Part shown: one piece after another, positions 1 to 64,000 of the stretch
How positions within the stretch are numbered: position 1 is the stretch's first letter
How the letters are laid out: every line of letters begins with the position of its first letter
Assembly (NCBI GenBank): GCA_001604135.1
Contig: LVAT01000013.1
Location: 260,896 to 324,895 of the forward strand
Source: Clostridiales bacterium Firm_14
GTDB lineage: Bacteria; Bacillota; Clostridia; Saccharofermentanales; Saccharofermentanaceae
Direction of reading: 5' to 3'
DNA: 64,000 nucleotides
Translations under genes and position numbers: made by a program
Notes under the pieces: generated by a model
The model's database searches: none
What the model saw: only the letters and a program-made list of their open reading frames with translations
Told to the model about the DNA's origin: nothing

Positions 1-1790
1 GAATAGATCTTATTGCCTTGTTTGATCTCAACGACCGGTGTTACTCCACCATACTGATCATACTCCGGCAGAGTTATCTCGAATCTTACAGGAGAATTAA
101 CTGCAAACGGATAGACTTTTTCCTCATTAGTCTGAACAACATTATTAACTGCAACAGTACCATTGAGACTGCCATCAGAATATGCAGATATATCGGCCCT
201 TGTCTTAAAATGACAATCATTTATATGATCTTCTGAATCATCAGCATAAAAAGAAACATAATTCCAAGGCCAAATTTTATCCTTAGCAATCGTGTATTTA
301 TAAACATTATTATTTACTTTCACAAAAGCCGGATCATTGGCCATTGCCTCTTCAACTGAATTGAAGTAATCATCAACTAAACTTACACCGGTAAGATAAT
401 GACCATCTTCAAGTGTAATCGTGACTACTAAGTCACTATTGGCTAAAACACTCTTTTCAAATAAATAATTCTTTTCTTTAGAATTCGCCGGATTTGTAAA
501 TACTTCACCTGAAGGAGTGATTGAGCAAGAGACAGAACCACGGGTATCAATTCCAATCATGAAATGATCATCATCAACTTTTATCCTGTCAAACTCACTC
601 CATGAAACAAAAATATCAAAACCGATATTATCATTAGGAGTATAAGAGAATGAGTAGCCGGAAGATGTTTTAGTCAGATCAAGTACAATCGTCTCTTCGT
701 CATCGCGAACAATAGAAACAACCGGAATTTGATCTGCTGTAGAATTAGATGGATGAAGAGTGAAACTCAACGTCTCGTTAGCAGAAAAAGAAATATTACT
801 GTCAGGTAATACTACTTTGCCATTCATTTTAACTGTAGCTTCAGGAACACTTCCCCATTCATATGAAAATTCATTGTATGATACAGAACAATAACCGGCT
901 GTATAGGCGTTAAACCATTTTCCTTCATCTGCACAATAATAAGCAAAATGAGCATCAGTTAACTCATTACCATTCTCTGTTTTTTTATAAAAATCTATTC
1001 CGGGATGCGAAGATGAAATAATACAAGCTCCATTTGCCGGTATTATTGCGCCGCCATTTTCAATAGTAATAGATCCTTCCTGAACCCAAAGGGTGTTTTC
1101 GCCGGAAATAACATCACCCATCTCTCCAAATTTGAGATTGCCTTTAATGATAATATTGTTATTTACAAAAAGTTCAGAGCTTGACTTGTGCTCGTATCCC
1201 CAGTCAGTGGTATCTTTGAATCGCTCAATAGAAAAAGTTGTTCCCTGATCGATAATTACACTATTAGTATTCAGATCTCCATCCAAAACAAAATCATCGG
1301 TAAACTCATAATCATAGCTTCTTTCTGTATATCCGAAGTGATCATAAAGCTCTTCTAAATCAGCATTACCTTCAAATGCATCAGTATCAGAAGTAACAAT
1401 AGCATTATCAGTAATAAGCTTACTCTTACCGGCAAGCCCGTATTCAATCCTATCTTCTTTAAATGAATTGAATAAAGGATTATTTGAAACGTTAACCGTG
1501 GCATTATTAAGATAAATAATACGGTCATCTGCCGAAGCAGTATAACTTCCGCCATCAACATAAACGCCCAAACGGGTCGCACCTTGAGGTATAGAAGTGC
1601 TTAATCCGTCTACATTCACATTATAAATAAGTGTCTTATCCAGATAGTCATCATCATAACCCTGCATATACTTATAAAAGTAATACACATTACCCGTATC
1701 TGCTTTTACAAGTGACTTAAATGGAAGAAAAGAAACAACTAAAACTGCTGCAATTAAAGCAGACAGCAAGCGGCAAAGCTTACGACTCAT
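1..1790 (-). CDS. Secreted protein of unknown function, 3' end cut by window edge (about 596 codons visible)
   Basis: ATG at 1790 with GGAGGG 3-4 nt upstream. My reverse-complement translation begins MSRKLCRLLSALIAAVLVVSFLPFKSLVKADTGNVYYFYKYMQGYDDDYLDK, a signal-peptide-like N-terminus. The frame stays open to the window edge, which explains its absence from the ORF track. No family recognised. Confidence 0.6.
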   Translation of the reverse strand, partial: MSRKLCRLLSALIAAVLVVSFLPFKSLVKADTGNVYYFYKYMQGYDDDYLDKTLIYNVNVDGLSTSIPQGATRLGVYVDGGSYTASADDRIIYLNNATVNVSNNPLFNSFKEDRIEYGLAGKSKLITDNAIVTSDTDAFEGNADLEELYDHFGYTERSYDYEFTDDFVLDGDLNTNSVIIDQGTTFSIERFKDTTDWGYEHKSSSELFVNNNIIIKGNLKFGEMGDVISGENTLWVQEGSITIENGGAIIPANGACIISSSHPGIDFYKKTENGNELTDAHFAYYCADEGKWFNAYTAGYCSVSYNEFSYEWGSVPEATVKMNGKVVLPDSNISFSANETLSFTLHPSNSTADQIPVVSIVRDDEETIVLDLTKTSSGYSFSYTPNDNIGFDIFVSWSEFDRIKVDDDHFMIGIDTRGSVSCSITPSGEVFTNPANSKEKNYLFEKSVLANSDLVVTITLEDGHYLTGVSLVDDYFNSVEEAMANDPAFVKVNNNVYKYTIAKDKIWPWNYVSFYADDSEDHINDCHFKTRADISAYSDGSLNGTVAVNNVVQTNEEKVYPFAVNSPVRFEITLPEYDQYGGVTPVVEIKQGNKIY

Positions 1791-1837
1791 ACACCCTCCA
1801 AATAGAAAAAAAACAAAAAAAACCGCGCAACAAAATT

Positions 1838-1846
1838 ATTTTATCA
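1838..1846 (-). promoter_or_regulatory. Extended -10 element (TGATAAAAT) for the secreted-protein gene
   Basis: The minus strand reads TTTAATGATAAAATAATTTTG about 45 nt upstream of the ATG at 1790. No clear -35. Confidence 0.3.
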
Positions 1847-1915
1847 TTAAATAAATAATTTACGAGGACTATGAAACTATTGTTTAAGATGTCGAACTAA
1901 TCAAATGTGATTCGC

Positions 1916-3244
1916 CTAAATACTCAGTCTCTTAATCTGCTCATCAGTATCAACGCACCTGAATTCGCGGCAGTATTCGAACCAGTCAGGACATCCTTGC
2001 CTTAAGAAAGGCGTGCATTCAGGAAGGAAAGGACATTCCCTGCACTTCTCATCAGCTTCAAGCAAAGCTCTGGGATCGCTTGCAAGCTTGATATCTTCAT
2101 CAAAGATTCTCGCACACGAAGTGTTTCCGGGCAGATGCTCGCAGTTATAAAGATTGCCGTCAGGTCCTATTACAATACATTTACCGTCAGAATCAGCCAT
2201 GCAGAAATTGGTCTTCATCTTATATTTGCCGGGTTTGGACCGAAGGAACTTCATACCATTGCCGGCCGCTTTACTCCGAAGTTCCAGATATCGCTTCTGA
2301 AGATCTATGCAGCTCTCGTCCTTCTGAGCCTGGAAAAGCATGGAGCTGTAAATCCTCAGATTGTCTGATTCGCCGTACAGTCTAGCTATGTCTTCCCAGA
2401 AAGAATACATTCCTTCTATATTTCCCTGATCGAAATTGCATCTTAGAGTAACTTCCAAGCCTGCTCCAAGCATAAGTCCGATAGTCATAAGAAGATATTC
2501 GTAGTTATGGGCAGAAGGACTGCAGAAGAGTTTTCTGGCCTCATAATCGGATTTAGCTCCGTCAACTGAGACCTGTGCCCGTTTCAGATGCCAGACATTT
2601 ACGGCCGTATCAAGCAACTCAGGTGTAAAGAGCGACGCATTGGTAACTATCTTGGAATTGAAAAGAACGCCTTTTTCGTTCAAACCAGTGCAGATCCTGT
2701 TGATGATATTCGATGCTACCAGCGGCTCACCGCCAAACCAGCTTATAGTTATTTCTTCAGAGCTTTTTGTATTAAGAATAAACTCCAAGACCTTGTCAGC
2801 CGTAGCTTCGCTCATTGTGGAGACCTTCATGCCCTGCTCATAGCAATAGACGCACCTGGCGTTGCATGCGGTCGTAGGCAGTATCGTGTATGTCTTAACT
2901 CCCCTGCTCCTGTCCATCGCTTTGAGAGCCGTAACTGCAAACCTGTAGCGAGAGTAATCGTCATCTGAGTAATATACAAGCACGCAGCCTGAGACAAGAT
3001 CAGTTAATCCGGCTGATTCGACTACATAACCTGATATAACAGGATTTATCGAAGGATCAACAGCATCCCATTCCTCATCAGAAAGCTCAAATATTCCGCC
3101 CGTCATTGTGGACTTAATAAGATGGCGCTCTCCTAAAGAGGAACAATACGCATAAGCAGACAACCGGTATTCCCTGTCCGGTTCAACACGGGATCTTCCT
3201 AAGATCTTGATTATTCGGCTGTCAGGCGTATTTAGTAGGCGCAT
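1916..3244 (-). CDS. Radical SAM / SPASM-domain enzyme (peptide-maturase-like) with an N-terminal extension of about 115 aa
   Basis: CxxxCxxC cluster in LPTTACNARCVYCYEQG. C-terminal SPASM-type Cys pattern in CMADSDGKCIVIGPDGNLYNC...CRECPFLPECTPFLRQGC. 442 aa. Confidence 0.85.
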   Translation of the reverse strand: MRLLNTPDSRIIKILGRSRVEPDREYRLSAYAYCSSLGERHLIKSTMTGGIFELSDEEWDAVDPSINPVISGYVVESAGLTDLVSGCVLVYYSDDDYSRYRFAVTALKAMDRSRGVKTYTILPTTACNARCVYCYEQGMKVSTMSEATADKVLEFILNTKSSEEITISWFGGEPLVASNIINRICTGLNEKGVLFNSKIVTNASLFTPELLDTAVNVWHLKRAQVSVDGAKSDYEARKLFCSPSAHNYEYLLMTIGLMLGAGLEVTLRCNFDQGNIEGMYSFWEDIARLYGESDNLRIYSSMLFQAQKDESCIDLQKRYLELRSKAAGNGMKFLRSKPGKYKMKTNFCMADSDGKCIVIGPDGNLYNCEHLPGNTSCARIFDEDIKLASDPRALLEADEKCRECPFLPECTPFLRQGCPDWFEYCREFRCVDTDEQIKRLSI

Positions 3245-3452
3245 GTTCTATCCTGTTCTACTGAATTTCTTTTATAAATATACCATTTCAGGCTTCAAAG
3301 AGAAATCTGAACAATCAGGTTCTTTTGTTAATTTGTCACAAAACAAGCAAACATATTTTACTTTTTGCTATTCAACATACACAAAACAATGCATTATACT
3401 GAAGATATCAGTTAAGACCTATGTCATACAGGAATCACATAAAGGACTCTAT

Positions 3453-4004
3453 ATGGACGTTTATCTCGGAAAGGCTTTATCTCTTGTTACATTGGATGCG
3501 GTTATCGTATGGATGATCCCTGCTCTGATATGCTTTTCCATAAGTTATTTGAGATTCCGCAAGGGAAAGATGAGATTAAGATCATGCCTCGCGCTCTCCA
3601 TACTCGTCTTCTACCTTGGATTTGTCGCAAGCCTTACTTTGATATCCAGGACAGCATCACCTAATGCAATGATGGAACTTGAATTGTTCTGGTCTTACAG
3701 ATTGATTCACAGCGGCAACAGGAACATGTTCTTTGAGGTTTTCTGGAACGTGGTCCTCTTCATCCCCTACGGTTTCCTTGCATCTATCATCTCAAAGAGC
3801 AAAACAAAATGGACAGTTCTCATGTCCGGCGCTCTCCTGACTGTTGCAATAGAGCTTACTCAGTTATTCACCCACAGGGGACTCTTCGAATACGACGATA
3901 TCATTCACAATACACTGGGAACAGTCATAGGCATCGCACTGTGCCTGATCACCTATAAGATCATCATCAGACTTGAGCGAAAATATAATATCCAGTTAAC
4001 CTGA
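3453..4004 (+). CDS. VanZ-like family membrane protein
   Basis: ATG at 3453 with AAAGGA 6 nt upstream. Several hydrophobic segments and the VanZ-type C-terminal motif ELTQLFTHRGLFEYDDIIHNTLGTVIG. The ORF-track start at 3207 is a TTG in AT-rich intergenic DNA. Confidence 0.75.
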   Translation: MDVYLGKALSLVTLDAVIVWMIPALICFSISYLRFRKGKMRLRSCLALSILVFYLGFVASLTLISRTASPNAMMELELFWSYRLIHSGNRNMFFEVFWNVVLFIPYGFLASIISKSKTKWTVLMSGALLTVAIELTQLFTHRGLFEYDDIIHNTLGTVIGIALCLITYKIIIRLERKYNIQLT

Positions 4005-4040
4005 TCAATCGCAATAATTACTGCTTGTTTTAGTCGACCG

Positions 4041-4072
4041 GGGCAGGAGCGTTGGATTGCTTGCTCCTGCCC
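4041..4072. terminator. GC-rich hairpin between convergent genes (possible bidirectional terminator, no U-tract)
   Basis: GGGCAGGAGC-12 nt-GCTCCTGCCC, a perfect 10-bp stem between the VanZ-like stop (4004) and the FRG gene stop (4107). No T-run follows on either strand. Confidence 0.35.
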
Positions 4073-4106
4073 GGACGACCGAGTTTAATATGACCGAGGA
4101 AGGTTG

Positions 4107-5180
4107 TTAAAAGTTATTGTCCAGAAGAGTATTTGATCTGTGTTCGATATCAGAATAGATAAAGCCCTCAGAGATGCCGATATTGGCAAGGTCCTTTCTG
4201 ATCTGGGCCTTCTTGTCTCCGGGAATTCTGATAACGCTGACAGATTTTCCTTCCGGCGTAAAGAGATTTACTGATAAAGTGCTTACAGAACGGTCGATCT
4301 CTTTCTGGATGCTATCCATTGACTTACCGTCTGTATTCACATATTTAGGCATGATGAATGCGCCCTGATGCAGCTTGATCCTGTCAGAGCAGTTTGAAGG
4401 GATAATGATATGTGACAGCTGAAGATCCTCAAAGATACTGAAAGGATATACGAGATCAACGCTTGTCTTAGCTCTCTGGTTAAGAAGATCCATAAATGTC
4501 TGGATCTTAATATATTCATCGCTGTTAATCTGAAGCGATGTTAAGTCCTTGAAGCTTAACTGATTCTGGTTGTTCTCATCATTGTGCAGCGGCAAAAGAC
4601 CGATATCCTTGAATCTTAACTGATTCCAGTCATTTCTGGATGTACGGGCATAAATGGAATTGCATGTAGTCAGGAATTCATTGATCTTATCCTGAGGAAT
4701 AAGGCTCAAAGCCGTCTTCACCGCTACCGTATACTCTACGTCAAACTGCTCAGCGTTGCTGTCCGGACGGTCATCCTTATGGAAAGAGCTGAACGTATAA
4801 ACGTATCCGTAGTCAGAAGGATCTTTACAGTCCTCGACTGCAAAATACAGAGCGATCAAAGGATTTGCAGAAATGTCTATTAATCTGGTCTTGGCACCGT
4901 GGTGCTGGAAATCGACCATATGTCTGAACAGATCAGCGTTTTTGGAATAATCAGCACAGCCGATCTGGCTTAAGAGAACACGGTAATAATACTCACTGGA
5001 TTTCTTTGTAAGACCTTCGTCAAGATAAAGGTTCGGAACAATATACTGGTTGTATTTGCTCTCGCCCCTGAAATACAGATGTGTCACTTCTCGGACAGCA
5101 TCATTCTTCGCATTGAGAATCATATGAAGAAATGATTCCAGCGATTCACATGTAATACTGTTGTCATCCGAGACGAACAT
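4107..5180 (-). CDS. FRG-domain protein
   Basis: LYFRGES and QHHGAKTRLIDISANPLIALYFA motifs typical of the FRG domain. ATG at 5180 with GGAAGG upstream is preferred over the TTG at 5228 used by the ORF track. Confidence 0.7.
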   Translation of the reverse strand: MFVSDDNSITCESLESFLHMILNAKNDAVREVTHLYFRGESKYNQYIVPNLYLDEGLTKKSSEYYYRVLLSQIGCADYSKNADLFRHMVDFQHHGAKTRLIDISANPLIALYFAVEDCKDPSDYGYVYTFSSFHKDDRPDSNAEQFDVEYTVAVKTALSLIPQDKINEFLTTCNSIYARTSRNDWNQLRFKDIGLLPLHNDENNQNQLSFKDLTSLQINSDEYIKIQTFMDLLNQRAKTSVDLVYPFSIFEDLQLSHIIIPSNCSDRIKLHQGAFIMPKYVNTDGKSMDSIQKEIDRSVSTLSVNLFTPEGKSVSVIRIPGDKKAQIRKDLANIGISEGFIYSDIEHRSNTLLDNNF

Positions 5181-5312
5181 CGCACTTACCTTCCAATTAG
5201 TCTTAACCCATACTTTATAATGCTTCAAGCATTAATTTCAAGATAGAATAATAACAGTTTGTTGTATTTTTGTATACTAGTTAGGCCAAATGTTCGAAAA
5301 AATTGATATGTG

Positions 5313-6947
5313 TCAATAATAACAATCTATACTGTACTTGTCGTTATAGACGTTCAGGGCTTCGTTGTCAGCAGTTAAGCCTACAATTCCGTAGTAGTAC
5401 TTCCCTTCAGATACGTTATTATCCTGGAAATGAGTATTGGTCGAAGATCCGATGCGGGTCCAGTTGCCGTTCTCATAGCGTCTGTATATCTCATAGTGAT
5501 CAGCGCCTGATACTACATTCCAGTTCAGATCCACAACCTTTCGTGAATAGTTCAGATAGATTGCAGGAGCATCTACAAAGGCAGTGTCACTGAGATCCAG
5601 CGCCGCATCACGAAATATATCCATCACGTAATCGTAGTAAGTATATTGGATCGTGATACCGTTAACCTTATATCTGTAGATATTCGAACTGGGATTCGAA
5701 TCGTATTTCTTGAACATCAGGCTGTCGTAATAACCGAGGCTTCCGTTATCGCAGTTAGTAACGTCGACCATATATTTCATTCCGTATCCCAAAGAAACGA
5801 TATTCCACATATGCCCGCAGTCAGAACCGTTGGTCGTGAAGAAATTACCCGAAGCCGTGATACATGTTACGTCATTATCGAATTCACTAAGGTCACAAAG
5901 ATACTTAAACGCCTTGGAATAGCCTTCGCAAACTACATTTGTTTTTTCATCGCCGTCGAAAACATAGACTATATTCCACGGATCGCCATATGGAGTGTCT
6001 TCATTAACAACTGACTGATCGTTATAGTCGACAAGATCACATATTACATCCCTGTACTTCATGAGCTTTCCGTAATCAGAGAGATCGCAATACTCATTAA
6101 CGATTGCCTTAGCTCTTCCGGAAGCATATAAAGCACGCTGAACACTTGCTGTTGAGACATAATACTCATTGCTACCGGCATAAGAAGCTACTATCGGAAA
6201 ACGGAATGTAAGACCATCACCGACATAATGCAAAGTTACGGAATCGCCGATCTTGGTGGCGCCGACGCTGTAATCCTCTGCCATTATTAAGGCGGTCTTA
6301 TCGAACCAGTAGCAGTCAAAAGGAAGATCGACCAGTACTTTATTAACGATATCCTGCATATTGAATACGGTCTTTTGAGACATTGCATTCGCGGCTTCAT
6401 CAGTGATCGTACCGTCAGCAATAATAGAGACGACGCCGAGTTCTTCAGCGGTATATTCGTGGTGGTCGCCAAGCCCAAGTTCAGCAAAAGTAACAGTAAA
6501 CTTCGTGCATGCGCTTGTGCCGTTAGCAACATCGATTATGCAATTCCTGATCTTCTCATAAGCGATCTTTTGATTACCGATCATCTGATAACGGTAGATT
6601 CCGGATTCAGCATTAACACGATTAGCAGAACCTTGATCAGGCTTTTTAGAGGCAGGATTTACATCATCGACCATAATGGTCCTAAAGTAATACTTGGGAG
6701 CTTCCTCATTAACCTTCTCTGCGGCTGTTCCGGAACCATCAGCCTCATCGGAGGTATTGGAAGTTGCCTTATCAGTAGAATCAACAGATTCCTTATCGTC
6801 CTGTGTGTCAGAAACATCCGGTGCAGATGTTATTTCACGTACGAATGGATCTTCAAGCTTATCTGCCGCGCAGACAAGGCCCAAAGAACAGATAACGAGA
6901 ATACTCTGGACGAGTACGGTCACTATTATAGTGAGGGCTCTTCTCAT
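5313..6947 (-). CDS. Secreted transglutaminase-like (papain-fold Cys/His/Asp) protein with a C-terminal FN3-like domain
   Basis: Signal peptide MRRALTIIVTVLVQSILVICSLGLVCA. Putative catalytic pattern VVCEGYSKAFKYLCD ... GHMWNIVSL ... MVDVTNCD. C-terminal LNWNVVSGADHYEIYRRYENGNWTRIG resembles FN3. Confidence 0.55.
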   Translation of the reverse strand: MRRALTIIVTVLVQSILVICSLGLVCAADKLEDPFVREITSAPDVSDTQDDKESVDSTDKATSNTSDEADGSGTAAEKVNEEAPKYYFRTIMVDDVNPASKKPDQGSANRVNAESGIYRYQMIGNQKIAYEKIRNCIIDVANGTSACTKFTVTFAELGLGDHHEYTAEELGVVSIIADGTITDEAANAMSQKTVFNMQDIVNKVLVDLPFDCYWFDKTALIMAEDYSVGATKIGDSVTLHYVGDGLTFRFPIVASYAGSNEYYVSTASVQRALYASGRAKAIVNEYCDLSDYGKLMKYRDVICDLVDYNDQSVVNEDTPYGDPWNIVYVFDGDEKTNVVCEGYSKAFKYLCDLSEFDNDVTCITASGNFFTTNGSDCGHMWNIVSLGYGMKYMVDVTNCDNGSLGYYDSLMFKKYDSNPSSNIYRYKVNGITIQYTYYDYVMDIFRDAALDLSDTAFVDAPAIYLNYSRKVVDLNWNVVSGADHYEIYRRYENGNWTRIGSSTNTHFQDNNVSEGKYYYGIVGLTADNEALNVYNDKYSIDCYY

Positions 6948-6972
6948 ACGCGCATCCTACGTAAATATCATC

Positions 6973-8007
6973 TCAGAAGCACTTCTGATCGTGCAGCTGC
7001 CTGCAGTCAGCGATCTTACCGCACTTATAGCAGACCTCATTCAGGCATCTTCCTGAGCCGGTGAACTCTCTGATATTCGCAAGCGTGGTATCCGCAATAT
7101 TGGCAAGCGCCTCCCTGGTAAGGAATGCCTGGTGCGATGTAACGATAACATTAGGCATGGATATAAGCCTTGCAAGGATATCGTCATTTACTATGTGGTT
7201 GGAATAGTCGTGGAAGAAGATATTTGACTCTTCTTCATATACATCAAGGCAGGCAGCACCGATCTTACGGTCCTTAATGCCCTCTACAAGCGCCTCAGTG
7301 CTTATTAGAGCGCCTCTGGAAGTGTTGATGATGACTACGCCTTTCTTCATCTTAGCAATCGAATCTGCGTTTATCATGTGCCTGTTCTCATCAGTCAGCG
7401 GGCAATGGAGTGAAATGATGTCAGCTCTCTCCCACAGCTCATCCAACGAGACATATTCGATACCTGAATCAGCAGCCGGGAACTTATCGTAAGCAATGAC
7501 ATTCATGCCAAAACCACGGCAGATATCAATAAAGATACGTCCGATCTTACCGGTACCGATAACTCCTACCGTCTTGCCGTGAAGATCAAAGCCCGTCATG
7601 CCCTCAAGGCTGAAATTAAAGTCCTTTGTACGGATATAAGCCTTATGGATACGGCGAATCGATGTAAGGAGCAGTGCCATAGCGTGCTCAGCTACCGCAT
7701 AGGGAGAATAAGCAGGTACACGTACAACATGAACCTTGCCGTAAGCATACTCTACATCGACATTGTTATAGCCGGCGCAGCGGAGCGCAATGAGCCTGAT
7801 GCCCATCTCATAAAGCTTATCTATAACAAACGAATTTATATCGTCATTTACGAAAACACAGACAACATTGCATCCTTCAGCAAGCTTATATGTATCGGGA
7901 GTAAGTCTGGTCTCAAAGAACCTGATATCAAACTCTCCGTCTTTATTAGCCGCCTCGAAAGACTGCCTGTCATATTCCTTGGAATCGAAAAAAGCTATCT
8001 TCAACAT
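6973..8007 (-). CDS. ldhA: D-lactate dehydrogenase (D-isomer-specific 2-hydroxyacid dehydrogenase)
   Basis: MLKIAFFDSKEYD..., RCAGYNNVD, NAD-binding GVIGTGKIGRIF and VTSHQAF match fermentative D-LDH. The ATG at 8007 is preferred over the GTG at 8016. Confidence 0.85.
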   Translation of the reverse strand: MLKIAFFDSKEYDRQSFEAANKDGEFDIRFFETRLTPDTYKLAEGCNVVCVFVNDDINSFVIDKLYEMGIRLIALRCAGYNNVDVEYAYGKVHVVRVPAYSPYAVAEHAMALLLTSIRRIHKAYIRTKDFNFSLEGMTGFDLHGKTVGVIGTGKIGRIFIDICRGFGMNVIAYDKFPAADSGIEYVSLDELWERADIISLHCPLTDENRHMINADSIAKMKKGVVIINTSRGALISTEALVEGIKDRKIGAACLDVYEEESNIFFHDYSNHIVNDDILARLISMPNVIVTSHQAFLTREALANIADTTLANIREFTGSGRCLNEVCYKCGKIADCRQLHDQKCF

Positions 8008-8088
8008 ATTGATCACCCATTTCCAGTTAGATAATCAATATATAACGCACTTTGAGGGTTTTTGTATACTAGAAATCGGGGTAAAAAA

Positions 8089-9144
8089 TCAAGAGCCGGC
8101 CTTGAATTCCCTCAGATTCTTCGCAAGGCTATAGGGTATTATTTCATCAGCTTCAGTCATGCTATATGCTTTTTCTTTATGCATATACTCAATTATCTGT
8201 TTGGTCTGATACCTTTTAAACTTCCTAATTACAGTGTCAAGGATTTCGATCTCATCATCCATTAATACAGAATAATCGATTGTTTCCAACGGATAGAAAT
8301 GTATCAGAAGGTCGTAATTTGCACTGGTTTCTTCCTGAACATTGATTCGTTCAAGACTAAGAAGTTTGTTGTGACCAACAGGCAAAGCACCCATTTCCTT
8401 ATGAAGATATACAAGCCCGGTCATAGAAGAGCCACTCTTCATATAACTGATAGCATCTGCATACCAAAGCATCTTCATGAGTTTGACTTTATACAGATCC
8501 TTTATTTTCTTAGCATAATACGAGACAATTGCCTCGATCTTATCAATATCAAGGATCCTATTGCCGTTAAGATCAGACGGAGTATCGAATTGGACATATT
8601 CAGACATTAAGGCCTGTCTCGCTGTTACTTCACGGCCATAAGAATCCATCTTCTCATCGATTTTATTCTTGATCTCACTCTGCTTATCCAAACTAAAAGA
8701 AGACTGATTTCTTTTGAAGAATTCGAAAACAATATACGGGCTTTCCTTTATTTGTCTCAAAGTATTATCGTACGCTTCATCCTGAATGGCCTTGCTCTCA
8801 TATCGTGAAATAGTTGCTTCGCCCCATCCTAATAACCTGGCTAAATCAACCTGAGATAAAGAATAGTCTTTTCTGATTGAAACAATCTCATCAGATGTAA
8901 GAAGATTATTCTGTTTACGATAAGCGTTTAGTGCACTTAGAAGATTAATATTTAATAAAGCACCGGACTCAAATTCATTTTCATCTCCAGAAGCATTAGA
9001 GCAAAAATAGTACTTCTGATCATAGCAAACAGACTGACCTTTAATAACAGTCTCAGCTCTTCGGCATCTTTCTTCTATAAAATGGGTCTTACCGCAAATG
9101 GGACAAACCTTTTTTTCTTTAGTAACTACTATCGCCTTGTTCAT
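8089..9144 (-). CDS. MqsA-like antitoxin (zinc ribbon + XRE HTH) fused to a C-terminal DUF4065/Panacea (SocA-like) domain
   Basis: N-terminal CPICG...YYFC zinc ribbon. HTH LSQVDLARLLGWGEATISRYESK resembles E. coli MqsA LTQKEAAEIFGGGVNAFSRYEKG. C-terminal KMLWYADAISYMKSGSSMTGLVYLHKEMGALPVGH is DUF4065-like. GGAGGA lies 6 nt before the ATG. Confidence 0.7.
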   Translation of the reverse strand: MNKAIVVTKEKKVCPICGKTHFIEERCRRAETVIKGQSVCYDQKYYFCSNASGDENEFESGALLNINLLSALNAYRKQNNLLTSDEIVSIRKDYSLSQVDLARLLGWGEATISRYESKAIQDEAYDNTLRQIKESPYIVFEFFKRNQSSFSLDKQSEIKNKIDEKMDSYGREVTARQALMSEYVQFDTPSDLNGNRILDIDKIEAIVSYYAKKIKDLYKVKLMKMLWYADAISYMKSGSSMTGLVYLHKEMGALPVGHNKLLSLERINVQEETSANYDLLIHFYPLETIDYSVLMDDEIEILDTVIRKFKRYQTKQIIEYMHKEKAYSMTEADEIIPYSLAKNLREFKAGS

Positions 9145-9159
9145 TATTAATCCTCCAAC

Positions 9160-9564
9160 TCAACGATACGGAAACACCATATTATTCTTAGCGTAATGAA
9201 ATAAAACACAGATAATACACTTGCTGTCAGCTTCTCTAATTTTCAGTTTAATATACACAAGCTTTTTATTTATTTCTTTACCAAACACATGCAGCCAAAC
9301 CGGATTACTGTCATTGTTATCAAATACAGATTCTGAATATTCTTCAACGACCAAGCCGGATAAAACTCTGATAACATCCTGAGCATCATATTCCAAATCC
9401 AGTAAAGTAAATATAGTGGAATAATTGTGGTCGTCCCCTTCCTTATCTTTCCTTATAAATATAAAATCGGTATCAGCATTAAAACTTTCATCTTCAATTG
9501 TACTTTTTAAATCATCTATGAATTCTTTAACATTGCGTTTACTAATTCTAGCCTGATTCTTAAT
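9160..9564 (-). CDS. MqsR-like toxin; proposed ATT start (134 aa). The ORF track lists only the C-terminal 78 aa from a TTG
   Basis: LDLEYDAQDVIRVLSGLVVEEYSESV...PVWLHVFGKEINKKLVYIKLKI parallels E. coli MqsR LGLDFDGMCNVIIGLSESDFYKSM...IWQDVYRPRLVTGQVYLKITV. The frame is open from the TGA/TAG stops at 9586-9581. GGAGG (9576-9572) lies 7 nt before an in-frame ATT (9564). There is no in-frame ATG or GTG upstream of the TTG at 9396. Confidence 0.5.
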   Translation of the reverse strand: MKNQARISKRNVKEFIDDLKSTIEDESFNADTDFIFIRKDKEGDDHNYSTIFTLLDLEYDAQDVIRVLSGLVVEEYSESVFDNNDSNPVWLHVFGKEINKKLVYIKLKIREADSKCIICVLFHYAKNNMVFPYR

Positions 9565-9581
9565 ACTATCACCTCCAGAAC

Positions 9582-9597
9582 ACTATCAATTGATAGT
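9582..9597. promoter_or_regulatory. Perfect 16-bp palindrome ACTATCAATTGATAGT (candidate antitoxin operator), plus a third TGATAGT half-site at 9565-9571
   Basis: Read directly from the sequence. The palindrome overlaps the -10 and the likely transcription start site (TSS). The third half-site sits between the SD and the proposed start codon. Confidence 0.45.
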
Positions 9598-9622
9598 ATA
9601 TAACTGGCGATATAATTGTCAA
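9595..9622 (-). promoter_or_regulatory. Sigma-A type promoter of the mqsR/mqsA-like operon
   Basis: Minus strand: TTGACA (9622-9617), 16-nt spacer, TATACT (9600-9595). Confidence 0.55.
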
Positions 9623-9652
9623 TGGTTAAAATAGAATCCGTCAGAAATGTTA

Positions 9653-9952
9653 TTAATTCACCCTACATAAGGATAACGGAACAACATTTGTCGGCACATT
9701 CTGTTCTACAAGCCAGCGTGTAAGCTTCTGCTGCATATTCATCCAGCTTTCAGCAGATGTCCCGGTTGCAATGCTGATCCTTAAGGCCATATCAGGACTT
9801 AAGGAAGATTTCTCATTGATAAACTCAGAAAGTGCCTTTCTGCTTACACCAAGCAACTGTGCAGTCTTGGTTACAGAAAGATTCAAAGGTTTCATTATAT
9901 CCTCAAGAAACACTGTTCCGGGATGTGTAGGTTTTCTTGTAATCTTATTCAT
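9653..9952 (-). CDS. higA: HigA-family antitoxin (XRE HTH)
   Basis: THPGTVFLEDIMKPLNLSVTKTAQLLGVSRKALSEFINEKSSLSPDMALRISIATGTSAESWMNMQ matches the HigA pattern (HPGE..., RLa..fGts...W.n.Q). No HigB-like ORF is adjacent. Confidence 0.8.
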   Translation of the reverse strand: MNKITRKPTHPGTVFLEDIMKPLNLSVTKTAQLLGVSRKALSEFINEKSSLSPDMALRISIATGTSAESWMNMQQKLTRWLVEQNVPTNVVPLSLCRVN

Positions 9953-9962
9953 AATTCAATTA

Positions 9963-10931
9963 TTAATGCCGCAGTACTCTCATCAACGCAGGACATACTT
10001 TAATCACGAAATAGTAAATCTTTGCCTTAGGCTCAAGTGTTTTAATCCCCACTTCCCTCTTAGTCTTTAATATCAGTGCCCTTAATTCGCGCTCCAGCGC
10101 TTTATCTCTAGTACCGCTCTTGATCAGCTTAATGTAGCTTAAGATCAGGAACGTCACGATTTTCTGGTGTTTCTTCAGATATAGCGATTCAGGAATTATG
10201 TCGCTCCATTTTTGCCTTATCAAATCAGAGACACAGTTGTGCGCCAATAAGCAGTCGTTGATATTATTCATGCTTACTGAAGCAGTTATGCTGTCCGGTC
10301 TACGCCTGTAGTTATACAGAGATTCATCGACTAAGACTACCCGTTCAGCCTTATCAAAGAGTTTAAAACAAGGAAAGGCATCCTCATAAACGTGTCCTTC
10401 AGCAAATCTTACATCTGAAAACAATTCTCTTCTGAATAGTTTATTGCAAACATTAACGCTCATCGTCTCTTCGACCAAAAGCCTTAAAGCATCTGCGCGT
10501 TCATAAGCACCTTTTGATATCGTCGGAAAAACAGAAGATGAAGCAACACCCTTCATGCTTCCGTTAGAATAAATAATGGAACATCTGCATACTCCAATTG
10601 GTGAATCTGAAGAGATCATCGCACTAACGAGCAATTCAACAAACAATGGAGATATTGAATCATCGGAATCAACAAAAGCAACCAGATCGCCTGTTGCTAT
10701 TTCCAATCCGGTATTTCTTGCTCCGCTTAAGCCCTTGTTTGGCTGTTTTATCAGCTTAATGCGGGTATCTGAATCAGCATATTCTTCACATATATCCGCC
10801 GACCCGTCAGTAGATCCGTCATCAACGATAATGATCTCAAGGTCCTTATATGTCTGGTTAACAACACTATCCAACGCTTCGCGAAGATATGGAGCAACAT
10901 TATAAACCGGAACGATTACACTAACGAGCAA
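9963..10931 (-). CDS. Family 2 glycosyltransferase
   Basis: VSVIVPVYNVAPYLREALDSVVNQTYKDLEIIIVDDGSTDGS ... FVDSDD. TTG start with GAGGTGA 7 nt upstream. Confidence 0.85.
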   Translation of the reverse strand: MLVSVIVPVYNVAPYLREALDSVVNQTYKDLEIIIVDDGSTDGSADICEEYADSDTRIKLIKQPNKGLSGARNTGLEIATGDLVAFVDSDDSISPLFVELLVSAMISSDSPIGVCRCSIIYSNGSMKGVASSSVFPTISKGAYERADALRLLVEETMSVNVCNKLFRRELFSDVRFAEGHVYEDAFPCFKLFDKAERVVLVDESLYNYRRRPDSITASVSMNNINDCLLAHNCVSDLIRQKWSDIIPESLYLKKHQKIVTFLILSYIKLIKSGTRDKALERELRALILKTKREVGIKTLEPKAKIYYFVIKVCPALMRVLRH

Positions 10932-11042
10932 AATAAATCACCTCAACTAATCCGCAATGGCGGTAGCCATTTGCGCCTATAACCGTTTACCCATAATCTT
11001 ACAACAGATATCAAATAAGTGAATGTTCTTACGATAGAAAAT

Positions 11043-12080
11043 TTAAGCTAATTGCTTTTCTAACACCGGAAGAACTTCTGAAGAATCATACATTCCATAT
11101 TCTTTTTGACCATTCCGGCCAATATTAATCAACTCGTCTATGTTTTTAGTAGCATAAATAATCGTGTCAACAAGTGAATCAACATTAAGAAAATCATATC
11201 CTAAGGCTGTTTTATGGTCTTCAAATATCTCATCAAAATATAACCATTTTGATGAGATTATCGGGATACCGGCAGCAAATGCATCAATTATAGTTCCAGG
11301 AATACCTTCATCAGGGTAGCGAGTCGGGAACAATAAAACATCATGCTTCTGCAAAGTCAACACTGCGTCTTCAGCATTTACACTGCCTTCATATTTAACA
11401 AATGAATAATCATTAAGCAGTGATACAAATTCCTCTTTATAATTTGGATCTATTCCACCATAAATATGCAATTCAAATCGCTTGTTTGAAACCAATTCTT
11501 GAGCTCTCGAAATCGCCAATACAGCGTCAGTTATTCCCTTCTCTTTTGTTACTCTCGAGAAAGTACAAAAAGAAATAACAGTCATATTGTTATGAAGTGA
11601 CTTATAACTACATCCCAATTCCTTCACAGATTTAAAATTCCTAAACAAATGCACTTCAGGAAAACCTAAGTCTTTCAAAACTTTACAATTATGTTCGCTT
11701 TCAGGTAAAAATGCTGAACAAAAACTTAATCTTTTCTTGGCTTTTAAATCACAGGCGATTCTTCCACCAATTCTCACTCCAATAGGAATATAAACAACGT
11801 TACGTTTAATGATTTTTGAAAGAAGTCGCAAATAAAATATAAAAGGACCTTTGATAGCAGAATTTACAAGAATAACATTCTCACATTTTGAAAAAGCCCT
11901 AAACACTTCAACAAGAACAGCTGCAGTACGTTTTTTACCGCCCCATATATCAACATACGAAATAATACTATCACCGTATTTTTCAACTAATCCATAGTAT
12001 ATATTTCTTGTTTTTACAACAGCTCCTATCATATCGTTTTTCTTAAAATGGAGCTGACCTATAACAACTGTATTCTTCAA
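11043..12080 (-). CDS. GT-B glycosyltransferase (GT4-like)
   Basis: C-terminal LLFPTRYPDEGIPGTIIDAFAAGIPIISSKW (EX7E-like region). TTG start with GGGGGA upstream. AT-rich segment. Confidence 0.7.
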   Translation of the reverse strand: MKNTVVIGQLHFKKNDMIGAVVKTRNIYYGLVEKYGDSIISYVDIWGGKKRTAAVLVEVFRAFSKCENVILVNSAIKGPFIFYLRLLSKIIKRNVVYIPIGVRIGGRIACDLKAKKRLSFCSAFLPESEHNCKVLKDLGFPEVHLFRNFKSVKELGCSYKSLHNNMTVISFCTFSRVTKEKGITDAVLAISRAQELVSNKRFELHIYGGIDPNYKEEFVSLLNDYSFVKYEGSVNAEDAVLTLQKHDVLLFPTRYPDEGIPGTIIDAFAAGIPIISSKWLYFDEIFEDHKTALGYDFLNVDSLVDTIIYATKNIDELINIGRNGQKEYGMYDSSEVLPVLEKQLA

Positions 12081-12098
12081 ACAAATTCCCCCTATAAA

Positions 12099-13544
12099 TC
12101 AGCTCGACTTTTTTCGATTTAACTTATTAAAAACAGACCCAATAAGGTGATTGGGATAACGTTTTGAAACAATTGCAGAGGCTAAAACATAAAAAGAACC
12201 ACCCACAAGAATATCAATTGCAAGTCCAATCAAATTTTCGGAATGTAAAAATTGAACCAATTTGACGATTATAAACATCAATATTCCTATCAAAATAAAG
12301 GGAATATTGTTTTTAAAGTAAGTTTTTAAAGGTAAATCTTTCCTTGAATAAACAGTAAAAACTAATGTTACAACTATCTGTGCAATGATCGTTCCAATCG
12401 CAGCACCGACTGAACCATATGGAGGTATAAAAATAAAATTAATAATGAGATTCACAATAGCACCTGCAAGTGTTGCTTTTATATAAATTGAATCCAACCC
12501 TCTTGGAATTACATATTGCATTCTAAGCACATTAGCCCACCCATTCAAAAATATAACCGGAGTAAGCATTAACATTATTAAACCGGATGAATGAAATCCA
12601 TCACCATAATACACATCAACTAATTCTACTGATACAGAGGCTAAACCAAAAGCAAATATGGATGCCAGCACCATAGATAGATCCATCGACATGCTCAACA
12701 ACCCTGCTTCACTATCATCGGCTTTAGCACGTACATTTGACATGCGCGACAACATAACTGTTCCCATTGCGCCAAAAATCAACAATGGTACCTGAATAAT
12801 CTTATCTGCATATTCATAATAAGCCAGATCAACCTTAGAACTGATCGCCCCTATCATAATTTTGTCCATTACCTGATATACAGTCGCTGCAATTGTTGGC
12901 AAAAACAAAAGAAAATTAGGTTTAAATCTAGGCCATACTTCTGAGAACTTTGGCAGAGAAATCTTAACATCCTTTATAACAACAAATGAGATAATAATTT
13001 GTGACAAAAGCTGACACCCTGCCATAATTATCGTGTATATATTTAGATCCGAATAAGCTCTGACAAGTGACAATATTAGGACAATATTTAAAGTCTTAAT
13101 AACAATATTGCGCTTAACAATTGTCCTAAACTGCTCCATACCGGTACAATACCAACCAACATCAAGCAAATTAGATGCAGTCCATATGATCATTAGTTTT
13201 GTAATCAATTGATATTCTGTATGTGAGAGAAAAGCATAAATTACATAAACAATCACTGACACACCTGCAGTAAGTACCTGCATTGCATAGATTTCACAAA
13301 ATACTTTACTTCGTGCATTTTTATCATCACGCACTTTTGCAATTTCCCTGCTGCCATAATTCATTATTCCAAGCATAGCAAAATGGGAAAAATAACTAAC
13401 TATCGAATGGACAAATGTATATGTACCAATTTGATCAGCTTTCAAAATACGGCCTAAATATGGTGCCGTAATTAAAGGTACAAATATAGCAAGTATTTGA
13501 TACAACGAATTTAATATTAAATTCTCTCTCAGTTTTTTGTCCAT
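12099..13544 (-). CDS. wzx: Wzx-type oligosaccharide flippase (MOP superfamily), copy 1
   Basis: About 12-14 hydrophobic segments. The N-terminus MDKKLRENL...ITAPYLGRILKADQIGTYTFVHS is paralogous to the ORF at 15648. The start is ambiguous: ATG 13544 by homology, or GTG 13562 overlapping the upstream stop. Confidence 0.8.
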   Translation of the reverse strand: MDKKLRENLILNSLYQILAIFVPLITAPYLGRILKADQIGTYTFVHSIVSYFSHFAMLGIMNYGSREIAKVRDDKNARSKVFCEIYAMQVLTAGVSVIVYVIYAFLSHTEYQLITKLMIIWTASNLLDVGWYCTGMEQFRTIVKRNIVIKTLNIVLILSLVRAYSDLNIYTIIMAGCQLLSQIIISFVVIKDVKISLPKFSEVWPRFKPNFLLFLPTIAATVYQVMDKIMIGAISSKVDLAYYEYADKIIQVPLLIFGAMGTVMLSRMSNVRAKADDSEAGLLSMSMDLSMVLASIFAFGLASVSVELVDVYYGDGFHSSGLIMLMLTPVIFLNGWANVLRMQYVIPRGLDSIYIKATLAGAIVNLIINFIFIPPYGSVGAAIGTIIAQIVVTLVFTVYSRKDLPLKTYFKNNIPFILIGILMFIIVKLVQFLHSENLIGLAIDILVGGSFYVLASAIVSKRYPNHLIGSVFNKLNRKKSS

Positions 13545-13558
13545 AAATTGTTCCGTAA

Positions 13559-14674
13559 TCACTGGGCAGTCAGTATGCTCTCCAATCGAAGAGCTTCATG
13601 ATTAATGTCAAAACCCGAATCTTTCAACTTTTCGCTCATTAATTCCCTATTTGTATTCTTATTTTTCAGTTTTTCACAAATAACTTCGCCCCATATACTT
13701 GCGTCATTAATTGGTAAAAAAGTAACATTGCCACTTATGTTTGCCTCAGAAGTAATAACATCAGAAACAACACAAGGAAGACCGGACACCTGTGCCTCTA
13801 CCATAACTATAGGCAAACCCTCATACAGGGATGGAAGTACAAAAACATCAAAAGCGTTATAGTATCTGCTTACATCAGCACGATCTCCAAGCATAAGAAT
13901 ATCATTTTGCAGTTTCAACTGTTCGATCTTATCGGTTAATAGCTTTCTCTGATTTCCTTCGCCAATAACGATCATTACGACATTGGAATCACTATCAGTT
14001 TTTACTTTGGCAAGAATTTCAGGAAGGAATAACACGTTTTTCTGATCGCATAGTCTTCCGACAAAGCCAATTATCTTCGTGTTATCAGATATATTCAGTT
14101 CTTTCCTGATCTGCTGACAGTCAACCGGATTGAATCTGAATGTATCGATATCAACCGCATTATGAATAAACTCAACAGTATTATCCGGAAAATACATATA
14201 CTCCGTAGCTTTCTTAGAGCAGGACAAACGGGTTGCATTGATATGTGATACGCGTCCTTTATTGATCTTATAAACAAACCTGTGCTTAAAATCTTCAACC
14301 AACACTCTGGAATTATGTGAGTGAAGAACTACGTGATAGTCCAATTTAACAGCCATCTTGATCGGTTCGATCCAACCTAATGTTGAGAGATTGAAATAAA
14401 CAGTATCGTGAGTCTTACGCAACTCTTTTAATACCCTCTTGTTCTCCTGAAGATTCTTTATAGGACTCTTTACTCTATTTGAAATGTAATAGATCTTACC
14501 GCCTGCTGCCTCGATCCTGTCCTGAATGGAGCATTCAGAGCCTTCAATGACATAATCGAAAATAGTGTTTCCGGACATATGGCGATTCATCTCAGTCAGA
14601 AATGAACCTATTCCTCCAAATGTCTTCGAAGCGACCAATCCATATACAAGGACACGTTTAACACTATTGCTCAT
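13559..14674 (-). CDS. Family 4 glycosyltransferase
   Basis: VFVLPSLYEGLPIVMVEAQVSGLPCVVSD. ATGA overlap with the upstream gene. Confidence 0.85.
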   Translation of the reverse strand: MSNSVKRVLVYGLVASKTFGGIGSFLTEMNRHMSGNTIFDYVIEGSECSIQDRIEAAGGKIYYISNRVKSPIKNLQENKRVLKELRKTHDTVYFNLSTLGWIEPIKMAVKLDYHVVLHSHNSRVLVEDFKHRFVYKINKGRVSHINATRLSCSKKATEYMYFPDNTVEFIHNAVDIDTFRFNPVDCQQIRKELNISDNTKIIGFVGRLCDQKNVLFLPEILAKVKTDSDSNVVMIVIGEGNQRKLLTDKIEQLKLQNDILMLGDRADVSRYYNAFDVFVLPSLYEGLPIVMVEAQVSGLPCVVSDVITSEANISGNVTFLPINDASIWGEVICEKLKNKNTNRELMSEKLKDSGFDINHEALRLESILTAQ

Positions 14675-15615
14675 TTATCTGCCCCAACTCTGTAGATTCT
14701 CTTTATGTATGACTTCTGATCATCTGTGAGTTCGTTATCCGCGCCAAGTTCTATCTCAAAACCGTCACCTGTATGCACTCTGTCTTTAATCTGATTCGGA
14801 TAAGATATACTGCTGCAATTCCCCAAAAATCTTGCCCAGAGCGAGAAAGACGAACCGGAAGATATCATTACAGGAAACTTAGATAAACCAACGATGTCAC
14901 CTATGCTGTTTCCAAAGGTTAAACGGCTAACTTCAGGAAGGGATGTAAGATCAGCAAGTTCATCATCTGTTCCATCAGAAAAGACACAAACAGGAACAGT
15001 CCAACCGGCGGCTTCACGAAGCTTATTCACCATAGCAACATACCAGCTGATCTGAATTCTCATGTTATTCTTGCCGGAATCAAGAGCAGCCGTTGTCTTG
15101 GAAAAATCTCCAAGCCTGACGTGCACGCCGATAGCTCCGGAAGCGTCAAAGCCAAGAGCCTTCTTCCCTTTTCTACCTAGATTTGCGTATATGATCTCAG
15201 CTATTTTATCTCTATATTCTCTTGTGCCATTGAAATCCATCTGGAATTCACCGGGAGCTAATTTGAAATCGTCGTAAACAACTATGTCATTCTCACCCAG
15301 CTTATTCCAATCGATATCTTCAAGATTTCTTGTATGAATCTTTCTTCCAAAGCAGAGCTTTAAGTATTTCTTAAGTCCTCCGCACATGCCGGTTTTATTT
15401 GAGAATAAATCGATATAAGAGCGCTTATCCTTCTCGTGCCTGAGCCAGGGACCGACCTTAATTGAGGGCCAAGTCGGCCATATGAGCTTTGCATTATGTT
15501 TCTCTGAAGCGGCGATGACTCTGGACCAGGTAAACAGCAGGTTGCCAAGTCCGGCACCGCCTAACCTGATTCCTATGAGTTCATATTTAGAGAATTTTGG
15601 ATATATGTAAGCCAT
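14671..15615 (-). CDS. Divergent GT11-like glycosyltransferase (fucosyltransferase-like motifs)
   Basis: GAGLGNLLFTW, GVHVRLGDF and SSGSSFSLWARFL resemble the GT11 motifs GGLGNQMF, HxRRGDY and SNSTFSWWAAYL, but are degenerate. Confidence 0.45.
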   Translation of the reverse strand: MAYIYPKFSKYELIGIRLGGAGLGNLLFTWSRVIAASEKHNAKLIWPTWPSIKVGPWLRHEKDKRSYIDLFSNKTGMCGGLKKYLKLCFGRKIHTRNLEDIDWNKLGENDIVVYDDFKLAPGEFQMDFNGTREYRDKIAEIIYANLGRKGKKALGFDASGAIGVHVRLGDFSKTTAALDSGKNNMRIQISWYVAMVNKLREAAGWTVPVCVFSDGTDDELADLTSLPEVSRLTFGNSIGDIVGLSKFPVMISSGSSFSLWARFLGNCSSISYPNQIKDRVHTGDGFEIELGADNELTDDQKSYIKRIYRVGADK

Positions 15616-15647
15616 CTTAACTTCCTTTATGCCTGTTACTTTGCCCG

Positions 15648-17099
15648 TTACTTAGCCCGCTTAACCTTATTAACAATACCTTGAACAAGAACTCCTGTCA
15701 GATTCCTCTTGCTGTATAGCCCGTAGATGAATAACAGGATTCCGTATGTTACTGCACCAATGATGATATCAATTATCAACCATGTCAGCGAGACCGGATG
15801 GAACTGCTGAACGGCCTTGATCACACAAAACATTGCCAATCCGATCAAACATACGACGATATTATTGCGCAAGTAAGAACTGAACGGAAGGCGTTTGTTT
15901 ATGGAGAAGGTATAGAACAATGCGACTGTCAACTGAGCTGCTATAGTTCCGATGGCTGCGCCTAATGCCTGGAACTTAGCTATGAATATCAAATTGCAGA
16001 TTAAGTTCACGCCTGCACCGGCAAAAGTAGATTTGATGTAGATCATATCAAGATTATTCGGAATAATGTATTGCATTCTGAGCACGTTGGCCCATCCATA
16101 CATAATGATGCAAGGAGCAAGTGCCATCAAGATAGGACCGCTCTTTATGAATTCTTCGCCGTAATAGATAAACACGAATTCATTTGCTATGGCAAGAATG
16201 CCGAACATGCAGGAAGTGCTTATCAGGAATGTGAGATCCATTGAAGATCCGATAAGCTTAACCGCCTTCTCTTCTTCGTTGGTATAAACATAAGACATTT
16301 TGGACAGCATTACAGCACCTATCGCAGTAAAAATGAGTCCGGGTATCTGAGTGATCTTATCAGCATATTCGTAATATGCAAGTTCAGTCTCGCTTGCGAT
16401 AGCACCAATCATTATCTTATCCATTGTCTGATAAACGCTGACGGCAATGGTAGGGATAAACAAAAGGAATGTCGGTTTAAGGTGTGGCTTAATATCTTTC
16501 CATTTGCAGAATTTGAATTTTACTTTCTTTAATACGCTCGGCCACAACATGATCTCTGCGATCAGATACAGAGCAGACATCAACAGACAGTAAATGACCA
16601 CATCATTCTCATCACGGACAAAGATAAAGACCGTTACAAGATTTACGAGCTTTATTATCAGATTCCTTAAGGCCAGAGTCGAGAACTGCTCCATTCCCTC
16701 TAAGAACCATACAACCGTGAATAAAGAAGTCATTACATACAAGCCGACGATCAAAGCCATCAACTGATGGATCCTGCATAACACGATAAGGTAGAAAACA
16801 TAAGCAATGCAGGATATTCCGCCGGTCAGAAGCTGAAGTGAGAAAACTTGTGAGAACGCTTTGCTTCTTTCTTCGTAATTGTCTCTGACCCTGGCAATCG
16901 TTCTGTTACCGTAATTTCTGAAGCCCAGCATTCCGAACATAACAAAATATGCAGATATGGAATGGACATATGTGTAACTGCCGACATTTTCAGCACCAAG
17001 AACCCTGCCCAAATAAGGCGCGGTGATGAAAGGCACAATCATTGTTAAGAGATTGTACCCTATGCTCATAACAAGGTTCTTGCCGAGCTTCTTATCCAT
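15648..17099 (-). CDS. wzx: Wzx-type oligosaccharide flippase (MOP superfamily), copy 2
   Basis: MDKKLGKNLVMSIGYNLLTMIVPFITAPYLGRVLGAENVGSYTYVHS; multi-pass membrane protein. ATG at 17099 with AAAGGTGA 5 nt upstream. Confidence 0.8.
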   Translation of the reverse strand: MDKKLGKNLVMSIGYNLLTMIVPFITAPYLGRVLGAENVGSYTYVHSISAYFVMFGMLGFRNYGNRTIARVRDNYEERSKAFSQVFSLQLLTGGISCIAYVFYLIVLCRIHQLMALIVGLYVMTSLFTVVWFLEGMEQFSTLALRNLIIKLVNLVTVFIFVRDENDVVIYCLLMSALYLIAEIMLWPSVLKKVKFKFCKWKDIKPHLKPTFLLFIPTIAVSVYQTMDKIMIGAIASETELAYYEYADKITQIPGLIFTAIGAVMLSKMSYVYTNEEEKAVKLIGSSMDLTFLISTSCMFGILAIANEFVFIYYGEEFIKSGPILMALAPCIIMYGWANVLRMQYIIPNNLDMIYIKSTFAGAGVNLICNLIFIAKFQALGAAIGTIAAQLTVALFYTFSINKRLPFSSYLRNNIVVCLIGLAMFCVIKAVQQFHPVSLTWLIIDIIIGAVTYGILLFIYGLYSKRNLTGVLVQGIVNKVKRAK

Positions 17100-18429
17100 C
17101 GTTCTCACCTTTTAACAGAGGGGCGTCATCTGGAATATCTGCTTCAGTCTGAGGCTCCTCGTCTGGAACAATATCATCTGACTCAAATGTGTTGATCACA
17201 TTGTGCTCGAATTCATTCTTATGAATTGTAAGAGCAACAGCTATAGGAAGCCAAAGATGCTGATTATTCCAAAAATAACCACTGAACATATTTAAGGTAA
17301 ATCCGCATATAAACATGATAGTCAAGAATCTGAACAATGAACCTTGACGGTAAAACATGGAAATCTTCTTGATAAAGACAATTAAGACAAACAGGAAGAT
17401 CAATAATCCCACAATACCCGTTTCAGACAATACATCCAGGAAAAGATTATGAGAATAACTTTTCAGATAATAGAAAATGGAACCTATGCCATGGCCAAAT
17501 ACAGGACTATCGCCGAACACTCCTAAGGACTCTAAATACAAGCTCATACGTCCATCATCTAAAAGGCCGCCATTGAAAAAGTCCATAACTCGTTCAATGC
17601 CCTTAACATTTATGCCCAGTAGATTGATTACGAACGGGAAAGCATATCGGAGAAAAATCAGAATGATAACGGCAGGAACAACGATCCTGTAAGCTTTCTT
17701 GCCCCAATACATAAAAACACTTGCGACAAATAAAACAACAAGCAAAACCAGACCGCCTCTTCCTCCGGCCAGGAAACAAGTTGCCGCCTGTATTGCCAAA
17801 AAGACAAAATAAATAAGCTTGTTAAACCATGATAATGGTCTGATCTTTACAGTTTCAGTTATATGGAACAATGTCAATCCGAACGCGTAAGCAGAGAAAT
17901 AAGAAACGTTTTGGTAAGTCAAACCGCTTGAATCACGGATATAACCCGCAATATCGCTGTCGTGGCGGAATAAAGACACAAAGCTGATCACAGTTAAGAT
18001 GATTACGGCCGCGAATATAACCTTAAGATTAATGTCTCTTTTCTTCTTCCACGCGATCAATAACGTAAGGAATATAATGCAAACGGCCATAGCCAGATAT
18101 GACTTTAATTCAGAATAGTATTTAGTGTAATGGAAATCACGGCTAAGACCGGTAATTACAAAAGAAACACCTATAGCCACAAACAGGATAATTACGCTAA
18201 GGAATCCATGCTGTATCATCCTGGAGAAATGTCTGAAACAAAGGCAGGCAGAAATAACTGCAACAATAATATACATTATTGCAAGCTGACCGGATTCTGA
18301 CTGAATATTGAGGAAATACAACACAAATTTTAATATTGCGTTGGCAAACATCATCAATATTATCAGAACATCAAGCATATCAGCTTTAATGCCGTTATTA
18401 TTCAATTGCTCTTTTTGAGATATCTGCAT
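17092..18429 (-). CDS. Wzy-like polymerase / O-antigen-ligase family membrane protein, copy 1
   Basis: Ten or more hydrophobic segments and a Wzy_C-like loop SYSHNLFLDVLSETGIVGLLIF. The start is ambiguous (18462, 18429 or 18378). Confidence 0.65.
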   Translation of the reverse strand: MQISQKEQLNNNGIKADMLDVLIILMMFANAILKFVLYFLNIQSESGQLAIMYIIVAVISACLCFRHFSRMIQHGFLSVIILFVAIGVSFVITGLSRDFHYTKYYSELKSYLAMAVCIIFLTLLIAWKKKRDINLKVIFAAVIILTVISFVSLFRHDSDIAGYIRDSSGLTYQNVSYFSAYAFGLTLFHITETVKIRPLSWFNKLIYFVFLAIQAATCFLAGGRGGLVLLVVLFVASVFMYWGKKAYRIVVPAVIILIFLRYAFPFVINLLGINVKGIERVMDFFNGGLLDDGRMSLYLESLGVFGDSPVFGHGIGSIFYYLKSYSHNLFLDVLSETGIVGLLIFLFVLIVFIKKISMFYRQGSLFRFLTIMFICGFTLNMFSGYFWNNQHLWLPIAVALTIHKNEFEHNVINTFESDDIVPDEEPQTEADIPDDAPLLKGENDG

Positions 18430-19555
18430 ATGAAAATATCTGCATACCTTTCTCTTGTGCAATTTTAGTCATCTCTGACAGCTTTGAGGGCTCAGACAAA
18501 AGCGATTCGATCTTTTCCTGAATCTCCCCTACTGAGTCCTCAGTTAAGAATAATACATTTCCTCCCAGATCAACATGATGCGTACCGGGCCAGTCTTTTA
18601 CGATCATGGGCTTGCCCTGCCCTGTTACCTGCTCCCACATCACGCTGTGCCTTCCGGGGAAGACCACTAAGTCAGAAGCCTCGAAATAATCATAAGTATC
18701 TTCAGAGCTGATCCACCCGATATATTGTACTTTGACAGAATCTGACAGATTCTTAACCTGTTCCTTTAATTCATCCGTAACAGAACCAAATACAATAAGA
18801 CGGACAGAAGGATTGCTTATATTCTGAACGGCCTGCATTAGCAGTAATGTCTGAGTCTTCCACTGATCGATCTTACCGCCGGTTACGATCAAGAAATCAC
18901 TATCACTGATGCCATATTGCTTTCTGATACGGTCACGTGCACCGCTGGTCTTGGCTCTCTCTACAAGCTCATCGTCAGCTCCCATAACCAGAAGCTCACA
19001 TTTATCAGCAGGCAACCCATAGATATCTTTAAGGAAATCCACACGAACCGGAAGCACACCATAAAACTTTTTGGCATATGGTTCAATCTGATGTTCTGTA
19101 TGTTTCCAAACGATCTTATGCAGGATATTCTTAGAGAACCAATTGGTCGCACTGTTTGAGAAATCGGCGTGATTATCAACGAATACAGTAACGTCTTTAT
19201 GATCCTTCAAGAACTTAACGACCTGATCGATATCAAGGAACTGTCCGCCATGAATGAATAAAATGTCCGGATCAGCCTTGCTGATGGCATCGAAAACACC
19301 GATATAGCGCTTCAGTCTCTTCCAAATCTTGCCGTTACTCTTATATGGTAACCTTGTTACCTTTATGTCGTACTCATTCTGATATGTACCGACATTATCG
19401 AGATAACAAGGCTTTCCCTGTTCATCAAAACTTCTGGTTGAAGCGATAACTTCAACATCATACCCAAGCTTTTTATGATACTTGGGAAGTAAGTTTTCCT
19501 GGTAAGAATAATTATCAGGAAAGAATGAACAGAGACACAAATGAACTATTTTCAT
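18398..19555 (-). CDS. GT-B glycosyltransferase (group 1-like)
   Basis: MKIVHLCLCSFFPDNYSYQENLLPKYHKKLGYDVEVIAS is a typical group-1 GT N-terminus. 385 aa. Confidence 0.6.
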   Translation of the reverse strand: MKIVHLCLCSFFPDNYSYQENLLPKYHKKLGYDVEVIASTRSFDEQGKPCYLDNVGTYQNEYDIKVTRLPYKSNGKIWKRLKRYIGVFDAISKADPDILFIHGGQFLDIDQVVKFLKDHKDVTVFVDNHADFSNSATNWFSKNILHKIVWKHTEHQIEPYAKKFYGVLPVRVDFLKDIYGLPADKCELLVMGADDELVERAKTSGARDRIRKQYGISDSDFLIVTGGKIDQWKTQTLLLMQAVQNISNPSVRLIVFGSVTDELKEQVKNLSDSVKVQYIGWISSEDTYDYFEASDLVVFPGRHSVMWEQVTGQGKPMIVKDWPGTHHVDLGGNVLFLTEDSVGEIQEKIESLLSEPSKLSEMTKIAQEKGMQIFSYADISKRAIE

Positions 19556-19559
19556 CTAT

Positions 19560-20177
19560 TTAAGCCTTATCCGGATCAATCGCACTTAGAAGCTTTACGG
19601 GATTGTCGAAAAACTCAGCAAATTTCTTGATCTTATCATCAGGCCAATCCCACCATTTAAGCTCCAACAACCGTTCAATAGTCTCATTGTCAAAGCGTTT
19701 TCTGATCTCCTTTGCAGGCACACCGGCAACTATTGAATAAGGTTCAACATCATGAGTAACAACGGCATTCGCACCGATTATCGCGCCTGAACCGATCTTT
19801 ACTCCGGCTTTAACAAAAACGCCGGAACCTATCCATACATCATTTCCAATGATAACTGTCTCAGAAGGAGAAAACTTGATGGAACCAAAATTGTATCCAA
19901 CTGCACTTTTACCCTCAAGGAATACAGGAGAAGTAGAAACCATATCCGTCGGATGAAGGCCCCCGCCTATCTGGCATCTTCCGCCAATAGAACAGAACGA
20001 ACCGATCTTCGCATCAGTAATATTGGTATTCTTTGCGATATATGAATAACTTCCGAGCTTTACTCTGGATAAAGTGCACTTCTCATATACTTTAGAAGTG
20101 CGGTCGATCTCAGAATCCTTAATAGAAGCTATCTGCATTTTAGACATCAATTTAGCGAAATAAAAAGATAAACCCAT
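19560..20177 (-). CDS. Hexapeptide-repeat O-acetyltransferase (XAT/CatB-Vat class)
   Basis: [52 protein letters not shown] ... KWWDW. Confidence 0.85.
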
Positions 20178-20178
20178 A

Positions 20179-21369
20179 TCAATTACCTCTCACTGCATCT
20201 TCGAGAATCTTCACATATAGTTTAGCATTCTCAACCGGTCCTAATTCAGATAAGAATTCAGCTGCATTATCAGACTTGCGGCTGCCGTTCTTATATACCT
20301 TCAAGATCTCTTCCGCCATAGCATCCGAATCACCGGGAGCTACAACACTCCACTGGTCAACTTTGCTTAAACGCTTAGCCATATCAGAATCAAGATCCAT
20401 GGATACAACAGTAGGGTTCTCAGATAGCAGACAGGTTGCGGTCTTACTCGGCATACAAGTATAAATTACGCCTTTGGGTACCGGATTAATATTGACGTCG
20501 GCAGCACAATAGTTATCCTGTGCATATTCCATAGGCTGACGGCCATAAAAACGTACATTCTTAAGGCCGAGTTCCTCAGTTCTTGCCTTTAATCTGTTTA
20601 AGCCGCTTCCTTCTCCGATAACATAAAATACAATATCCTTATAGCTTTCAAGCTTCTTTGCTGTCTGTACAAGCATCTCAGCATCCATCATCTGGCCGAC
20701 ATTACCGGCATATACAACACGGAAACCGTCGTTTCTTTGTATGTTATTACTGATCAGGAAGTGATTCTTCTCATCAGGAATATCATAGGCTTCATTCTGA
20801 TAACTCCAGTTGTAAATGACATCAACGTCTTCTCTGCCCTCATTTTGGATTGTCTTCTTAAGATCTTCGCTGATGGTTACTACTCTAGTAGCCTTCTTGT
20901 AAGCTTTAGATTGAAGCGACTTTGCGATGATAAATGCAGGATTCGACTTAGACAGCTTCCCTATTACCATCGCATCTATGGGAAAAATATCCTGGACATT
21001 ATAAACGACCGGTATATGCAGTTTATTTGCGATCTTTACCGGAATATAAGCATTATTATTTGATTGAAGGAATATGACATCTATATCAGATAAGGATTTA
21101 ACAACCTTGCCGGATTCTGAATAATACTGAAAGCCTTTAATATATCTGAAGACGAAATTACTCTTAGCCGCAGGCTTCTGAATAACATTGTAGACTTTAA
21201 GCAGTGGTTCATCCTTAAGGTCATCGGGTAATCTGCCGTCACTTTTTTGCACCTGAACGAGAGATACATTATGTCCGGCATTTATCATCTCTCTGATAAG
21301 TCTATGCATGAGATGATAAGAAGAATACCATTCTTCAAAACTAGCTCCGGACCATAGACAAATATTCAT
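20179..21369 (-). CDS. Family 4 glycosyltransferase (WbuB-like)
   Basis: GT-B layout. ATG at 21369 with GAGGAA 5 nt upstream. Confidence 0.75.
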
Positions 21370-21378
21370 CAATATTCC

Positions 21379-22527
21379 TCATTCCGCAAATAATGCCTTG
21401 ACACAAGCTTTTGTAGCACCAACACCATACTGAATGAACTCGTCACGGAATCGCTTGGTATTGGCACACTCGGCATTGTAGTCAATGTTCTTTATTCGGC
21501 TTAATAACTCGTCCTCTGTGCGGCATGACTTATTGGGATATTTCTTATCAATATCGAAATATGTTCCGCGGTCAGCTAAGTAAGTCTCATAATCATAAGC
21601 ATAACAGAATATAGGCTTGCAAAGAACGGAATAATCAAAAGAAATTGCGCTATAATCCGTTATCAGCAAGTCAGATACGATCATAAGATCGTTTACATTG
21701 TTATATTCAGAGTAATCTCTGACAAATTCATCGAACTGTACACCAAGGACCTTGGTCGTCAGGTGATGCGCTCTGAACAGAACGATATATTCTGAACCAA
21801 GCTCTTTCTTCCAATTATCGAAGTGGATCGGAGGCTTGATCTCATAATTCTTGCCACCGTCCGTACTGTCTCTCCAGGTAGGCGCATAGAGGATTATCTT
21901 CTTATCAGAAGGAAGTCCAAGCTTTGACCTTATCTCTTCCCTCTTATTCTCTGTTGCATGCCAGAGTTCCTCATTTCTGGGCATTCCGCATCTTAGATAA
22001 GTACTCTCATTGGCATTAAAGGCACTCTTCCAAACCTTCTCATCGTGACTGCCGGATACCACAAGATGATCTACTGTATCGAAGTTATAGTCATTTCTTC
22101 CGGGACAATCATTACCGATATGCTTCAAAGCAATACCGTGCCAAGTATTAAGATATACCTGTTTTTTCTTCTTAAACTTAAGTCCGCGCTCAATATTGGT
22201 GTTTGTTACCCAGTATTTCGCCTTAAGTGCTGTTCTGAAGTATTTAGCAGAATCTATCATGACTGTATCAAGTTCCGGATGCTCTTCTGGATGCTCAAAT
22301 GCCCATACGCAGCGATATTTGCTATATTCCGGATGAGACTTCATATAATCATAGATTGCTTTGGGGCTGTCATTGAATCCCAATCCCATAAAAGAAACGA
22401 ACAGAACCAGATTATCGTCAATCTTAATGAAAAATCCTAAAAAGCGGAACACAAAGCTCATTATTACGCAGTAGAGCTTCTGTAAAGCAGTATTATGCTT
22501 AAGTATAAATATTACTCTTTGTCTCAT
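21379..22527 (-). CDS. CDP-alditol (glycerol/ribitol) phosphotransferase, TagF/TagB family
   Basis: YLNTWHGIALKHIG, ILYAPTWRD, FRAHH and LITDYSAISFDYSVLCKPIFCYAYDYETY are typical of the Glyphos_transf family. Confidence 0.8.
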   Translation of the reverse strand: MRQRVIFILKHNTALQKLYCVIMSFVFRFLGFFIKIDDNLVLFVSFMGLGFNDSPKAIYDYMKSHPEYSKYRCVWAFEHPEEHPELDTVMIDSAKYFRTALKAKYWVTNTNIERGLKFKKKKQVYLNTWHGIALKHIGNDCPGRNDYNFDTVDHLVVSGSHDEKVWKSAFNANESTYLRCGMPRNEELWHATENKREEIRSKLGLPSDKKIILYAPTWRDSTDGGKNYEIKPPIHFDNWKKELGSEYIVLFRAHHLTTKVLGVQFDEFVRDYSEYNNVNDLMIVSDLLITDYSAISFDYSVLCKPIFCYAYDYETYLADRGTYFDIDKKYPNKSCRTEDELLSRIKNIDYNAECANTKRFRDEFIQYGVGATKACVKALFAE

Positions 22528-22629
22528 ATATCAAATAAATACGGTCATAATAAAGACTGTCCCTGGACAGCCTTAGGAATTCTATCACAAACTCTTATAT
22601 AAAATAAGAATAAAGCGGAAGAATCAGAT

Positions 22630-23808
22630 TTATTTAATATCTTTTGTCCTTAACCGAACCGTCTTACGTATCTGTGTGCTGTTCGTGGTTTCTGTATAAG
22701 GGAAATATACGATCTCAACGTTCTTGTCCTTAAAGAACTCCTCATAACGCTTAAAACGTTCACTTCCCTTGTAATCAGAACCAACAAAAAGCTTATTAAA
22801 GTGATATATAGCCCAAGCATCAGAATCTTCCGTGCATGACTTGACTACTTTATCGACATATCTGCAGCTGGCAACAGTCTCACATCTCTCTTCAAAAGGT
22901 ATAAATGTTTCCTTACCCTTCCAAGCACCGCTCTCATGAACACCGACGATCAGATAATCACACTCAGCTTTTGCTCTGCGCAGAATATTAATATGTCCTA
23001 CATGGAAAAGGTCAAATGTTCCTGACAAATAACCGATCTTAACTCTCTTATGATTGTCGACTCTTCCTGAATCCTTCTTATACTGATAACTATGGAATCC
23101 GTATTCGTGAGGATCGGCCTGATAGCTCTCAATAACCTCTTTAAATGTCTCTTTATACTGAGGAATATAGAGTTCAGTTGACGAGAAAAGCTTGGAAACG
23201 ATCTTAGAAGCCAAAGGTTCAAGAAGTTCTAATCTGTTATCTCCGCCATAAAACTTGGAACCTTTGAATGTTGACGGAGATACATTAAGAATACGGTTCG
23301 AAGTACCGGAAGCCTCTAATTCAATGTTTACGCTCTCAATGAATCTGCATACTGCAGCCTTAGATGCGGAATATACAGAAGCCTCCGGTGAAGATAATAA
23401 ACCGGCAATTGAACCCATAACACCGCAATAGAACTTATCATTAGACTTTATGCGGCCATAAAACAAACGAAGAATCTCAATAGTTGATGTGGCATTTACA
23501 GTCATCATGTTCTTGATCTCTGCCGTATGCATATACTCAAATTCGCATATACGGCCAAAACCGGCAGTAATCATAAGAACCTCAACATTCTTATCAGATG
23601 CTATTGAGGAAATATATTCTTCATTCAAATAAAGGAGATCACAGAAATGATACTCATAAGAACCTGCAGGTATCAATCCTTCATCAGGTTCTTCCCTGTC
23701 CAGGATCTCTACAAAATATCCTTCAGAGACAAGTTTTATAACTATTGCTAGGCCGATTCCGTTACTTCCGCCAATTACTACGGCCTTCTTCGATATATCA
23801 GATGACAT
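22630..23808 (-). CDS. Fusion protein: N-terminal short-chain dehydrogenase/reductase plus C-terminal TagD-type cytidylyltransferase
   Basis: N-terminus has VIGGSNGIGLAI and YSASKAA (SDR Gly-rich loop and YxxxK). C-terminus has GYLSGTFDLFHVGHINILRRAKAECDYLIVGV and CRYVDKVV (HxGH nucleotidyltransferase, TagD-like). Confidence 0.75.
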   Translation of the reverse strand: MSSDISKKAVVIGGSNGIGLAIVIKLVSEGYFVEILDREEPDEGLIPAGSYEYHFCDLLYLNEEYISSIASDKNVEVLMITAGFGRICEFEYMHTAEIKNMMTVNATSTIEILRLFYGRIKSNDKFYCGVMGSIAGLLSSPEASVYSASKAAVCRFIESVNIELEASGTSNRILNVSPSTFKGSKFYGGDNRLELLEPLASKIVSKLFSSTELYIPQYKETFKEVIESYQADPHEYGFHSYQYKKDSGRVDNHKRVKIGYLSGTFDLFHVGHINILRRAKAECDYLIVGVHESGAWKGKETFIPFEERCETVASCRYVDKVVKSCTEDSDAWAIYHFNKLFVGSDYKGSERFKRYEEFFKDKNVEIVYFPYTETTNSTQIRKTVRLRTKDIK

Positions 23809-23861
23809 GCAGAACTGTTCCTGTATAGCTTTCTACTCGTTTTCGTCAGAAATTATACAAT

Positions 23862-23889
23862 AAAAAAAAAGCAAGTAAAGTTAACCTTT
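23862..23889 (-). promoter_or_regulatory. Candidate promoter for module 1 (SDR-cytidylyltransferase operon)
   Basis: Minus strand: TTTACT (23889-23884), 16 nt, TATAAT (23867-23862). Confidence 0.4.
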
Positions 23890-23892
23890 GTA

Positions 23893-23928
23893 AAACCAAA
23901 CAACATTTCGTCTTTGGCTTGTTGGTTT
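23893..23928 (-). terminator. Hairpin after the module-2 terminal gene (weak intrinsic terminator)
   Basis: AAACCAAACAAC ... GCTTGTTGGTTT, an imperfect stem of about 10 bp. On the minus strand it ends in UUUU. Confidence 0.35.
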
Positions 23929-23969
23929 GAAAAAAATGATATTAAAACACTTATATTGAAATTTTGGTT

Positions 23970-25106
23970 TTACAATCCCATAGCTTTCAACAATTTATCA
24001 TACTTTTCCACTTCAGTTTTATCTATTGAATTTGCTTGTTTAAACTCGGAAAAATAAGCTTTAGTCTTATTTATTCTAAATACTTTGGTCCATCTTACAA
24101 CTTGATAATAAGGAACCAAAATAGGATATTTTCTGCATTTGGGATAATAATTTTCGAGTTCTTCACTTGTTTTAAATATCCTGCCACTGATGTATTTTTT
24201 GCCAGAATCTCTGCGTTTCTTAGAAACAATCATTAAATGTTGGGAACCAAAAACACATCCTGATAAAACTAATTCTTCAAAAAGTCGAGAATTTTCATCA
24301 TGAACATCATCATTAAACCATACATCAATTAACTTACAACATGAATTATAAAAGCCTAAAATGCCAGCACTTTCACAAAACAGTTTAACTTTATTATAAT
24401 CAAAATCCGTTTGAGTCCTCAAAACATAAATATCAAGTAAAGGTCTAATCCCAATTCCACCGCTTTGTATAAAGTGTTTAGCAGCATGAGAAACAATATA
24501 AAACATATTGTATTCCGGCGTGAATACATACCTATATGGTTTTTCTGTGCTAATCGTATTATCCCAAGGGTTCGAAAGAGCATCGCTAATCTTCTCAACC
24601 GAATATTCCAATGAGAAATGCAATTCAAGATGAACATACTGGTTTACAAAATGAGCATCATGACGTTCTTTCTTATAGTATTTAAAACTAGTTTTAGATT
24701 CCAAAACGCGAATTGCTTTATCTAAATCCTCAAGATGAATCAAAACATCAATATCGGAACTAGTTCGCATTTCCGGTTGAGGGTACAGTTCACGAATAAC
24801 AGAACCTTTTAGCGGAATAAACGGAATAGATGAACTTTCTAGAGCATCAGTTATTTCGGCTAAAGAAACCATTCGCTGTGTATAGTCGTATACTGACTTT
24901 GACTCTTCCGCAAGCAAACTTTTACTTATATGTTCAGAATATCCTAATTTCTTTAATCCGGCAGTTATTATAGGAACGATTTTCTGTTTATGTGCAATTA
25001 ATTCTATCGCTTTAAAATCATCCGCATTAATATCAACAGAAACTACCGGAAGATCAAAAGCAGCTCTTATAACAGAGAACAAAACTTCACTTATATTATT
25101 ATTCAT
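23970..25106 (-). CDS. Uncharacterised nucleotidyltransferase family protein (NTP_transf_5-like), copy 1
   Basis: IPFIPLKGSVIRELYPQPEMRTSSDIDVLIHLEDLD matches the LKG...YP...R..DIDLL signature. Confidence 0.6.
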   Translation of the reverse strand: MNNNISEVLFSVIRAAFDLPVVSVDINADDFKAIELIAHKQKIVPIITAGLKKLGYSEHISKSLLAEESKSVYDYTQRMVSLAEITDALESSSIPFIPLKGSVIRELYPQPEMRTSSDIDVLIHLEDLDKAIRVLESKTSFKYYKKERHDAHFVNQYVHLELHFSLEYSVEKISDALSNPWDNTISTEKPYRYVFTPEYNMFYIVSHAAKHFIQSGGIGIRPLLDIYVLRTQTDFDYNKVKLFCESAGILGFYNSCCKLIDVWFNDDVHDENSRLFEELVLSGCVFGSQHLMIVSKKRRDSGKKYISGRIFKTSEELENYYPKCRKYPILVPYYQVVRWTKVFRINKTKAYFSEFKQANSIDKTEVEKYDKLLKAMGL

Positions 25107-25201
25107 TCAATTATTTACTCCTAATTAATCAAGATTATAATCCAAAATTAAAATAATTTAATGCTATACTGTATATAAATTTCTTTACAAGTTGGAGCAC
25201 C

Positions 25202-26059
25202 ATGAAAAGAATTATCAGAAAAATACTTAGAATCCGTAAAAACGAAACTGTAGCTGATGGTGTTTCTCGTCATATTTCGCAAATCAAAAAACTCTTTTAT
25301 AAAAAGAAAATATCTCAAAACGAGTTAAAATCTTTACTCTCCGATCTAGGGATTAAAAAAGGTGATACGCTAATTGTCCACTGCTCTTGGAGAAATTGTT
25401 TTATGCTAGATATGTCACCAAGCGCTTTTATTGATGTATTACTTGATTTATTGGGAGACGAGGGCACTTTATTAATGCCTAGTTTTCCTTATAAGCATGA
25501 TAAATTCAACGTAAATCAAGATGTTTCTGCTGCTGGCGTACTTTCAGAAGTCTTTAGAAACAGAGAAAGCACTGTACGTAGTTCTTTTCCCAAGGGAACT
25601 ATGAGCGGTTATGGAAAATCCGCCAGAGAGATAATAGACGGACATCGAAACAGCATTTACGAGTACGATTCGAAATCTCCCTATTCAAATGCAATTCTAG
25701 CTCATGATGCTAAGATTTTGTTAGTTGGTATGGGGCTTCATCCTCACAAAATATCTGCATTCCATTGCGGATCATATGATGCAAAATCTAACAATGAATT
25801 ATTGAATAAAACTTATTCAAAAGATTGTAAATCTCTTATCACCAAAGATGATACTACTTTTGAGTTCAAATATGTGGATAGAATACCGGGCTGCAGAAAT
25901 AACAAGTCCAGTTTCAGAAGGTTATTTAATAAAACTCCACACCAAACGATAACTAGAAAAGGATTTAACGCAATTCTTTTTAGGGGTTATGATGCATATA
26001 CAAAAGCTTATGAGTATTGCTCTGGCGGAAAGACGCTTTACAGATATGCAAATAAATAA
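25202..26059 (+). CDS. AAC(3)-family N-acetyltransferase fold protein
   Basis: LGIKKGDTLIVHCSW ... LLGDEGTLLMPSFPY follows the aminoglycoside 3-N-acetyltransferase family pattern. GGAG lies 5 nt before the ATG. It is the only plus-strand gene between 9963 and 35867. Confidence 0.65.
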   Translation: MKRIIRKILRIRKNETVADGVSRHISQIKKLFYKKKISQNELKSLLSDLGIKKGDTLIVHCSWRNCFMLDMSPSAFIDVLLDLLGDEGTLLMPSFPYKHDKFNVNQDVSAAGVLSEVFRNRESTVRSSFPKGTMSGYGKSAREIIDGHRNSIYEYDSKSPYSNAILAHDAKILLVGMGLHPHKISAFHCGSYDAKSNNELLNKTYSKDCKSLITKDDTTFEFKYVDRIPGCRNNKSSFRRLFNKTPHQTITRKGFNAILFRGYDAYTKAYEYCSGGKTLYRYANK

Positions 26060-26080
26060 TTCAATTCAAACTTACTAAGT

Positions 26081-27595
26081 TTATTTGTTAGCCATTTTCT
26101 TAACAGCTGAAACAAGTTGGATTATTGTTTTCTCTTTAAATATAAATAACATTACAAAATAGATACTTAACCCAACTGACGCCAATATTATGAAGCTGAT
26201 TAATGGTGAAAAAGTAATAAAAGGGCTAACAATAATTAAAACACCTAACATAACTGCTAAACTCAGTATTATTTTCCAATAGGATACTACAGTTTCTTTA
26301 GACAATAAATTAATATAACGTTTACTATAATCTATTAGCATGACAATGATGAAGACATAACTAGCTACAGCTGTAGCTCCTACTACACCTAGAATTCCGA
26401 ATTTCTTTACAAACAAAACAGATAGAAATATATTTAGTGCTACTTCCATAACACCCATATACATTGGATGTTTAGTATCACTGAGACCATAATAAGAACG
26501 ACTTAAAACAGTTTTAATGCTAACAGGTAAAAGACACAAAATGTACATTCTAAGTCCTGTAGCACATTGATTAACCGCTACCGCATCAAATTTTCCATGT
26601 CCATAAACAAATGAAACAATATCTTCAGAACAAAGAATTGTTATTGCTATTAATGGCAAACTTAAAAGTATGATTATTTTTGAACTCTCATCTAAAATGC
26701 CCTTGATTTTAGGCAGGTCCTTATTAGTACCAGCTTCTGACAGTTCAGTAAACATAACGGTTGAAATAGGCATAGAAATAAGTGCTGTAACAAATTGAAA
26801 TAACACAGCAGAATATGAAACGGCTGTCAATGCTCCAACTGCTACACCAGATAGCAACGCTCTATCAACAACTTGATTGATCTCTACAGTAGCTTGTGCT
26901 AATAGAATAGGTGTAGCTTGTATTAAGAGAACACGGATATTCTCATCTTTGAAACCATACTTAAAAGAAATCAAAGCATATTTATGCCCAACAAAATATA
27001 AGGCGATCCATTGAACAAAGAAAGAAATCGGCATAGCTAAAACGAGTGACCAAACGCCGATTTTATTCGAAAAAGCAATAATAAATAGGATTAGAATTAT
27101 ACTATTAAACAAAGAACTCATTGCAGAAAAACCATATTTCTTTTCTGCATTTAAAACACTGGTAAATAGATTTGCCATCAATGAAAATGTTATCCCTAAA
27201 AGAAGGACTCTAAAAAACGAAGTAGCTAATTGTTGTTGTTCGACATCGAATGCTGGCGCAATAAATCTAACAATAAGGTTAGATGATAAGAATAAAACGG
27301 CAGATAAAACAAGAGAACAACAACAAAGTACAGTAATAGTTCTCGTTGCAAATTTCTTTCTATCATCATCTATATTCTTGTGTTGAATGTAAATTGGAAC
27401 AAAAGCGACAGCAATTGATGTTGTCAACATATATAGAATGTTACCAACAAAACCACTAGTTACATTAAAAGCATCCATTTCAACAGAAGCACCAAAATAT
27501 GATGCTTCTACCATAGATTTAATAAAACCAATTATTTTTGCAACAAGAGATAGTAGAAAAACAATTCCAGTTGCCTTAATTACAGATTTTTTCAT
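26081..27595 (-). CDS. MurJ/MviN-like MOP flippase
   Basis: IIGFIKSMVEASYFGASVEMDAFNV is a typical MurJ N-terminus. 14-TM-like hydrophobicity. 504 aa. Confidence 0.75.
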   Translation of the reverse strand: MKKSVIKATGIVFLLSLVAKIIGFIKSMVEASYFGASVEMDAFNVTSGFVGNILYMLTTSIAVAFVPIYIQHKNIDDDRKKFATRTITVLCCCSLVLSAVLFLSSNLIVRFIAPAFDVEQQQLATSFFRVLLLGITFSLMANLFTSVLNAEKKYGFSAMSSLFNSIILILFIIAFSNKIGVWSLVLAMPISFFVQWIALYFVGHKYALISFKYGFKDENIRVLLIQATPILLAQATVEINQVVDRALLSGVAVGALTAVSYSAVLFQFVTALISMPISTVMFTELSEAGTNKDLPKIKGILDESSKIIILLSLPLIAITILCSEDIVSFVYGHGKFDAVAVNQCATGLRMYILCLLPVSIKTVLSRSYYGLSDTKHPMYMGVMEVALNIFLSVLFVKKFGILGVVGATAVASYVFIIVMLIDYSKRYINLLSKETVVSYWKIILSLAVMLGVLIIVSPFITFSPLISFIILASVGLSIYFVMLFIFKEKTIIQLVSAVKKMANK

Positions 27596-27622
27596 ATCAA
27601 TGGCTTACAGTGATTAAAAGTA

Positions 27623-28942
27623 TTACAATCTCCACCAATTTAAGCCAGAGCTATTCAATTCATCTACGTTATATAGACCTTTAACATCAATCAAAACGTT
27701 CTCTTTATCAGGACGCGATTTATAGAAAGTTTTGATTTTATTAAGGCCTAAAGATTTAAACTCATTGTGAGCGACGGCAACAATAATGCAATCAGCATCA
27801 TTTATATCTTCAATATTCGATAATGTTACACCATACTCTAATCTTGCATCTCTTTCAGAAGCCCACGGATCCACAACAATCGGATTTATCCCATACGTTT
27901 TTAACTGTTTAATAATATCAGCAACTTTACTGTTACGCGTATCCGGACAATTTTCTTTAAATGTTAGGCCCAAAATAACAACTTTGCTATTTTTGGGAGA
28001 TTGTTCTGATTCAATCATCTTTTTGACTGCTTTATCCGCAATAAAAGAACCCATTGAATCATTTACAATTCGGCCATTCAAAATAATCTGGCTATGATAA
28101 CCCAATTTCTCAGCCTCATATGTGAAATAATATGGATCAACACCTATACAATGACCACCAACAAGACCTGGCCTAAAACCTAAAGAATTCCATTTTGTAT
28201 TCATTCCATCAACAACTTCATTAGTATCAATCCCCATACGGTCAAATACCATTGCTAATTCATTCATGAAAGCAATATTAATATCACGCTGACTGTTTTC
28301 AACAACTTTTATAGCTTCAGCAGTTTTAATGCTTGATACCGGATAGGTTCCTACTTCAATAACTAAGTCATAAACTTTCTTAATCTCAGCACAACATTCA
28401 GGTGTAATACCAGAAACTATCTTTTTAATATTTTCAAGACGATGCACTTTATCACCCGGGTTAATCCTTTCCGGGCTGTATCCAACTAAAAAATCCTCCC
28501 CGCACTTTAAACCAGATTCTTTTTCTAAAATGGGAATGCAAAAATCTTCTGTTACACCAGGATAAACCGTAGATTCAAATACAACAATAGAACCTTGGGT
28601 AAGATTTCTACCAACAACCTCACTTGCACCCTGCACAGGAGAAAGATCTGGCGTGTGATCGGCATTTACCGGTGTGGGCACTGCAACAATTATGAATTCT
28701 GCTTCCTTAAGCCTAGATTCATCATCAGTAAATTCAACAGTAGTCGCTTTAACACCAGCATCACCTATTTCATGTGTCGGATCAACACCATTTTTATATA
28801 AATCAATCTTAACACTGTTGGTATCAAAACCAATTACATTTACTTTTTTTGCAAAAGCAACTGCTATTGGCATCCCTACGTATCCTAGGCCTACTAAAGC
28901 AAGCTTAGATTTCTTTGATATTAAGTTCTCATATACTGTCAT
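27623..28942 (-). CDS. UDP-N-acetyl-hexosamine 6-dehydrogenase family (TviB/WbpO/Cap5O-like nucleotide-sugar dehydrogenase)
   Basis: LVGLGYVGMPIAVAFA (NAD fold) and catalytic Cys context GLVGGHCIGVDPYY. 439 aa. Confidence 0.8.
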   Translation of the reverse strand: MTVYENLISKKSKLALVGLGYVGMPIAVAFAKKVNVIGFDTNSVKIDLYKNGVDPTHEIGDAGVKATTVEFTDDESRLKEAEFIIVAVPTPVNADHTPDLSPVQGASEVVGRNLTQGSIVVFESTVYPGVTEDFCIPILEKESGLKCGEDFLVGYSPERINPGDKVHRLENIKKIVSGITPECCAEIKKVYDLVIEVGTYPVSSIKTAEAIKVVENSQRDINIAFMNELAMVFDRMGIDTNEVVDGMNTKWNSLGFRPGLVGGHCIGVDPYYFTYEAEKLGYHSQIILNGRIVNDSMGSFIADKAVKKMIESEQSPKNSKVVILGLTFKENCPDTRNSKVADIIKQLKTYGINPIVVDPWASERDARLEYGVTLSNIEDINDADCIIVAVAHNEFKSLGLNKIKTFYKSRPDKENVLIDVKGLYNVDELNSSGLNWWRL

Positions 28943-28944
28943 GC

Positions 28945-30186
28945 TTATTCTCCTTGTTCTATTTGATCAACTTGTTCTAATAGAGATTCCGTATTGTCAC
29001 TTGTATCTGTGTAATCATTAATACTTGCTCTTGTAAAATCAGTTTTGATATAGCATGTAATCCACATCCAAAAAATACAATTCATCCATAAAGTACTACT
29101 AAACATTAACGGAACAATACTTCCAAAAAGAGTTATTACTAAAAACTTTTTCTCATGATAATCGACAAATAACAAACTTCTAATAGCTCTAATAACTATT
29201 ATCAAAACGGCTATCAATCCAAAAACAACACCAAATTCACATAATAATTCCAAGATTAAATTATGTGAATAAATGCCACCTGTAACAACCGTATCACCGG
29301 CAATTCCGCGGATAAGTAAGGGATGCTCTTTTATTGCTGAAATTACCAAATTGTATTGATTCTCACGTCCTGAAAGATGACTGAAATCATTCGCAAACAA
29401 TCTTAATGTTCTACTATGCATTCCAAACTTGTCTGCTACGGAAAGAATAAAACTCATGATGCTACTAAAGAAAACAACTACGATTATTAACGCCAACAAA
29501 ATCGCAATCCAGCCAAGTGCTTTTCTATTCTTTCTTTTTTCGTATTTAAGAGATCTGATACTATCGTAAACAATATAAGCAATAATTGTAACTATCGGAC
29601 CTCTCGAGCCAAATAAAACTACTACTAACATAAACGAAATTAACGAAATAACAGAGGCGATTTTTAGAACGCCTTTTTTTAACTTTATATTGGATAGCAA
29701 AATCATTTCCGGTAATAAAACAGAATAGCCAATCGACGTGTTATAGCCATCAATTCTTGCTATTCCTAAAATGTACAAAAGAAAAATCACTAAGAAAACA
29801 TATCCTATTATTATTCCAGCCACATCTAAAACTTTATTCAATTGCTCTTCATCAACGAAATAAACCATTATTGATAGAGGAAAGCAGATTAAAACAAAAA
29901 CTCTCATATACTCATTAAATCTATCTGGAAGTACTGGATAGAGCAGAAAATTAATAACTAAAAACAAAACAATAAATAAAACATATAGACAGATCTTTGA
30001 ATCTAATGCTTTTATAATTGACAAAAAACCCAAAAGCATTGAAACAAAAAGCACTATACGAATAACAACAACCAACAAATGGATAGCAACAAAACCTGTA
30101 AAAATACTTTCAACGGTATTAAACAATGAATAAAAGAAATATATCGCAATTGGCCAAACGCAGAACTGTTTATATCTAAGAACCAT
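28945..30186 (-). CDS. Wzy-like polymerase / O-antigen-ligase family membrane protein, copy 2
   Basis: Multi-pass membrane protein with GGIYSHNLILELLCEFGVVFGL (Wzy_C-like). Confidence 0.65.
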   Translation of the reverse strand: MVLRYKQFCVWPIAIYFFYSLFNTVESIFTGFVAIHLLVVVIRIVLFVSMLLGFLSIIKALDSKICLYVLFIVLFLVINFLLYPVLPDRFNEYMRVFVLICFPLSIMVYFVDEEQLNKVLDVAGIIIGYVFLVIFLLYILGIARIDGYNTSIGYSVLLPEMILLSNIKLKKGVLKIASVISLISFMLVVVLFGSRGPIVTIIAYIVYDSIRSLKYEKRKNRKALGWIAILLALIIVVVFFSSIMSFILSVADKFGMHSRTLRLFANDFSHLSGRENQYNLVISAIKEHPLLIRGIAGDTVVTGGIYSHNLILELLCEFGVVFGLIAVLIIVIRAIRSLLFVDYHEKKFLVITLFGSIVPLMFSSTLWMNCIFWMWITCYIKTDFTRASINDYTDTSDNTESLLEQVDQIEQGE

Positions 30187-31371
30187 CTACTTACTCTCCC
30201 CAACCAAATTTTGAAGCACATCAATAGCGAGTTTGTGGTCAGTTAAAGCTATAGCTGTATTATAAGCATTCATCGAGATATTCTTTATTCTCGCCGAATC
30301 TCGCGAAAAATCACAAGTCAAAAGATTAGCCAATTCTTGACTGTTTCCTAGATGAACAAGAAAACCATTCTCACCATTTTTGACGACACCATCAATTCCT
30401 TCATTGTAGGCACCAATAGGGATACATGCTTGTGACATTGCTTCAATATAAACCATTCCAAAAGTTTCATGACTTATCAACACAAGAGCATCTGCTTCTT
30501 GCATATATGAAAAAACTTCAGAATGAGGTACCGGTCCAACAAAAACGACACGATCCTCTATACCAAGTTGTTTCACTCTTTGCTTAAAATAATCTTCGTC
30601 AGGACCTTTACCAACAATTTTCAATACATAATCAATTTCAGTTGATGATAAAGCATCAATAATAGTATCTATACCTTTAGATTTATATAAAGCTCCTACA
30701 TATAATAATCTCTTCAGATCTGTTCGATAAACTGGATTTGGAATGATTTGTTCATCAGAAATACCAGAATACATAGCTATTATCTTTCTATTTCCTACAG
30801 CATTCTCTAATGGTTCTCTTTGCACTTCAGATCTGATCAGCCAAGTATCAACAATATCACACATATTTTTAATTGATGATTTAGAAAGATAAGGAAAATC
30901 TGCAGCATGTACAATTTGAGAGACAATGCACTTATCATTGATTTTCAGATTGTTTATAACCGTAATTACAGGATCTAAACAGTCACCAATTACTAAATCA
31001 TAGTTAACATCATTTAATATTTTCTGTGTTCTGGTTATGCAGGAGCGCAATTTATTAACACTCGTAACAGAGTGCGGAATAAACTTATTGAACAAAAAAC
31101 GTTTTACAGTGTAACCCTCATATGAATACTCAGTCTCTGTATAGGCCGCACGATCAACAACGTATTTTTCAAACTTATTTATTCCAATTAGCTTAACTAT
31201 CTTTGCAAAAACATTAAACAAAAATGGATACTTTCTTTCAAAGTGAATTATAGTTACTTGATGCCCCAACTTCACCCATTCCGAAGCATACCTAGATAAA
31301 AAAGGAGTAGCATAAGTCAATCCAGGTTGATCGAAATGTGGAAAATGTGCTGTCAAAATAAGAATTTGCAT
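30187..31371 (-). CDS. Family 4 glycosyltransferase
   Basis: ALVLISHETFGMVYIEAMSQACIPIGAYNEGIDGVV (EX7E region). Confidence 0.8.
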   Translation of the reverse strand: MQILILTAHFPHFDQPGLTYATPFLSRYASEWVKLGHQVTIIHFERKYPFLFNVFAKIVKLIGINKFEKYVVDRAAYTETEYSYEGYTVKRFLFNKFIPHSVTSVNKLRSCITRTQKILNDVNYDLVIGDCLDPVITVINNLKINDKCIVSQIVHAADFPYLSKSSIKNMCDIVDTWLIRSEVQREPLENAVGNRKIIAMYSGISDEQIIPNPVYRTDLKRLLYVGALYKSKGIDTIIDALSSTEIDYVLKIVGKGPDEDYFKQRVKQLGIEDRVVFVGPVPHSEVFSYMQEADALVLISHETFGMVYIEAMSQACIPIGAYNEGIDGVVKNGENGFLVHLGNSQELANLLTCDFSRDSARIKNISMNAYNTAIALTDHKLAIDVLQNLVGESK

Positions 31372-31388
31372 TACTATCCCTTAATATA

Positions 31389-31961
31389 TTATTTCAATAG
31401 GCCTTCTTTTTTTAATACAGATACAGCTATTTCTGGCTTGTAGTCCCACCAAGCAGACTTTCTAATTATATCCTCTTTTTCATGAGCTTCTCTGTAACGA
31501 ATTATCTTGGCAGGAATCCCTCCAACTATTGCATAAGCAGGAACATCTTTAGTAACAACAGATCCCGCAGCAAGCACAGCACCATCACCAATACGCACAT
31601 TTCTTAATACAACAACATTAGTTCCGATCCATACGTCATTTCCGATATTTACCATGCCCTCAGTCAGTGATTTTTTCTCAGTTTTATAAGCGTTTATTCT
31701 TTCTGAAGTACTAACGCTGTCCAAATCATGCTCTCCTGGACCAATAGTAACGAAAGGAGCTATAGAACAGTAACTGCCAATGTTAGTTTTAGTTATTGTA
31801 GTAAATCTACCAATAAAATTATAATTCCCAATTACAGTCTCTTCGTCAGCAAATACGCCCTCTTTAAAAATACAACCCTTGCCATATCGACAATAAATAC
31901 CTTTTTTAAATCTAAAGGTTCTTATAATTCTACGAAACACTTTTTTTGTCCTACTAATCAT
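31389..31961 (-). CDS. Hexapeptide-repeat O-acetyltransferase
   Basis: GNDVWIGTNVVVLRNVRIGDGAVLAAGSVVTKDVPAYAIVGGIPAKIIRYR ... WWDY. Confidence 0.85.
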   Translation of the reverse strand: MISRTKKVFRRIIRTFRFKKGIYCRYGKGCIFKEGVFADEETVIGNYNFIGRFTTITKTNIGSYCSIAPFVTIGPGEHDLDSVSTSERINAYKTEKKSLTEGMVNIGNDVWIGTNVVVLRNVRIGDGAVLAAGSVVTKDVPAYAIVGGIPAKIIRYREAHEKEDIIRKSAWWDYKPEIAVSVLKKEGLLK

Positions 31962-31972
31962 ATTAATACCTT

Positions 31973-32878
31973 TTACAATTTAACATATTTAATATCAGCA
32001 CTATTCATTAGTGCTGGTTCAGCTTCCTGATTATTTCGCCACTTTTTGGGTACGATAACAATCTTATTAGGATTCTCAGATAAATAACTAGACCACCAAG
32101 AGAAAGTACTATTGGAAATTATAAAGTGTTTGCAGGACTTCATTAGTCGCATATCCTGATAATCTTTAAAACCGTTAACATAAAGAGCTCCTTCAATTTT
32201 ATACTGCTCCATAACAACTTTAGGATCATTCGTAAAAACAAAGAAAACAGGATTATCAACATGATTTCTAATGTAATCTATACCGCGTTTAACATATTCC
32301 GGGGTAAGCACATCAAATCGCTTGTTCTTTGAATCTTTATAATCACCAACGCGGAGATGAACACAAATAGAATTACAAGACTCTATATGATTAAGGGTTT
32401 CTCCTTCTTCTTCAACTGGTTTAGAAATATTAAATGTTTCTCTAATCTCAGGAATAACATCTCTAAAATAAGGTTCACCCTGAAAATATCCATAACAATA
32501 TTTATTGCTTATGTTTAGCTTAGGTAGTGAATAAAAATACGGATCAAAATTATAGTATCTGCCCTTATTTAAGTAGCGAACATATAACTTCTTCCCAACA
32601 CGGTCACTACGATGTATAGCTCGCATACAGCGCTGTATAACTCTATAGCGCTTTTGTTCTCTTATTATCTTATTACGTTCGCTCTCAGATAAAACGCTCT
32701 TCCAATTCGGGAGCTCATTAACACACAAATTATAAAGAGCTAGACTTCTCTGCTTATCCGAAGAATATGAATCAATATCATAGTAAACATCTTCGCTATA
32801 TAGATTAGCAAGTTCTCTAGAAAAGGCATATTGGAACATCTGATTGCCAAGACCACCCATTAACTTAACAACAATCAT
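31973..32878 (-). CDS. GT11 alpha-1,2-fucosyltransferase family glycosyltransferase
   Basis: MGGLGNQMFQYAF, VHLRVGDY and SNSTFSWWSSYL match all three GT11 motifs. Confidence 0.85.
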   Translation of the reverse strand: MIVVKLMGGLGNQMFQYAFSRELANLYSEDVYYDIDSYSSDKQRSLALYNLCVNELPNWKSVLSESERNKIIREQKRYRVIQRCMRAIHRSDRVGKKLYVRYLNKGRYYNFDPYFYSLPKLNISNKYCYGYFQGEPYFRDVIPEIRETFNISKPVEEEGETLNHIESCNSICVHLRVGDYKDSKNKRFDVLTPEYVKRGIDYIRNHVDNPVFFVFTNDPKVVMEQYKIEGALYVNGFKDYQDMRLMKSCKHFIISNSTFSWWSSYLSENPNKIVIVPKKWRNNQEAEPALMNSADIKYVKL

Positions 32879-33651
32879 TGATCATGCCTCGTGTCAATTC
32901 CAATTCCAGTACCTTTAACAAAGGCCCAACAACCCAATTCATATACACTGCGAAAAACATTATGCTTTTCTATATCATGATACAGTTGCCAGTGATACTT
33001 AGCTTGAGATAGTTTTTTGTGACTTACACTTCCCGTTCTACCAAGTCTATAGATTCCCAATGCATCTTCCATTCCATAGCAATATGGTGTTTTCTTTAAT
33101 ATCTGAAGCCACAAAGCAAAGTCATTTCTTTTTTTTATCAATGGCACTTCAAATTTACCAAGAGTCTCTTGATTGTACATCACAGTAAGGTTGCCTATCG
33201 GATTTGATAACTGAATACACTTTTTATATCCAGTTCTTTGAGGAGGCACAATGATAGTATGCAAATCATTACCATTTACATCCATCTGTCTATAAGCAGT
33301 ACAAGAAAAATCAGCCCCTACGTCATTCATAAAAGCTATTTGCTTTTCCAATTTATTCTCAATCCAAAGGTCATCAGAATCCAAAAAAGCACAATATTTA
33401 CCATTAGCCCTACGAATAGCTTCAGTACGAGCAACTGCAGGTCCACCATTTTCATTTAACTTAAAGTAATGAATATTTGAATATTTTTCCAAATAAGGAA
33501 CTAAAACGTCTTCTGTATTGTCAGTACTACAATCATCAACAATTTGAATTTCCCAATCAGTGACAGTTTGAGAAATTACTGAATCTATAGATTCAGTAAT
33601 ATACTTTCCGCAGTTATAAGTTGGCATTATTACACTCACAAGAACCGACAT
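32875..33651 (-). CDS. Family 2 glycosyltransferase
   Basis: VSVIMPTYNCGKYITESIDSVISQTVTDWEIQIVDDCSTDNT ... LDSDD. Confidence 0.85.
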   Translation of the reverse strand: MSVLVSVIMPTYNCGKYITESIDSVISQTVTDWEIQIVDDCSTDNTEDVLVPYLEKYSNIHYFKLNENGGPAVARTEAIRRANGKYCAFLDSDDLWIENKLEKQIAFMNDVGADFSCTAYRQMDVNGNDLHTIIVPPQRTGYKKCIQLSNPIGNLTVMYNQETLGKFEVPLIKKRNDFALWLQILKKTPYCYGMEDALGIYRLGRTGSVSHKKLSQAKYHWQLYHDIEKHNVFRSVYELGCWAFVKGTGIGIDTRHDQ

Positions 33652-33688
33652 GTAGTATACCCGTTACATTAAATCAAAAAGCTAAATA

Positions 33689-35074
33689 CTATTCCTTTTC
33701 GCTACTGCTATCAATCGCAGTTGTCTGCCCTTTAGCTACGCCTTCTGTACTTTCCGAAGTAAACAAGATCTTAAACGTTGCAAAGCAGATTCTTATATCT
33801 TCTGCAAAGCTGGGATGAGCAATATACATAAGATCCATCTGGAGTTTGTCATACGGAGTAGTATTGTACTTGCCATATACCTGAGCATATCCGGTAAGGC
33901 CTGCCTTTGCCTGCAGTCTAAGCTGGAATTCAGGGATTTCTTTCATATACTCCTCAGCAATCTCCGGTCTTTCGGGACGAGGACCTACAACTGAGAGGTT
34001 ACCTGAAAGAATATCGATTAACTGAGGCAGTTCGTCTATCCTGCATTTTCTTATAAAACGTCCTACCGGAGTAATTCTGTCATCGTTCTCACCGGAAGAA
34101 AGTCTCGCAACGCCGTCTTTCTCTGCATCTACCCTCATGCTCCTGAATTTATGGATCATAAAGCGCTTACCATTCTTAGTAAGTCTCTCCTGCTTATAAA
34201 ACACAGGACCTTTATCCGTAGCCTTAATAGCAATAGCTGTTATAAGGAATATGGGAGATAAAACGATCAGACCTAACAACGAAGCGAAAATATCAAATAT
34301 TCTCTTCAATAATAAGTAGCCAGGACGCGGATTATATCTCTGAACTCTCAACATCGGAAGATGGAACATATGCATTTGCTTTGCACTGCTCATAATTACA
34401 TCACCAATCCTGGGTATCATGTAAACCTGCTTATTCTCGTACAGACAATATTTGAGAATGAAATTACGATCATGGCTGTGAATACCGCTTAAAAATACTA
34501 CCTCCATATCATCTATCATCGAGAGATCGTCGAGACATTCCTCAACAGAAGCAGTTTTCTTAACATCAAACTTCTTAGAAAGACCATATTCTTCAATAAG
34601 ATCCTTCATACCTCGACGTCTATCGTAAACAATTATGGATTTTTTAGCAGGGAACCACTTAAAGTAAATTCCATGAGAGATGCAAGTCCAAATAATAGAT
34701 ATTGAGACTTGATCAACAAAACATAAAAGAAGCGGCAAAGGATTGGGTAAATGCTTACACAAAAGGACAGTAATAACATACATAATGATGTTAGAAAACA
34801 ACAGCGCTAAAGTCTGACTTGCAATTACATCAAATATGCGATAGTGAGAAATCAAGAAAGCATCATATGTTTTACCAAAGTAGTAATAAAGAACAGCGAA
34901 AATAGCTACAACAGCAACATTCCCCCAAAAAAAGTAGTGAGAACTGACTCTATATTGATAATACATAAACCATGCAACAGCGAATGGTATTACCATGCAT
35001 AATAAGTTTATAAATTTAATAAGTCTCAGACCTATCTCATGTTTGAAAGAATACATTGTACTAGTAGTGTTCAT
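33689..35074 (-). CDS. Polyprenyl-phosphate glycosylphosphotransferase (WbaP/EpsL-type priming transferase)
   Basis: The C-terminal sugar-transferase domain (KRIFDIFASLLGLIVLSPIFLITAIAIKATDKGPVFYKQERLTKNGKRFMIHKFRSM ... DELPQL ... GPRP) follows N-terminal TM segments. The start is set to ATG 35074, because the 100 nt upstream (in frame in the ORF track) is homologous to the noncoding leader upstream of capD. Confidence 0.8.
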   Translation of the reverse strand: MNTTSTMYSFKHEIGLRLIKFINLLCMVIPFAVAWFMYYQYRVSSHYFFWGNVAVVAIFAVLYYYFGKTYDAFLISHYRIFDVIASQTLALLFSNIIMYVITVLLCKHLPNPLPLLLCFVDQVSISIIWTCISHGIYFKWFPAKKSIIVYDRRRGMKDLIEEYGLSKKFDVKKTASVEECLDDLSMIDDMEVVFLSGIHSHDRNFILKYCLYENKQVYMIPRIGDVIMSSAKQMHMFHLPMLRVQRYNPRPGYLLLKRIFDIFASLLGLIVLSPIFLITAIAIKATDKGPVFYKQERLTKNGKRFMIHKFRSMRVDAEKDGVARLSSGENDDRITPVGRFIRKCRIDELPQLIDILSGNLSVVGPRPERPEIAEEYMKEIPEFQLRLQAKAGLTGYAQVYGKYNTTPYDKLQMDLMYIAHPSFAEDIRICFATFKILFTSESTEGVAKGQTTAIDSSSEKE

Positions 35075-35223
35075 AATTCTTATATCTGAAAGCAAAAAGT
35101 GTTTTGAGTAAGCTACGCCATACGAAGCCATTGACTTCGTATCAGTTTCCGACATTTGAAGCTTCCTGACGCGCACTGAAGGCGACGATCATTAGGCCGC
35201 AAAAAACAAAACTACATAGTAGC
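35075..35223 (-). ncRNA. Conserved 5' leader element, copy A (candidate structured regulatory RNA)
   Basis: Shares with 54436-54592 the blocks AATGATCGTCGCCT and GCGCGTCAGGAAGC (both 14/14 identical), a CGAAG-loop-CTTCGTAT hairpin, a GCGYAGC block and CACTTTTT..GCTTTC. Both copies end at a start codon. Confidence 0.45.
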
Positions 35224-35409
35224 TCATCAATAATACTATATTATAATTAATATTAAATAAATAAGTAATTTAATTTTGACAATCAAGGAATTATCAACTC
35301 TACGAATATTGTACAGGTTGTCACCTATACATCGAAGCTCTTATATAGCCTTGCCGCCAAATCCCAAACAACCCGCACACGCAAATTAATCACATCTCAG
35401 AATTATATC

Positions 35410-35445
35410 CAAAAAAAGCAGCTGAGAGAAATCCTCCCAGCTGCT
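35410..35445 (-). terminator. Strong intrinsic terminator of the small monocistronic gene
   Basis: Minus strand: AGCAGCUGGGAG-GAUUU-CUCUCAGCUGCU, a 12-bp stem with one G-U pair, followed by UUUUUUU. Confidence 0.75.
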
Positions 35446-35480
35446 AATTCACGATCTAACGGTATGTGACTACAGTATCC

Positions 35481-35867
35481 TTATTGACGAATAAAAACAC
35501 CGTTTAAGTCTTTTGAACCGTTATTCCAAGTAGCATCAGGATCGTAATTATATATACCATCCCAATTTCTTGCACCTTGAGAAGCCTCAGCATAAAGAGT
35601 GTTTCTAAAGGATTGAGTAGTAGTACCATTCGAAATTCCTGCATTACTGATACCGTGATTTCTCATTACATCCAAAAAATCACTAACAGCATCTCTGGAA
35701 GTCATCGTATAGGTATTGTTGTTGAACTTAACCTGACCGTCTCCAGGCACGCCACCCGAAAATCCGGTCAAATTAACCGATGCTGACATCAACCTACTAC
35801 TTGCTACAATGACATCGCTTTCGGCAAAGCGAATAACAGCCATTTCTGGCTTTCTCATTTTGGTCAT
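35481..35867 (-). CDS. Small hypothetical protein (128 aa), Asn/Gly/Ser/Thr-rich
   Basis: ATG at 35867 with GGAGAA 6 nt upstream. Sequence: MTKMRKPEMAVIRFAESDVIVASS... No signal peptide or TM segment is evident. It has its own terminator. Confidence 0.5.
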   Translation of the reverse strand: MTKMRKPEMAVIRFAESDVIVASSRLMSASVNLTGFSGGVPGDGQVKFNNNTYTMTSRDAVSDFLDVMRNHGISNAGISNGTTTQSFRNTLYAEASQGARNWDGIYNYDPDATWNNGSKDLNGVFIRQ

Positions 35868-36072
35868 ATTTAGTTCTCCGATCATATAAACTCAAAGTAA
35901 AACTACAAAACTTTGTCAAGAAAGTCAAATATTATTTTTATTACTACATAAAGCATATTTTACATTTTAAATTCATCCTCTATGTTTGAAGCTAAACGGC
36001 CACATCTTTTGATGCAGACATTAATCGTTGAAAGCCCAATTTGTTTCTGTTAGTAACATTTTCCAGTAACCT

Positions 36073-36102
36073 TTGACATTTTTGCTCGTTCAATGTTATT
36101 CT
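36073..36102 (+). promoter_or_regulatory. Candidate promoter of the HTH-ugd gene
   Basis: TTGACA (36073-36078), 18 nt, TATTCT (36097-36102) with a TG immediately (no gap) upstream. Confidence 0.3.
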
Positions 36103-36130
36103 TGCTGCATAAAACTCTAGGAGAATCAAT

Positions 36131-37627
36131 ATGAAAGTATTATCAGCAGATTTACTTGCTTCAACAGTAGCAGCAAAGCGTAAAGAAAAGAAGATCACTC
36201 AGTCTGATCTTAGCAAAGCTACAAATATTAACCGATCTCTTATATCCCAATTAGAGAATAAGGAGTACACCCCTTCAGCCAACCAGTTAATGGCTCTTGC
36301 TTCAGTTTTGGACTTCAAGATAGATTCCGTCTTCGCTGAACCTAAAACTGAGACAAAAAAGAATTCTAAGAGCTATAAGGTCGCAGTAGCAGGCACCGGT
36401 TATGTCGGCCTCTCCCTTGCAGTTCTCCTTGCTCAGCATAACGATGTAACAGCAGTAGATATCATTCCGGAGAAGGTTGAGAAGCTCAATAACTACATCG
36501 CCCCTATTCAGGATGACTATATCGAGCTTTTCCTCAATGAAGCTAAAGAAGGCAAACGCGAGCTTAATCTTAAGGCTACAACAGACGGCGACAGCGCATA
36601 TAAGGACGCAGATTACATCATCATCGCAGCTCCCACGAACTACGATCCTCAGAAAAACTTCTTTGATTGTTCTGCAGTTGAGGGTGTTGTCCAGCAGATC
36701 AAGGACGTTACTAAGTCAAATAAGAAGAAACCTACTATAGTTATAAAGTCTACAATCCCTGTCGGCTACACAAAGCATGTCAGTGAAAAGCTTGATATGG
36801 ACAACATCATCTTCTTCCCAGAATTCTTAAGAGAGTCCAAAGCTCTTTACGATAACCTCTACCCTAGCCGTATCATCGGCGGAAGCGATGAGAAGAACAT
36901 GGAAGCCGCAAAGATCTTCGCACAGCTCCTTCAGGAAGGTGCCATCAAGGAAGACATCGATACACTTTTCATGGGTACAACTGAGGCTGAAGCTACTAAG
37001 CTCTTCGTAAATACTTACCTAGCATTAAGAGTATCTTATTTCAATGAGTTGGACACATATGCCGAAATGAAGGATCTTAATACGGCTGACATCATCAAAG
37101 GCGTAAGTTTGGATCCCAGAGTCGGTGACTACTACAACAATCCTTCATTCGGTTATGGCGGATACTGCCTCCCTAAGGATACAAAGCAGTTACTTGCCAA
37201 CTACCAGGATGTCCCGGAGAACCTTATTCAGGCAATTGTGGAGTCGAACAGAACTCGTAAAGACTTTATCGCTGATAGAGTTCTTGAAAAGGCAGGAGCA
37301 TACAGTTACACAAATAATAATTATGATGAGAATAAAGAAAAAGAAGTCGTTGTTGGTGTTTATCGCCTTACAATGAAGGCGAATTCGGATAACTTCCGAC
37401 AGAGCTCCATTCAGGGTGTTATGAAGAGAATTAAGGCTAAAGGCGCTACAGTTATTATCTACGAACCTACTCTTGAGAATGGGACAACTTTCTTTGGCTC
37501 ACAGGTAGTAAACGACTTGAAGAAGTTCAAGAAAAAGTGCGGTTGCATCATCGCCAACCGTTATGATCCCGCATTAGATGACGTGGAAGACAAGGTTTAT
37601 ACAAGAGACCTCTTTAGGAGAGATTGA
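36131..37627 (+). CDS. ugd: Fusion protein: N-terminal XRE-type HTH domain plus UDP-glucose 6-dehydrogenase
   Basis: N-terminus has [39 protein letters not shown] (HTH_3-like). Then [19 protein letters not shown] and catalytic [21 protein letters not shown] lies 5 nt before the ATG at 36131. There is no start codon near the dehydrogenase domain boundary. Confidence 0.85.
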
Positions 37628-37628
37628 T

Positions 37629-38549
37629 ATGGGAAAGACGAAAGTCGTACTAAACGGCAAGACTATACTTGTAACTGGTTCGCCCTGATTTGTTGGTACT
37701 AATCTTGTTATCTGATTATTGAAGGAAATGACTGACGGTACGGTCATCTCCCTTGATAACATGAACGATTACTACGATCCGAAGCTCAAGGAATACCGCT
37801 TGTAGCAGATTAAAGAAGTTTCTGAGACTTCATTCGATAATCACATTGGATTTTGCAACATGCTTGAAGCATACAGATATAACAAAGTAGAACACTTAGT
37901 CTACGCTTCCAGCTCTTCTGTCTATGGCGGAAACAAGAAAGTCCCCTTCTCTGTAGAAGACAAAGTAGATAACCCGGTATCACTTTACGCCGCAACAAAA
38001 AAGAGCAATGAGCTCATTGCACATTGCTACTCAAAGCTTTATAACATCCCTACAACAGGATTAAGATTCTTTACGGTTTATGGTCCTGCAGGAAGACCTG
38101 ATATGTTCTATTATTCTGCAACTGAGAAACTCGTTGCCGGAAAGACCATCCAGATATTCAATTACGGCAACTGCAAAAGAGACTTCACATACGTTGATGA
38201 CATCGTAGAAGGCGTCTTTAGAGTTATGCAGGGCGCTCCTGAGAAAGCTAATGGAGAAGACGGTCTCCCCTTACCTCCTTATGCCATTTATAATATCGGC
38301 GGCGGCACACCGGAGAATCTCTTAGATTACATTAGCACATTACAGGAAGAACTTGTCAGATCAGGCGTATTACCTGAAGACTATGACTTTGAAGGCCATC
38401 GTGAATTAGTTCCCATGCAGCCCGGTGACGTTCCTGTAACTTATGCTGACAGCAAAGCTCTGGAAGAAGATTATGGATTCAGACCGACGATCGGAATCAG
38501 AGAAGAGTTAAAGAAGCTTTCGGATTGTTATAAAGAGTATTCGAATTAA
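37629..38549 (+). pseudogene. Decayed NAD-dependent epimerase (UDP-glucuronate 4-epimerase type)
   Basis: A single frame from ATG 37629 reads MGKTKVVLNGKTILVTGSP*FVGTNLVI*LLKEM...LKEYRL*QIKE..., with stops at 37686 (TGA), 37713 (TGA) and 37803 (TAG). About 45-50 codons, including the expected NLAAQAGVRYS region, are missing before HIGFCNMLEA. The rest is intact (HLVYASSSSVYG, SLYAATKKSNE, GLRFFTVYGPAGRPDM). Confidence 0.8.
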
Positions 38550-38647
38550 ACTGCTCTTCTACTGTTTAACAATTAAAGTGATTAGCTCACAAAAACAAAT
38601 AGCACAGCACCTATAGTGGTGCATGTGTTATGCATGCAAATAAAAAG

Positions 38648-39784
38648 TTATTTTAATCTTTCAAATAAATCTTCAAGATTCATATTGTTATCAGTCTTCC
38701 TAAAGACTTTATTACCACTAATCACTTCAGAAATACCACTTTTAACAAATCTGCATAACTGATAGAACCAAGCAAATGGTCTAAGAACAGCATGTTTTTG
38801 AGCTAAATTCCAATTTACCATGCCAGCCTTTTGAAGGTATCTAAAAGTGCCCATTTCATTCATGGATTTCCTTACATTTTCAAAAGAGGATCTCTCCTGA
38901 CCGAAATTACCATCATTAAGTATGCGTAATAAGAGCTGATCAGCTACCTCTTCATCCGCATAATTACACCATGTAATCTCTTTAGGTAAACCCATCCATT
39001 TTTTACACATAAATGTAACCGTTATGGCTAGTTTTTCAAGCCCCGCTTCAATAGCAAGTTCTCTAAAATTGCTCTCCCATGCCGTATCATCTAGTTCCTT
39101 ATGAACAAACATCATCCAGTCGATTATTTGACGTAATCCAATACCAGTATCCTTTATATGCTGCATGATGTGTCCAAGAAGAACTAAACCATTCTCATAC
39201 TTTGGCAAACCAGAAAAAACTGAATCACCAATCTTGTACTTGACTGAATTATCTAATCCCTTCAACACAATATGATCTATGTTTTTATAGTACTCACAAC
39301 TAAATCTATAGTGAAGCTCAACATCAATACCATTCTTCTCAAATTCATAATGCCTTTCATTATTTGAAACATAAACATAACGATTGCACTTAAACAAATC
39401 AAGAACCGTATCCAAATGTTTTTCCGAAATGTACAAATCAATATCTCCAAAAGTCCTTAACAAAGGCTGAGGATAATAAATAGCAGCAGCAGTACCCTTG
39501 AGTATTACAAATGGAATATTATTATCATTCAAAAGATTAACTATTAAATTCTGTGTATATATCATCTGCATAAAATGTGCTTTATAAAAACGAGATATAC
39601 TATTCCACTCTTCTCTATTTTCGTCAGGAATGCAAGAAGAAATTAATGGTACAACACACTGTATCTTGGAATACTCATACAATTTGTGCCAATTTACTCC
39701 ATCAGGAATCACCGGTCTCAATCCGAAAAGAGCACCCTTTAACAATTCAAATAAACAAGTTTGTTCTATATCAATCAAAATCAT
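38648..39784 (-). CDS. Uncharacterised nucleotidyltransferase family protein (NTP_transf_5-like), copy 2
   Basis: PFVILKGTAAAIYYPQPLLRTFGDIDLYISEKHLD. The ATG at 39784, 4 nt after the wecB stop, is preferred over the overlapping upstream start. Confidence 0.6.
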   Translation of the reverse strand: MILIDIEQTCLFELLKGALFGLRPVIPDGVNWHKLYEYSKIQCVVPLISSCIPDENREEWNSISRFYKAHFMQMIYTQNLIVNLLNDNNIPFVILKGTAAAIYYPQPLLRTFGDIDLYISEKHLDTVLDLFKCNRYVYVSNNERHYEFEKNGIDVELHYRFSCEYYKNIDHIVLKGLDNSVKYKIGDSVFSGLPKYENGLVLLGHIMQHIKDTGIGLRQIIDWMMFVHKELDDTAWESNFRELAIEAGLEKLAITVTFMCKKWMGLPKEITWCNYADEEVADQLLLRILNDGNFGQERSSFENVRKSMNEMGTFRYLQKAGMVNWNLAQKHAVLRPFAWFYQLCRFVKSGISEVISGNKVFRKTDNNMNLEDLFERLK

Positions 39785-39788
39785 TGGG

Positions 39789-40910
39789 TTAAAAATCCGG
39801 TTTCCAAGCGCTATACTCTTTACCCTCAAGTATATCAGCAATTCTTTCACAAGCATGACCATCACCATACGGATTGCATGCCTTACTCATCTTTTCGTAT
39901 GATTCCTTATTCTCAAGTAATTCTATAAAATTATTATATATTACATCTTCATTAGTGCCGACTAATCTGAGAGTACCAGCCTCGACACCTTCCGGTCTTT
40001 CTGTGGTATCTCGCATAACAAGTACAGGAACACCATAGGAAGGACACTCCTCCTGGATGCCACCGGAATCAGTTAAACACAAGTAACTTCGAGCTTCAAA
40101 GTTATGACAATCAAACACTTCGATTGGTTCGATAATGTGTATACGATCACAACCGCCCAGTTCAGATTCGGCAGCGTCTCTTACAACAGGATTCATATGG
40201 ATCGGATAGACTGCCTTACAGTCAGAATGTTCATCAAGAACACGGCGAATAGCTCTAAACATATGATGCATAGGTTCACCTAAATTCTCTCTTCTATGAG
40301 CAGTTATAAAAATCAACTTGTCATCACCGACCCAATCAAGTTCAGGATGAGAATAGTCTTCTTTAACCGTATGCTGCATAGCATCAATAACAGTATTACC
40401 AGTTACATATACACTTTCAGCTTTCTTTCCCTCTTTTAGTAAATTATTTTTAGAAAGAGGAGTTGGGGCAAAATTGTATTGGGAAATAATACCGACAGCT
40501 TCTCTATTAAATTCTTCCGGATATGGACTGTAGATATTATATGTTCTCAAACCGGCTTCAACGTGTCCTACTGGAATCTGAAGATAAAAACAAGCAAGAG
40601 CAGTTACAAAAGTAGTGGACGTATCACCATGAACCAAAACAACATCTGGCTTAACTTCTTCCAAGACAGATTTAATTCCTTGGAGAATATTCGCAGTGAT
40701 ATCAAAAAGAGTTTGACGATCCTTCATGATATTCAAATCATAATCAGGAACGACACCAAAAGTATCCAAAACTTGGTCCAACATCTGTCTATGTTGAGCT
40801 GTTACACAAACGATGGTCTTAATAGAGTCCCGCCTTTTTAACTCATTAACAAGAGGACACATTTTAATGGCTTCGGGCCTTGTTCCAAAAACCAACATTA
40901 CTTTTTTCAT
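39789..40910 (-). CDS. wecB: UDP-N-acetylglucosamine 2-epimerase (non-hydrolysing)
   Basis: MKKVMLVFGTRPEAIKMCPLV ... VCVTAQHRQMLDQVL ... VLVHGDTSTTF ... TDSGGIQEE. Confidence 0.9.
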   Translation of the reverse strand: MKKVMLVFGTRPEAIKMCPLVNELKRRDSIKTIVCVTAQHRQMLDQVLDTFGVVPDYDLNIMKDRQTLFDITANILQGIKSVLEEVKPDVVLVHGDTSTTFVTALACFYLQIPVGHVEAGLRTYNIYSPYPEEFNREAVGIISQYNFAPTPLSKNNLLKEGKKAESVYVTGNTVIDAMQHTVKEDYSHPELDWVGDDKLIFITAHRRENLGEPMHHMFRAIRRVLDEHSDCKAVYPIHMNPVVRDAAESELGGCDRIHIIEPIEVFDCHNFEARSYLCLTDSGGIQEECPSYGVPVLVMRDTTERPEGVEAGTLRLVGTNEDVIYNNFIELLENKESYEKMSKACNPYGDGHACERIADILEGKEYSAWKPDF

Positions 40911-40991
40911 ACAAAACAAACTCCTATCAAAATTCTTAATCCTCTAATTCTGCACAATAATAATCGTTTGATATTCAATATCACTGTAATA

Positions 40992-42446
40992 CTATTTTCT
41001 TTGAAATATCAGCTTTATCTTCTCTAATACTATAGATAATTCTTTAAAACGTAGTATCCATGCACCTAAAATATAAATAGCCCCTCCTATTAAGACCTCC
41101 ATAACAAGCATAAATATTCCATTTAAACTAACAAAATAGTCAAAAACCAATACAACTATTGCCATGATAATAGATAACAACAAAAAAGGAACTATATCTT
41201 TAATCTGTTCTAAAAACGAGTACTTAAACATCCGTTTTCCATATGCTGCATTAATATACGTTGAAAGCAGACTCACAGCCATTGCACCAATAGCTATCCA
41301 AAATACTCCAAAGAACATAGTAACTATTAGAACAGATATATTAATTATTTTTTTTACGATTTCCAACCTTAAAGTTAATCCGCTTTCTCCGATTGCATTT
41401 AGTGCTTGAATATTAACAGTATGTATTGGATAAAACATACACATTATGCACATCATTCTTAAATAGGGAACAGAATCAATCCATTTATTAGTAAGTAAAA
41501 CATCAACAAAGCGATATCCGCATGCAAAGAGTCCTATCATTAATGGAGCAATGCAAAATGTACTCATTCGAATAGATTTCTTCATAATGCTTTTTATATT
41601 TTCCCTGCTATCTTGTTGTTTAGACATAACAGGAAACAACACACTTTGAATCGAACTGTTAATATTTACTACAATAAGATTGGGATACTTTTTTCCATTA
41701 TCATAAAGAGCAAGATCTACTGTTGAGTATTTAAGAGAAATAATCAAACTTCTTATCTCTTGAAACACAGTATCAAGCACCACAGATCCCATCATTTTTA
41801 CGCCAAATGGGAGTAAGCTCTTTACTCGCTTCATGGAGAATTCAATTTTAGGACACCAACCACCAACAAAGAACAGAACAATGGTATCTATCGTAACATT
41901 AGTTAAATATTGTACAACTAAGGCCCATACCCCAAATCCCTGTACAGCTAAAGCAATACCTACAAATGCAGAAATAATTGTTCCTATTAATGTAGAAAAA
42001 AAGAATTTCTTAAACTGTAAATGTTTTGCTATATATGCATGTTGGATTGAGTTAATGGCCGCAATAGGTAAGCGAATTGCCATTACTCTTATAACAGGAA
42101 CTAATTGATTTTTATTGTAAATAAATGCAATAGGATTAGCTAAAAAATAAACTAAAACATATAGAACTAAAGAAAAAGCAATACTAATGTAAAAAATGCT
42201 AGAAAAATCCAGATGATCAGAGTCTTTTTTCTGTATTAAAGCGTTTCCAAAACCACCAGTAACAAAAGCATTGCAAACAGCTATAATAATTGTAACTAAT
42301 CCAACAATTCCGTAATCTTCAGGAGTGAGTATTCGTGCAAGTATAATTGTAACTATAGTAGTTACTAATTGAGCTGTAATACGTTCTCCGAATTTCCAAA
42401 AAATACTACCTATTGTACCGTTACTTGAGTTAAAGCTTTTGAGCAT
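40992..42446 (-). CDS. wzx: Wzx-type polysaccharide flippase (MOP superfamily), copy 3 of Wzx type
   Basis: 484-aa multi-pass membrane protein. N-terminus FWKFGERITAQLVTTIVTIILARILTPEDYGIVG is typical of polysaccharide biosynthesis (PST) proteins. Confidence 0.8.
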   Translation of the reverse strand: MLKSFNSSNGTIGSIFWKFGERITAQLVTTIVTIILARILTPEDYGIVGLVTIIIAVCNAFVTGGFGNALIQKKDSDHLDFSSIFYISIAFSLVLYVLVYFLANPIAFIYNKNQLVPVIRVMAIRLPIAAINSIQHAYIAKHLQFKKFFFSTLIGTIISAFVGIALAVQGFGVWALVVQYLTNVTIDTIVLFFVGGWCPKIEFSMKRVKSLLPFGVKMMGSVVLDTVFQEIRSLIISLKYSTVDLALYDNGKKYPNLIVVNINSSIQSVLFPVMSKQQDSRENIKSIMKKSIRMSTFCIAPLMIGLFACGYRFVDVLLTNKWIDSVPYLRMMCIMCMFYPIHTVNIQALNAIGESGLTLRLEIVKKIINISVLIVTMFFGVFWIAIGAMAVSLLSTYINAAYGKRMFKYSFLEQIKDIVPFLLLSIIMAIVVLVFDYFVSLNGIFMLVMEVLIGGAIYILGAWILRFKELSIVLEKIKLIFQRK

Positions 42447-42523
42447 GTAAATGTATTCTCCATAAAATTATGTCTGACGTATTTACACAACTGAAAAATG
42501 CATAGATAAATTAAAAAATCCCA

Positions 42524-43663
42524 TTATGATTTCATCAGTTCGAGCAATTCTTCAGAAGTGAAAAATTCAATATCGGAGTACTTAGTTGTAACTTCTTTCA
42601 GCAAAGAAGTTAACCCCTTAATTCCATCATCTCCGTTTTTCACATCGATTGAACTAATATAATTCAATCTATGAGAATTTATTATAGCCGGTTTATGATT
42701 TTTAAAGGACATGTCTATTTGGCACAAACAATCATCTATACTTCTGTTGACAGACTGTGTAATAGCAGGTTCGAAAGAACAATTCCTAACAGAATATAAT
42801 TGTTTTAATTTATTCTTCTGACCAGTGTAGTGAATCCTAGAATGCATCTTTTCTGTACCTACACAATTACAAATATTCTGCTTAAATTGCGTTTGAATCA
42901 ATTCAATACCAATCTCAGCGAAAAACTTTTCAATTTCGGCAGTCCACACATAGCATGGAGCAGCAGTAGTTCTAGCATGAAAACCAAAATACTTATAGAA
43001 CAAAGAAGAAGCATCAAATATAATATCTTTTAATTTATTTAATTCATCTTCTTGATCATAATTATATGCATCCATGTATCCGAACCTGTTGCCTTGGGTA
43101 AAAGATGAACCAACACCCATGGTTCTATGATCAAATGCAAGTACTGTATCAGTTCTATTATTACGCAAATCATTCATCCATCTTTCAACATTAAGATGTT
43201 CTCTTGCATGTAATTGAGGAAAAAAGAGATGATTATCAGCAGCTTTTTTTATAATTGAAAGCATTTTATCACCACTACCAAAATAACTATTATAAGTATC
43301 AAAAAACGTCTCGTAATAGTACGTTCCGGCGAGAGGGTCAATTCTTTCGAAAGAAGGATTTGCTACAGCAAAATTCGCAGTAATGCAGGGATGCTTGCCA
43401 TTTTTATCTTTGAAACAAGAAAACGCATCACAAATACGTTCAACCTCATACAATTCTTCAAGAGAATCATATTTCAGAAATGGATCATGTGCTGTTAAAG
43501 GATCCGCTTTAACTATACTTTTAAAAGCAGATTCAGACGGCATCCTTATGCTTCCCCAATCATCAGATTCTATTATCAGAATCTTTCTATCGGTATGAAA
43601 ACCACGTTTATTTAAAAGAAGTTTTTTTGTTGAATCTTTTATTCTTCTAGTTAAATCATTCAC
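42524..43663 (-). CDS. Hypothetical protein, possibly carbohydrate-esterase-like (DDWG motif)
   Basis: ILIIESDDWGSIRMPS and HAREHLNV loosely recall NodB-type Asp-Asp and His motifs. No confident family assignment. Confidence 0.3.
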   Translation of the reverse strand: MNDLTRRIKDSTKKLLLNKRGFHTDRKILIIESDDWGSIRMPSESAFKSIVKADPLTAHDPFLKYDSLEELYEVERICDAFSCFKDKNGKHPCITANFAVANPSFERIDPLAGTYYYETFFDTYNSYFGSGDKMLSIIKKAADNHLFFPQLHAREHLNVERWMNDLRNNRTDTVLAFDHRTMGVGSSFTQGNRFGYMDAYNYDQEDELNKLKDIIFDASSLFYKYFGFHARTTAAPCYVWTAEIEKFFAEIGIELIQTQFKQNICNCVGTEKMHSRIHYTGQKNKLKQLYSVRNCSFEPAITQSVNRSIDDCLCQIDMSFKNHKPAIINSHRLNYISSIDVKNGDDGIKGLTSLLKEVTTKYSDIEFFTSEELLELMKS

Positions 43664-44456
43664 TGATATATATATCCCAACCCTTTCTTCTCTTTTCTAA
43701 AGGAGGTAACAACATGAAATCCGAACCATATAATTGAGACAAGTAATTTTCAGGCTTTTCCGGGCCTAAAAAGTGATATCCACAAAATAAATATTCAATA
43801 GGAATTCCATATATATCACTTGCGAAATATTGTTTCTTATATGAGTATTGGCTTGCCAATGAGCAAATGTGATTTGTGTCACAATATTTCATCATTTCAT
43901 GTTCAAGAGAACGAATGATTGAGTTTCTAAATATTCGCAATACTGAAGCCAGTAGACCTTTAACAATCAGAATCAACTTATTATTCCCGTTATTCTTAAC
44001 GTCGACATAAGCTAACAATCGTTTTAAAGATAATATGTGTTTTGAATGTTTTGTAGCAATCGTTAAGTCATCGGGAACGTAGTCCAATGGGAAAACATCA
44101 AAGTAAAGCCTATGGTCAAGTTTATTATTCTTTACTATAGGATTATCAATGTAAGTATTATTGATATATATTCGCGTAATTACATAGTCGCAATTCTTTG
44201 AGTTACGATAGTTTTTAATCTCATATTGTGAAGGAAATGAATCGATTTTTTTTAGAAACATTTCATAATCATCCCTAATCATACCCACATCCATATCATC
44301 ATCCCATGGAATAAAGCCATTATGCCTAACAGCTCCTAATAAAGATCCTCCAATAAGGTAATATTTTAGATTGTTTTCTCTGCAGAACTTATCATAAACA
44401 ATCATTACATTTAACAATAAGTTCTGTACTTCCTCAGTTGACAATAACCTTTTCAT
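43656..44456 (-). CDS. licD: LicD-family phosphotransferase (phosphocholine / alditol-phosphate transferase family)
   Basis: YYLIGGSLLGAVRHNGFIPWDDDMDVGM. ATG at 44456 with GGAGG 5 nt upstream. Confidence 0.8.
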   Translation of the reverse strand: MKRLLSTEEVQNLLLNVMIVYDKFCRENNLKYYLIGGSLLGAVRHNGFIPWDDDMDVGMIRDDYEMFLKKIDSFPSQYEIKNYRNSKNCDYVITRIYINNTYIDNPIVKNNKLDHRLYFDVFPLDYVPDDLTIATKHSKHILSLKRLLAYVDVKNNGNNKLILIVKGLLASVLRIFRNSIIRSLEHEMMKYCDTNHICSLASQYSYKKQYFASDIYGIPIEYLFCGYHFLGPEKPENYLSQLYGSDFMLLPPLEKRRKGWDIYISE

Positions 44457-44500
44457 AATAGCCTCCATAACGCAGGTTGTTATTGCATAATTCGTATGAA

Positions 44501-45829
44501 TTATAACGTTGTCACTATTTTTTTTGTATCAATACCATAGTCATTAGAAATGTTAGCAACCATGCCACAAATCATTAAATAGTATATTAATTCAAACGAA
44601 GAAAAACCCGCTAAAGTAAAATATAAAAATAGAAGCATAATAACAGGAATCTTTGTAGCAAAAGGCTTTTTACCGCTACCAGCAATATAAAAGCAATTAA
44701 ACAAGCAAAAGGAAAACAAAGCCGTCCCAACTAAGCCAATTTTAAAAACCGTTTCTATATAAATATTGTGAACATTATTTCCAGTACCCAATCTTGTTTC
44801 ATTCAAACCACGACCAAAAAATAAAACTAAAGGATTCTCAATAAGATAATTAATATAAGTTGAATTCAAAGCCATTCTGCCATTCGTAATATCAGCCTGA
44901 CCAGTTAATCGGGTTAATGTTCTATTAACAATCTCAAAGCGTCCACTCCATGCAAAAAAACCAATAATCAAAACAGTTGCCGGAATGATAATTCCCCAAA
45001 AATGATGACGCGGAAACAGAACAAGAAAAATAAAAATCAAAAGGAATAAACAAATAGAAAGAAGGAAAGTCCTACTATAAGTAGTTAGTCCAAAAACAAT
45101 TAAGGGAATGGACAATATCCAGAATATGGTTCCAATATGCTTATAATAATATAGAACTGATGAAAATGAAAGGGTCATCACAATTGCCAGTGAGCAATAA
45201 TTGGGATCCGTGAACAAACCACAATTCCTTAAATAATCCGTTCCATATCCATATCTTACGATTCTTAGATAATCATTAATCATTCTCATATACGTTGTTG
45301 AGAAGGATAATGACATCATAAGAATCATGCTAATAGACAAAACGATTGAACATCTTTTGATAATTAAATCATAATCTGGGTTATTGTGATTAATTTGAAT
45401 AATAAAATATAGAATTACAAGATGGGCTGCATTCTTTAATATGGAAGTAATTTGAAAATTGTTAACCGAGAAGACGATAATATATCCTATATATAGCAAA
45501 ATGCCTGCAAGAAAATGCAAATTAATCCTATGTGTAGTTCTGATTTTGTCTAATACAATTTTCAGAGTGATAATCAATTCGCATACTGTTAACAAACTCA
45601 AAGTTGTCGGTGACAATTTAAAAATATTAGCAAAGGGAAAACCAGCAAACAATAAAACATAGCTTTTAACAGTAGTGTTAAATAAAGCATAAAAAATAAA
45701 AATAGTGAGTGCTATTAAGTTTAACCACCTTCCGATTAAGTGACTAAATACAATGCATAACACAAATAACAAAGGAACAAGAAAACTACTAATCTCCCCT
45801 TCCAAATTAACTTTTACAGATTTCATCAA
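44501..45829 (-). CDS. Wzy-like polymerase / O-antigen-ligase family membrane protein, copy 3
   Basis: Multi-pass membrane protein with GNNVHNIYIETVFKIGLVGTALF (Wzy_C-like). Confidence 0.6.
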   Translation of the reverse strand: MMKSVKVNLEGEISSFLVPLLFVLCIVFSHLIGRWLNLIALTIFIFYALFNTTVKSYVLLFAGFPFANIFKLSPTTLSLLTVCELIITLKIVLDKIRTTHRINLHFLAGILLYIGYIIVFSVNNFQITSILKNAAHLVILYFIIQINHNNPDYDLIIKRCSIVLSISMILMMSLSFSTTYMRMINDYLRIVRYGYGTDYLRNCGLFTDPNYCSLAIVMTLSFSSVLYYYKHIGTIFWILSIPLIVFGLTTYSRTFLLSICLFLLIFIFLVLFPRHHFWGIIIPATVLIIGFFAWSGRFEIVNRTLTRLTGQADITNGRMALNSTYINYLIENPLVLFFGRGLNETRLGTGNNVHNIYIETVFKIGLVGTALFSFCLFNCFYIAGSGKKPFATKIPVIMLLFLYFTLAGFSSFELIYYLMICGMVANISNDYGIDTKKIVTTL

Positions 45830-46901
45830 ATAGAATCCTCCATTTTTTTACTATTTGTTGAATCGTAAAATTATTAGCCATATTAATTGATTCGTTAGAC
45901 ATAGTCTTCCGAAGCATATCATCATTACTTAGTTCTTGAATTCGTTTTGTCATTCCATCCAAATCGTTTGGTTTAAGTAAATAACCGTTTTTTTCATCTA
46001 TAATTATTTCATTTGGACCAGTTTCTATATCAAATGAGATTAAAGGAAGACCCGAAGCTGCTCCTTCAAGCAAAACCATTGGAAATCCTTCATAATTAGA
46101 TGTCAACACTAACATGGAGTATTGGTGATACAAACTATATATAGAATTAGAATTACCCATCAAATTAACAATATCACTTAATCCGTTTTCTAAGATTAAT
46201 CTTTCTAAATGAGTACGTTCTGGACCATCTCCATATATGTCCCATGTACCAGTCCATCCGTCTTTCAACAAAGCATTAACAATACTAATTACTGCATCAT
46301 AGTTCTTGACCTTTACGAGTCGGCCTACACTTATAATCCTACTCGAATTACTATCATATTTCTGAATATAATTATATAGATCTGGATCAACAGGATTATA
46401 AATTAAATAATTATTCTTCTTCCTTTTTTTATTATAAAAATCTAGAGCTTTTCTAGACAAAACTACATTCGCATTAGAAAAGAATAATCCAATTTGCCTA
46501 CACTGCTTTTGAAAACGATAATCACAATTAGTTGTTGGATTGGTATGTTCCCAACAAATAGATTTTATTCCTGTTAACTTAGCACAAATCACAGAAAGCG
46601 GATAATAAAGCGCTCCACAGCCAATAATAACATCAATTTTATTATTCTTAATGAATTTGTTTACTTTTTTAATAGCGCTTCTACGTAATATAGCATTAGT
46701 CATACTAGGTGTATCTTCGAAAAGATAACCAATATGAATCGATGTATTAAAATGATAAAGTTCAGCATTTATTGACTTGTTATAGCATAAACAAAACACT
46801 TTAATATCTTGTTCTTTACACAGGTTGTTTATTAGAATTGAAACTACTCGCTCAATTCCTCCTGGTTTTAAAAAACCGGCAAGAAAAAAACACACATTCA
46901 T
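45807..46901 (-). CDS. Family 4 glycosyltransferase
   Basis: MLVLTSNYEGFPMVLLEGAASGLPLISFDIETGPNEII. Confidence 0.85.
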   Translation of the reverse strand: MNVCFFLAGFLKPGGIERVVSILINNLCKEQDIKVFCLCYNKSINAELYHFNTSIHIGYLFEDTPSMTNAILRRSAIKKVNKFIKNNKIDVIIGCGALYYPLSVICAKLTGIKSICWEHTNPTTNCDYRFQKQCRQIGLFFSNANVVLSRKALDFYNKKRKKNNYLIYNPVDPDLYNYIQKYDSNSSRIISVGRLVKVKNYDAVISIVNALLKDGWTGTWDIYGDGPERTHLERLILENGLSDIVNLMGNSNSIYSLYHQYSMLVLTSNYEGFPMVLLEGAASGLPLISFDIETGPNEIIIDEKNGYLLKPNDLDGMTKRIQELSNDDMLRKTMSNESINMANNFTIQQIVKKWRILFDEICKS

Positions 46902-46989
46902 TATTTCAAATCAGTAATTAATCCTAGAACTACTAAACCCTTTCTGTAGTCTACTTAAATACACATCAAAAAGACAACATATTCGATTT

Positions 46990-48048
46990 TCACTTCAAAA
47001 AATCATTCTTTATAGCATTTACAAAACTAGACTGTTCCGTTGTTATTCTTTCAGACCATTTCTCTGTAAGATCATCCATCTTTTCATCATTAATACCTTG
47101 ATACCAAGCATATACTTCGTCCAAAGATTTAGTGTTCGAATCAATATCATAAGAGAAAACATCTAATAACAATGACATGTCAGTATTTGGACTTGTAATC
47201 ATTGGTTTTTTATAGAAAATCGAATCATAAAACTTATTCGATATAGCGTATATTAATTTATCCTCATTATTCCCGTACGCATTAAATAGTATATCTACAG
47301 ACTGGATAAGTTTATCTTTATCCTTAGGCTCATAAGCGCCAAAATACTTAATACGATCACAATTCGCCTCTGAAATCATATTAGTAATGGTATTACCAGT
47401 GACATCGTTCCCATAAAAATAAAAACAAAACCTCGTATCATTTTTAACCAAATCAATTAAAACTTTACACTGATTGGCATAAGAAATCGAACCAATATAT
47501 CCAATTACAATTAGATTATCTGATTTAACTAATTTGTTTTTAATACTAAAATCATATGTGGTATTATGACACATAACATAATTTGAATCAGGAAGGAATT
47601 TTCTAAAACCAGGTGCCGAAATAACACGAACCTTGGCGTTCTTAATTAATAATTTCTCAAGAAACCGAAATAAAAAATATTTTTCAAATGTATAATCGCG
47701 AATATCAATAAGATAATTATGAATATACTTTCCTAATAAAACCGGAAATAATAATATTCCAGGAACTGTTGTCAAAACAATTAATTTATCATAATTAATA
47801 TTTTTAATAATACGCTTAACAATTTGAGAAAAAATCAAAAAGTTATATATTTTACTCTTTTCCTTATTCCAGCTAACAGGTATTAAGACATCGTCTTTTT
47901 CATCAACACCATCCCTATCGAAATAAATAATATTGTACTTAATATTCATTTCATCAAGAATATGAGTATATGGTTTAATATATGGACAATATTTTATGTT
48001 ATTAAATGCTATTATTCCAACAATCATCTTTGAGTCGGGATATTTCAT
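46990..48048 (-). CDS. Putative capsule-biosynthesis glycosyl- or phosphotransferase, family not recognised
   Basis: Two-lobed GT-B-like layout (IGYIGSISYANQ ... YFGAYEP ... NAYGN...SNKFYDS). The start is ambiguous (48060 TTG, 48048 ATG or 48027 ATG). Confidence 0.3.
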   Translation of the reverse strand: MKYPDSKMIVGIIAFNNIKYCPYIKPYTHILDEMNIKYNIIYFDRDGVDEKDDVLIPVSWNKEKSKIYNFLIFSQIVKRIIKNINYDKLIVLTTVPGILLFPVLLGKYIHNYLIDIRDYTFEKYFLFRFLEKLLIKNAKVRVISAPGFRKFLPDSNYVMCHNTTYDFSIKNKLVKSDNLIVIGYIGSISYANQCKVLIDLVKNDTRFCFYFYGNDVTGNTITNMISEANCDRIKYFGAYEPKDKDKLIQSVDILFNAYGNNEDKLIYAISNKFYDSIFYKKPMITSPNTDMSLLLDVFSYDIDSNTKSLDEVYAWYQGINDEKMDDLTEKWSERITTEQSSFVNAIKNDFLK

Positions 48049-48114
48049 CTTTTTAACCAAAGTGAAACATCATCCTTTCTTATTGATAGTAGATTCATCT
48101 TCAACGCTAACTAT

Positions 48115-48564
48115 TTATAGAATTGTTTCACCACTATTTAATCTATCTCTTAGAATTGTACTTGATATTCCATCAGTATGATCAAGATATACAACAGTAC
48201 AACCAACGTCTTTAAATTCTTTTTCAAATTGATTCCAAGTATCGGTACCTTTCCAATCAGAACCTACAAATACAGCGTCTACATGATGCTTTTTGACAGC
48301 TGACAATTTATCCATATCAGTTTGTAGAACAACCTCATCAACATAGCGAATTGCTCTTACTATATCTACACGATCTTTTTCACAAATAATTGGGTATTTC
48401 TTCTTCCGCTTATAACACAGTTCATCTGTTGTAACTCCCACAATCAGATAATCACACTGTGCCTTAGCACGTCTAATAACATTTAAATGTCCTATGTGAA
48501 ACATATCATAGACACCAGTTGTATAACCTATTTTGTATTTTTTTGCATTGGATAACTGATCCAT
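48115..48564 (-). CDS. tagD: Glycerol-3-phosphate cytidylyltransferase
   Basis: IGYTTGVYDMFHIGHLNVIRRAKAQCDYLIVGVTTDE ... IRYVDEVV. 149 aa. Confidence 0.9.
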   Translation of the reverse strand: MDQLSNAKKYKIGYTTGVYDMFHIGHLNVIRRAKAQCDYLIVGVTTDELCYKRKKKYPIICEKDRVDIVRAIRYVDEVVLQTDMDKLSAVKKHHVDAVFVGSDWKGTDTWNQFEKEFKDVGCTVVYLDHTDGISSTILRDRLNSGETIL

Positions 48565-48690
48565 TTAGCTAGTATTCTCCAATCTTATGTATTCTACTTT
48601 AAGTTCGTTACTCACTAAATCATTATTTCTCAAAACAGCAAGCAAATTAAAGCGTTTCAAAATAACAATACTAGTAATAAAAATGCCCTT

Positions 48691-49911
48691 TTAACTACGT
48701 TTGTTTACAAGGTTCTCAGCTATTTTTATTATTTTTTTTGTGGCTGCTTTACGGGCAAAATTCTTTTCTACATATTTGCGTGCAGCTATTCCCATTTCAT
48801 TAGTTTTTTCTCTGTGTGTATATAGATCGATAATGGCATTTTTAAGTTCCTCAGGAGAATCAGGTTTAACAGTAATACCGCAATACCCTTCTCTAACAAA
48901 ACTACTAAGCTCACTATCAATATCAAAACATGAAATCATTGTTTGTTCAGCGGCCATAATGCTCCATGTTTTGCTTGGAAACCCATTCTTAGAAGTACCT
49001 GCCCTTCCAATAACCAGACCAACATCACCAATTGAATATACAAGATGTGAACGCTCGAGAGGCTGAAGAGGAAACATCATCAAATTAGGCAAGTTCTTCT
49101 CTTGAACTAAATTCTTAATAATGTTTTCGCGTGAACCTGAACCAATAATTACAAACAAAACATCTAGGTTATCCTTCAACAGTTCAGCAGCTTCAACCAT
49201 TATTTCAACATTCTGGGGAACACCTAGATTACCACAATATGTCACAATAAACTTGTCCCTTGGTATGCCCAGTTCATCAAATAAAGGATTATCCTCTCTT
49301 TCAACAAAAAACACCTGTTCTGTATCTATCCAATTATATACAACATCAATCTTAGAAGAATCTATTCCCCTATCAATGTGCATCTTTTTGAATTGTTCGG
49401 ATATAGTAACGATGTGATTGCTCTTTCTTTCTGATATTTTTTCAATCCTCTGTGCTACACTGTATGAAATCTTCTGCTTCAAACCGCGTTTACCGAAGAT
49501 ACCAGTACTCAGCAATGATTCCGAGACAATGTCCTGTTCCCAATACAATACGGGAATATTCATTTTTCTGCCAAGTTTAGCACCTAATGGTCCTAATAAG
49601 GGTGGCATTGAATGTGTCATAATAATATCTGCACCTTCTATTCTTTTTGCTGTGCTGTACATCTTTTTAGACACATCAATATATCTAAATATCCTAGACA
49701 GAACATCACGCTTTACAAAATTGGAAGTTATTCGATGAATTTTACACTCATCTGCCTTAACATCAACTAAATCAACATATTGTTTCGAAATAGGTGTAAC
49801 GAGTTCAACATCATGACCTTCTTTTATAAAGTCCTCTACGAGATCAACAGCAAGATGGGTTCCGCCAGATAATTCCGGTTTATATGTAGGACGCATCATT
49901 ATAATTTTCAT
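48691..49911 (-). CDS. Family 4 glycosyltransferase (WbuB-like)
   Basis: MKIIMMRPTYKPELSGGTHLAVDLVEDFIKEGHDVELVTP; GT-B C-terminal lobe. Confidence 0.8.
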   Translation of the reverse strand: MKIIMMRPTYKPELSGGTHLAVDLVEDFIKEGHDVELVTPISKQYVDLVDVKADECKIHRITSNFVKRDVLSRIFRYIDVSKKMYSTAKRIEGADIIMTHSMPPLLGPLGAKLGRKMNIPVLYWEQDIVSESLLSTGIFGKRGLKQKISYSVAQRIEKISERKSNHIVTISEQFKKMHIDRGIDSSKIDVVYNWIDTEQVFFVEREDNPLFDELGIPRDKFIVTYCGNLGVPQNVEIMVEAAELLKDNLDVLFVIIGSGSRENIIKNLVQEKNLPNLMMFPLQPLERSHLVYSIGDVGLVIGRAGTSKNGFPSKTWSIMAAEQTMISCFDIDSELSSFVREGYCGITVKPDSPEELKNAIIDLYTHREKTNEMGIAARKYVEKNFARKAATKKIIKIAENLVNKRS

Positions 49912-49947
49912 TGACTATAAAATCCTTATCTTTAATTATTCGCAGAA

Positions 49948-50832
49948 TTACAAATTTCGCAGTATCAAATCACTCAAACGCTTTTCGTTCCCTTCACCGA
50001 CAAAACTATTGTGTGGCGTAATAACAACATTTTCCATATCCCATAGCGGGCTATCTTTATATAAAGGTTCATCTTCGAAAACATCCAAAACAGCACTTAT
50101 TCGACCTGTTTTCAGTTCCTTAATTAGGCTGTCTGTATCGAAAACTGCGCCTCGAGAAATATTAACTACTACAGCATTATTTGGAAGAACTGACAGTATC
50201 TCACCGTTAATCATATGCCTTGTTTCTTCTGTTAATGGTAATGTTACGATAACTATATCTGAATTTATAATCTTATTCTTCAACTTGTCAGTATTACTTA
50301 TATGGATAAAGCCAAAACGATTTCTTACAAATGGATCAATACCATAAACATAGCATCCCATCGAACTAAATCTGGTTGCGCATTCGCTTCCAACAGAACC
50401 ACACCCAATAATACATACTTTTTTTCCATTCAATTCTCTCAGATCTCTTATTTTTTCCCATAAATGGTTACTCTGATTTTGGGTGAACTTGCTCATATTT
50501 TTATATATGAACAATACACCTGTAAGAGCGTATTCAGCCATTGGAACACTGTAAACACCACGCGCATTGTAAATCTCAATATCATGTTCCTTAACATAAT
50601 CCATAGGCACCCTATCAAACCCAGCAGATGTAAGCTGAATCATCCGAAGATTGGTGAATTGCTCTATTGGATGGAAAAGAAATATACCATTACCAACAAT
50701 TCCCTCAACCCAATCAGGAGAACAAGGTAATTCTTCTTTCTCATACTTGAGATACAAGACTGAGTGATTCTTTGCTAACTCAGGAATATAATCCTCTGCC
50801 CGTGACCAAGCTCCAGTTATTAACAAATTCAT
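49948..50832 (-). CDS. D-isomer-specific 2-hydroxyacid dehydrogenase family (phosphoglycerate-dehydrogenase-like)
   Basis: KKVCIIGCGSVGSECA (NAD fold), LPLTEETRHMI, NISRGAVFD, VLDVFEDEPL and ITPHNS. Confidence 0.8.
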   Translation of the reverse strand: MNLLITGAWSRAEDYIPELAKNHSVLYLKYEKEELPCSPDWVEGIVGNGIFLFHPIEQFTNLRMIQLTSAGFDRVPMDYVKEHDIEIYNARGVYSVPMAEYALTGVLFIYKNMSKFTQNQSNHLWEKIRDLRELNGKKVCIIGCGSVGSECATRFSSMGCYVYGIDPFVRNRFGFIHISNTDKLKNKIINSDIVIVTLPLTEETRHMINGEILSVLPNNAVVVNISRGAVFDTDSLIKELKTGRISAVLDVFEDEPLYKDSPLWDMENVVITPHNSFVGEGNEKRLSDLILRNL

Positions 50833-50898
50833 TCTTTTCTCCTTAACAAGAGAAAGCTTTCTATAATTCTAAGAATATACATATAATACAAGCAAGCA

Positions 50899-51513
50899 TT
50901 AATTTTCTTTTACAGTCTTGCCGCTATTCTCATTATCTGCATTTATAGCAACTTTAAAAATAGTCATGAAAAAAATCTTCATATCAAGCAGGAATGAAAC
51001 ATGATCAACATACCATACATTTAACTCAATTCTCTTGTGCCACTCAACCTCTTTGCGACCATTAACTTGAGCCCATCCTGTTATTCCGGGTCTAACTTCA
51101 AACATTCTTCTTTGTTCAAAAGTATATGAATCGATAGGCCAGGGATGATATGTTAATGGTGGACGCGGTCCAATAAGACTCATATCTCCTTTTAACATAT
51201 TAATTGCTTGTGGAAGTTCGTCTATTGACGTTGCTCTGATAATACGACCAATCTTGGTTACTCGTGCATCACCCTTTCCACTATAAACACCTGACCCAGT
51301 GTGTTCGGCATTTTGTACCATAGATCGAAATTTATATATATTGAACTCTTTACCATTCAAACCAAGCCTTCGTTGTTTGAAAATTACCGGTCCAGGAGAA
51401 GATATTTTGATTGCTATAGCTGTTATTAAAAGAAGCGGTGACAAAATAATTAAAACAAGCAATGAAATAATAATATCAAGCAAACGTTTTACATATTTAT
51501 TATACAACGTCAT
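50899..51513 (-). CDS. Small monotopic phosphoglycosyl transferase (PglC/WcaJ C-terminal-domain type priming sugar transferase)
   Basis: KRLLDIIISLLVLIILSPLLLITAIAIKISSPGPVIFKQRRLGLNGKEFNIYKFRSM ... DELPQ ... GPRPP. Confidence 0.9.
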   Translation of the reverse strand: MTLYNKYVKRLLDIIISLLVLIILSPLLLITAIAIKISSPGPVIFKQRRLGLNGKEFNIYKFRSMVQNAEHTGSGVYSGKGDARVTKIGRIIRATSIDELPQAINMLKGDMSLIGPRPPLTYHPWPIDSYTFEQRRMFEVRPGITGWAQVNGRKEVEWHKRIELNVWYVDHVSFLLDMKIFFMTIFKVAINADNENSGKTVKEN

Positions 51514-51594
51514 TCCTCCATTATATGTATTTCTTTAATTGTCTCTAAGATAATTCTTCCGACGCACATTTAAACTCATGGAAAAACAAAAGCA

Positions 51595-52431
51595 TCAAAT
51601 CGAATTTCTACGTTGAACTATTTGATTAATAATCTCATTAACTACACGCTGATTATTTTTATAATCTTCTTCTGAATAATTAATTATTGAAGCTTCAAAA
51701 GCTCTGATTCTATTTAATTCATAACTAAATTGATATTCCATATTTTCTAAATCATAATCATTATCAGAATTGAAGAAACTTCTAGAAAGAATTGCTCGAC
51801 TTGAACCTAAGCGGTAATGTTCAACGATAACCTTTTCAGCCGGAAGTTCTCCACAGCCTAAACGAGCAATACCACCAAACCCATACGGAATTTCGTATTT
51901 TTTAATCTTGTTACATAGATTCTCGACAGTACCATTAGTAAGTAATTCAAACATAAATGACATACCATATGAAAGATGAAGATCATTTAATCCAATATGA
52001 ATCTCATCAAAACCGCCATTTTCTAAAACCTGATCGATACAATTAACAGCCTCTTTTGTTTCTAATAAGAGTGTCGTTTTACATCTGCCATTAACGGCAT
52101 TAATAAACTTATTAACCTCGTCTGGAGTCTTCCAAAATGGAAGCATAATAATATCTGCACCAGCTTTAACTACATCATCAATCTCTTTAATCGAACCATA
52201 ATACCAAGAATTAACCCTTACCAACATTTCAGATTTTGTAAGTAAAGGCTTAATTCTCGTAATATCTGAAATTGAATGCTTTGATTTAACAGTATCTAAG
52301 TTCTTCTGTCTTAAGTCTTTACCTAAAACCTCAAGATCAACCCAAACTCTATCAACACCATATTTATCAGCAATAAGGGCAACTTCAGGTCTATTGGTAA
52401 TATAAAAAAGTTTAAGATGAGTCTCAGTCAT
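51595..52431 (-). CDS. HpcH/HpaI aldolase / citrate-lyase-beta-like TIM-barrel protein (tentative)
   Basis: The pattern VWVDLE ... LVRVN ... VVKAGADIIMLPFWKTPDEV ... LLLETKEAV ... IHIGLNDL resembles that family. This was not verified by search. Confidence 0.45.
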   Translation of the reverse strand: MTETHLKLFYITNRPEVALIADKYGVDRVWVDLEVLGKDLRQKNLDTVKSKHSISDITRIKPLLTKSEMLVRVNSWYYGSIKEIDDVVKAGADIIMLPFWKTPDEVNKFINAVNGRCKTTLLLETKEAVNCIDQVLENGGFDEIHIGLNDLHLSYGMSFMFELLTNGTVENLCNKIKKYEIPYGFGGIARLGCGELPAEKVIVEHYRLGSSRAILSRSFFNSDNDYDLENMEYQFSYELNRIRAFEASIINYSEEDYKNNQRVVNEIINQIVQRRNSI

Positions 52432-52512
52432 AAATTAAAAAATTAAATGTAGCTGTTTATACGTCGATTCTTAATTCTATCGTATCTTTTTAGTTCTAAG
52501 TTAACCTTCAAA

Positions 52513-54435
52513 TTAAATAAATGTACACGGATGATACGTCGGCACAATATCCTTTACGTATTCCCTGATATTCTCATCGTCTTCCTGGCTGTCGTCATCG
52601 AGCTTGGAGAGCTTTTTCTTGAACTCTTCGTCGTCCATTTCGATGGGCTTGCCGATAAAGATGAGCTTGTTTTTAGTAGTCTTCATGCCTTCTTCAGCCA
52701 TGAGTTTTTCTTCGTAGAGCTTCTCACCCGGTCTTAAGCCCGTGTATTCGATCTTGATATCTACATCAGGTCTTAAGCCTGAGAGCTTAATGAGGTTTCT
52801 GGCCATGTCATCGATCTTGACCGGTTCACCCATATCAAGGACGAAGATCTCTCCGCCCCAGGCATAATAAGATGCCTGAAGGACAAGAGATACAGCTTCA
52901 GGTATCGTCATGAAGAATCTTGTTATGTTCTTATCGGTAACTGTAACAGGACCGCCTTCTGCAATCTGCTTCTTGAACAGAGGGATAACAGAACCGTTGG
53001 AACCTAATACGTTACCGAATCTTACGGCTACAAAGGTTGTATCAGGATACGATCTTTCCATCATCTGGATGACCATCTCACAGATACGCTTTGTGGCACC
53101 CATGATGTTTGTCGGGTTAACCGCTTTATCAGTAGAGATAAGGACAAACTTCTTAACACCTGCTTCAGCTGCAGCCTTAGCAGTCTTATATGTGCCCATT
53201 ACGTTATTCTTGATAGCCTCGTTCGGACTGTCTTCCATAAGAGGGACATGCTTATGTGCAGCAGCGTGGAATACGATATCAGGCTTATACTTCTGCATTA
53301 CAGAATTGATCCTGTGTGTATTTCTTACTGAGCCGATGAGAGTAACCAGATCAAGCTTATATTTATATTTACGGAAAAGTTCCTGCTGGATCTCATAAGC
53401 ATTATTCTCATAGATATCGAATATTATGAGCTGCTTAGGATCATGAGAAGCGATCTGACGGCAAAGCTCTGAGCCGATTGAACCGCCGCCGCCGGTAACC
53501 AGGATGGTCTTGCCGGTGATCATGTTGAACACTTCGCAGTTATCTACAGTAATGGGATCTCTGCCGAGAAGGTCAACAAGCTCTACTTCCTTTATCTGGG
53601 AGACGCTGACCTGACCGTTGGCAAGCTGGTCGATACCCGGAATAGTCCTGAGCTTGCAGCCGGTCTCTTTGGCAATGTCTAAGTATTCCTTTTTAACGAT
53701 TCCGGATACGGAAGGAATAGCATAGATGATAGTATCTACATCGTATTCGGCAGCCTTAGTGATAAGGTCATCTTTGCCGCCTACGATCGGAACGCCATAA
53801 AGGGATCTTCCCCATTTTGCAGGGTTATCATCGATTATACATACGGGGACTTGGTTAGCATCAGGATAATTCTTGAGTTCCTTGATAAGGACGCTGCCGG
53901 AATTACCGGCACCCAGGATCATTACATTATGAGTCTTCTTGCTGTCTGAATTCCTGATGGTCTCTGTAGTTTTAACGAATCTTCTTAAGATCCTGTAAGA
54001 GAACCTGATAACGACATGCAGGAATAAAGCTGTAAGTGTACCAAATACATAGAATGTAAATGGCATCCTCATATGGAGTATCCATGAGGACAAAACGAAT
54101 ATGGGAGATAATATAAGATAAGCTTCGATTATCCTGATCGCTTCTTCAAGTGAGAAATACGACCAGATACTGTGATACAGACGAAGTCCATAGAAGACTA
54201 CAAAGGTGAATAAACACCAAAGAGGCACAAGATAGCACATCCATTCAAGATACATCGGATCTATATCTTTGAACCGGAAGTCATATCGGATGTAGAGAGC
54301 CATAAAGAAGGCAAAGCACGTTGCTAATATGTCACAAAAAAATATGATCAGTGCTCTGCTGATCCATGACTTATAATTCAGGTTGTACTTGTGCTCCTTT
54401 TTGCAATCATCATTTTGGGTAGTAACATTATCCAT
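52513..54435 (-). CDS. capD: CapD/PglF/WbpM-type membrane-bound nucleotide-sugar 4,6-dehydratase/epimerase
   Basis: Four N-terminal TM segments, then ILGAGNSGSVLIKEL and VTGGGGSIGSELCRQ ... HAAAHKHVPLME ... STDKAVNPTNIMGATKR. Confidence 0.9.
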   Translation of the reverse strand: MDNVTTQNDDCKKEHKYNLNYKSWISRALIIFFCDILATCFAFFMALYIRYDFRFKDIDPMYLEWMCYLVPLWCLFTFVVFYGLRLYHSIWSYFSLEEAIRIIEAYLILSPIFVLSSWILHMRMPFTFYVFGTLTALFLHVVIRFSYRILRRFVKTTETIRNSDSKKTHNVMILGAGNSGSVLIKELKNYPDANQVPVCIIDDNPAKWGRSLYGVPIVGGKDDLITKAAEYDVDTIIYAIPSVSGIVKKEYLDIAKETGCKLRTIPGIDQLANGQVSVSQIKEVELVDLLGRDPITVDNCEVFNMITGKTILVTGGGGSIGSELCRQIASHDPKQLIIFDIYENNAYEIQQELFRKYKYKLDLVTLIGSVRNTHRINSVMQKYKPDIVFHAAAHKHVPLMEDSPNEAIKNNVMGTYKTAKAAAEAGVKKFVLISTDKAVNPTNIMGATKRICEMVIQMMERSYPDTTFVAVRFGNVLGSNGSVIPLFKKQIAEGGPVTVTDKNITRFFMTIPEAVSLVLQASYYAWGGEIFVLDMGEPVKIDDMARNLIKLSGLRPDVDIKIEYTGLRPGEKLYEEKLMAEEGMKTTKNKLIFIGKPIEMDDEEFKKKLSKLDDDSQEDDENIREYVKDIVPTYHPCTFI

Positions 54436-54592
54436 AACCCTCTTTTCTAGGAAAGCGAAAAAAGTGAAAATTTGCAGGCTGCGCTATACGAAGTCTCCAG
54501 TTCTTCGCATAAATTCTGAAATCTGTGGCTTCCTGACGCGCGCAAAGGCGACGATCATTCAACCACAAAAAACCAAACTGCACGTTTGCAGC
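54436..54592 (-). ncRNA. Conserved 5' leader element, copy B (candidate structured regulatory RNA)
   Basis: Homologous to 35075-35223 (see copy A). Preceded by an extended -10, TGTTAAAAT (54608-54600). Ends at the capD ATG. Confidence 0.45.
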
Positions 54593-54702
54593 CCAAGATA
54601 TTTTAACATACTAATTAGGCAAAAGATTAAAAAAACGCTGATTATTTGACAGTTTAAAACGCACTACGCGAACAAATTTATGTCAATTTGATAATTAGCC
54701 GA

Positions 54703-55737
54703 TCAGCCTTCCGGATCGCCTGCTGCTTCATCATAGAAGAGGTCGATCACTTTACGCTCCAAGTCATCAGCATCAACATAATATTCACGGAACATTCTGC
54801 CTTCAACAGGGTTCTCGTCTAAGGTCTCTCCAATTGTCTTGATCGTACCAAGATCCTGATATTCTTTGAGCTGATTAGCAAAATCAGATAAGGCATTAGC
54901 CGACATATCACTGGTCATGTATTCAGATAATGACAATACCAGGCTTAAAGCAAACCCGGAATCAGCTTCCATCTTGGCATTTGCCTGCTCTTTCCATGCA
55001 TTTAAGAATATCTGCTGACGTTCCATACGGAATTCATTGGTATCATTCTCCAGGCTCATACGGGATCTGACAAATAGCTCAGCCTGTTTGCCCTGAAGCT
55101 TCATTTTCGCGCCTTCCTTAAATGCCGGATCTGCAGATTCAAGTCCTGCAGGAACGGTAACTGTTACTCCGCCGACCTGTTCATTCAATATGGAAATAGA
55201 TGACATCTTCAAAGAGATATAGTGATCTACCTGCACATTGAAGAGCAAACCTGAGACGGCATCTACAGTATTAAGACATCTTCCCTGCTCAGTCTTGCCA
55301 TATGAGTGCGCAAGGCATATCTGCGCTTGAGCTATCTGATCCTTAGTGCCGTCAGCAAAATAAGTCTGAATGCCTGTCATGGTCTCACGGTTAAGTTGGA
55401 TTGCCTTATAAGTCTTGTTCTTATGGTCAACAGCGAACACATATAAAACATCCGCCTGAGAATTATTAACTGAAGATTTGGAATTTTCGAGGTCTTCACG
55501 GTCATCGATACCCATTATGAGAATGACTTCCATATTATCCTTAAGCTGATAATTCTTGCCGTCAAAATATAATGTAGAAGCTTTATTTGTATGTTTGGAA
55601 TATGTGGTGGTATCCGTCTCATTTGTCGGTTTGCTGATCATTTTAGTGACAGCAAATACCGCACCTGCGAAAGCGCAAATGGTAACAATGAGTCCGATAA
55701 CCGTAATAACTGTGTCTTTTTTGATCGTCTTAGCCAT
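54703..55737 (-). CDS. cpsA: LytR-CpsA-Psr (LCP) family glycopolymer ligase
   Basis: N-terminal TM segment (VITVIGLIVTICAFAGAVFAV), then ILIMGIDDRED...SQADVLYVFAVDHKNKTYKAIQLNRETM. The ATG at 55737 is preferred because the track's TTG start (55767) lies inside the terminator hairpin. Confidence 0.85.
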   Translation of the reverse strand: MAKTIKKDTVITVIGLIVTICAFAGAVFAVTKMISKPTNETDTTTYSKHTNKASTLYFDGKNYQLKDNMEVILIMGIDDREDLENSKSSVNNSQADVLYVFAVDHKNKTYKAIQLNRETMTGIQTYFADGTKDQIAQAQICLAHSYGKTEQGRCLNTVDAVSGLLFNVQVDHYISLKMSSISILNEQVGGVTVTVPAGLESADPAFKEGAKMKLQGKQAELFVRSRMSLENDTNEFRMERQQIFLNAWKEQANAKMEADSGFALSLVLSLSEYMTSDMSANALSDFANQLKEYQDLGTIKTIGETLDENPVEGRMFREYYVDADDLERKVIDLFYDEAAGDPEG

Positions 55738-55748
55738 ATCCGTATTAT

Positions 55749-55779
55749 ATAAAAACGGCGGCTTCAATTGAAGTCGCCG
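55749..55779 (-). terminator. Intrinsic terminator between the sortase substrate gene and the LCP gene
   Basis: Minus strand: CGGCGACUUC-AAUU-GAAGCCGCCG (9 bp plus one A/C mismatch), followed by UUUUUAU. Confidence 0.6.
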
Positions 55780-55803
55780 TTAAAATCTCAATTACTTAAC
55801 TAA

Positions 55804-56394
55804 TTACTTAGTAGCCTTCTTAGCACGTACTGCGAAGATTGCACCGCAGGAGATAAGAGCTACAGAGATCATAGCGATATATGCAGGAGCGAAATCACCT
55901 GTTTGAGGAGATGTGGACTTAGCACCAACATATACATAGAAAGGTGAGAAGTTATTGATACCGGAAATCTTAACTTCAGAGCAAGGACCGGTAACAATGT
56001 TGAACTGATATCCGCCAGCATCACGGTGAATAACGATAGCATACTCATTAGCTGCTAAAGCTACAGTAAAATATACTGTATGTGAATTATGAGTAGAAAT
56101 ATTATAAGTAGAATATGTAGCAGGATCCTGATATACCTCATATCCGACCTTAAACTTGAAATCTGAAGCCTTAAGACCCTTTGCCTCAATATCAGCTTTA
56201 AGACCAGGAATTGTAGTAAGGTCTAAACCGGGATCTGAGATCGGATCACCCTTAAAATTCAAGCTCTGATCAATATTATCTCTGTCAAAAACCTTCCAAA
56301 CACCTGTTGCCGGGCTTGCTGCCATTACAGAAATACCTAACAAAGCAACAATAACTGCTACGATAGGTAAAGCAAACAGTCTCTTCTTATTCAT
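55804..56394 (-). CDS. Small surface protein with a C-terminal SPQTG cell-wall sorting signal (predicted SrtB substrate)
   Basis: Signal peptide MNKKRLFALPIVAVIVALLGISVMAA. The C-terminus has SPQTG (55911-55897), a hydrophobic stretch FAPAYIAMISVALISCGAIFAV and a basic tail RAKKATK. Confidence 0.65.
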   Translation of the reverse strand: MNKKRLFALPIVAVIVALLGISVMAASPATGVWKVFDRDNIDQSLNFKGDPISDPGLDLTTIPGLKADIEAKGLKASDFKFKVGYEVYQDPATYSTYNISTHNSHTVYFTVALAANEYAIVIHRDAGGYQFNIVTGPCSEVKISGINNFSPFYVYVGAKSTSPQTGDFAPAYIAMISVALISCGAIFAVRAKKATK

Positions 56395-56472
56395 CGGTCA
56401 AATCCTCCTTGATTCGAACATTGTTGTACCAATATCAAACTCAATAATTATTGATAATACCATAAAGATTTT

Positions 56473-57282
56473 TTAAGTCAACTCTTTAGCTATTACCAAA
56501 AATCTTTTCGTTCGGTCTGTTCTGAGGCAAGCAGAGAGTATCAATACATTATCCCCGTACTGAGGTTTCTCTCCTTCAACAAGTTGTACGCCCTTTCCTG
56601 ATTGCTTGTACGCGTTATTGAAGAACTTATCCCAATCAGACTTTTTACTAAAGTTATTATAATGCAATATGTGCGTATTATTATGACAAATTGTTGCGAC
56701 TATATGATAAATCTTTGTCGAATTTGGCAAATAGATTACGATATACTGCGGATCAGCACTGATATCGATCTCATTGATCGTAGTCTCGAGGTTGCCGAAC
56801 ATCGCTCCGTCGCTCTGCCTGTGACCGTAGATCATGGTAACCGGATCATTAAAAGGATCCTTGTTATATGTATATTCTACGAACAGAGAACCGTTCTTCG
56901 CATACGCTCCTGTCGCATCATGTGACAGATAGAATGCGTCATTGCCCTTCTTCATCAGGATCGGCTGGCTTACATAAGGTGAAGTCATATAGAACCATCC
57001 GATGATGTCGGAATTCGTCTTCTTCAATTCATCGAAATTGACAGGATTCTTTATCTGGCCTTCCTTGTTCTCCATGTTGGGATCGATCGTTTCCGTAACT
57101 ATCACGGACGGTTCGATCTCGGAAGGCAGCGACGGATATGTGAACTGCTCGTAGGTCTGTACCGGAACTTCCTTCGGCGGAGCAAAATATCCGTTTGCCC
57201 AGAAGAAATAGAGCAGAAGTATTCCTCCTGATATGAACATAACAGCGCTCATTAACGTGTAAATGAGTCTTTTCTTGTTCAT
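56473..57282 (-). CDS. srtB: Class B sortase
   Basis: N-terminal TM anchor, then SDIIGWFYMTSPYVSQPILMKKGNDAFYLSHD, MIYGHRQSDGAMFGNL (His) and LILSACLRTDRTKRFLVIA (Cys, Arg). Confidence 0.85.
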   Translation of the reverse strand: MNKKRLIYTLMSAVMFISGGILLLYFFWANGYFAPPKEVPVQTYEQFTYPSLPSEIEPSVIVTETIDPNMENKEGQIKNPVNFDELKKTNSDIIGWFYMTSPYVSQPILMKKGNDAFYLSHDATGAYAKNGSLFVEYTYNKDPFNDPVTMIYGHRQSDGAMFGNLETTINEIDISADPQYIVIYLPNSTKIYHIVATICHNNTHILHYNNFSKKSDWDKFFNNAYKQSGKGVQLVEGEKPQYGDNVLILSACLRTDRTKRFLVIAKELT

Positions 57283-57301
57283 CTTAAGCTTCTCCTATCC
57301 T

Positions 57302-58000
57302 TCAAGTTGCAGCTGCGAAGATCTGTCGGCTTACCCGATATATATGATCCAGAGCTCCCTTTTTATCTTTCTTCTGCATTATCTGGACGGCATCTGCCAG
57401 ATTAGGTCTTCTGTGTTCCAAATTATGACTGTCTGACCCCAGGAGGTCGATTCTGCCTGTCTTCATCAGGTTCAACGCAGGTTTTGTTCTCTCTATGAAG
57501 AATTCCGCATTGCACTGGATAAGGAAATCAGGATTCTCCAGTATTCTGTTAACAAGTCTCCTGTCCTGGTCCAGATATCTCTCAATGTGAGCGATTATTA
57601 CACGAAGACCAAGAACATCAGATATCTCTTCTACTTCATCGATGAACTGTGGCTGCCAGTCACGGAAAGGCATCTCTAATAATATGTAATTACTATTACC
57701 TATACAGAGACTCTCGATCCCTTCTGCTCTGCTCATGCCTCTGAAGTAATGAACTTCAGAACCTGAGATGTACTTTGGCACCCTGGGCAGCAGGCTTAAG
57801 TTTGCTTCTAATTCCTGCAAAGCCCTTTCGCGCCTTCTAAGGAACGTCTCAGGAGAATTCATGTCGGCATAAAAATGCGGTGTGAATATTACTCCTTCAA
57901 CTCCCTGCCTGACCTCCATGTCCAGCATCTTAAGTGACATTTGGACATTCTTGCTGCCATCGTCAATGCCGGGAAGGATGTGACAGTGACAGTCAAACAT
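57302..58000 (-). CDS. cpsB: PHP-family protein-tyrosine phosphatase (CpsB/Wzh)
   Basis: MFDCHCHILPGIDDGS ... TPHFY ... AHIERY ... GSDSHN. Confidence 0.9.
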   Translation of the reverse strand: MFDCHCHILPGIDDGSKNVQMSLKMLDMEVRQGVEGVIFTPHFYADMNSPETFLRRRERALQELEANLSLLPRVPKYISGSEVHYFRGMSRAEGIESLCIGNSNYILLEMPFRDWQPQFIDEVEEISDVLGLRVIIAHIERYLDQDRRLVNRILENPDFLIQCNAEFFIERTKPALNLMKTGRIDLLGSDSHNLEHRRPNLADAVQIMQKKDKKGALDHIYRVSRQIFAAAT

Positions 58001-58761
58001 CAGGACTTGGTACTCTTCTTCTTCGGTGTTGAACCGTAGCCGTATGCATACTTGTTGCCGTAGCCGTACCTGTACTTCTTGCTCTTAGATCCGGAACCGT
58101 TATAAACGAAGCCCAAGACCTTAGCATCGACGAGTTCGCACTGTCTTAATGTATAGTCGAGTTCAGAAGCATTGGTATAGTCATTTCTTACAACGATTAC
58201 GAGACCGTCAGCACATCTGGATACAACGAGAGCATCTGATACCTTTCCGATAGGCGGAAGGTCCAAAAGGATAACATCGTAATTATCAGCCAGTGTATCG
58301 ATAAGGTTCGTAAATGCCTTGGAGCCCAAGAGCTCTGAAGGATTCGGCGGGATGTCACCTGCCTGTACAAAGTCTAATCCCTTGATCAGGACATCGCTGT
58401 GAAGTGTAGCCTTCTCGCTGTTGATGCCTGCAAGGATATTGGACAATCCCGTAGATCTGGGAAGATTGAGCTTCTTTCTCAATGTAGGAAGTCTCAAGTC
58501 GCATTCAACGAGGATAACCTTACGTCCGCTCTCCGCGATGGAGTAAGCAAGATTGATGACTGTAAGGGACTTGCCTTCGCCGTGTGTGGAACTTGTAATA
58601 CCGATAACTCTTGCATTACGGTCATTACGCTTTGTAGCGAACATCAGGTTTGTTCTTAAGAGATTATATGCCTCACGGCCTTCGAAATTCAGCCTTGAGC
58701 CGATGATGCTCATGCTGTTCTCATTACTTCTGGGTGCTGCAGCCTTTTTCTTATTAGCCAT
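58000..58761 (-). CDS. cpsD: BY-kinase cytoplasmic ATPase subunit (CpsD/Wze)
   Basis: Walker A TSSTHGEGKSLTVINLA, VLVECDLRLP and ILLDLPPIG, plus a C-terminal Tyr cluster KKYRYGYGNKYAYGYG. ATG at 58761 with GAGGTG 5 nt upstream. ATGA overlap with cpsB. Confidence 0.9.
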   Translation of the reverse strand: MANKKKAAAPRSNENSMSIIGSRLNFEGREAYNLLRTNLMFATKRNDRNARVIGITSSTHGEGKSLTVINLAYSIAESGRKVILVECDLRLPTLRKKLNLPRSTGLSNILAGINSEKATLHSDVLIKGLDFVQAGDIPPNPSELLGSKAFTNLIDTLADNYDVILLDLPPIGKVSDALVVSRCADGLVIVVRNDYTNASELDYTLRQCELVDAKVLGFVYNGSGSKSKKYRYGYGNKYAYGYGSTPKKKSTKS

Positions 58762-58763
58762 GA

Positions 58764-59597
58764 TCACACCTCACTTCCCTTGTTCTTATTAGTTGCGGCA
58801 ACGTTAGCAGCGCTTCTGGCCTTCTCGCCTGCTCTCGCATAAGAGCTGCCGTAACCGTAGTAACCGCCTGCTGAATCTTCGTTAAGATCAGGAATAGAAG
58901 CAAGAACAGGGATATCCTTGTACTTCTCGAGGAGGAAATCCTCTTCTCTGATCGTGCTGTCCATGAGTGACAACAGGATGATGACGCCGCATGCGATAAC
59001 AAAACCGATCAGCATACCGATTGCCGTATTCTTCGTATAGCTCGGTGATGATGCTGATTTAGCAACAACTGCATAGTCGATAACGCTGACTGATGAACCT
59101 TCAACGATGCCTGAGATACCGGAATTCGGATCTACCATGATCTCTACTACAGTGTTGCAGATATTAGCTGCCATCTCAGGATTAGGATCAGTAACAGTGA
59201 TCTTGAATACAGGAGTATTTCCCTCAGAGCTGCCTGACACCTTAGCCTTCAGCTGCTCATATGTGTAAGGGAGCTCACCCTCATATCTTGCCTGCTCCAA
59301 CGTGGTGCGGCTCTTCAAGATTACGCAGTATGTATCGATCAAGGAGCTCGAAGCATTGATATCACCGCTCGTGATGTTAAGCTTCGTCGATCCGATATCA
59401 AGCGAATTGTTGTTTACATACAACAGAGCCGAAGACTTGTACTGCGGAGTAATAAAGAAAAATGTGTAAAGGAAGAAAGCCACGCCGCCGACAAATGCAG
59501 CCAGAACGATCAACCAGATCTTGCTCCACAGAACCTTAAGCAGTTTAAGCAGATCGATCTCCTGCACGTCCTGCTTATTTTGCAGATTGTTAACCAT
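58764..59597 (-). CDS. cpsC: Wzz/CpsC-type chain-length / BY-kinase transmembrane modulator
   Basis: IDLLKLLKVLWSKIWLIVLAAFVGGVAFFLY (Wzz N-terminus plus TM1) and a second TM near the C-terminus (IGMLIGFVIACGVIILL). Confidence 0.85.
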   Translation of the reverse strand: MVNNLQNKQDVQEIDLLKLLKVLWSKIWLIVLAAFVGGVAFFLYTFFFITPQYKSSALLYVNNNSLDIGSTKLNITSGDINASSSLIDTYCVILKSRTTLEQARYEGELPYTYEQLKAKVSGSSEGNTPVFKITVTDPNPEMAANICNTVVEIMVDPNSGISGIVEGSSVSVIDYAVVAKSASSPSYTKNTAIGMLIGFVIACGVIILLSLMDSTIREEDFLLEKYKDIPVLASIPDLNEDSAGGYYGYGSSYARAGEKARSAANVAATNKNKGSEV

Positions 59598-59761
59598 CAG
59601 TAAGGTACCTCATATTTCTATGCATTGAAATAGACATAATCTAACCTTTTAACTATATCACTAATTTTGTCAATTTCTATTGTAAATTTATTACAAGTAA
59701 AATATTTAGACTTATATAAATCTTCCAACGGACTTAACAATACGATTTACGCCCTTCGGCC

Positions 59762-61231
59762 CTACTCTATCCTGTTTTCCTTCGCCGTAAACAGCATATT
59801 CAGCTCACCGTAAGCCAAGCCGGCATTCATCAGATGGTCTGTCGACGTGCCGACCAGCTTCTCGCCGTCAAAGTAATTAACATACTGACAGCCGCCCATA
59901 AGCCCGGTATAAGATTTATTTAACTCTTCCCACTTGTCGATCTCGTATTTCCTGATGATCTCCATAGCAGGCTCAATAACATCAGCTGTAATGAAGTAGC
60001 GCTGTTTGTTTCTTACAACTAAGAGTTTCTTATCATCTATCCTATAAACGAATAAGGAATCCTGTCTTGGCGGATTGCATGACGCAAATTCAGATATTCC
60101 GAAGAGTTGTTCCTTGACAATAACAGCGCCGCACTCAGAACACTTATCCTCTGTCTGGTTATTAGCTCCGCATTTATCACACGTCCACCCTGCCTGGAAT
60201 TCAGACTCGGGATCAGAAATCTTCACGCTGTCATCCATCTTAAGGTCTACTGTAAAGCAGTTCGGGTTTCCCCAGTTCGCAAGATCCATATGAAGCGTGC
60301 CAAATCCGTACCAGATCTTAACGATTGCGAAGTGGGTTTTATTATTATCATCCTCAAGCTTCCAGTCGTTGGGATATACAGCGAAGTCTTCAATATCGTG
60401 ATCTGTATTCTTAAATCCGTTGACTAACATATTGATCCCGTTCGAATCAGGGTCAAAGCTGTATTCCGTATCTTTGCGGAGATCCACAGGCACTCCGTTA
60501 CTGTAATGAATTACAAAAATCTTAAGGATGTTGTCTTTAAAAATAAGCTTGAATAAGCCCGGGCCGTCAATCTCTGTCCATCCGTGCTGAAGGAGCTGTC
60601 TCTTCTCAAGATCCTGTTCCGCACCTGACTTTGTTTTTGAAGCTACCATCTTACCGCAGTTAGGACAGAATCTGCTCATCGGACCGTTATATCCGCACTC
60701 GCACTGGAACGTTGCTTCTTCCTGCCTCTGCGCACCGCAGTTCGGACAGAACTTGCTGTCAAAATATGTTCCGCATGCACACTGGTATTTGCCGGTGAGG
60801 GCTGCAGCGTTCTCTTTGCCGGCGCGGATAAGCCTAAAATCAATAACACTGTTGGTCGTAAGGTCTGTCAGCTTAAAGCAGAGATAATCGTTATAGGTGT
60901 GCCAGCATTCATCGATTTTATAGAGATCCTTTTCGCCGTCTTTCAAAATGGAACCTTCAAGACCCAGCTGCATGTCTTCGTCGTCATGACGTCTGCTGAC
61001 CATACCGCTGCTGCTTGACATCAACATTGCCATTCCCATGAAGCCGCCGGTTCCGGAGAGCGTCATCGTACTGGTCTGTGTCAGGATAAAGCTGCGCGTA
61101 AGGCTCGCGCCGTTATAATTCACGGTTATGTTCTCAGGAACCGTAAGATCTGCCGTGAACGAACCGTCATTATTCTTCCATATACCTGCCAGGAACTTAT
61201 AGTTCTTGTAATTGGGGTTCATCTCCTGCAT
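59762..61231 (-). CDS. Cytoplasmic protein with three zinc-ribbon motifs, function unknown
   Basis: CACGTYFDSKFCPNCG, CECGYNGPMSRFCPNCG and CDKCGANNQTEDKCSECG. GGAGG lies 7 nt before the ATG. No TM segment or signal peptide. Confidence 0.5.
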   Translation of the reverse strand: MQEMNPNYKNYKFLAGIWKNNDGSFTADLTVPENITVNYNGASLTRSFILTQTSTMTLSGTGGFMGMAMLMSSSSGMVSRRHDDEDMQLGLEGSILKDGEKDLYKIDECWHTYNDYLCFKLTDLTTNSVIDFRLIRAGKENAAALTGKYQCACGTYFDSKFCPNCGAQRQEEATFQCECGYNGPMSRFCPNCGKMVASKTKSGAEQDLEKRQLLQHGWTEIDGPGLFKLIFKDNILKIFVIHYSNGVPVDLRKDTEYSFDPDSNGINMLVNGFKNTDHDIEDFAVYPNDWKLEDDNNKTHFAIVKIWYGFGTLHMDLANWGNPNCFTVDLKMDDSVKISDPESEFQAGWTCDKCGANNQTEDKCSECGAVIVKEQLFGISEFASCNPPRQDSLFVYRIDDKKLLVVRNKQRYFITADVIEPAMEIIRKYEIDKWEELNKSYTGLMGGCQYVNYFDGEKLVGTSTDHLMNAGLAYGELNMLFTAKENRIE

Positions 61232-61262
61232 AGCACCGCCTCCGGTAAAAGTATTCTTACTA

Positions 61263-61289
61263 ATTATATCAATCTATGGCGGTTGCCAA
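61263..61289 (-). promoter_or_regulatory. Candidate promoter of the zinc-ribbon gene (and possibly the downstream cps genes)
   Basis: Minus strand: TTGGCA (61289-61284), 15 nt, TGATATAAT (extended -10; TATAAT at 61268-61263). Confidence 0.4.
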
Positions 61290-61304
61290 AGGCTAATACT
61301 TCAT

Positions 61305-61419
61305 GTTGCATCCGGTGTTGCAGATTTCCGGGCAATTTCTGCAACAAATTATGCAACACGGGACTTTTTGCAAGATTTGTTGCAAGTTGAGGGACCATAT
61401 TCTGCAACATTTTTGCAAC
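61305..61419. repeat. Array of eight TGCAA(C/G) hexamers in four phased pairs
   Basis: Hexamer starts are 61305 and 61317 (GTTGCA), 61340 and 61352 (TGCAAC), 61369 and 61381 (TGCAAG), and 61403 and 61414 (TGCAAC). Spacing within pairs is 11-12 bp. Confidence 0.7.
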
Positions 61420-61493
61420 AGCGCCTCAAACAAGCAAAAAGCGGCGCCTCACACTCGAGACGTCGCTGTAAAAGCTGTTTTGATAGACAATTA

Positions 61494-62771
61494 TCAGCTG
61501 ATCTTATCGAGCGCCTGCTTGAGGTCAGCGATGATATCATCAGGATCTTCCATACCTACGGAGAATCTGATGAGATCCGGTGAGATGCCTGCTTCAGCAA
61601 GCTGCTCGTCTGTAAGCTGTCTGTGTGTATGTGAAGCGGGGTGCAGGAGCAAAGTCTTGCAGTCTGCAACGTGTGTTGCGATCGTAGCGAACTGCAATGA
61701 ATCCATGAACTTGATGGACTTCTCTCTTCCGCCCTTTACGCCAAAGCACATAACGCCGCATGTGCCCTTCGGGCAGTACTTCTGCGCAAGTTCATACTGT
61801 GAATCAGTCTTAAGGCCGGGATACTTTACCCAAGCGATACGGTCATCTGAAGCCAGGAACTCTGCAACCTTCTGAGCGTTTGCGCAGTGGCGTGCCATAC
61901 GTACAGGCAAAGACTCAAGGCCGATCTGGATATAGTAAGCATTCTGAGGTGACTGGATGGAACCGAAGTCTCTCATGAGCTGTGCCGTAGCCTTTGTGAT
62001 GTATGCGCCCTTGCCGAACTTCGTGGCATATGTGATGCCGTGGTAAGACTCGTCAGGTGTGCAAAGGCCGGGGAACTTATCAGCGTGAGCCATCCAGTCG
62101 AAGTTGCCGGAATCAATGATTGCTCCGCCGACAGAAGAACCGTGGCCGTCGATGTACTTTGTTGTTGAGTGAGTAACGATATCGCAGCCGAACTCGATAG
62201 GACGGCAGTTTACAGGTGTTGCAAACGTGTTGTCCATGATGAGCGGGATGCCGTTATTGTGCGCGAGTGCTGCGAACTTCTCGATATCAAGGATATCAAC
62301 AGTAGGATTTGTGATCGTCTCGCCGAATACGCACTTTGTGTTGGGGCGGATATACTTCTGGAGCTCTTCAAGAGGCAGTGTCTGGTCAACGAAAGTGCAC
62401 TCGATGCCCATCTTCTTGAAAGTAACGCCGAAAAGGTTATATGTGCCGCCGTAGATATTTGTTGAAGCGATGAAATGGTCACCTGCCTCGCAGATGTTGA
62501 ATACTGCGAAGAAGTTAGCTGCCTGGCCGGAGCATGTGAGCATTCCTGCAGCGCCGCCTTCCATAGCGCAGAGCTTTGCAGCTACGTAGTCATTTGTCGG
62601 GTTCTGAAGTCTTGTATAGAAATATCCTGATGCCTCAAGATCGAAAAGCTTACCCATATCATCAGATGTCGCATACTTCCAAGTCGTGCTCTGATAGATC
62701 GGAACCTGACGAGGCTCGCCGTTGCCCGGATTGTAACCGCCATGAAGTGCAATTGTGTCAACTGTGCTCAT
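61494..62771 (-). CDS. metY: O-acetylhomoserine sulfhydrylase (PLP-dependent)
   Basis: ALHGGYNPGNGEPRQVPIYQSTTW ... YTRLQNPT ... VTHSTTKYIDGHG (PLP Lys) ... HPASHTH. Confidence 0.9.
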   Translation of the reverse strand: MSTVDTIALHGGYNPGNGEPRQVPIYQSTTWKYATSDDMGKLFDLEASGYFYTRLQNPTNDYVAAKLCAMEGGAAGMLTCSGQAANFFAVFNICEAGDHFIASTNIYGGTYNLFGVTFKKMGIECTFVDQTLPLEELQKYIRPNTKCVFGETITNPTVDILDIEKFAALAHNNGIPLIMDNTFATPVNCRPIEFGCDIVTHSTTKYIDGHGSSVGGAIIDSGNFDWMAHADKFPGLCTPDESYHGITYATKFGKGAYITKATAQLMRDFGSIQSPQNAYYIQIGLESLPVRMARHCANAQKVAEFLASDDRIAWVKYPGLKTDSQYELAQKYCPKGTCGVMCFGVKGGREKSIKFMDSLQFATIATHVADCKTLLLHPASHTHRQLTDEQLAEAGISPDLIRFSVGMEDPDDIIADLKQALDKIS

Positions 62772-62803
62772 TTTTTATATCCTTCTTTCCTATTGATATC
62801 TCG

Positions 62804-64000
62804 TTAATATTCTTCACCTTCGCCGCTGTCGCCGTCATCGCCGGAGATAGCGAGCTCACCTACAAAGACTGACGGAGTAAAGAATTCACCCTCGCCCGAA
62901 GGCAGGTTAATTATATCATTGCCTACGGACTTGATAGATTTTATTACATCATAGAAGTTTCCTGCAACAGTAATCTGCTCAACAGGCCTTCCCTTTTTGC
63001 CGCTTTCGATAAGATATCCTTCGCAAAGCAGCGAGAAATCGCCCGAGATCGCATTAACTCCGGCATGAAGTCCGGACAGATCCGTCAGCATTATTCCCTC
63101 ACCGACTTCCTCCATGAGGCCGTCCAAGTCCTTCTCACCTGCCTCGACAACAAGGTTCGTAGGCATCTCGGACACAGCGCTTCCGGATCTGAATCCGTTG
63201 CCTGTAGATTCGCGGCCTGCCTTATAAGCTGACTTTAAGTCGTAAAGCGCAGTCGCAAATGTGCCGTGGTCGATAATGGCTTTCTCTGTCGTAAGCACGC
63301 CTTCGTCGTCGAAAGGGATCTTGGTGAGGGCCTTTTCGAGCATCGGGCATTCCTTAACGGTAAGAGCCTCAGATGCAATTGCCGTACCCTCCTTGTCAGC
63401 CAGGAGCGACAAGCCTCTCTGCATGGTCGTAGCAAGGAAATTGCCGAAGAAAACCATAAAGAACTGCTGGAAAGCTTCATTCCTTAAGATCGTCTTATAG
63501 CTGCCTGCCTTAACGGATTTCGCGCCCATCTTGCCGATCAGGTTATCCTTGAACTTCTTAAGGAACTTCTCCTGGTCGAAATCATCGATATCCTTGCCGA
63601 TCCAGTAATGTCCGCCGCTCTTAACGCTTCCGTCAGAATCAACGGCTCTCGCAGATGCCACGAGCGATATTCCGTCCGTGTCCCTGTAGGAATGGAGCCC
63701 CTTTGAATTGATTATGAGATAAGGCCCCGTGCCGCATGAGATCGACAGTATATCGACCGCATCGATCCTCTCATCGAGCGCAAGAATCGCCTTCTCAAGG
63801 CCCAGTCCCAGCTCTTCGAATCTCTTATATGTGTTCTTCGCAAATGCTTCCGTCGTCTGCGAGAAGTACAAGTTCTTGTTATCCTCATCGCAGTATATGA
63901 ACTGCGGATCTTCGTCGTTTAAGACTTCGCAGTTCTCCATCGCCGACTTCAAAAGAAAATCGATCGAATCGTCACTAAGGATGTTGGTCGAGCAATAACC
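62804..64000 (-). CDS. TldD/PmbA-family metallopeptidase, 5' end beyond the window
   Basis: The C-terminal TVAGNFYDVIKSIKSVGNDIINLPSGEGEFFTPSVFVGELAISG is typical of PmbA/TldD. The frame remains open upstream of the track's TTG at 63952, out to position 64000. Confidence 0.8.
   Translation of the reverse strand, partial: GYCSTNILSDDSIDFLLKSAMENCEVLNDEDPQFIYCDEDNKNLYFSQTTEAFAKNTYKRFEELGLGLEKAILALDERIDAVDILSISCGTGPYLIINSKGLHSYRDTDGISLVASARAVDSDGSVKSGGHYWIGKDIDDFDQEKFLKKFKDNLIGKMGAKSVKAGSYKTILRNEAFQQFFMVFFGNFLATTMQRGLSLLADKEGTAIASEALTVKECPMLEKALTKIPFDDEGVLTTEKAIIDHGTFATALYDLKSAYKAGRESTGNGFRSGSAVSEMPTNLVVEAGEKDLDGLMEEVGEGIMLTDLSGLHAGVNAISGDFSLLCEGYLIESGKKGRPVEQITVAGNFYDVIKSIKSVGNDIINLPSGEGEFFTPSVFVGELAISGDDGDSGEGEEY

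What the first reader, a model, noticed from the sequence alone, without database searches (positions are those of the whole stretch)
35075..35226. Conserved 5' leader of about 150 nt duplicated upstream of both polysaccharide priming units (copy A): candidate novel cis-regulatory RNA
**Shared sequence blocks**
- The minus strand at 35223-35075 and at 54592-54436 align from a short 5' hairpin down to the start codon.
- The shared blocks run in this order:
  - a hairpin plus U-run (GCUACUAUGUAGUUUUGUUUUUUG in A, GCUGCAAACGUGCAGUUUGGUUUUUUG in B);
  - AAUGAUCGUCGCCU (14/14 identical);
  - GCGCGUCAGGAAGC (14/14 identical);
  - a hairpin (ACGAAG-7 nt-CUUCGU in A, CGAAG-9 nt-CUUCG in B);
  - UAUGGCGUAGC in A and UAUAGCGCAGC in B;
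  - CACUUUUUGCUUUC in A and CACUUUUUUCGCUUUC in B;
  - the SD and AUG.

**Why it is not coding**
- The proteins that follow are unrelated (WbaP-type transferase and CapD), and homology stops at the AUG. What is conserved is therefore the untranslated leader.
- In copy A this region is in frame with the ORF-track prediction, which is why that start (35176) is probably about 34 codons too long.

**Evidence for a switch**
- The 5' strand can pair either with the adjacent segment or with a distal one about 110 nt downstream.
- In A the three segments are GCUAC, local GUAG and distal GUAGC (35219-35226 with 35109-35116).
- In B all three differ in concert: GCUGC, local UGCAG and distal GCAGCC.
- I do not recognise it as a known riboswitch or as the Bacillus eps-associated antitermination RNA.
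Basis: seen in the sequence. Interest (0 to 1): 0.8.

Follow-up and report, generated by a model that had tools for sequence, protein, structure and literature searches.

The report
Conserved structured leader RNA before capsule operons
Two long sugar-coat (polysaccharide) operons of this rumen bacterium each start with the same folded, non-coding RNA leader of about 117 bases; it is kept by selection in related bacteria, is absent from the RNA family database, and its function is still unknown.

Summary
Copy A (core 35225..35110, minus strand) and copy B (54594..54476) score 99 and 102 bits with one covariance model; the next window hit scores 15 bits.

I found 12 further distinct versions in rumen Clostridia assemblies. 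Each lies before the first gene of a polysaccharide operon (Bac_transf or CapD type).

- **Selection:** across 10 orthologous loci the element is 86% identical. Third codon positions downstream are 55% identical and the spacer to the ATG 62%.
- **Fold:** unsupervised folding gives a 5' hairpin plus U-tract, a long bulged arm (P2) and a hairpin (P3). A closing helix P1 competes with the 5' hairpin. Compensatory changes occur in P1, P3 and the 5' hairpin, and conserved G·U pairs place the fold on the sense RNA.
- **Known families:** no Rfam family matches, including those for EAR or JUMPstart.
- **Missing features:** there is no conserved uORF, no terminator or conserved sequence between the element and the ATG, and no NusG paralog in the 64 kb.

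My best guess, at low confidence, is that the leader acts on early transcription elongation. An orphan riboswitch or a protein-binding leader remain open. It is a new RNA family with a narrow distribution and moderate interest.

The parts
35275..35282 (-). Copy A: upstream box TTGTCAAA, about 50 nt before P1. Possible regulator site or -35 of an upstream promoter.
   Evidence: The box TTGTCAAA(T)AAT or a close variant sits at the same distance in most homologs and in copy B. It is not enriched elsewhere in the window. Coordinates.
35230..35245 (-). Copy A: promoter -10 candidates TATAAT (35245..35240) and TATTAT (35235..35230). The inferred transcription start is at or within a few nt of P1.
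   Evidence: Read from the sequence. Homologs carry TGNTAAAAT (extended -10) at the same position, 6-7 nt before P1. No experimental start-site data.
35209..35225 (-). Copy A: 5' local hairpin, GAGCUAC (35225..35219), loop UAU, GUAGUUU (35215..35209). Its 5' strand is also the P1 5' strand.
   Evidence: Recovered by RNAalifold on an unsupervised alignment. 98.5% of cells are paired in the 13 sequences that have it, with one A-U to G-C double change.
35200..35211 (-). Copy A: U-tract UUUUGUUUUUUG directly after the 5' hairpin. Its 3' part is the 5' strand of lower P2.
   Evidence: Conserved in 13 of 14 leaders. In copy B the hairpin plus U-tract is flagged as terminator-like.
35195..35203 (-). 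Copy A: lower P2, 5' strand UUUGCGGCC
   Evidence: Pairs with 35163..35155 in the MFE fold and in the consensus. One-sided wobble changes keep the pairing.
35182..35191 (-).
   Evidence: Eight pairs, 99% of cells paired. The only changes are C to U and one A·C mismatch.
35167..35174 (-). Copy A: upper P2, 3' strand GCGCGUCA. The loop 35181..35175 varies in sequence and length.
35155..35163 (-). Copy A: lower P2, 3' strand AGCUUCAAA. The conserved internal loop is UAA opposite GGA.
35120..35142 (-). Copy A: P3 hairpin, AUACGAAG (35142..35135), loop of 7 nt, CUUCGUAU (35127..35120).
   Evidence: 100% of cells paired. Two pairs show double changes: A-U to G-C in L132 and U-A to C-G in L011. Loop length is 7-9 nt and the loop is not conserved.
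35110..35116 (-). Copy A: P1 3' strand GUAGCUU. It pairs with 35225..35219 and closes the three-way junction.
   Evidence: P1 is in the MFE fold of 10 of 14 leaders. Pair 2 shows A-U, G-C, G·U and U-A. Pair 6 is A·C in 5 of 14.
35075..35109 (-). Copy A: unconserved A/U-rich spacer of 35 nt holding the ribosome-binding region. The start codon follows at 35074..35072.
   Evidence: Spacer identity is 62% among orthologous loci, against 86% for the element. No terminator-like site in it. Sequences.
54600..54608 (-). Copy B: extended -10 TGTTAAAAT. The upstream box CTGTCAAATAAT lies at 54652..54641.
   Evidence: The same TGTTAAAAT is found in L122 and L004.
54476..54594 (-). Copy B: whole element. 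P1 54594..54588 with 54482..54476; local hairpin 3' strand 54581..54575; lower P2 54569..54561 with 54530..54522; upper P2 54557..54548 with 54541..54534; P3 54510..54503 with 54493..54486.
   Evidence: cmsearch 102.5 bits over the full model. The MFE fold gives P1, P2 and P3. Coordinates.
54436..54475 (-). Copy B: 40-nt spacer with CACUUUUUUCGCUUUC and the Shine-Dalgarno region (AGAGGG). The start codon of the CapD-like gene is at 54435..54433.

Best explanation
**What is shown**
- This is a lineage-specific family of structured 5' leader RNAs in rumen Clostridia related to Saccharofermentans.
- Each copy has its own promoter, and the fold begins at about +1.
- The fold has these parts:
  - a short 5' hairpin followed by a U-tract;
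  - a long arm P2, with a lower stem, a conserved UAA/GGA internal loop, and an invariant upper stem with two bulged U;
  - a hairpin P3;
  - a closing helix P1, which uses the same 5' strand as the 5' hairpin, so the RNA has two mutually exclusive conformers.
- The element is under strong purifying selection.
- It always precedes the first gene of a long polysaccharide operon.

**What is inferred**
- There is no terminator, no sequestered Shine-Dalgarno sequence and no conserved sequence between the element and the start codon.
- I therefore think it most likely acts on the transcription elongation complex.
  - The 5' hairpin plus U-tract would act as a promoter-proximal pause or weak, factor-dependent stop.
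  - The folded P1/P2/P3 domain would bind RNA polymerase or a trans-acting factor.
  - This would license full-length transcription of the operon of roughly 9 to 16 kb.
- That role resembles EAR, LoaP leaders or ops, but the RNA is unrelated to them.
For: **Existence and selection**
- Two copies in the window score 99 and 102 bits.
- There are 12 more distinct versions.
- The element is 86% identical among orthologous loci, against 55% at third codon positions.
- Both paralog types lie on one contig of another genome (L009 and L123), so the duplication is old.

**Structure**
- MAFFT plus RNAalifold, with no hand alignment, recovers the 5' hairpin, P2 and P3.
- 97% of cells are paired, against 28-50% when partners are slid. 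Four pairs show double changes.
- On the hand-curated alignment, 8 pairs show double changes and 0 of 500 shuffles reach the observed values.
- Conserved G·U pairs (P1 pair 1, lower P2, P3 pair 3) would be C·A on the other strand.
- Loop lengths vary.

**Placement and role**
- The extended -10 lies 6-7 nt before P1.
- The spacer is unconserved and has no terminator.
- The downstream operons hold 9 to 14 polysaccharide genes.
- Polysaccharide operons elsewhere rely on leader-dependent processive antitermination (PMC7858274, PMC12691694).
- T-rich tracts after hairpins are NusG-dependent pause signals in Bacillota (PMC9963633, PMC11602163).
- The copy-B hairpin plus U-tract is flagged as terminator-like.
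Against: - No NusG/KOW paralog is encoded in the 64-kb window or next to the homologous loci.
- Terminator-like sites inside the operons are not clearly enriched.
  - Region of operon A: 6 found against 4.7 expected.
  - Region of operon B: 16 found against 8.1 +/- 3.3, both strands, lenient criteria.
  - The one in the 5' end of the capD-like gene is not conserved.
- L011 lacks the 5' hairpin and U-tract.
- The transcription start is only inferred.
- There is no similarity to EAR, JUMPstart or put RNAs.
- No experiment bears on function.
Confidence: 0.35

Rival explanations
1. Orphan riboswitch. The P1/P2/P3 junction would be an aptamer for a metabolite or second messenger relevant to both polysaccharide pathways, such as a nucleotide sugar, a cyclic dinucleotide or an alarmone. 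Ligand binding would tip the balance between the P1 state and the 5'-hairpin state. The output would be Rho-dependent termination, RNA decay or ribosome access, not a classical terminator.
For: - A three-way junction with a conserved internal loop and bulges.
- Two mutually exclusive pairings of the 5' strand, both conserved.
- The energies of the two states differ by only -6.6 to +5.8 kcal/mol across homologs.
- The same element heads two operons of one pathway class.
- NusG-dependent pauses are common in riboswitch leaders (PMC11602163).
Against: - No expression platform. The spacer to the ATG is unconserved and unstructured and has no terminator.
- The junction strand J2/3 and both terminal loops vary, while the helices are invariant in sequence. 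That pattern fits recognition by a macromolecule better.
- The distribution is very narrow: one true hit among 185,579 species genomes with a strict pattern.
- No Rfam riboswitch matches.
Confidence: 0.25
2. Binding platform for a trans-acting RNA-binding protein or small RNA that sets translation or stability, and/or a 5'-terminal stabiliser. A helix at the very 5' end would protect a long mRNA from 5'-dependent decay. The invariant bulged P2 helix would be a protein recognition site.
For: - Both conformers place a helix at the inferred 5' end.
- The stems are invariant in sequence while the loops vary, as is typical of protein operators on RNA.
- There is no local expression platform.
Against: - A simple stabiliser would not need 117 nt conserved at 86%.
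- No candidate RNA-binding protein gene is linked. Window and neighbour annotations show none.
- GGA motifs of the CsrA type are not conserved: CAGGAAGC becomes CAUGAAGU or UAUAAGGC.
Confidence: 0.2
3. DNA-level element. The conserved blocks would be operator sites, downstream of the promoter, for a transcription factor such as the divergently encoded HTH_3-UDP-sugar dehydrogenase fusion. No RNA structure would be involved.
For: - The blocks are invariant in primary sequence.
- An HTH_3 fusion gene lies divergently next to copy-A-type leaders in several loci.
- A further conserved box lies upstream of the promoter.
Against: - Double compensatory changes in P1, P3 and the 5' hairpin.
- Conserved G·U pairs, which would be C·A on the other strand.
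- The half-sites of P2 differ by two bulged bases. The spacers of P2 and P3 vary by 1-2 nt, which does not suit a symmetric DNA-binding dimer.
- Copy B and its homologs have no adjacent HTH gene.
Confidence: 0.07
4. A recently duplicated promoter or leader fragment with no function of its own.
For: Two copies lie 19 kb apart in one genome at 78% identity.
Against: - Both paralog types coexist on one contig of another genome.
- The element is much better conserved than third codon positions, the spacer and the upstream DNA.
- Substitutions preserve the pairing.
Confidence: 0.02

Closest known systems
EAR (eps-associated RNA, Rfam epsC motif) of Bacillales
   Same: A structured cis-acting RNA of about 120 nt in exopolysaccharide or capsule operons of Bacillota. 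It has no local expression platform. It allows transcription of a long operon by processive antitermination (PMC7858274).
   Different: No sequence or structure match: no Rfam hit even at E up to 10. [quoted passage not shown] Antitermination has not been tested here, and internal terminators are not clearly enriched.
LoaP-dependent leaders (NusG paralog plus leader hairpin) of Bacillota
   Same: A 5' leader of a long biosynthetic operon holding a required RNA hairpin and a pause site. The same leader element is duplicated before two operons of one genome, dfn and mln (PMC12691694).
   Different: The LoaP determinant is a small UNCG-tetraloop hairpin followed by a NusA-dependent leader terminator. 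Here no loop is a conserved UNCG, there is no terminator downstream of the element, and no NusG paralog gene is in the window or beside the homologs.
JUMPStart/ops element with RfaH (Proteobacteria); UpxY leaders (Bacteroides)
   Same: A short conserved element in the 5' UTR just upstream of many polysaccharide operons. The J3/1-P1 3' segment (U)GGCGUAGC, or GCGGCAGC in L011, resembles the ops core GGCGGTAGC as I recall it from memory.
   Different: ops acts as non-template DNA and needs RfaH. It is 12 nt long and belongs to a different phylum. The Rfam JUMPstart model gives no hit. The resemblance is an 8-mer seen after the fact and is not conserved in all versions (AGCGCAGC).
Orphan riboswitch candidates with three-way junctions
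   Same: 5' UTR position, a three-way junction closed by P1, a conserved internal loop, and an alternative pairing of a P1 strand.
   Different: No expression platform, no known ligand, helices invariant in sequence, and a very narrow distribution.

Membership tests
EAR / epsC RNA motif (Rfam) | Match to the family covariance model | tested here: not met
   cmscan of all 4227 Rfam families gave 0 hits at gathering score over the window. No epsC hit at E up to 10 on either leader.
EAR / epsC RNA motif (Rfam) | Read-through of distal intrinsic terminators in the operon | not testable with these tools
   Needs reporter or in vitro transcription assays. Terminator-like sites inside the operons are not clearly enriched.
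LoaP-dependent leader | Conserved UNCG-tetraloop hairpin in the leader (PMC12691694) | tested here: not met
   The loops of the 5' hairpin, P2 and P3 vary. A UCCG or UUCG loop appears only sporadically in P2 (L008, L122).
LoaP-dependent leader | Intrinsic terminator in the leader downstream of the hairpin | tested here: not met
   No terminator-like site between P1 3' and the ATG. The spacer is A/U-rich and unconserved.
LoaP-dependent leader | NusG-paralog gene (NGN plus KOW domains) linked to the operon | tested here: not met
   No NusG or KOW Pfam hit in the window proteins I scanned or in neighbour annotations. A paralog elsewhere in the genome cannot be excluded.
JUMPStart/ops (RfaH) | Match to the Rfam JUMPstart model, or the ops 12-mer GGCGGTAGNNTG | tested here: not met
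   No Rfam hit. The sequence shows only GGCG-TAGC, one base short, and it is variable.
Known riboswitch classes | Match to any Rfam riboswitch model | tested here: not met
Riboswitch (generic kind) | Aptamer with covarying helices and conserved junctions | tested here: inconclusive
   The helices are supported. The sampled divergence is shallow, and the helices are mostly invariant rather than covarying.
Riboswitch (generic kind) | Expression platform overlapping the aptamer | tested here: not met
   No terminator and no conserved anti-Shine-Dalgarno pairing. Spacer identity is 62%.
Riboswitch (generic kind) | Specific ligand binding | not testable with these tools
   Needs in-line probing or ITC.
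Leader peptide / uORF attenuator | Conserved start codon and reading frame in the leader | tested here: not met
   The AUG in AAUGAUCG is CUG in L001 and UUG in L122. One-base differences in P2 loop length shift the frame of the conserved 3' block.
Regulated intrinsic terminator (attenuator) with P1 as antiterminator | The antiterminator strand is transcribed before the polymerase reaches the U-tract | tested here: not met
   The P1 3' strand lies about 90 nt downstream of the U-tract, so it cannot prevent the 5' hairpin from forming at that point.

The most novel reading that the evidence does not exclude
The element is a self-sufficient RNA that reprograms RNA polymerase. That would make it a third class of protein-independent processive antitermination RNA, after phage put and Bacillus EAR. 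Alternatively it is the aptamer of a new riboswitch class that senses a cell-envelope precursor or second messenger and governs capsule production in rumen Clostridia.
Probability: 0.25. Interest if true: 0.8.

Novelty: new variant of a known kind. Interest (0 to 1): 0.5.

Why it matters
- Long polysaccharide operons in Proteobacteria, Bacteroides and Bacilli each depend on a dedicated leader-based system that keeps RNA polymerase going. For the large Clostridia group that dominates the rumen, no such system has been described.
- This element is a concrete, testable candidate.
  - It has defined helices, two competing conformers and two natural paralogs per genome.
  - Natural variants, such as the U/C polymorphism in P1 and L011 without the 5' hairpin, can guide mutagenesis.
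- If it proves to be a ligand sensor or a self-acting antitermination RNA, it would add a new class to a short list.
- If it is only a stabiliser or protein operator, it is still a useful marker for the starts of capsule loci in rumen metagenomes.

Tried and rejected
- **Rfam.** Nothing at gathering thresholds. The E<=10 hits are noise, with a best E of 0.24 to a eukaryotic scaRNA.
- **Third copy in the window.** None. The best other hit scores 15 bits. The third glycosyltransferase block (9963..23808) has no leader.
- **Collection scans.**
  - Genome scan with a strict pattern: 1 true hit, 2 chance hits.
  - Metagenome scan with a looser pattern: 107 stretches, 6 of them true, the rest G+C-rich chance matches.
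  - Viral contigs: none true.
- **More distant orthologs of both downstream proteins.** L006/L007 (74% identity), L014 and L129-L131 (77-79%) have no element within the fetched flank.
- **Extra helix P1a** (GUAGUUCUG with J2/3).
  - Present in most MFE folds.
  - 86% paired in a fixed register with no double changes, and register-dependent in copy-B types.
  - Kept as tentative only.
- **Conserved uORF.** Rejected (see membership test).
- **Motifs checked by eye, from memory.**
  - Hammerhead core: CUGAUG-CGAAG is not conserved in copy B or L011.
  - K-turn: the G·A positions are Watson-Crick pairs here.
  - boxA-like GUUCU: not conserved.
  - CsrA GGA sites: not conserved.
  - ANTAR and RAT motifs: not matched.
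- **The 5' hairpin plus U-tract as a terminator controlled by P1.** Rejected on transcription order.
- **Literature.** Searches for a described motif of this kind found none.
Full report
**1. The observation**

On the minus strand, 35226..35075 and 54594..54436 align at 78% column identity. The 14-mers AATGATCGTCGCCT and GCGCGTCAGGAAGC each occur exactly twice in the 64 kb. Every other match needs three mismatches and occurs at the frequency seen in shuffles.

The genes that follow are unrelated. Copy A precedes a Bac_transf (WbaP/CpsE-type) priming transferase. Copy B precedes a Polysacc_synt_2 (CapD/EpsC-type) dehydratase.

The start codon of copy A is ATG 35074..35072, and a 99%-identical homolog is called from that ATG as 461 aa.

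**2. Not a known RNA family**

cmscan against all 4227 Rfam families gave no hit at gathering thresholds over the whole window. At E up to 10 on each leader it gave only noise. That search includes the curated riboswitch classes and, as I recall, the epsC (EAR) and JUMPstart motifs. Literature searches for a described motif of this kind found none.

**3. Homologs elsewhere**

- A strict pattern scan of one genome per species found one true homolog, in a rumen Ruminococcaceae MAG (L001).
- A looser pattern over JGI metagenomes found six more among about 100 G+C-rich chance matches.
- Walking out through homologs of the two downstream proteins and fetching their contigs gave more divergent versions: L008, L011, L122, L127, L132 and L137.
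- In all there are 14 distinct leaders. All come from rumen Clostridia assemblies; one related protein is named Saccharofermentans sp..
- All lie directly upstream of the first gene of a polysaccharide operon.
- Both paralog types lie on one contig of another genome (JAEEGJ010002238.1: L009 and L123). The duplication therefore predates the divergence of these organisms.
- More distant orthologs (74-79% protein identity: L006, L014, L129) have no element in the DNA fetched.
- A covariance model of the 14 finds only the two copies in the window (102.5 and 99.1 bits; next hit 15 bits). It finds no additional copies in the other loci.

**4. Selection**

I compared ten orthologous copy-A-type loci in all pairs. 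Mean identities were:

| Region | Mean identity |
|---|---|
| Element | 86% (nucleotide) |
| Spacer between element and ATG | 62% (nucleotide) |
| 120 nt upstream | 65% (nucleotide) |
| Third codon positions, first 1200 nt of the gene | 55% (nucleotide) |
| Downstream protein | 84% (amino acid) |

The element is as conserved as the protein it precedes, and its variable positions are concentrated in loops. This excludes a neutral remnant of a duplication.

**5. Structure**

- The minimum-free-energy folds of copies A and B contain a closing helix P1, a long arm P2 and a hairpin P3 (z = -2.3 and -2.1 against shuffles).
- MAFFT plus RNAalifold, with no hand alignment, recovers the 5' local hairpin, lower P2, upper P2 and P3.
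- On that unsupervised alignment, with P1 in place of the local hairpin:
  - 97% of cells pair, against 28-50% when partners are slid by 1-3 columns;
  - four pairs carry double changes;
  - 1-2 of 500 shuffles reach the observed values.
- On my hand-curated alignment, which also places L011, eight pairs carry double changes and 0 of 500 shuffles reach the observed values. That alignment leans towards the structure.
- Individual events:

| Helix and pair | Observed pairs |
|---|---|
| P1 pair 2 | A-U, G-C, G·U, U-A |
| P3 pair 1 | A-U to G-C (L132) |
| P3 pair 2 | U-A to C-G (L011) |
| Local hairpin | A-U, G-C, G·U |
| Upper P2 | only C-to-U changes opposite G, plus one A·C |

- Conserved G·U pairs (P1 pair 1, lower P2, P3 pair 3) would be C·A on the opposite strand.
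- The P2 and P3 loops vary by 1-2 nt in length.
- Both points place the structure on the sense RNA rather than on DNA.
- Divergence is shallow and most pairs never vary. The fold is therefore well supported but not statistically proven.

**6. The proposed switch**

The 5' strand (GAGCUAC in A, GGGCUGC in B) can pair locally (GUAGU, GCAGU) or with the distal strand about 105 nt downstream (GUAGCUU, GCAGCCU). The two pairings exclude each other.

- With 14 sequences the local hairpin is always intact where it is present: 98.5% of cells in 13 sequences.
- P1 pair 6 is an A·C mismatch in 5 of 14. The distal U/C is polymorphic among close relatives, so the concerted change seen between A and B is weaker evidence than it looked.
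- L011 has P1 but no local hairpin and no U-tract.
- Constrained folding puts the two states within -6.6 to +5.8 kcal/mol of each other. Four sequences, all with the A·C mismatch, prefer the local hairpin.
- A further helix, between GUAGUUCUG and the P2-P3 linker, appears in most MFE folds. It has no double changes and depends on the register. I keep it as tentative.

**7. Surroundings**

- An extended -10 (TGTTAAAAT in B and several homologs; TATTAT in A) ends 4-7 nt before P1. The fold should therefore begin at about +1, but this is inferred.
- A box TTGTCAAA(T)AAT lies about 50 nt upstream in most loci.
- Upstream of copy A, a 134-aa ORF ends in a strong terminator (35445..35417).
- Upstream of copy B lies a Wzz/CpsD/CpsB/LytR-type gene set.
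- Downstream of the element there is no terminator-like site and no conserved sequence before the ATG.
- The operons:
  - A runs from the priming transferase through glycosyltransferases, Wzy, a UDP-sugar dehydrogenase and a flippase.
  - B runs from CapD through a second small Bac_transf, glycosyltransferases, Wzy, LicD, a flippase, a 2-epimerase and NTP_transf_5.
- No protein that I scanned in the window has a NusG or KOW domain.

**8. Mechanism**

*Shown:* a conserved, structured, non-coding sense-strand leader at the head of polysaccharide operons.

*Inferred:* with no local expression platform, the element most likely acts on the elongating polymerase or through a macromolecular partner.

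My preferred model, at about 0.35, has two parts.
- The hairpin plus U-tract is a promoter-proximal pause or weak, factor-dependent stop. T-tracts after hairpins are NusG-dependent pause signals in Bacillota (PMC9963633, PMC11602163), and copy B's version is flagged as terminator-like.
- The P1/P2/P3 domain then makes the complex competent to transcribe the whole operon. This is the role played by EAR in Bacillus eps operons (PMC7858274) and by the LoaP-hairpin complex in dfn and mln (PMC12691694).

Against this model:
- no linked NusG paralog;
- no clear excess of internal terminators;
- no experiment.

The rivals are:

| Rival | Probability | Main point |
|---|---|---|
| Orphan riboswitch | about 0.25 | The competing conformers and internal loop fit. 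The missing platform, invariant helices and narrow range do not. |
| Protein or sRNA operator, or 5' stabiliser | about 0.2 | Invariant stems and a 5'-terminal helix fit, but no partner gene is linked. |
| DNA operator | about 0.07 | Contradicted by G·U pairs, compensatory changes and variable spacers. |
| Functionless duplication | about 0.02 | Contradicted by the selection test. |

The 5' hairpin cannot be a terminator governed by P1, because the P1 3' strand is made about 90 nt later.

**9. Comparison and novelty**

The element is not a member of the EAR, JUMPstart or LoaP-leader families, nor of any Rfam riboswitch class. Each defining feature that I could test was not met. It may still work like EAR or like a LoaP leader.

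The segment GGCGUAGC at the P1 3' strand resembles the ops core as I recall it. This is an after-the-fact 8-mer resemblance and it is not conserved.

I rate it a new RNA family within a known kind (structured leaders of polysaccharide operons). Its distribution is narrow and its function unknown. Interest is 0.5.

Noticed in passing
window 36131..37627 (+): A 498-aa protein fuses an N-terminal HTH_3 (XRE-type) DNA-binding domain to a complete UDP-glucose/GDP-mannose dehydrogenase. It is transcribed divergently from copy A. The same fusion sits beside copy-A-type leaders in L004/L005, L008-L010 and L132, and probably L001. It could be a sugar-nucleotide-sensing regulator of the locus.
   Followed up: partly
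window 35275..35282 and 54641..54652 (-); same position in most homologous loci: A conserved box TTGTCAAA(T)AAT lies about 50 nt upstream of P1. That is too far from the main -10 to be its -35. It could be a regulator site or the -35 of a weak upstream promoter (N17 then TATTTA, TCATAT or TAATCT). It is not enriched elsewhere in the window.
   Followed up: partly
window 55804..56394 (-) and 56473..57282 (-): The 196-aa ORF has no Pfam hit. It has a signal-peptide-like N-terminus and a C-terminal SPQTGD motif followed by a hydrophobic stretch and RAKKATK, so it looks like a sortase substrate. It lies next to a weak Sortase-domain protein, and both sit between the CpsB/CpsD/Wzz-type genes and the LytR_cpsA_psr gene. 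The 195-aa homolog keeps this position in L122 and L127.
   Followed up: no
window 35481..35885 (-), terminator 35445..35417 (-): A 134-aa ORF with no Pfam hit is followed by a strong 13-bp terminator, between the HTH fusion gene and copy A. ORFs of similar size and position (130 and 126 aa, no Pfam hit) occur in L132 and L137, but not in L004 or L008, where the intergenic region is about 370 nt.
   Followed up: no
window 37860..38549 (+): A 229-aa ORF matches only positions 98-235 of the Epimerase profile, so it looks like an N-terminally truncated NAD-dependent epimerase. In L005 the equivalent neighbourhood has a full 355-aa epimerase and an extra 407-aa UDP-sugar dehydrogenase. This suggests a deletion or rearrangement here.
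   Followed up: no
window 9963..23808 (-): A third block of polysaccharide genes holds Glyphos_transf, several GT1/GT2/GT11 enzymes, Wzy and two flippases. I identified no priming transferase in it, and it has no copy of the leader. Both leader-headed operons end with an NTP_transf_5 gene (38648..39868 and 23970..25106).
   Followed up: partly
L011 1852..1960 and 2148..2465: The most divergent leader lacks the 5' hairpin and U-tract. It precedes a 105-aa remnant of a CapD-type gene, followed by the priming transferase. A 57-aa HTH_3 ORF lies upstream. The gene caller also placed a spurious 71-aa ORF over the leader.
   Followed up: no
L001 versus L059, and other pairs: Conservation around the element is mosaic. 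For example, L001 and L059 have identical spacers (100%) but only 59% identity in the 120 nt upstream. L059 and L060 show the reverse (63% and 98%). This suggests recombination breakpoints at or near the leader.
   Followed up: no
window 54364..54346 (-): A terminator-like hairpin (GATCAG, 7-nt loop, CTGATC, then ATATTTTTTT) lies about 70 nt into the CapD-like coding region of copy B's operon. It is not conserved in L122 or L127.
   Followed up: partly

What the first reader, a model, noticed from the sequence alone, without database searches (positions are those of the whole stretch)
55737..57282. Class B sortase and an SPQTG-anchored small protein embedded inside the capsule regulatory operon, separated from the LCP ligase by an internal terminator
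- srtB and a 196-aa secreted protein lie between cpsB (phosphatase) and the LCP ligase.
- The protein's C-terminus (SPQTG, hydrophobic helix, RAKKATK) fits the (S/P)PxTG motif described for Clostridioides difficile SrtB.
- Sortase-substrate pairs are not a normal part of cpsABCD-type operons.
- The position suggests a protein anchor or scaffold deployed together with the polysaccharide, or even a glycosylated or glycan-bearing surface protein.
- A good intrinsic terminator (55779-55749) follows the substrate gene. This may give it higher expression than the downstream LCP gene.
- The LCP ATG (55737) lies only 6 nt after a TATAAT that overlaps the terminator U-tract, so a leaderless or re-initiated transcript is possible.
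Basis: partly seen in the sequence, partly recalled or inferred. Interest (0 to 1): 0.6.

Follow-up and report, generated by a model that had tools for sequence, protein, structure and literature searches.

The report
Sortase and anchored protein in capsule operon
A rumen Clostridia bacterium carries, inside its capsule control operon, a dedicated wall-anchoring enzyme (sortase) and the one small surface protein it anchors; this cassette recurs in many gut Clostridia and probably ties the sugar coat to the cell wall, as a 2026 study of a human gut bacterium suggests.

Summary
On the minus strand lie CpsC/Wzz, CpsD kinase, CpsB phosphatase, a class-B-like sortase (56473-57282), a 196-aa secreted protein ending in SPQTG, a membrane helix and RAKKATK (55804-56394), a hairpin with a U tract (55751-55780), and an LCP transferase (ATG at 55737).

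It is not a chance insertion.
- All 26 related loci examined keep the order Wzz-kinase-CpsB-sortase-small protein-LCP.
- In this bacterial family, at least 50 of 57 species genomes with CpsB have such a sortase beside it.
- Only 1 of 86 genomes without CpsB has one.
- Distant gut metagenome relatives keep the same genes in three other orders.

The small protein belongs to an unannotated beta-sandwich family. Its sorting signal is almost invariant, while its displayed domain is hypervariable. The gene has a promoter-like site of its own and a terminator hairpin kept by compensatory changes.

Published work on Mediterraneibacter gnavus (PMC13121745) shows that a sortase in such a cluster is needed for capsule presentation, so the kind is already known. 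The substrate's role is open. My best guess is that it is the wall-anchored carrier, or else a non-covalent holder, of the polymer.

Earlier notes of this scan describe similar cassettes in other genomes.

The parts
58764..59597 (-). CpsC/Wzz-type chain-length co-polymerase, the modulator of the BY-kinase
   Evidence: PF02706 Wzz at 1.4e-18 and TIGR01006 at 141 bits.
58000..58767 (-). CpsD-type tyrosine autokinase
   Evidence: TIGR01007 at 164.7 bits, over its cut-off of 108.
57302..58000 (-). CpsB/CapC-type phosphotyrosine phosphatase. It is the only one in the genome.
   Evidence: PF19567 at 132.8 bits. The genome holds a single copy.
56473..57282 (-). Membrane-anchored class-B-like sortase, dedicated to the next gene
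   Evidence: TIGR03064 at 90.7 bits, below its cut-off. The best PDB matches are all SrtB enzymes. His154, Cys252 and Arg260 are invariant in 18 relatives.
56454..56481 (-). Promoter-like site: TTGACT, 16 nt, then TATTAT preceded by TGg. The -35 overlaps the last sortase codons.
   Evidence: 10 of 12 matches with a TG extension. The same layout is found in L034, L035, L036 and L010. Distant loci L059 and L063 have TGnTATAAT before their small gene.
56403..56410 (-). Strong Shine-Dalgarno sequence (AAGGAGGA), 8 nt before the small gene's ATG
   Evidence: Read from the sequence.
55804..56394 (-). 196-aa sortase substrate: signal peptide (residues 1-26), beta-sandwich domain (about 30-160), and a sorting signal of SPQTG, a membrane helix and RAKKATK (161-196)
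   Evidence: Translation. The model has pLDDT of about 89 over residues 30-160. The family alignment shows the signal is nearly invariant. No Pfam or NCBIfam family matches.
55751..55780 (-). Intrinsic-terminator-like hairpin plus U tract after the small gene
   Evidence: Fold. In 10 loci, 13 pairs are predicted and 10 of them show compensatory changes.
55744..55749 (-). TATAAT box 6 nt upstream of the LCP ATG. No Shine-Dalgarno sequence follows. Candidate -10 element of a leaderless LCP transcript.
   Evidence: Sequence. TATAAT or TAGAAT followed by 6-7 nt and ATG is conserved in six related loci. No -35 element is found.
54703..55737 (-). LCP (LytR-CpsA-Psr) glycopolymer transferase with an N-terminal membrane helix
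   Evidence: PF03816 at 70.7 bits. Arg and Asp residues are invariant in 17 orthologues. PDB relatives are TagV, TagU, TagT and Cps2A.

Best explanation
What it is (about 0.8 likely): a three-part wall-anchoring cassette built into the tyrosine-kinase control module of the capsule locus. The parts are a class-B-like sortase, its single cognate substrate, and an LCP transferase.

How it probably works:
1. The small protein is made in excess. Its gene has its own promoter-like site, a strong ribosome-binding site and its own terminator.
2. It is exported by Sec and held in the membrane by its C-terminal helix.
3. The sortase cuts it between Thr and Gly of SPQTG and links it to peptidoglycan.

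Preferred mechanism for its role (about 0.4 likely, inferred and not shown): while the protein is still tethered to the membrane, the LCP enzyme transfers the finished polysaccharide from its lipid carrier onto the protein. The sortase then fixes this protein-glycan conjugate to the wall. The capsule would thus be presented through a protein stalk, as LcpA and GspA work in Actinomyces oris. The variable beta-sandwich domain would be the exposed, type-specific part.
For: Shown here:
- The gene order is kept in 26 of 26 related loci. Every locus has a 190-263-aa protein with S[PA]QTG[DE], a membrane helix and a basic tail between the sortase and LCP genes.
- Across 143 species genomes of the family, 47 have both CpsB and the sortase, 10 have CpsB only and 1 has the sortase only. 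Three of the 10 turned out to have a divergent sortase.
- Distant relatives keep sortase, small protein, LCP and the kinase module together in other gene orders. Sortase and LCP genes often overlap there.
- The SPQTG tail is unique in the genome.
- The sorting signal is 94-97% identical between loci whose mature domains are 47-59% identical. dN/dS is 0.26-0.38 for the small gene against 0.04-0.16 in neighbouring genes.
- The terminator hairpin is conserved with compensatory changes, also in the distant locus L061.
- Codon adaptation of the small gene (0.71) exceeds that of the sortase and LCP genes (0.57 each).

From the literature:
- Deleting M. gnavus srtB4, which lies in a cluster with an LCP gene and a tyrosine phosphatase gene, abolishes capsule presentation (PMC13121745).
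- A. oris LcpA glycosylates the sortase substrate GspA (PMC6381275).
- C. difficile SrtB cleaves SPQTG peptides (PMC4155245).
Against: - No direct evidence of glycan on the protein exists.
- LCP genes sit in capsule loci without any sortase too. A close relative, G037, has CpsB followed directly by LCP. So the linkage to LCP is not specific to the carrier model.
- Only one His and one Ser-Pro are invariant in the mature domain, and no acceptor site is known.
- M. gnavus cells lacking srtB4 grow normally.
- Homology of this pair to the M. gnavus pair could not be checked.
- The genomes counted are related to each other, so the counts overstate independence.
Confidence: 0.4

Rival explanations
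1. Non-covalent holder or scaffold. The sortase-anchored beta-sandwich protein binds the polysaccharide like a lectin, or organises the export and ligation machinery at the wall. The LCP enzyme attaches the polymer to peptidoglycan in the usual way.
For: - The fold is a beta-sandwich. Its weak, non-significant structural neighbours include carbohydrate-binding modules and the C-terminal domain of GH66 dextranase (Z 6.2).
- The allele of the mature domain changes together with the sugar-specific genes in the few loci compared. L034 and L010 share both the small-gene allele and the sequence after CapD (DegT in L010). The window differs in both.
- This model has the same support from synteny and from the M. 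gnavus phenotype as the best explanation.
Against: - No significant match to any carbohydrate-binding family was found.
- Without sortase a scaffold would stay tethered to the membrane, so a complete loss of capsule would be harder to explain.
- Only three loci were compared for allele and sugar-gene co-variation.
Confidence: 0.3
2. Passenger surface protein. The pair encodes an adhesin, antigenic decoy or phage-related surface protein that is merely co-regulated with the capsule and plays no part in making or attaching it.
For: - The mature domain is hypervariable and recombines as allelic cassettes, as expected for an exposed antigen.
- A natural module without the pair exists (G037).
- Many class B sortases sit beside a single substrate unrelated to capsules, for example P0296 and the second SrtB of this genome.
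Against: - The association survives gene-order shuffling in at least four architectures and several families.
- It tracks CpsB presence almost one to one.
- In M. gnavus the sortase of such a cluster is needed for capsule presentation (PMC13121745).
Confidence: 0.12
3. Sortase-made protein-sugar amide. The sortase uses a free amino group of an amino sugar in the polymer as its nucleophile, instead of the peptidoglycan cross-bridge, and so joins protein and glycan directly.
For: - CapD/PglF-type dehydratase and, in many loci, a DegT aminotransferase follow the LCP gene. These enzymes make amino-deoxy sugars.
- From my own knowledge: sortase A accepts amino sugars as nucleophiles in vitro.
Against: - The window itself has no DegT gene next to CapD.
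- No natural example is known.
- The LCP enzyme would be left without a role in this scheme.
Confidence: 0.05
4. Pilus-like polymer. The class-B-like sortase polymerises the small protein into a fibre.
For: Some class B sortases build pili (my own knowledge). A very weak structural match to the pilin PitB was seen (Z 3.6).
Against: - The mature domain has no invariant Lys. The only invariant lysines lie in the signal peptide and the basic tail.
- There is only one substrate gene, with no tip or base pilin.
- The structural match is far below significance.
Confidence: 0.03

Closest known systems
Mediterraneibacter (Ruminococcus) gnavus ATCC 29149 srtB4 capsule cluster, RGna_12030-12060 (Obana et al., Nat Commun 2026, PMC13121745)
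   Same: [quoted passage not shown] That conserved block sits next to variable sugar genes, and internal promoters are present. In that cluster the sortase, the LCP and the phosphatase are each needed for capsule presentation.
   Different: - The organism belongs to a different family (Lachnospiraceae, against a rumen Saccharofermentans-like lineage here).
- The gene order appears to differ.
- Sequence homology of the two pairs could not be tested here.
- The paper does not assign a role to the neighbouring candidate substrate, and it does not describe the conserved terminator or the hypervariable domain.
Actinomyces oris LcpA-GspA-SrtA pathway (Siegel et al., mBio 2019, PMC6381275)
   Same: An LCP enzyme and a sortase act on the same small surface protein. 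The LCP puts glycan on it and the sortase anchors it to the wall. This is the model for the preferred mechanism.
   Different: - The A. oris sortase is the housekeeping sortase and serves many substrates.
- As far as I recall, the A. oris genes are not one cassette in a capsule locus.
- Nothing shows that the protein here is glycosylated.
Clostridioides difficile SrtB and its (S/P)PXTG substrates (Donahue et al. 2014, PMC4155245)
   Same: Both are class B sortases of Clostridia. SPQTG followed by D is cleaved between T and G, among the best peptide substrates tested.
   Different: - C. difficile SrtB is the cell's only sortase and serves about seven diverse proteins.
- It is not in a capsule locus.
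- The family here also uses SAQTG, and distant members use SPQTS or SPxTG.
Exosortase / PEP-CTERM systems in exopolysaccharide loci of Gram-negative bacteria
   Same: A dedicated protein-sorting enzyme and its C-terminally tagged substrates are encoded inside polysaccharide loci, together with a tyrosine kinase and a chain-length determinant. The window's CpsC and CpsD give sub-threshold matches to the XrtA-associated models.
   Different: The enzyme fold, sorting signal and cell envelope are unrelated. This is analogy only.
Streptococcal cpsABCD (Wzg/Wzh/Wzd/Wze) module
   Same: It has the same LCP, phosphatase, co-polymerase and kinase genes at the conserved end of a Wzy-type capsule locus.
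   Different: The streptococcal module has no sortase or sorting-signal protein, and its LCP gene comes first.

Membership tests
Class B sortase (NCBIfam TIGR03064 / Pfam PF04203) | Catalytic His-Cys-Arg triad in the canonical order | tested here: met
   His154, Cys252 and Arg260 are invariant in 18 relatives. His and Cys align with those of the L. monocytogenes and B. anthracis SrtB structures.
Class B sortase (NCBIfam TIGR03064 / Pfam PF04203) | Score above the curated family cut-offs | tested here: not met
   TIGR03064 scores 90.7 against a cut-off of 153.75 bits. Pfam Sortase scores 24.3 against 26.6. Many orthologues do carry a precomputed PF04203 hit.
Class B sortase (NCBIfam TIGR03064 / Pfam PF04203) | Closest solved structures are class B enzymes | tested here: met
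   All 13 PDB matches are SrtB-type, with E-values from 2.6e-15 to 8e-8.
Class B sortase (NCBIfam TIGR03064 / Pfam PF04203) | Cleaves its motif and transpeptidates to peptidoglycan | not testable with these tools
   This needs an enzyme assay.
Sortase substrate with a tripartite cell-wall sorting signal | N-terminal signal peptide plus a C-terminal pentapeptide, hydrophobic helix and basic tail | tested here: met
   Translation. The model shows helices at residues 6-22 and 169-194. The signal is nearly invariant across 24 relatives.
Sortase substrate with a tripartite cell-wall sorting signal | Match to the LPXTG anchor model TIGR01167 | tested here: not met
   13.4 bits against a cut-off of 15.9, as expected for a motif that is not LPXTG.
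Sortase substrate with a tripartite cell-wall sorting signal | (S/P)PXTG motif of Clostridial SrtB substrates | tested here: met
   The window protein has SPQTG. The family consensus is S-[PA]-Q-T-G-[DE], so the SAQTG members do not fit.
LCP (LytR-CpsA-Psr) glycopolymer transferase | LCP domain above the cut-off, with conserved Arg and Asp residues | tested here: met
   PF03816 scores 70.7 against 24.6. R117, R224, R226, D78 and D96 are invariant in 17 orthologues. PDB relatives are TagT/U/V and Cps2A.
srtB4-type capsule cluster of M. gnavus | Sortase gene in one cluster with the LCP, BY-kinase and phosphatase genes | tested here: met
   The arrangement is conserved in relatives.
srtB4-type capsule cluster of M. 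gnavus | Sequence homology to RGna_12035 and its neighbouring target | not tested
   No M. gnavus sequence could be obtained with the tools. Names were missing from cluster look-ups.
srtB4-type capsule cluster of M. gnavus | Sortase required for capsule presentation | not testable with these tools
   This needs genetics.
LcpA-GspA type protein glycosylation | LCP transfers glycan to the sortase substrate | not testable with these tools
   Only the genetic linkage is shown here.
Intrinsic terminator | GC-rich hairpin followed by a U tract, conserved in position | tested here: met
   About -15 kcal/mol and z -2.5. 10 of 13 pairs show compensatory changes. The 3' end itself has not been mapped.
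Leaderless mRNA (LCP gene) | -10 box 6-7 nt before the start codon, no Shine-Dalgarno sequence, and a recognisable promoter | tested here: inconclusive
   The -10 box and the missing Shine-Dalgarno sequence are conserved in six related loci. No -35 element is present, and the promoter scan makes no call there. Other lineages use a Shine-Dalgarno sequence or an overlapping GTG start.

The most novel reading that the evidence does not exclude
In many gut and rumen Clostridia the capsule is not ligated straight to peptidoglycan. Instead the LCP enzyme loads it onto a dedicated small protein of a previously undescribed family, and a dedicated class-B-like sortase then fixes that protein to the wall. 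The result would be a bacterial 'proteoglycan' capsule anchor whose exposed, hypervariable protein part is exchanged by recombination together with the sugar type.
Probability: 0.3. Interest if true: 0.8.

Novelty: new member of a known kind. Interest (0 to 1): 0.55.

Why it matters
How Gram-positive capsules are fixed to the wall is understood mainly from streptococci and staphylococci, where an LCP enzyme alone does the job. The 2026 M. gnavus work showed that a sortase can be indispensable, but it left the reason open.

This window and its relatives show that the sortase always comes with one small, unannotated sorting-signal protein and an LCP gene. They also show that this cassette is widespread in rumen and gut Clostridia, and that the protein is built for high expression and rapid diversification.

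That names a concrete candidate for the missing link and gives simple tests. Capsule presentation in such bacteria affects gut colonisation and inflammation, so the anchor protein is also a possible strain marker and antigen.

Tried and rejected
- Complex prediction of the LCP ectodomain (residues 40-344) with the small protein's mature domain (27-168) gave no verdict, with a score of 0.00. It is not used as evidence either way.
- Fold searches of the small protein found no match at E <= 0.001 with Foldseek against the PDB. The best VIA-align match was Z 6.2, to the C-terminal domain of a GH66 dextranase, which is below the level that means more than a common beta-sandwich.
- Pfam and NCBIfam scans of the window protein and nine distant relatives found no family for the mature domain.
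- I tried to identify the M. gnavus counterpart through named cluster members. The look-ups returned no organism names. The paper's supplement holds only figure legends.
- A class-wide search with the sortase alone at E <= 1e-25 found nothing outside the family. A profile search at 1e-12 was needed.
- Long ORFs of 458-543 aa with a C-terminal sortase domain were fetched to test the substrate-sortase fusion reported by earlier scan notes. My small-protein profile did not match their N-terminal parts. Only one of them (L114) lies near Wzz and kinase genes. No claim is made.
- The pilus reading was rejected because the mature domain has no invariant lysine.
- TTG at 55767 as the LCP start was rejected. 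It lies inside the hairpin, and orthologues conserve the N-terminus that begins at the ATG.
Full report
**1. What is in the window**

On the minus strand, in order:
- a 489-aa zinc-ribbon protein (59762-61231);
- CpsC/Wzz (58764-59597);
- a CpsD-type tyrosine kinase (58000-58767);
- a CpsB phosphatase (57302-58000);
- a 269-aa sortase (56473-57282);
- a 196-aa protein (55804-56394);
- an LCP transferase (54703-55737);
- a CapD-type dehydratase, followed by sugar genes.

The 196-aa protein has a signal peptide, and it ends in SPQTG, a hydrophobic helix and RAKKATK.

Between the sortase and the small gene lies a promoter-like site, TTGACT-16 nt-TGgTATTAT (10 of 12 matches), followed by a strong ribosome-binding site.

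After the small gene lies a hairpin of about -15 kcal/mol with a U tract (z -2.5). Then comes TATAAT, and 6 nt later the LCP ATG, with no ribosome-binding site before it.

**2. The enzyme and its substrate**

The sortase scores below the curated class B cut-offs (TIGR03064 90.7 against 153.75; Pfam 24.3 against 26.6). Even so, every solved relative is a class B sortase, and His154, Cys252 and Arg260 are invariant in 18 relatives.

The genome has five or six sortase-like genes but only one protein with this type of tail. The pair is therefore one enzyme with one substrate.

C. difficile SrtB cleaves SPQTG-D peptides between T and G, among its best substrates (PMC4155245).

The small protein's mature part is a confidently predicted beta-sandwich (pLDDT about 89). 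It has no significant structural relative and no Pfam or NCBIfam family.

**3. It is not a chance insertion**

- The small protein has 136 homologue clusters of about 195 aa and a wider set of distant relatives.
- Three contexts at 42-60% identity show the same gene order. So do all 26 loci examined by tblastn, with sortase identity down to 41%.
- In each locus where the gene was extracted (20 of 20), a 190-263-aa protein with S-[PA]-Q-T-G-[DE], a helix and a basic tail lies between the sortase and LCP genes.

Counts across 143 species genomes of the family:

| Genomes | Number |
|---|---|
| Sortase of this type (E <= 1e-20) | 48 |
| CpsB | 57 |
| Both | 47 |
| CpsB only | 10 |
| Sortase only (at a contig edge) | 1 |

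Re-inspection showed that three of the ten 'CpsB only' genomes carry a more divergent sortase (G083, G063, G116). One close relative (G037) has CpsB followed directly by LCP, a natural variant that lacks the pair. These genomes are related to each other, so the counts are descriptive and not a statistical test.

Outside the family, the association survives changes of gene order:
- CapD-CpsB-LCP-Wzz-kinase-sortase-small protein;
- Wzz-kinase-CpsB-sortase-small protein-LCP, at 33% sortase identity and again in an abundant gut lineage;
- CpsB-kinase-Wzz-sortase-LCP-small protein;
- kinase-Wzz-sortase-LCP-small protein.

In a sample of 399 Clostridia genomes I took the 29 best sortase loci outside this genome. 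Seven had an LCP gene and ten had a small-family gene within 1.5 kb, in three GTDB families. Other class B sortases at similar distance sit elsewhere.

Named relatives are rumen MAGs called Saccharofermentans sp. or Ruminococcaceae bacterium. A sortase homologue annotated from the isolate Ruminococcaceae bacterium YRB3002 sits on a contig whose length equals that of G085 contig C30. I take these to be the same genome.

**4. Design of the small gene**

*Sorting signal and displayed domain.* The sorting signal is almost invariant while the displayed domain is not. Between the window and three close loci the signal is 94-97% identical, against 47-59% for the mature domain.
- dN/dS is 0.26-0.38 for the small gene, against 0.04-0.16 for the neighbouring genes.
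- Nucleotide identity dips to 0.53-0.70 over the small gene, inside a 7.2-kb block that is otherwise 0.8-0.9 identical.
- Two loci that share the same small-gene allele also share the sequence that follows CapD, which in L010 is a DegT gene. This suggests allelic cassettes moved by recombination.

*Conserved residues.* Across the wide family, only one His, the Ser-Pro of an S-P-F/V strand and the sorting motif are invariant.

*The hairpin after the gene.*
- In 10 loci, 13 pairs are predicted and 10 of them show compensatory changes.
- In a second class of loci the LCP gene starts at a GTG that overlaps the end of the small gene. There a 12-pair hairpin plus U tract persists inside the LCP codons for its membrane helix. 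No pair is broken in nine sequences, and three pairs show compensatory changes.
- A distant lineage with the same gene order has its own hairpin at the same place.

*The promoter before the gene.*
- The promoter-like site is conserved in the window's clade.
- Where the small gene lies after LCP, it is preceded by TGnTATAAT.
- In M. gnavus, promoter activity was measured upstream of RGna_12030, the first gene of the srtB4 cluster. I could not confirm that this gene is the substrate.

*Codon adaptation.* The small gene scores 0.71 (86th percentile), against 0.57 for both the sortase and LCP genes. This is modest support.

Together these points indicate a component made in larger amounts than the two enzymes beside it.

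**5. The LCP start**

The ATG at 55737 is the start. Orthologues conserve the N-terminus that begins there, and the upstream TTG lies in the hairpin.

TATAAT or TAGAAT followed by 6-7 nt and an ATG, without a ribosome-binding site, recurs in six related loci. No -35 element is present. Other lineages use a ribosome-binding site or an overlapping start. A leaderless transcript is possible but not shown.

**6. Comparison with what is known**

Obana et al. (PMC13121745) deleted srtB4 of M. gnavus. That gene lies in a cluster with an LCP gene and a tyrosine phosphatase gene.
- The capsule was lost, complementation restored it, and the mutant was outcompeted in mice.
- LCP and phosphatase mutants behaved alike.
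- The authors note candidate targets next to the sortases but give no mechanism.

Sortase-dependent capsule presentation is therefore published, and the window is a further, distant member of that kind.

The nearest mechanistic model is A. oris, where LcpA glycosylates the sortase substrate GspA (PMC6381275). The exosortase/PEP-CTERM systems of Gram-negative polysaccharide loci are an analogy only.

**7. Reading**

That the cassette serves capsule anchoring or presentation is well supported (about 0.8).

How it does so is inferred:

| Mechanism | Probability |
|---|---|
| Covalent carrier of the polymer | about 0.4 |
| Non-covalent holder or scaffold | about 0.3 |
| Unrelated passenger antigen | about 0.12 |
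| Direct sortase ligation to an amino sugar | about 0.05 |
| Pilus-like polymer (no invariant lysine) | about 0.03 |

A complex prediction for the LCP ectodomain with the small protein gave no verdict and is not counted.

Earlier notes of this scan describe similar cassettes in other genomes, including sortases fused to an N-terminal domain. I found such long reading frames but could not show that their N-terminal parts belong to this family.

Noticed in passing
L042:7567-7638 (also L039, L043-L046, L048-L050): In one class of related loci the LCP gene starts at a GTG that overlaps the end of the small gene by 23-29 nt. A perfect 12-pair hairpin plus U tract lies inside the LCP codons for its membrane helix and is kept by compensatory changes. 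It looks like a terminator or attenuator inside a coding sequence.
   Followed up: partly
L066 (G037:C33:8000-23000): A close relative of the module (69-78% protein identity) has Wzz-kinase-CpsB followed directly by LCP, with no sortase or small gene. This is a natural variant useful for comparison.
   Followed up: partly
L002 (G000:C20:43424-47212): The genome's second class B sortase scores over the TIGR03064 cut-off. It lies next to a 436-aa protein that ends in ISPTG, a hydrophobic helix and a basic tail, so it forms a separate sortase-substrate pair.
   Followed up: no
own genome, C23:2-8000 and C8:125990-127651: Large proteins of 544, 2052 and 553 aa end in I/VPATGE plus a helix and a basic tail. 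This third sorting-signal type is presumably served by the class A/C-like sortases on C16, C7 and C6.
   Followed up: no
window 59762-61231: The 489-aa zinc-ribbon protein upstream of Wzz travels with the module in the closest relatives (82-86% identity in L010, L034 and L035). It is absent from more distant loci.
   Followed up: no
L108-L117 (e.g. L114, G363:C109): Reading frames of 458-543 aa carry the sortase domain at the C-terminus, behind an unassigned N-terminal part of 200-350 aa. One lies near Wzz and kinase genes. They may be the substrate-sortase fusions reported by earlier scan notes.
   Followed up: partly
window 58000-59597: CpsC and CpsD give sub-threshold matches to the NCBIfam models for the XrtA (exosortase)-associated chain-length determinant and tyrosine kinase.
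   Followed up: no
L059:4067-5867 and L063:4167-5946: In gut metagenome relatives the sortase and LCP genes overlap by 11 nt, which suggests translational coupling of the two enzymes.
   Followed up: no
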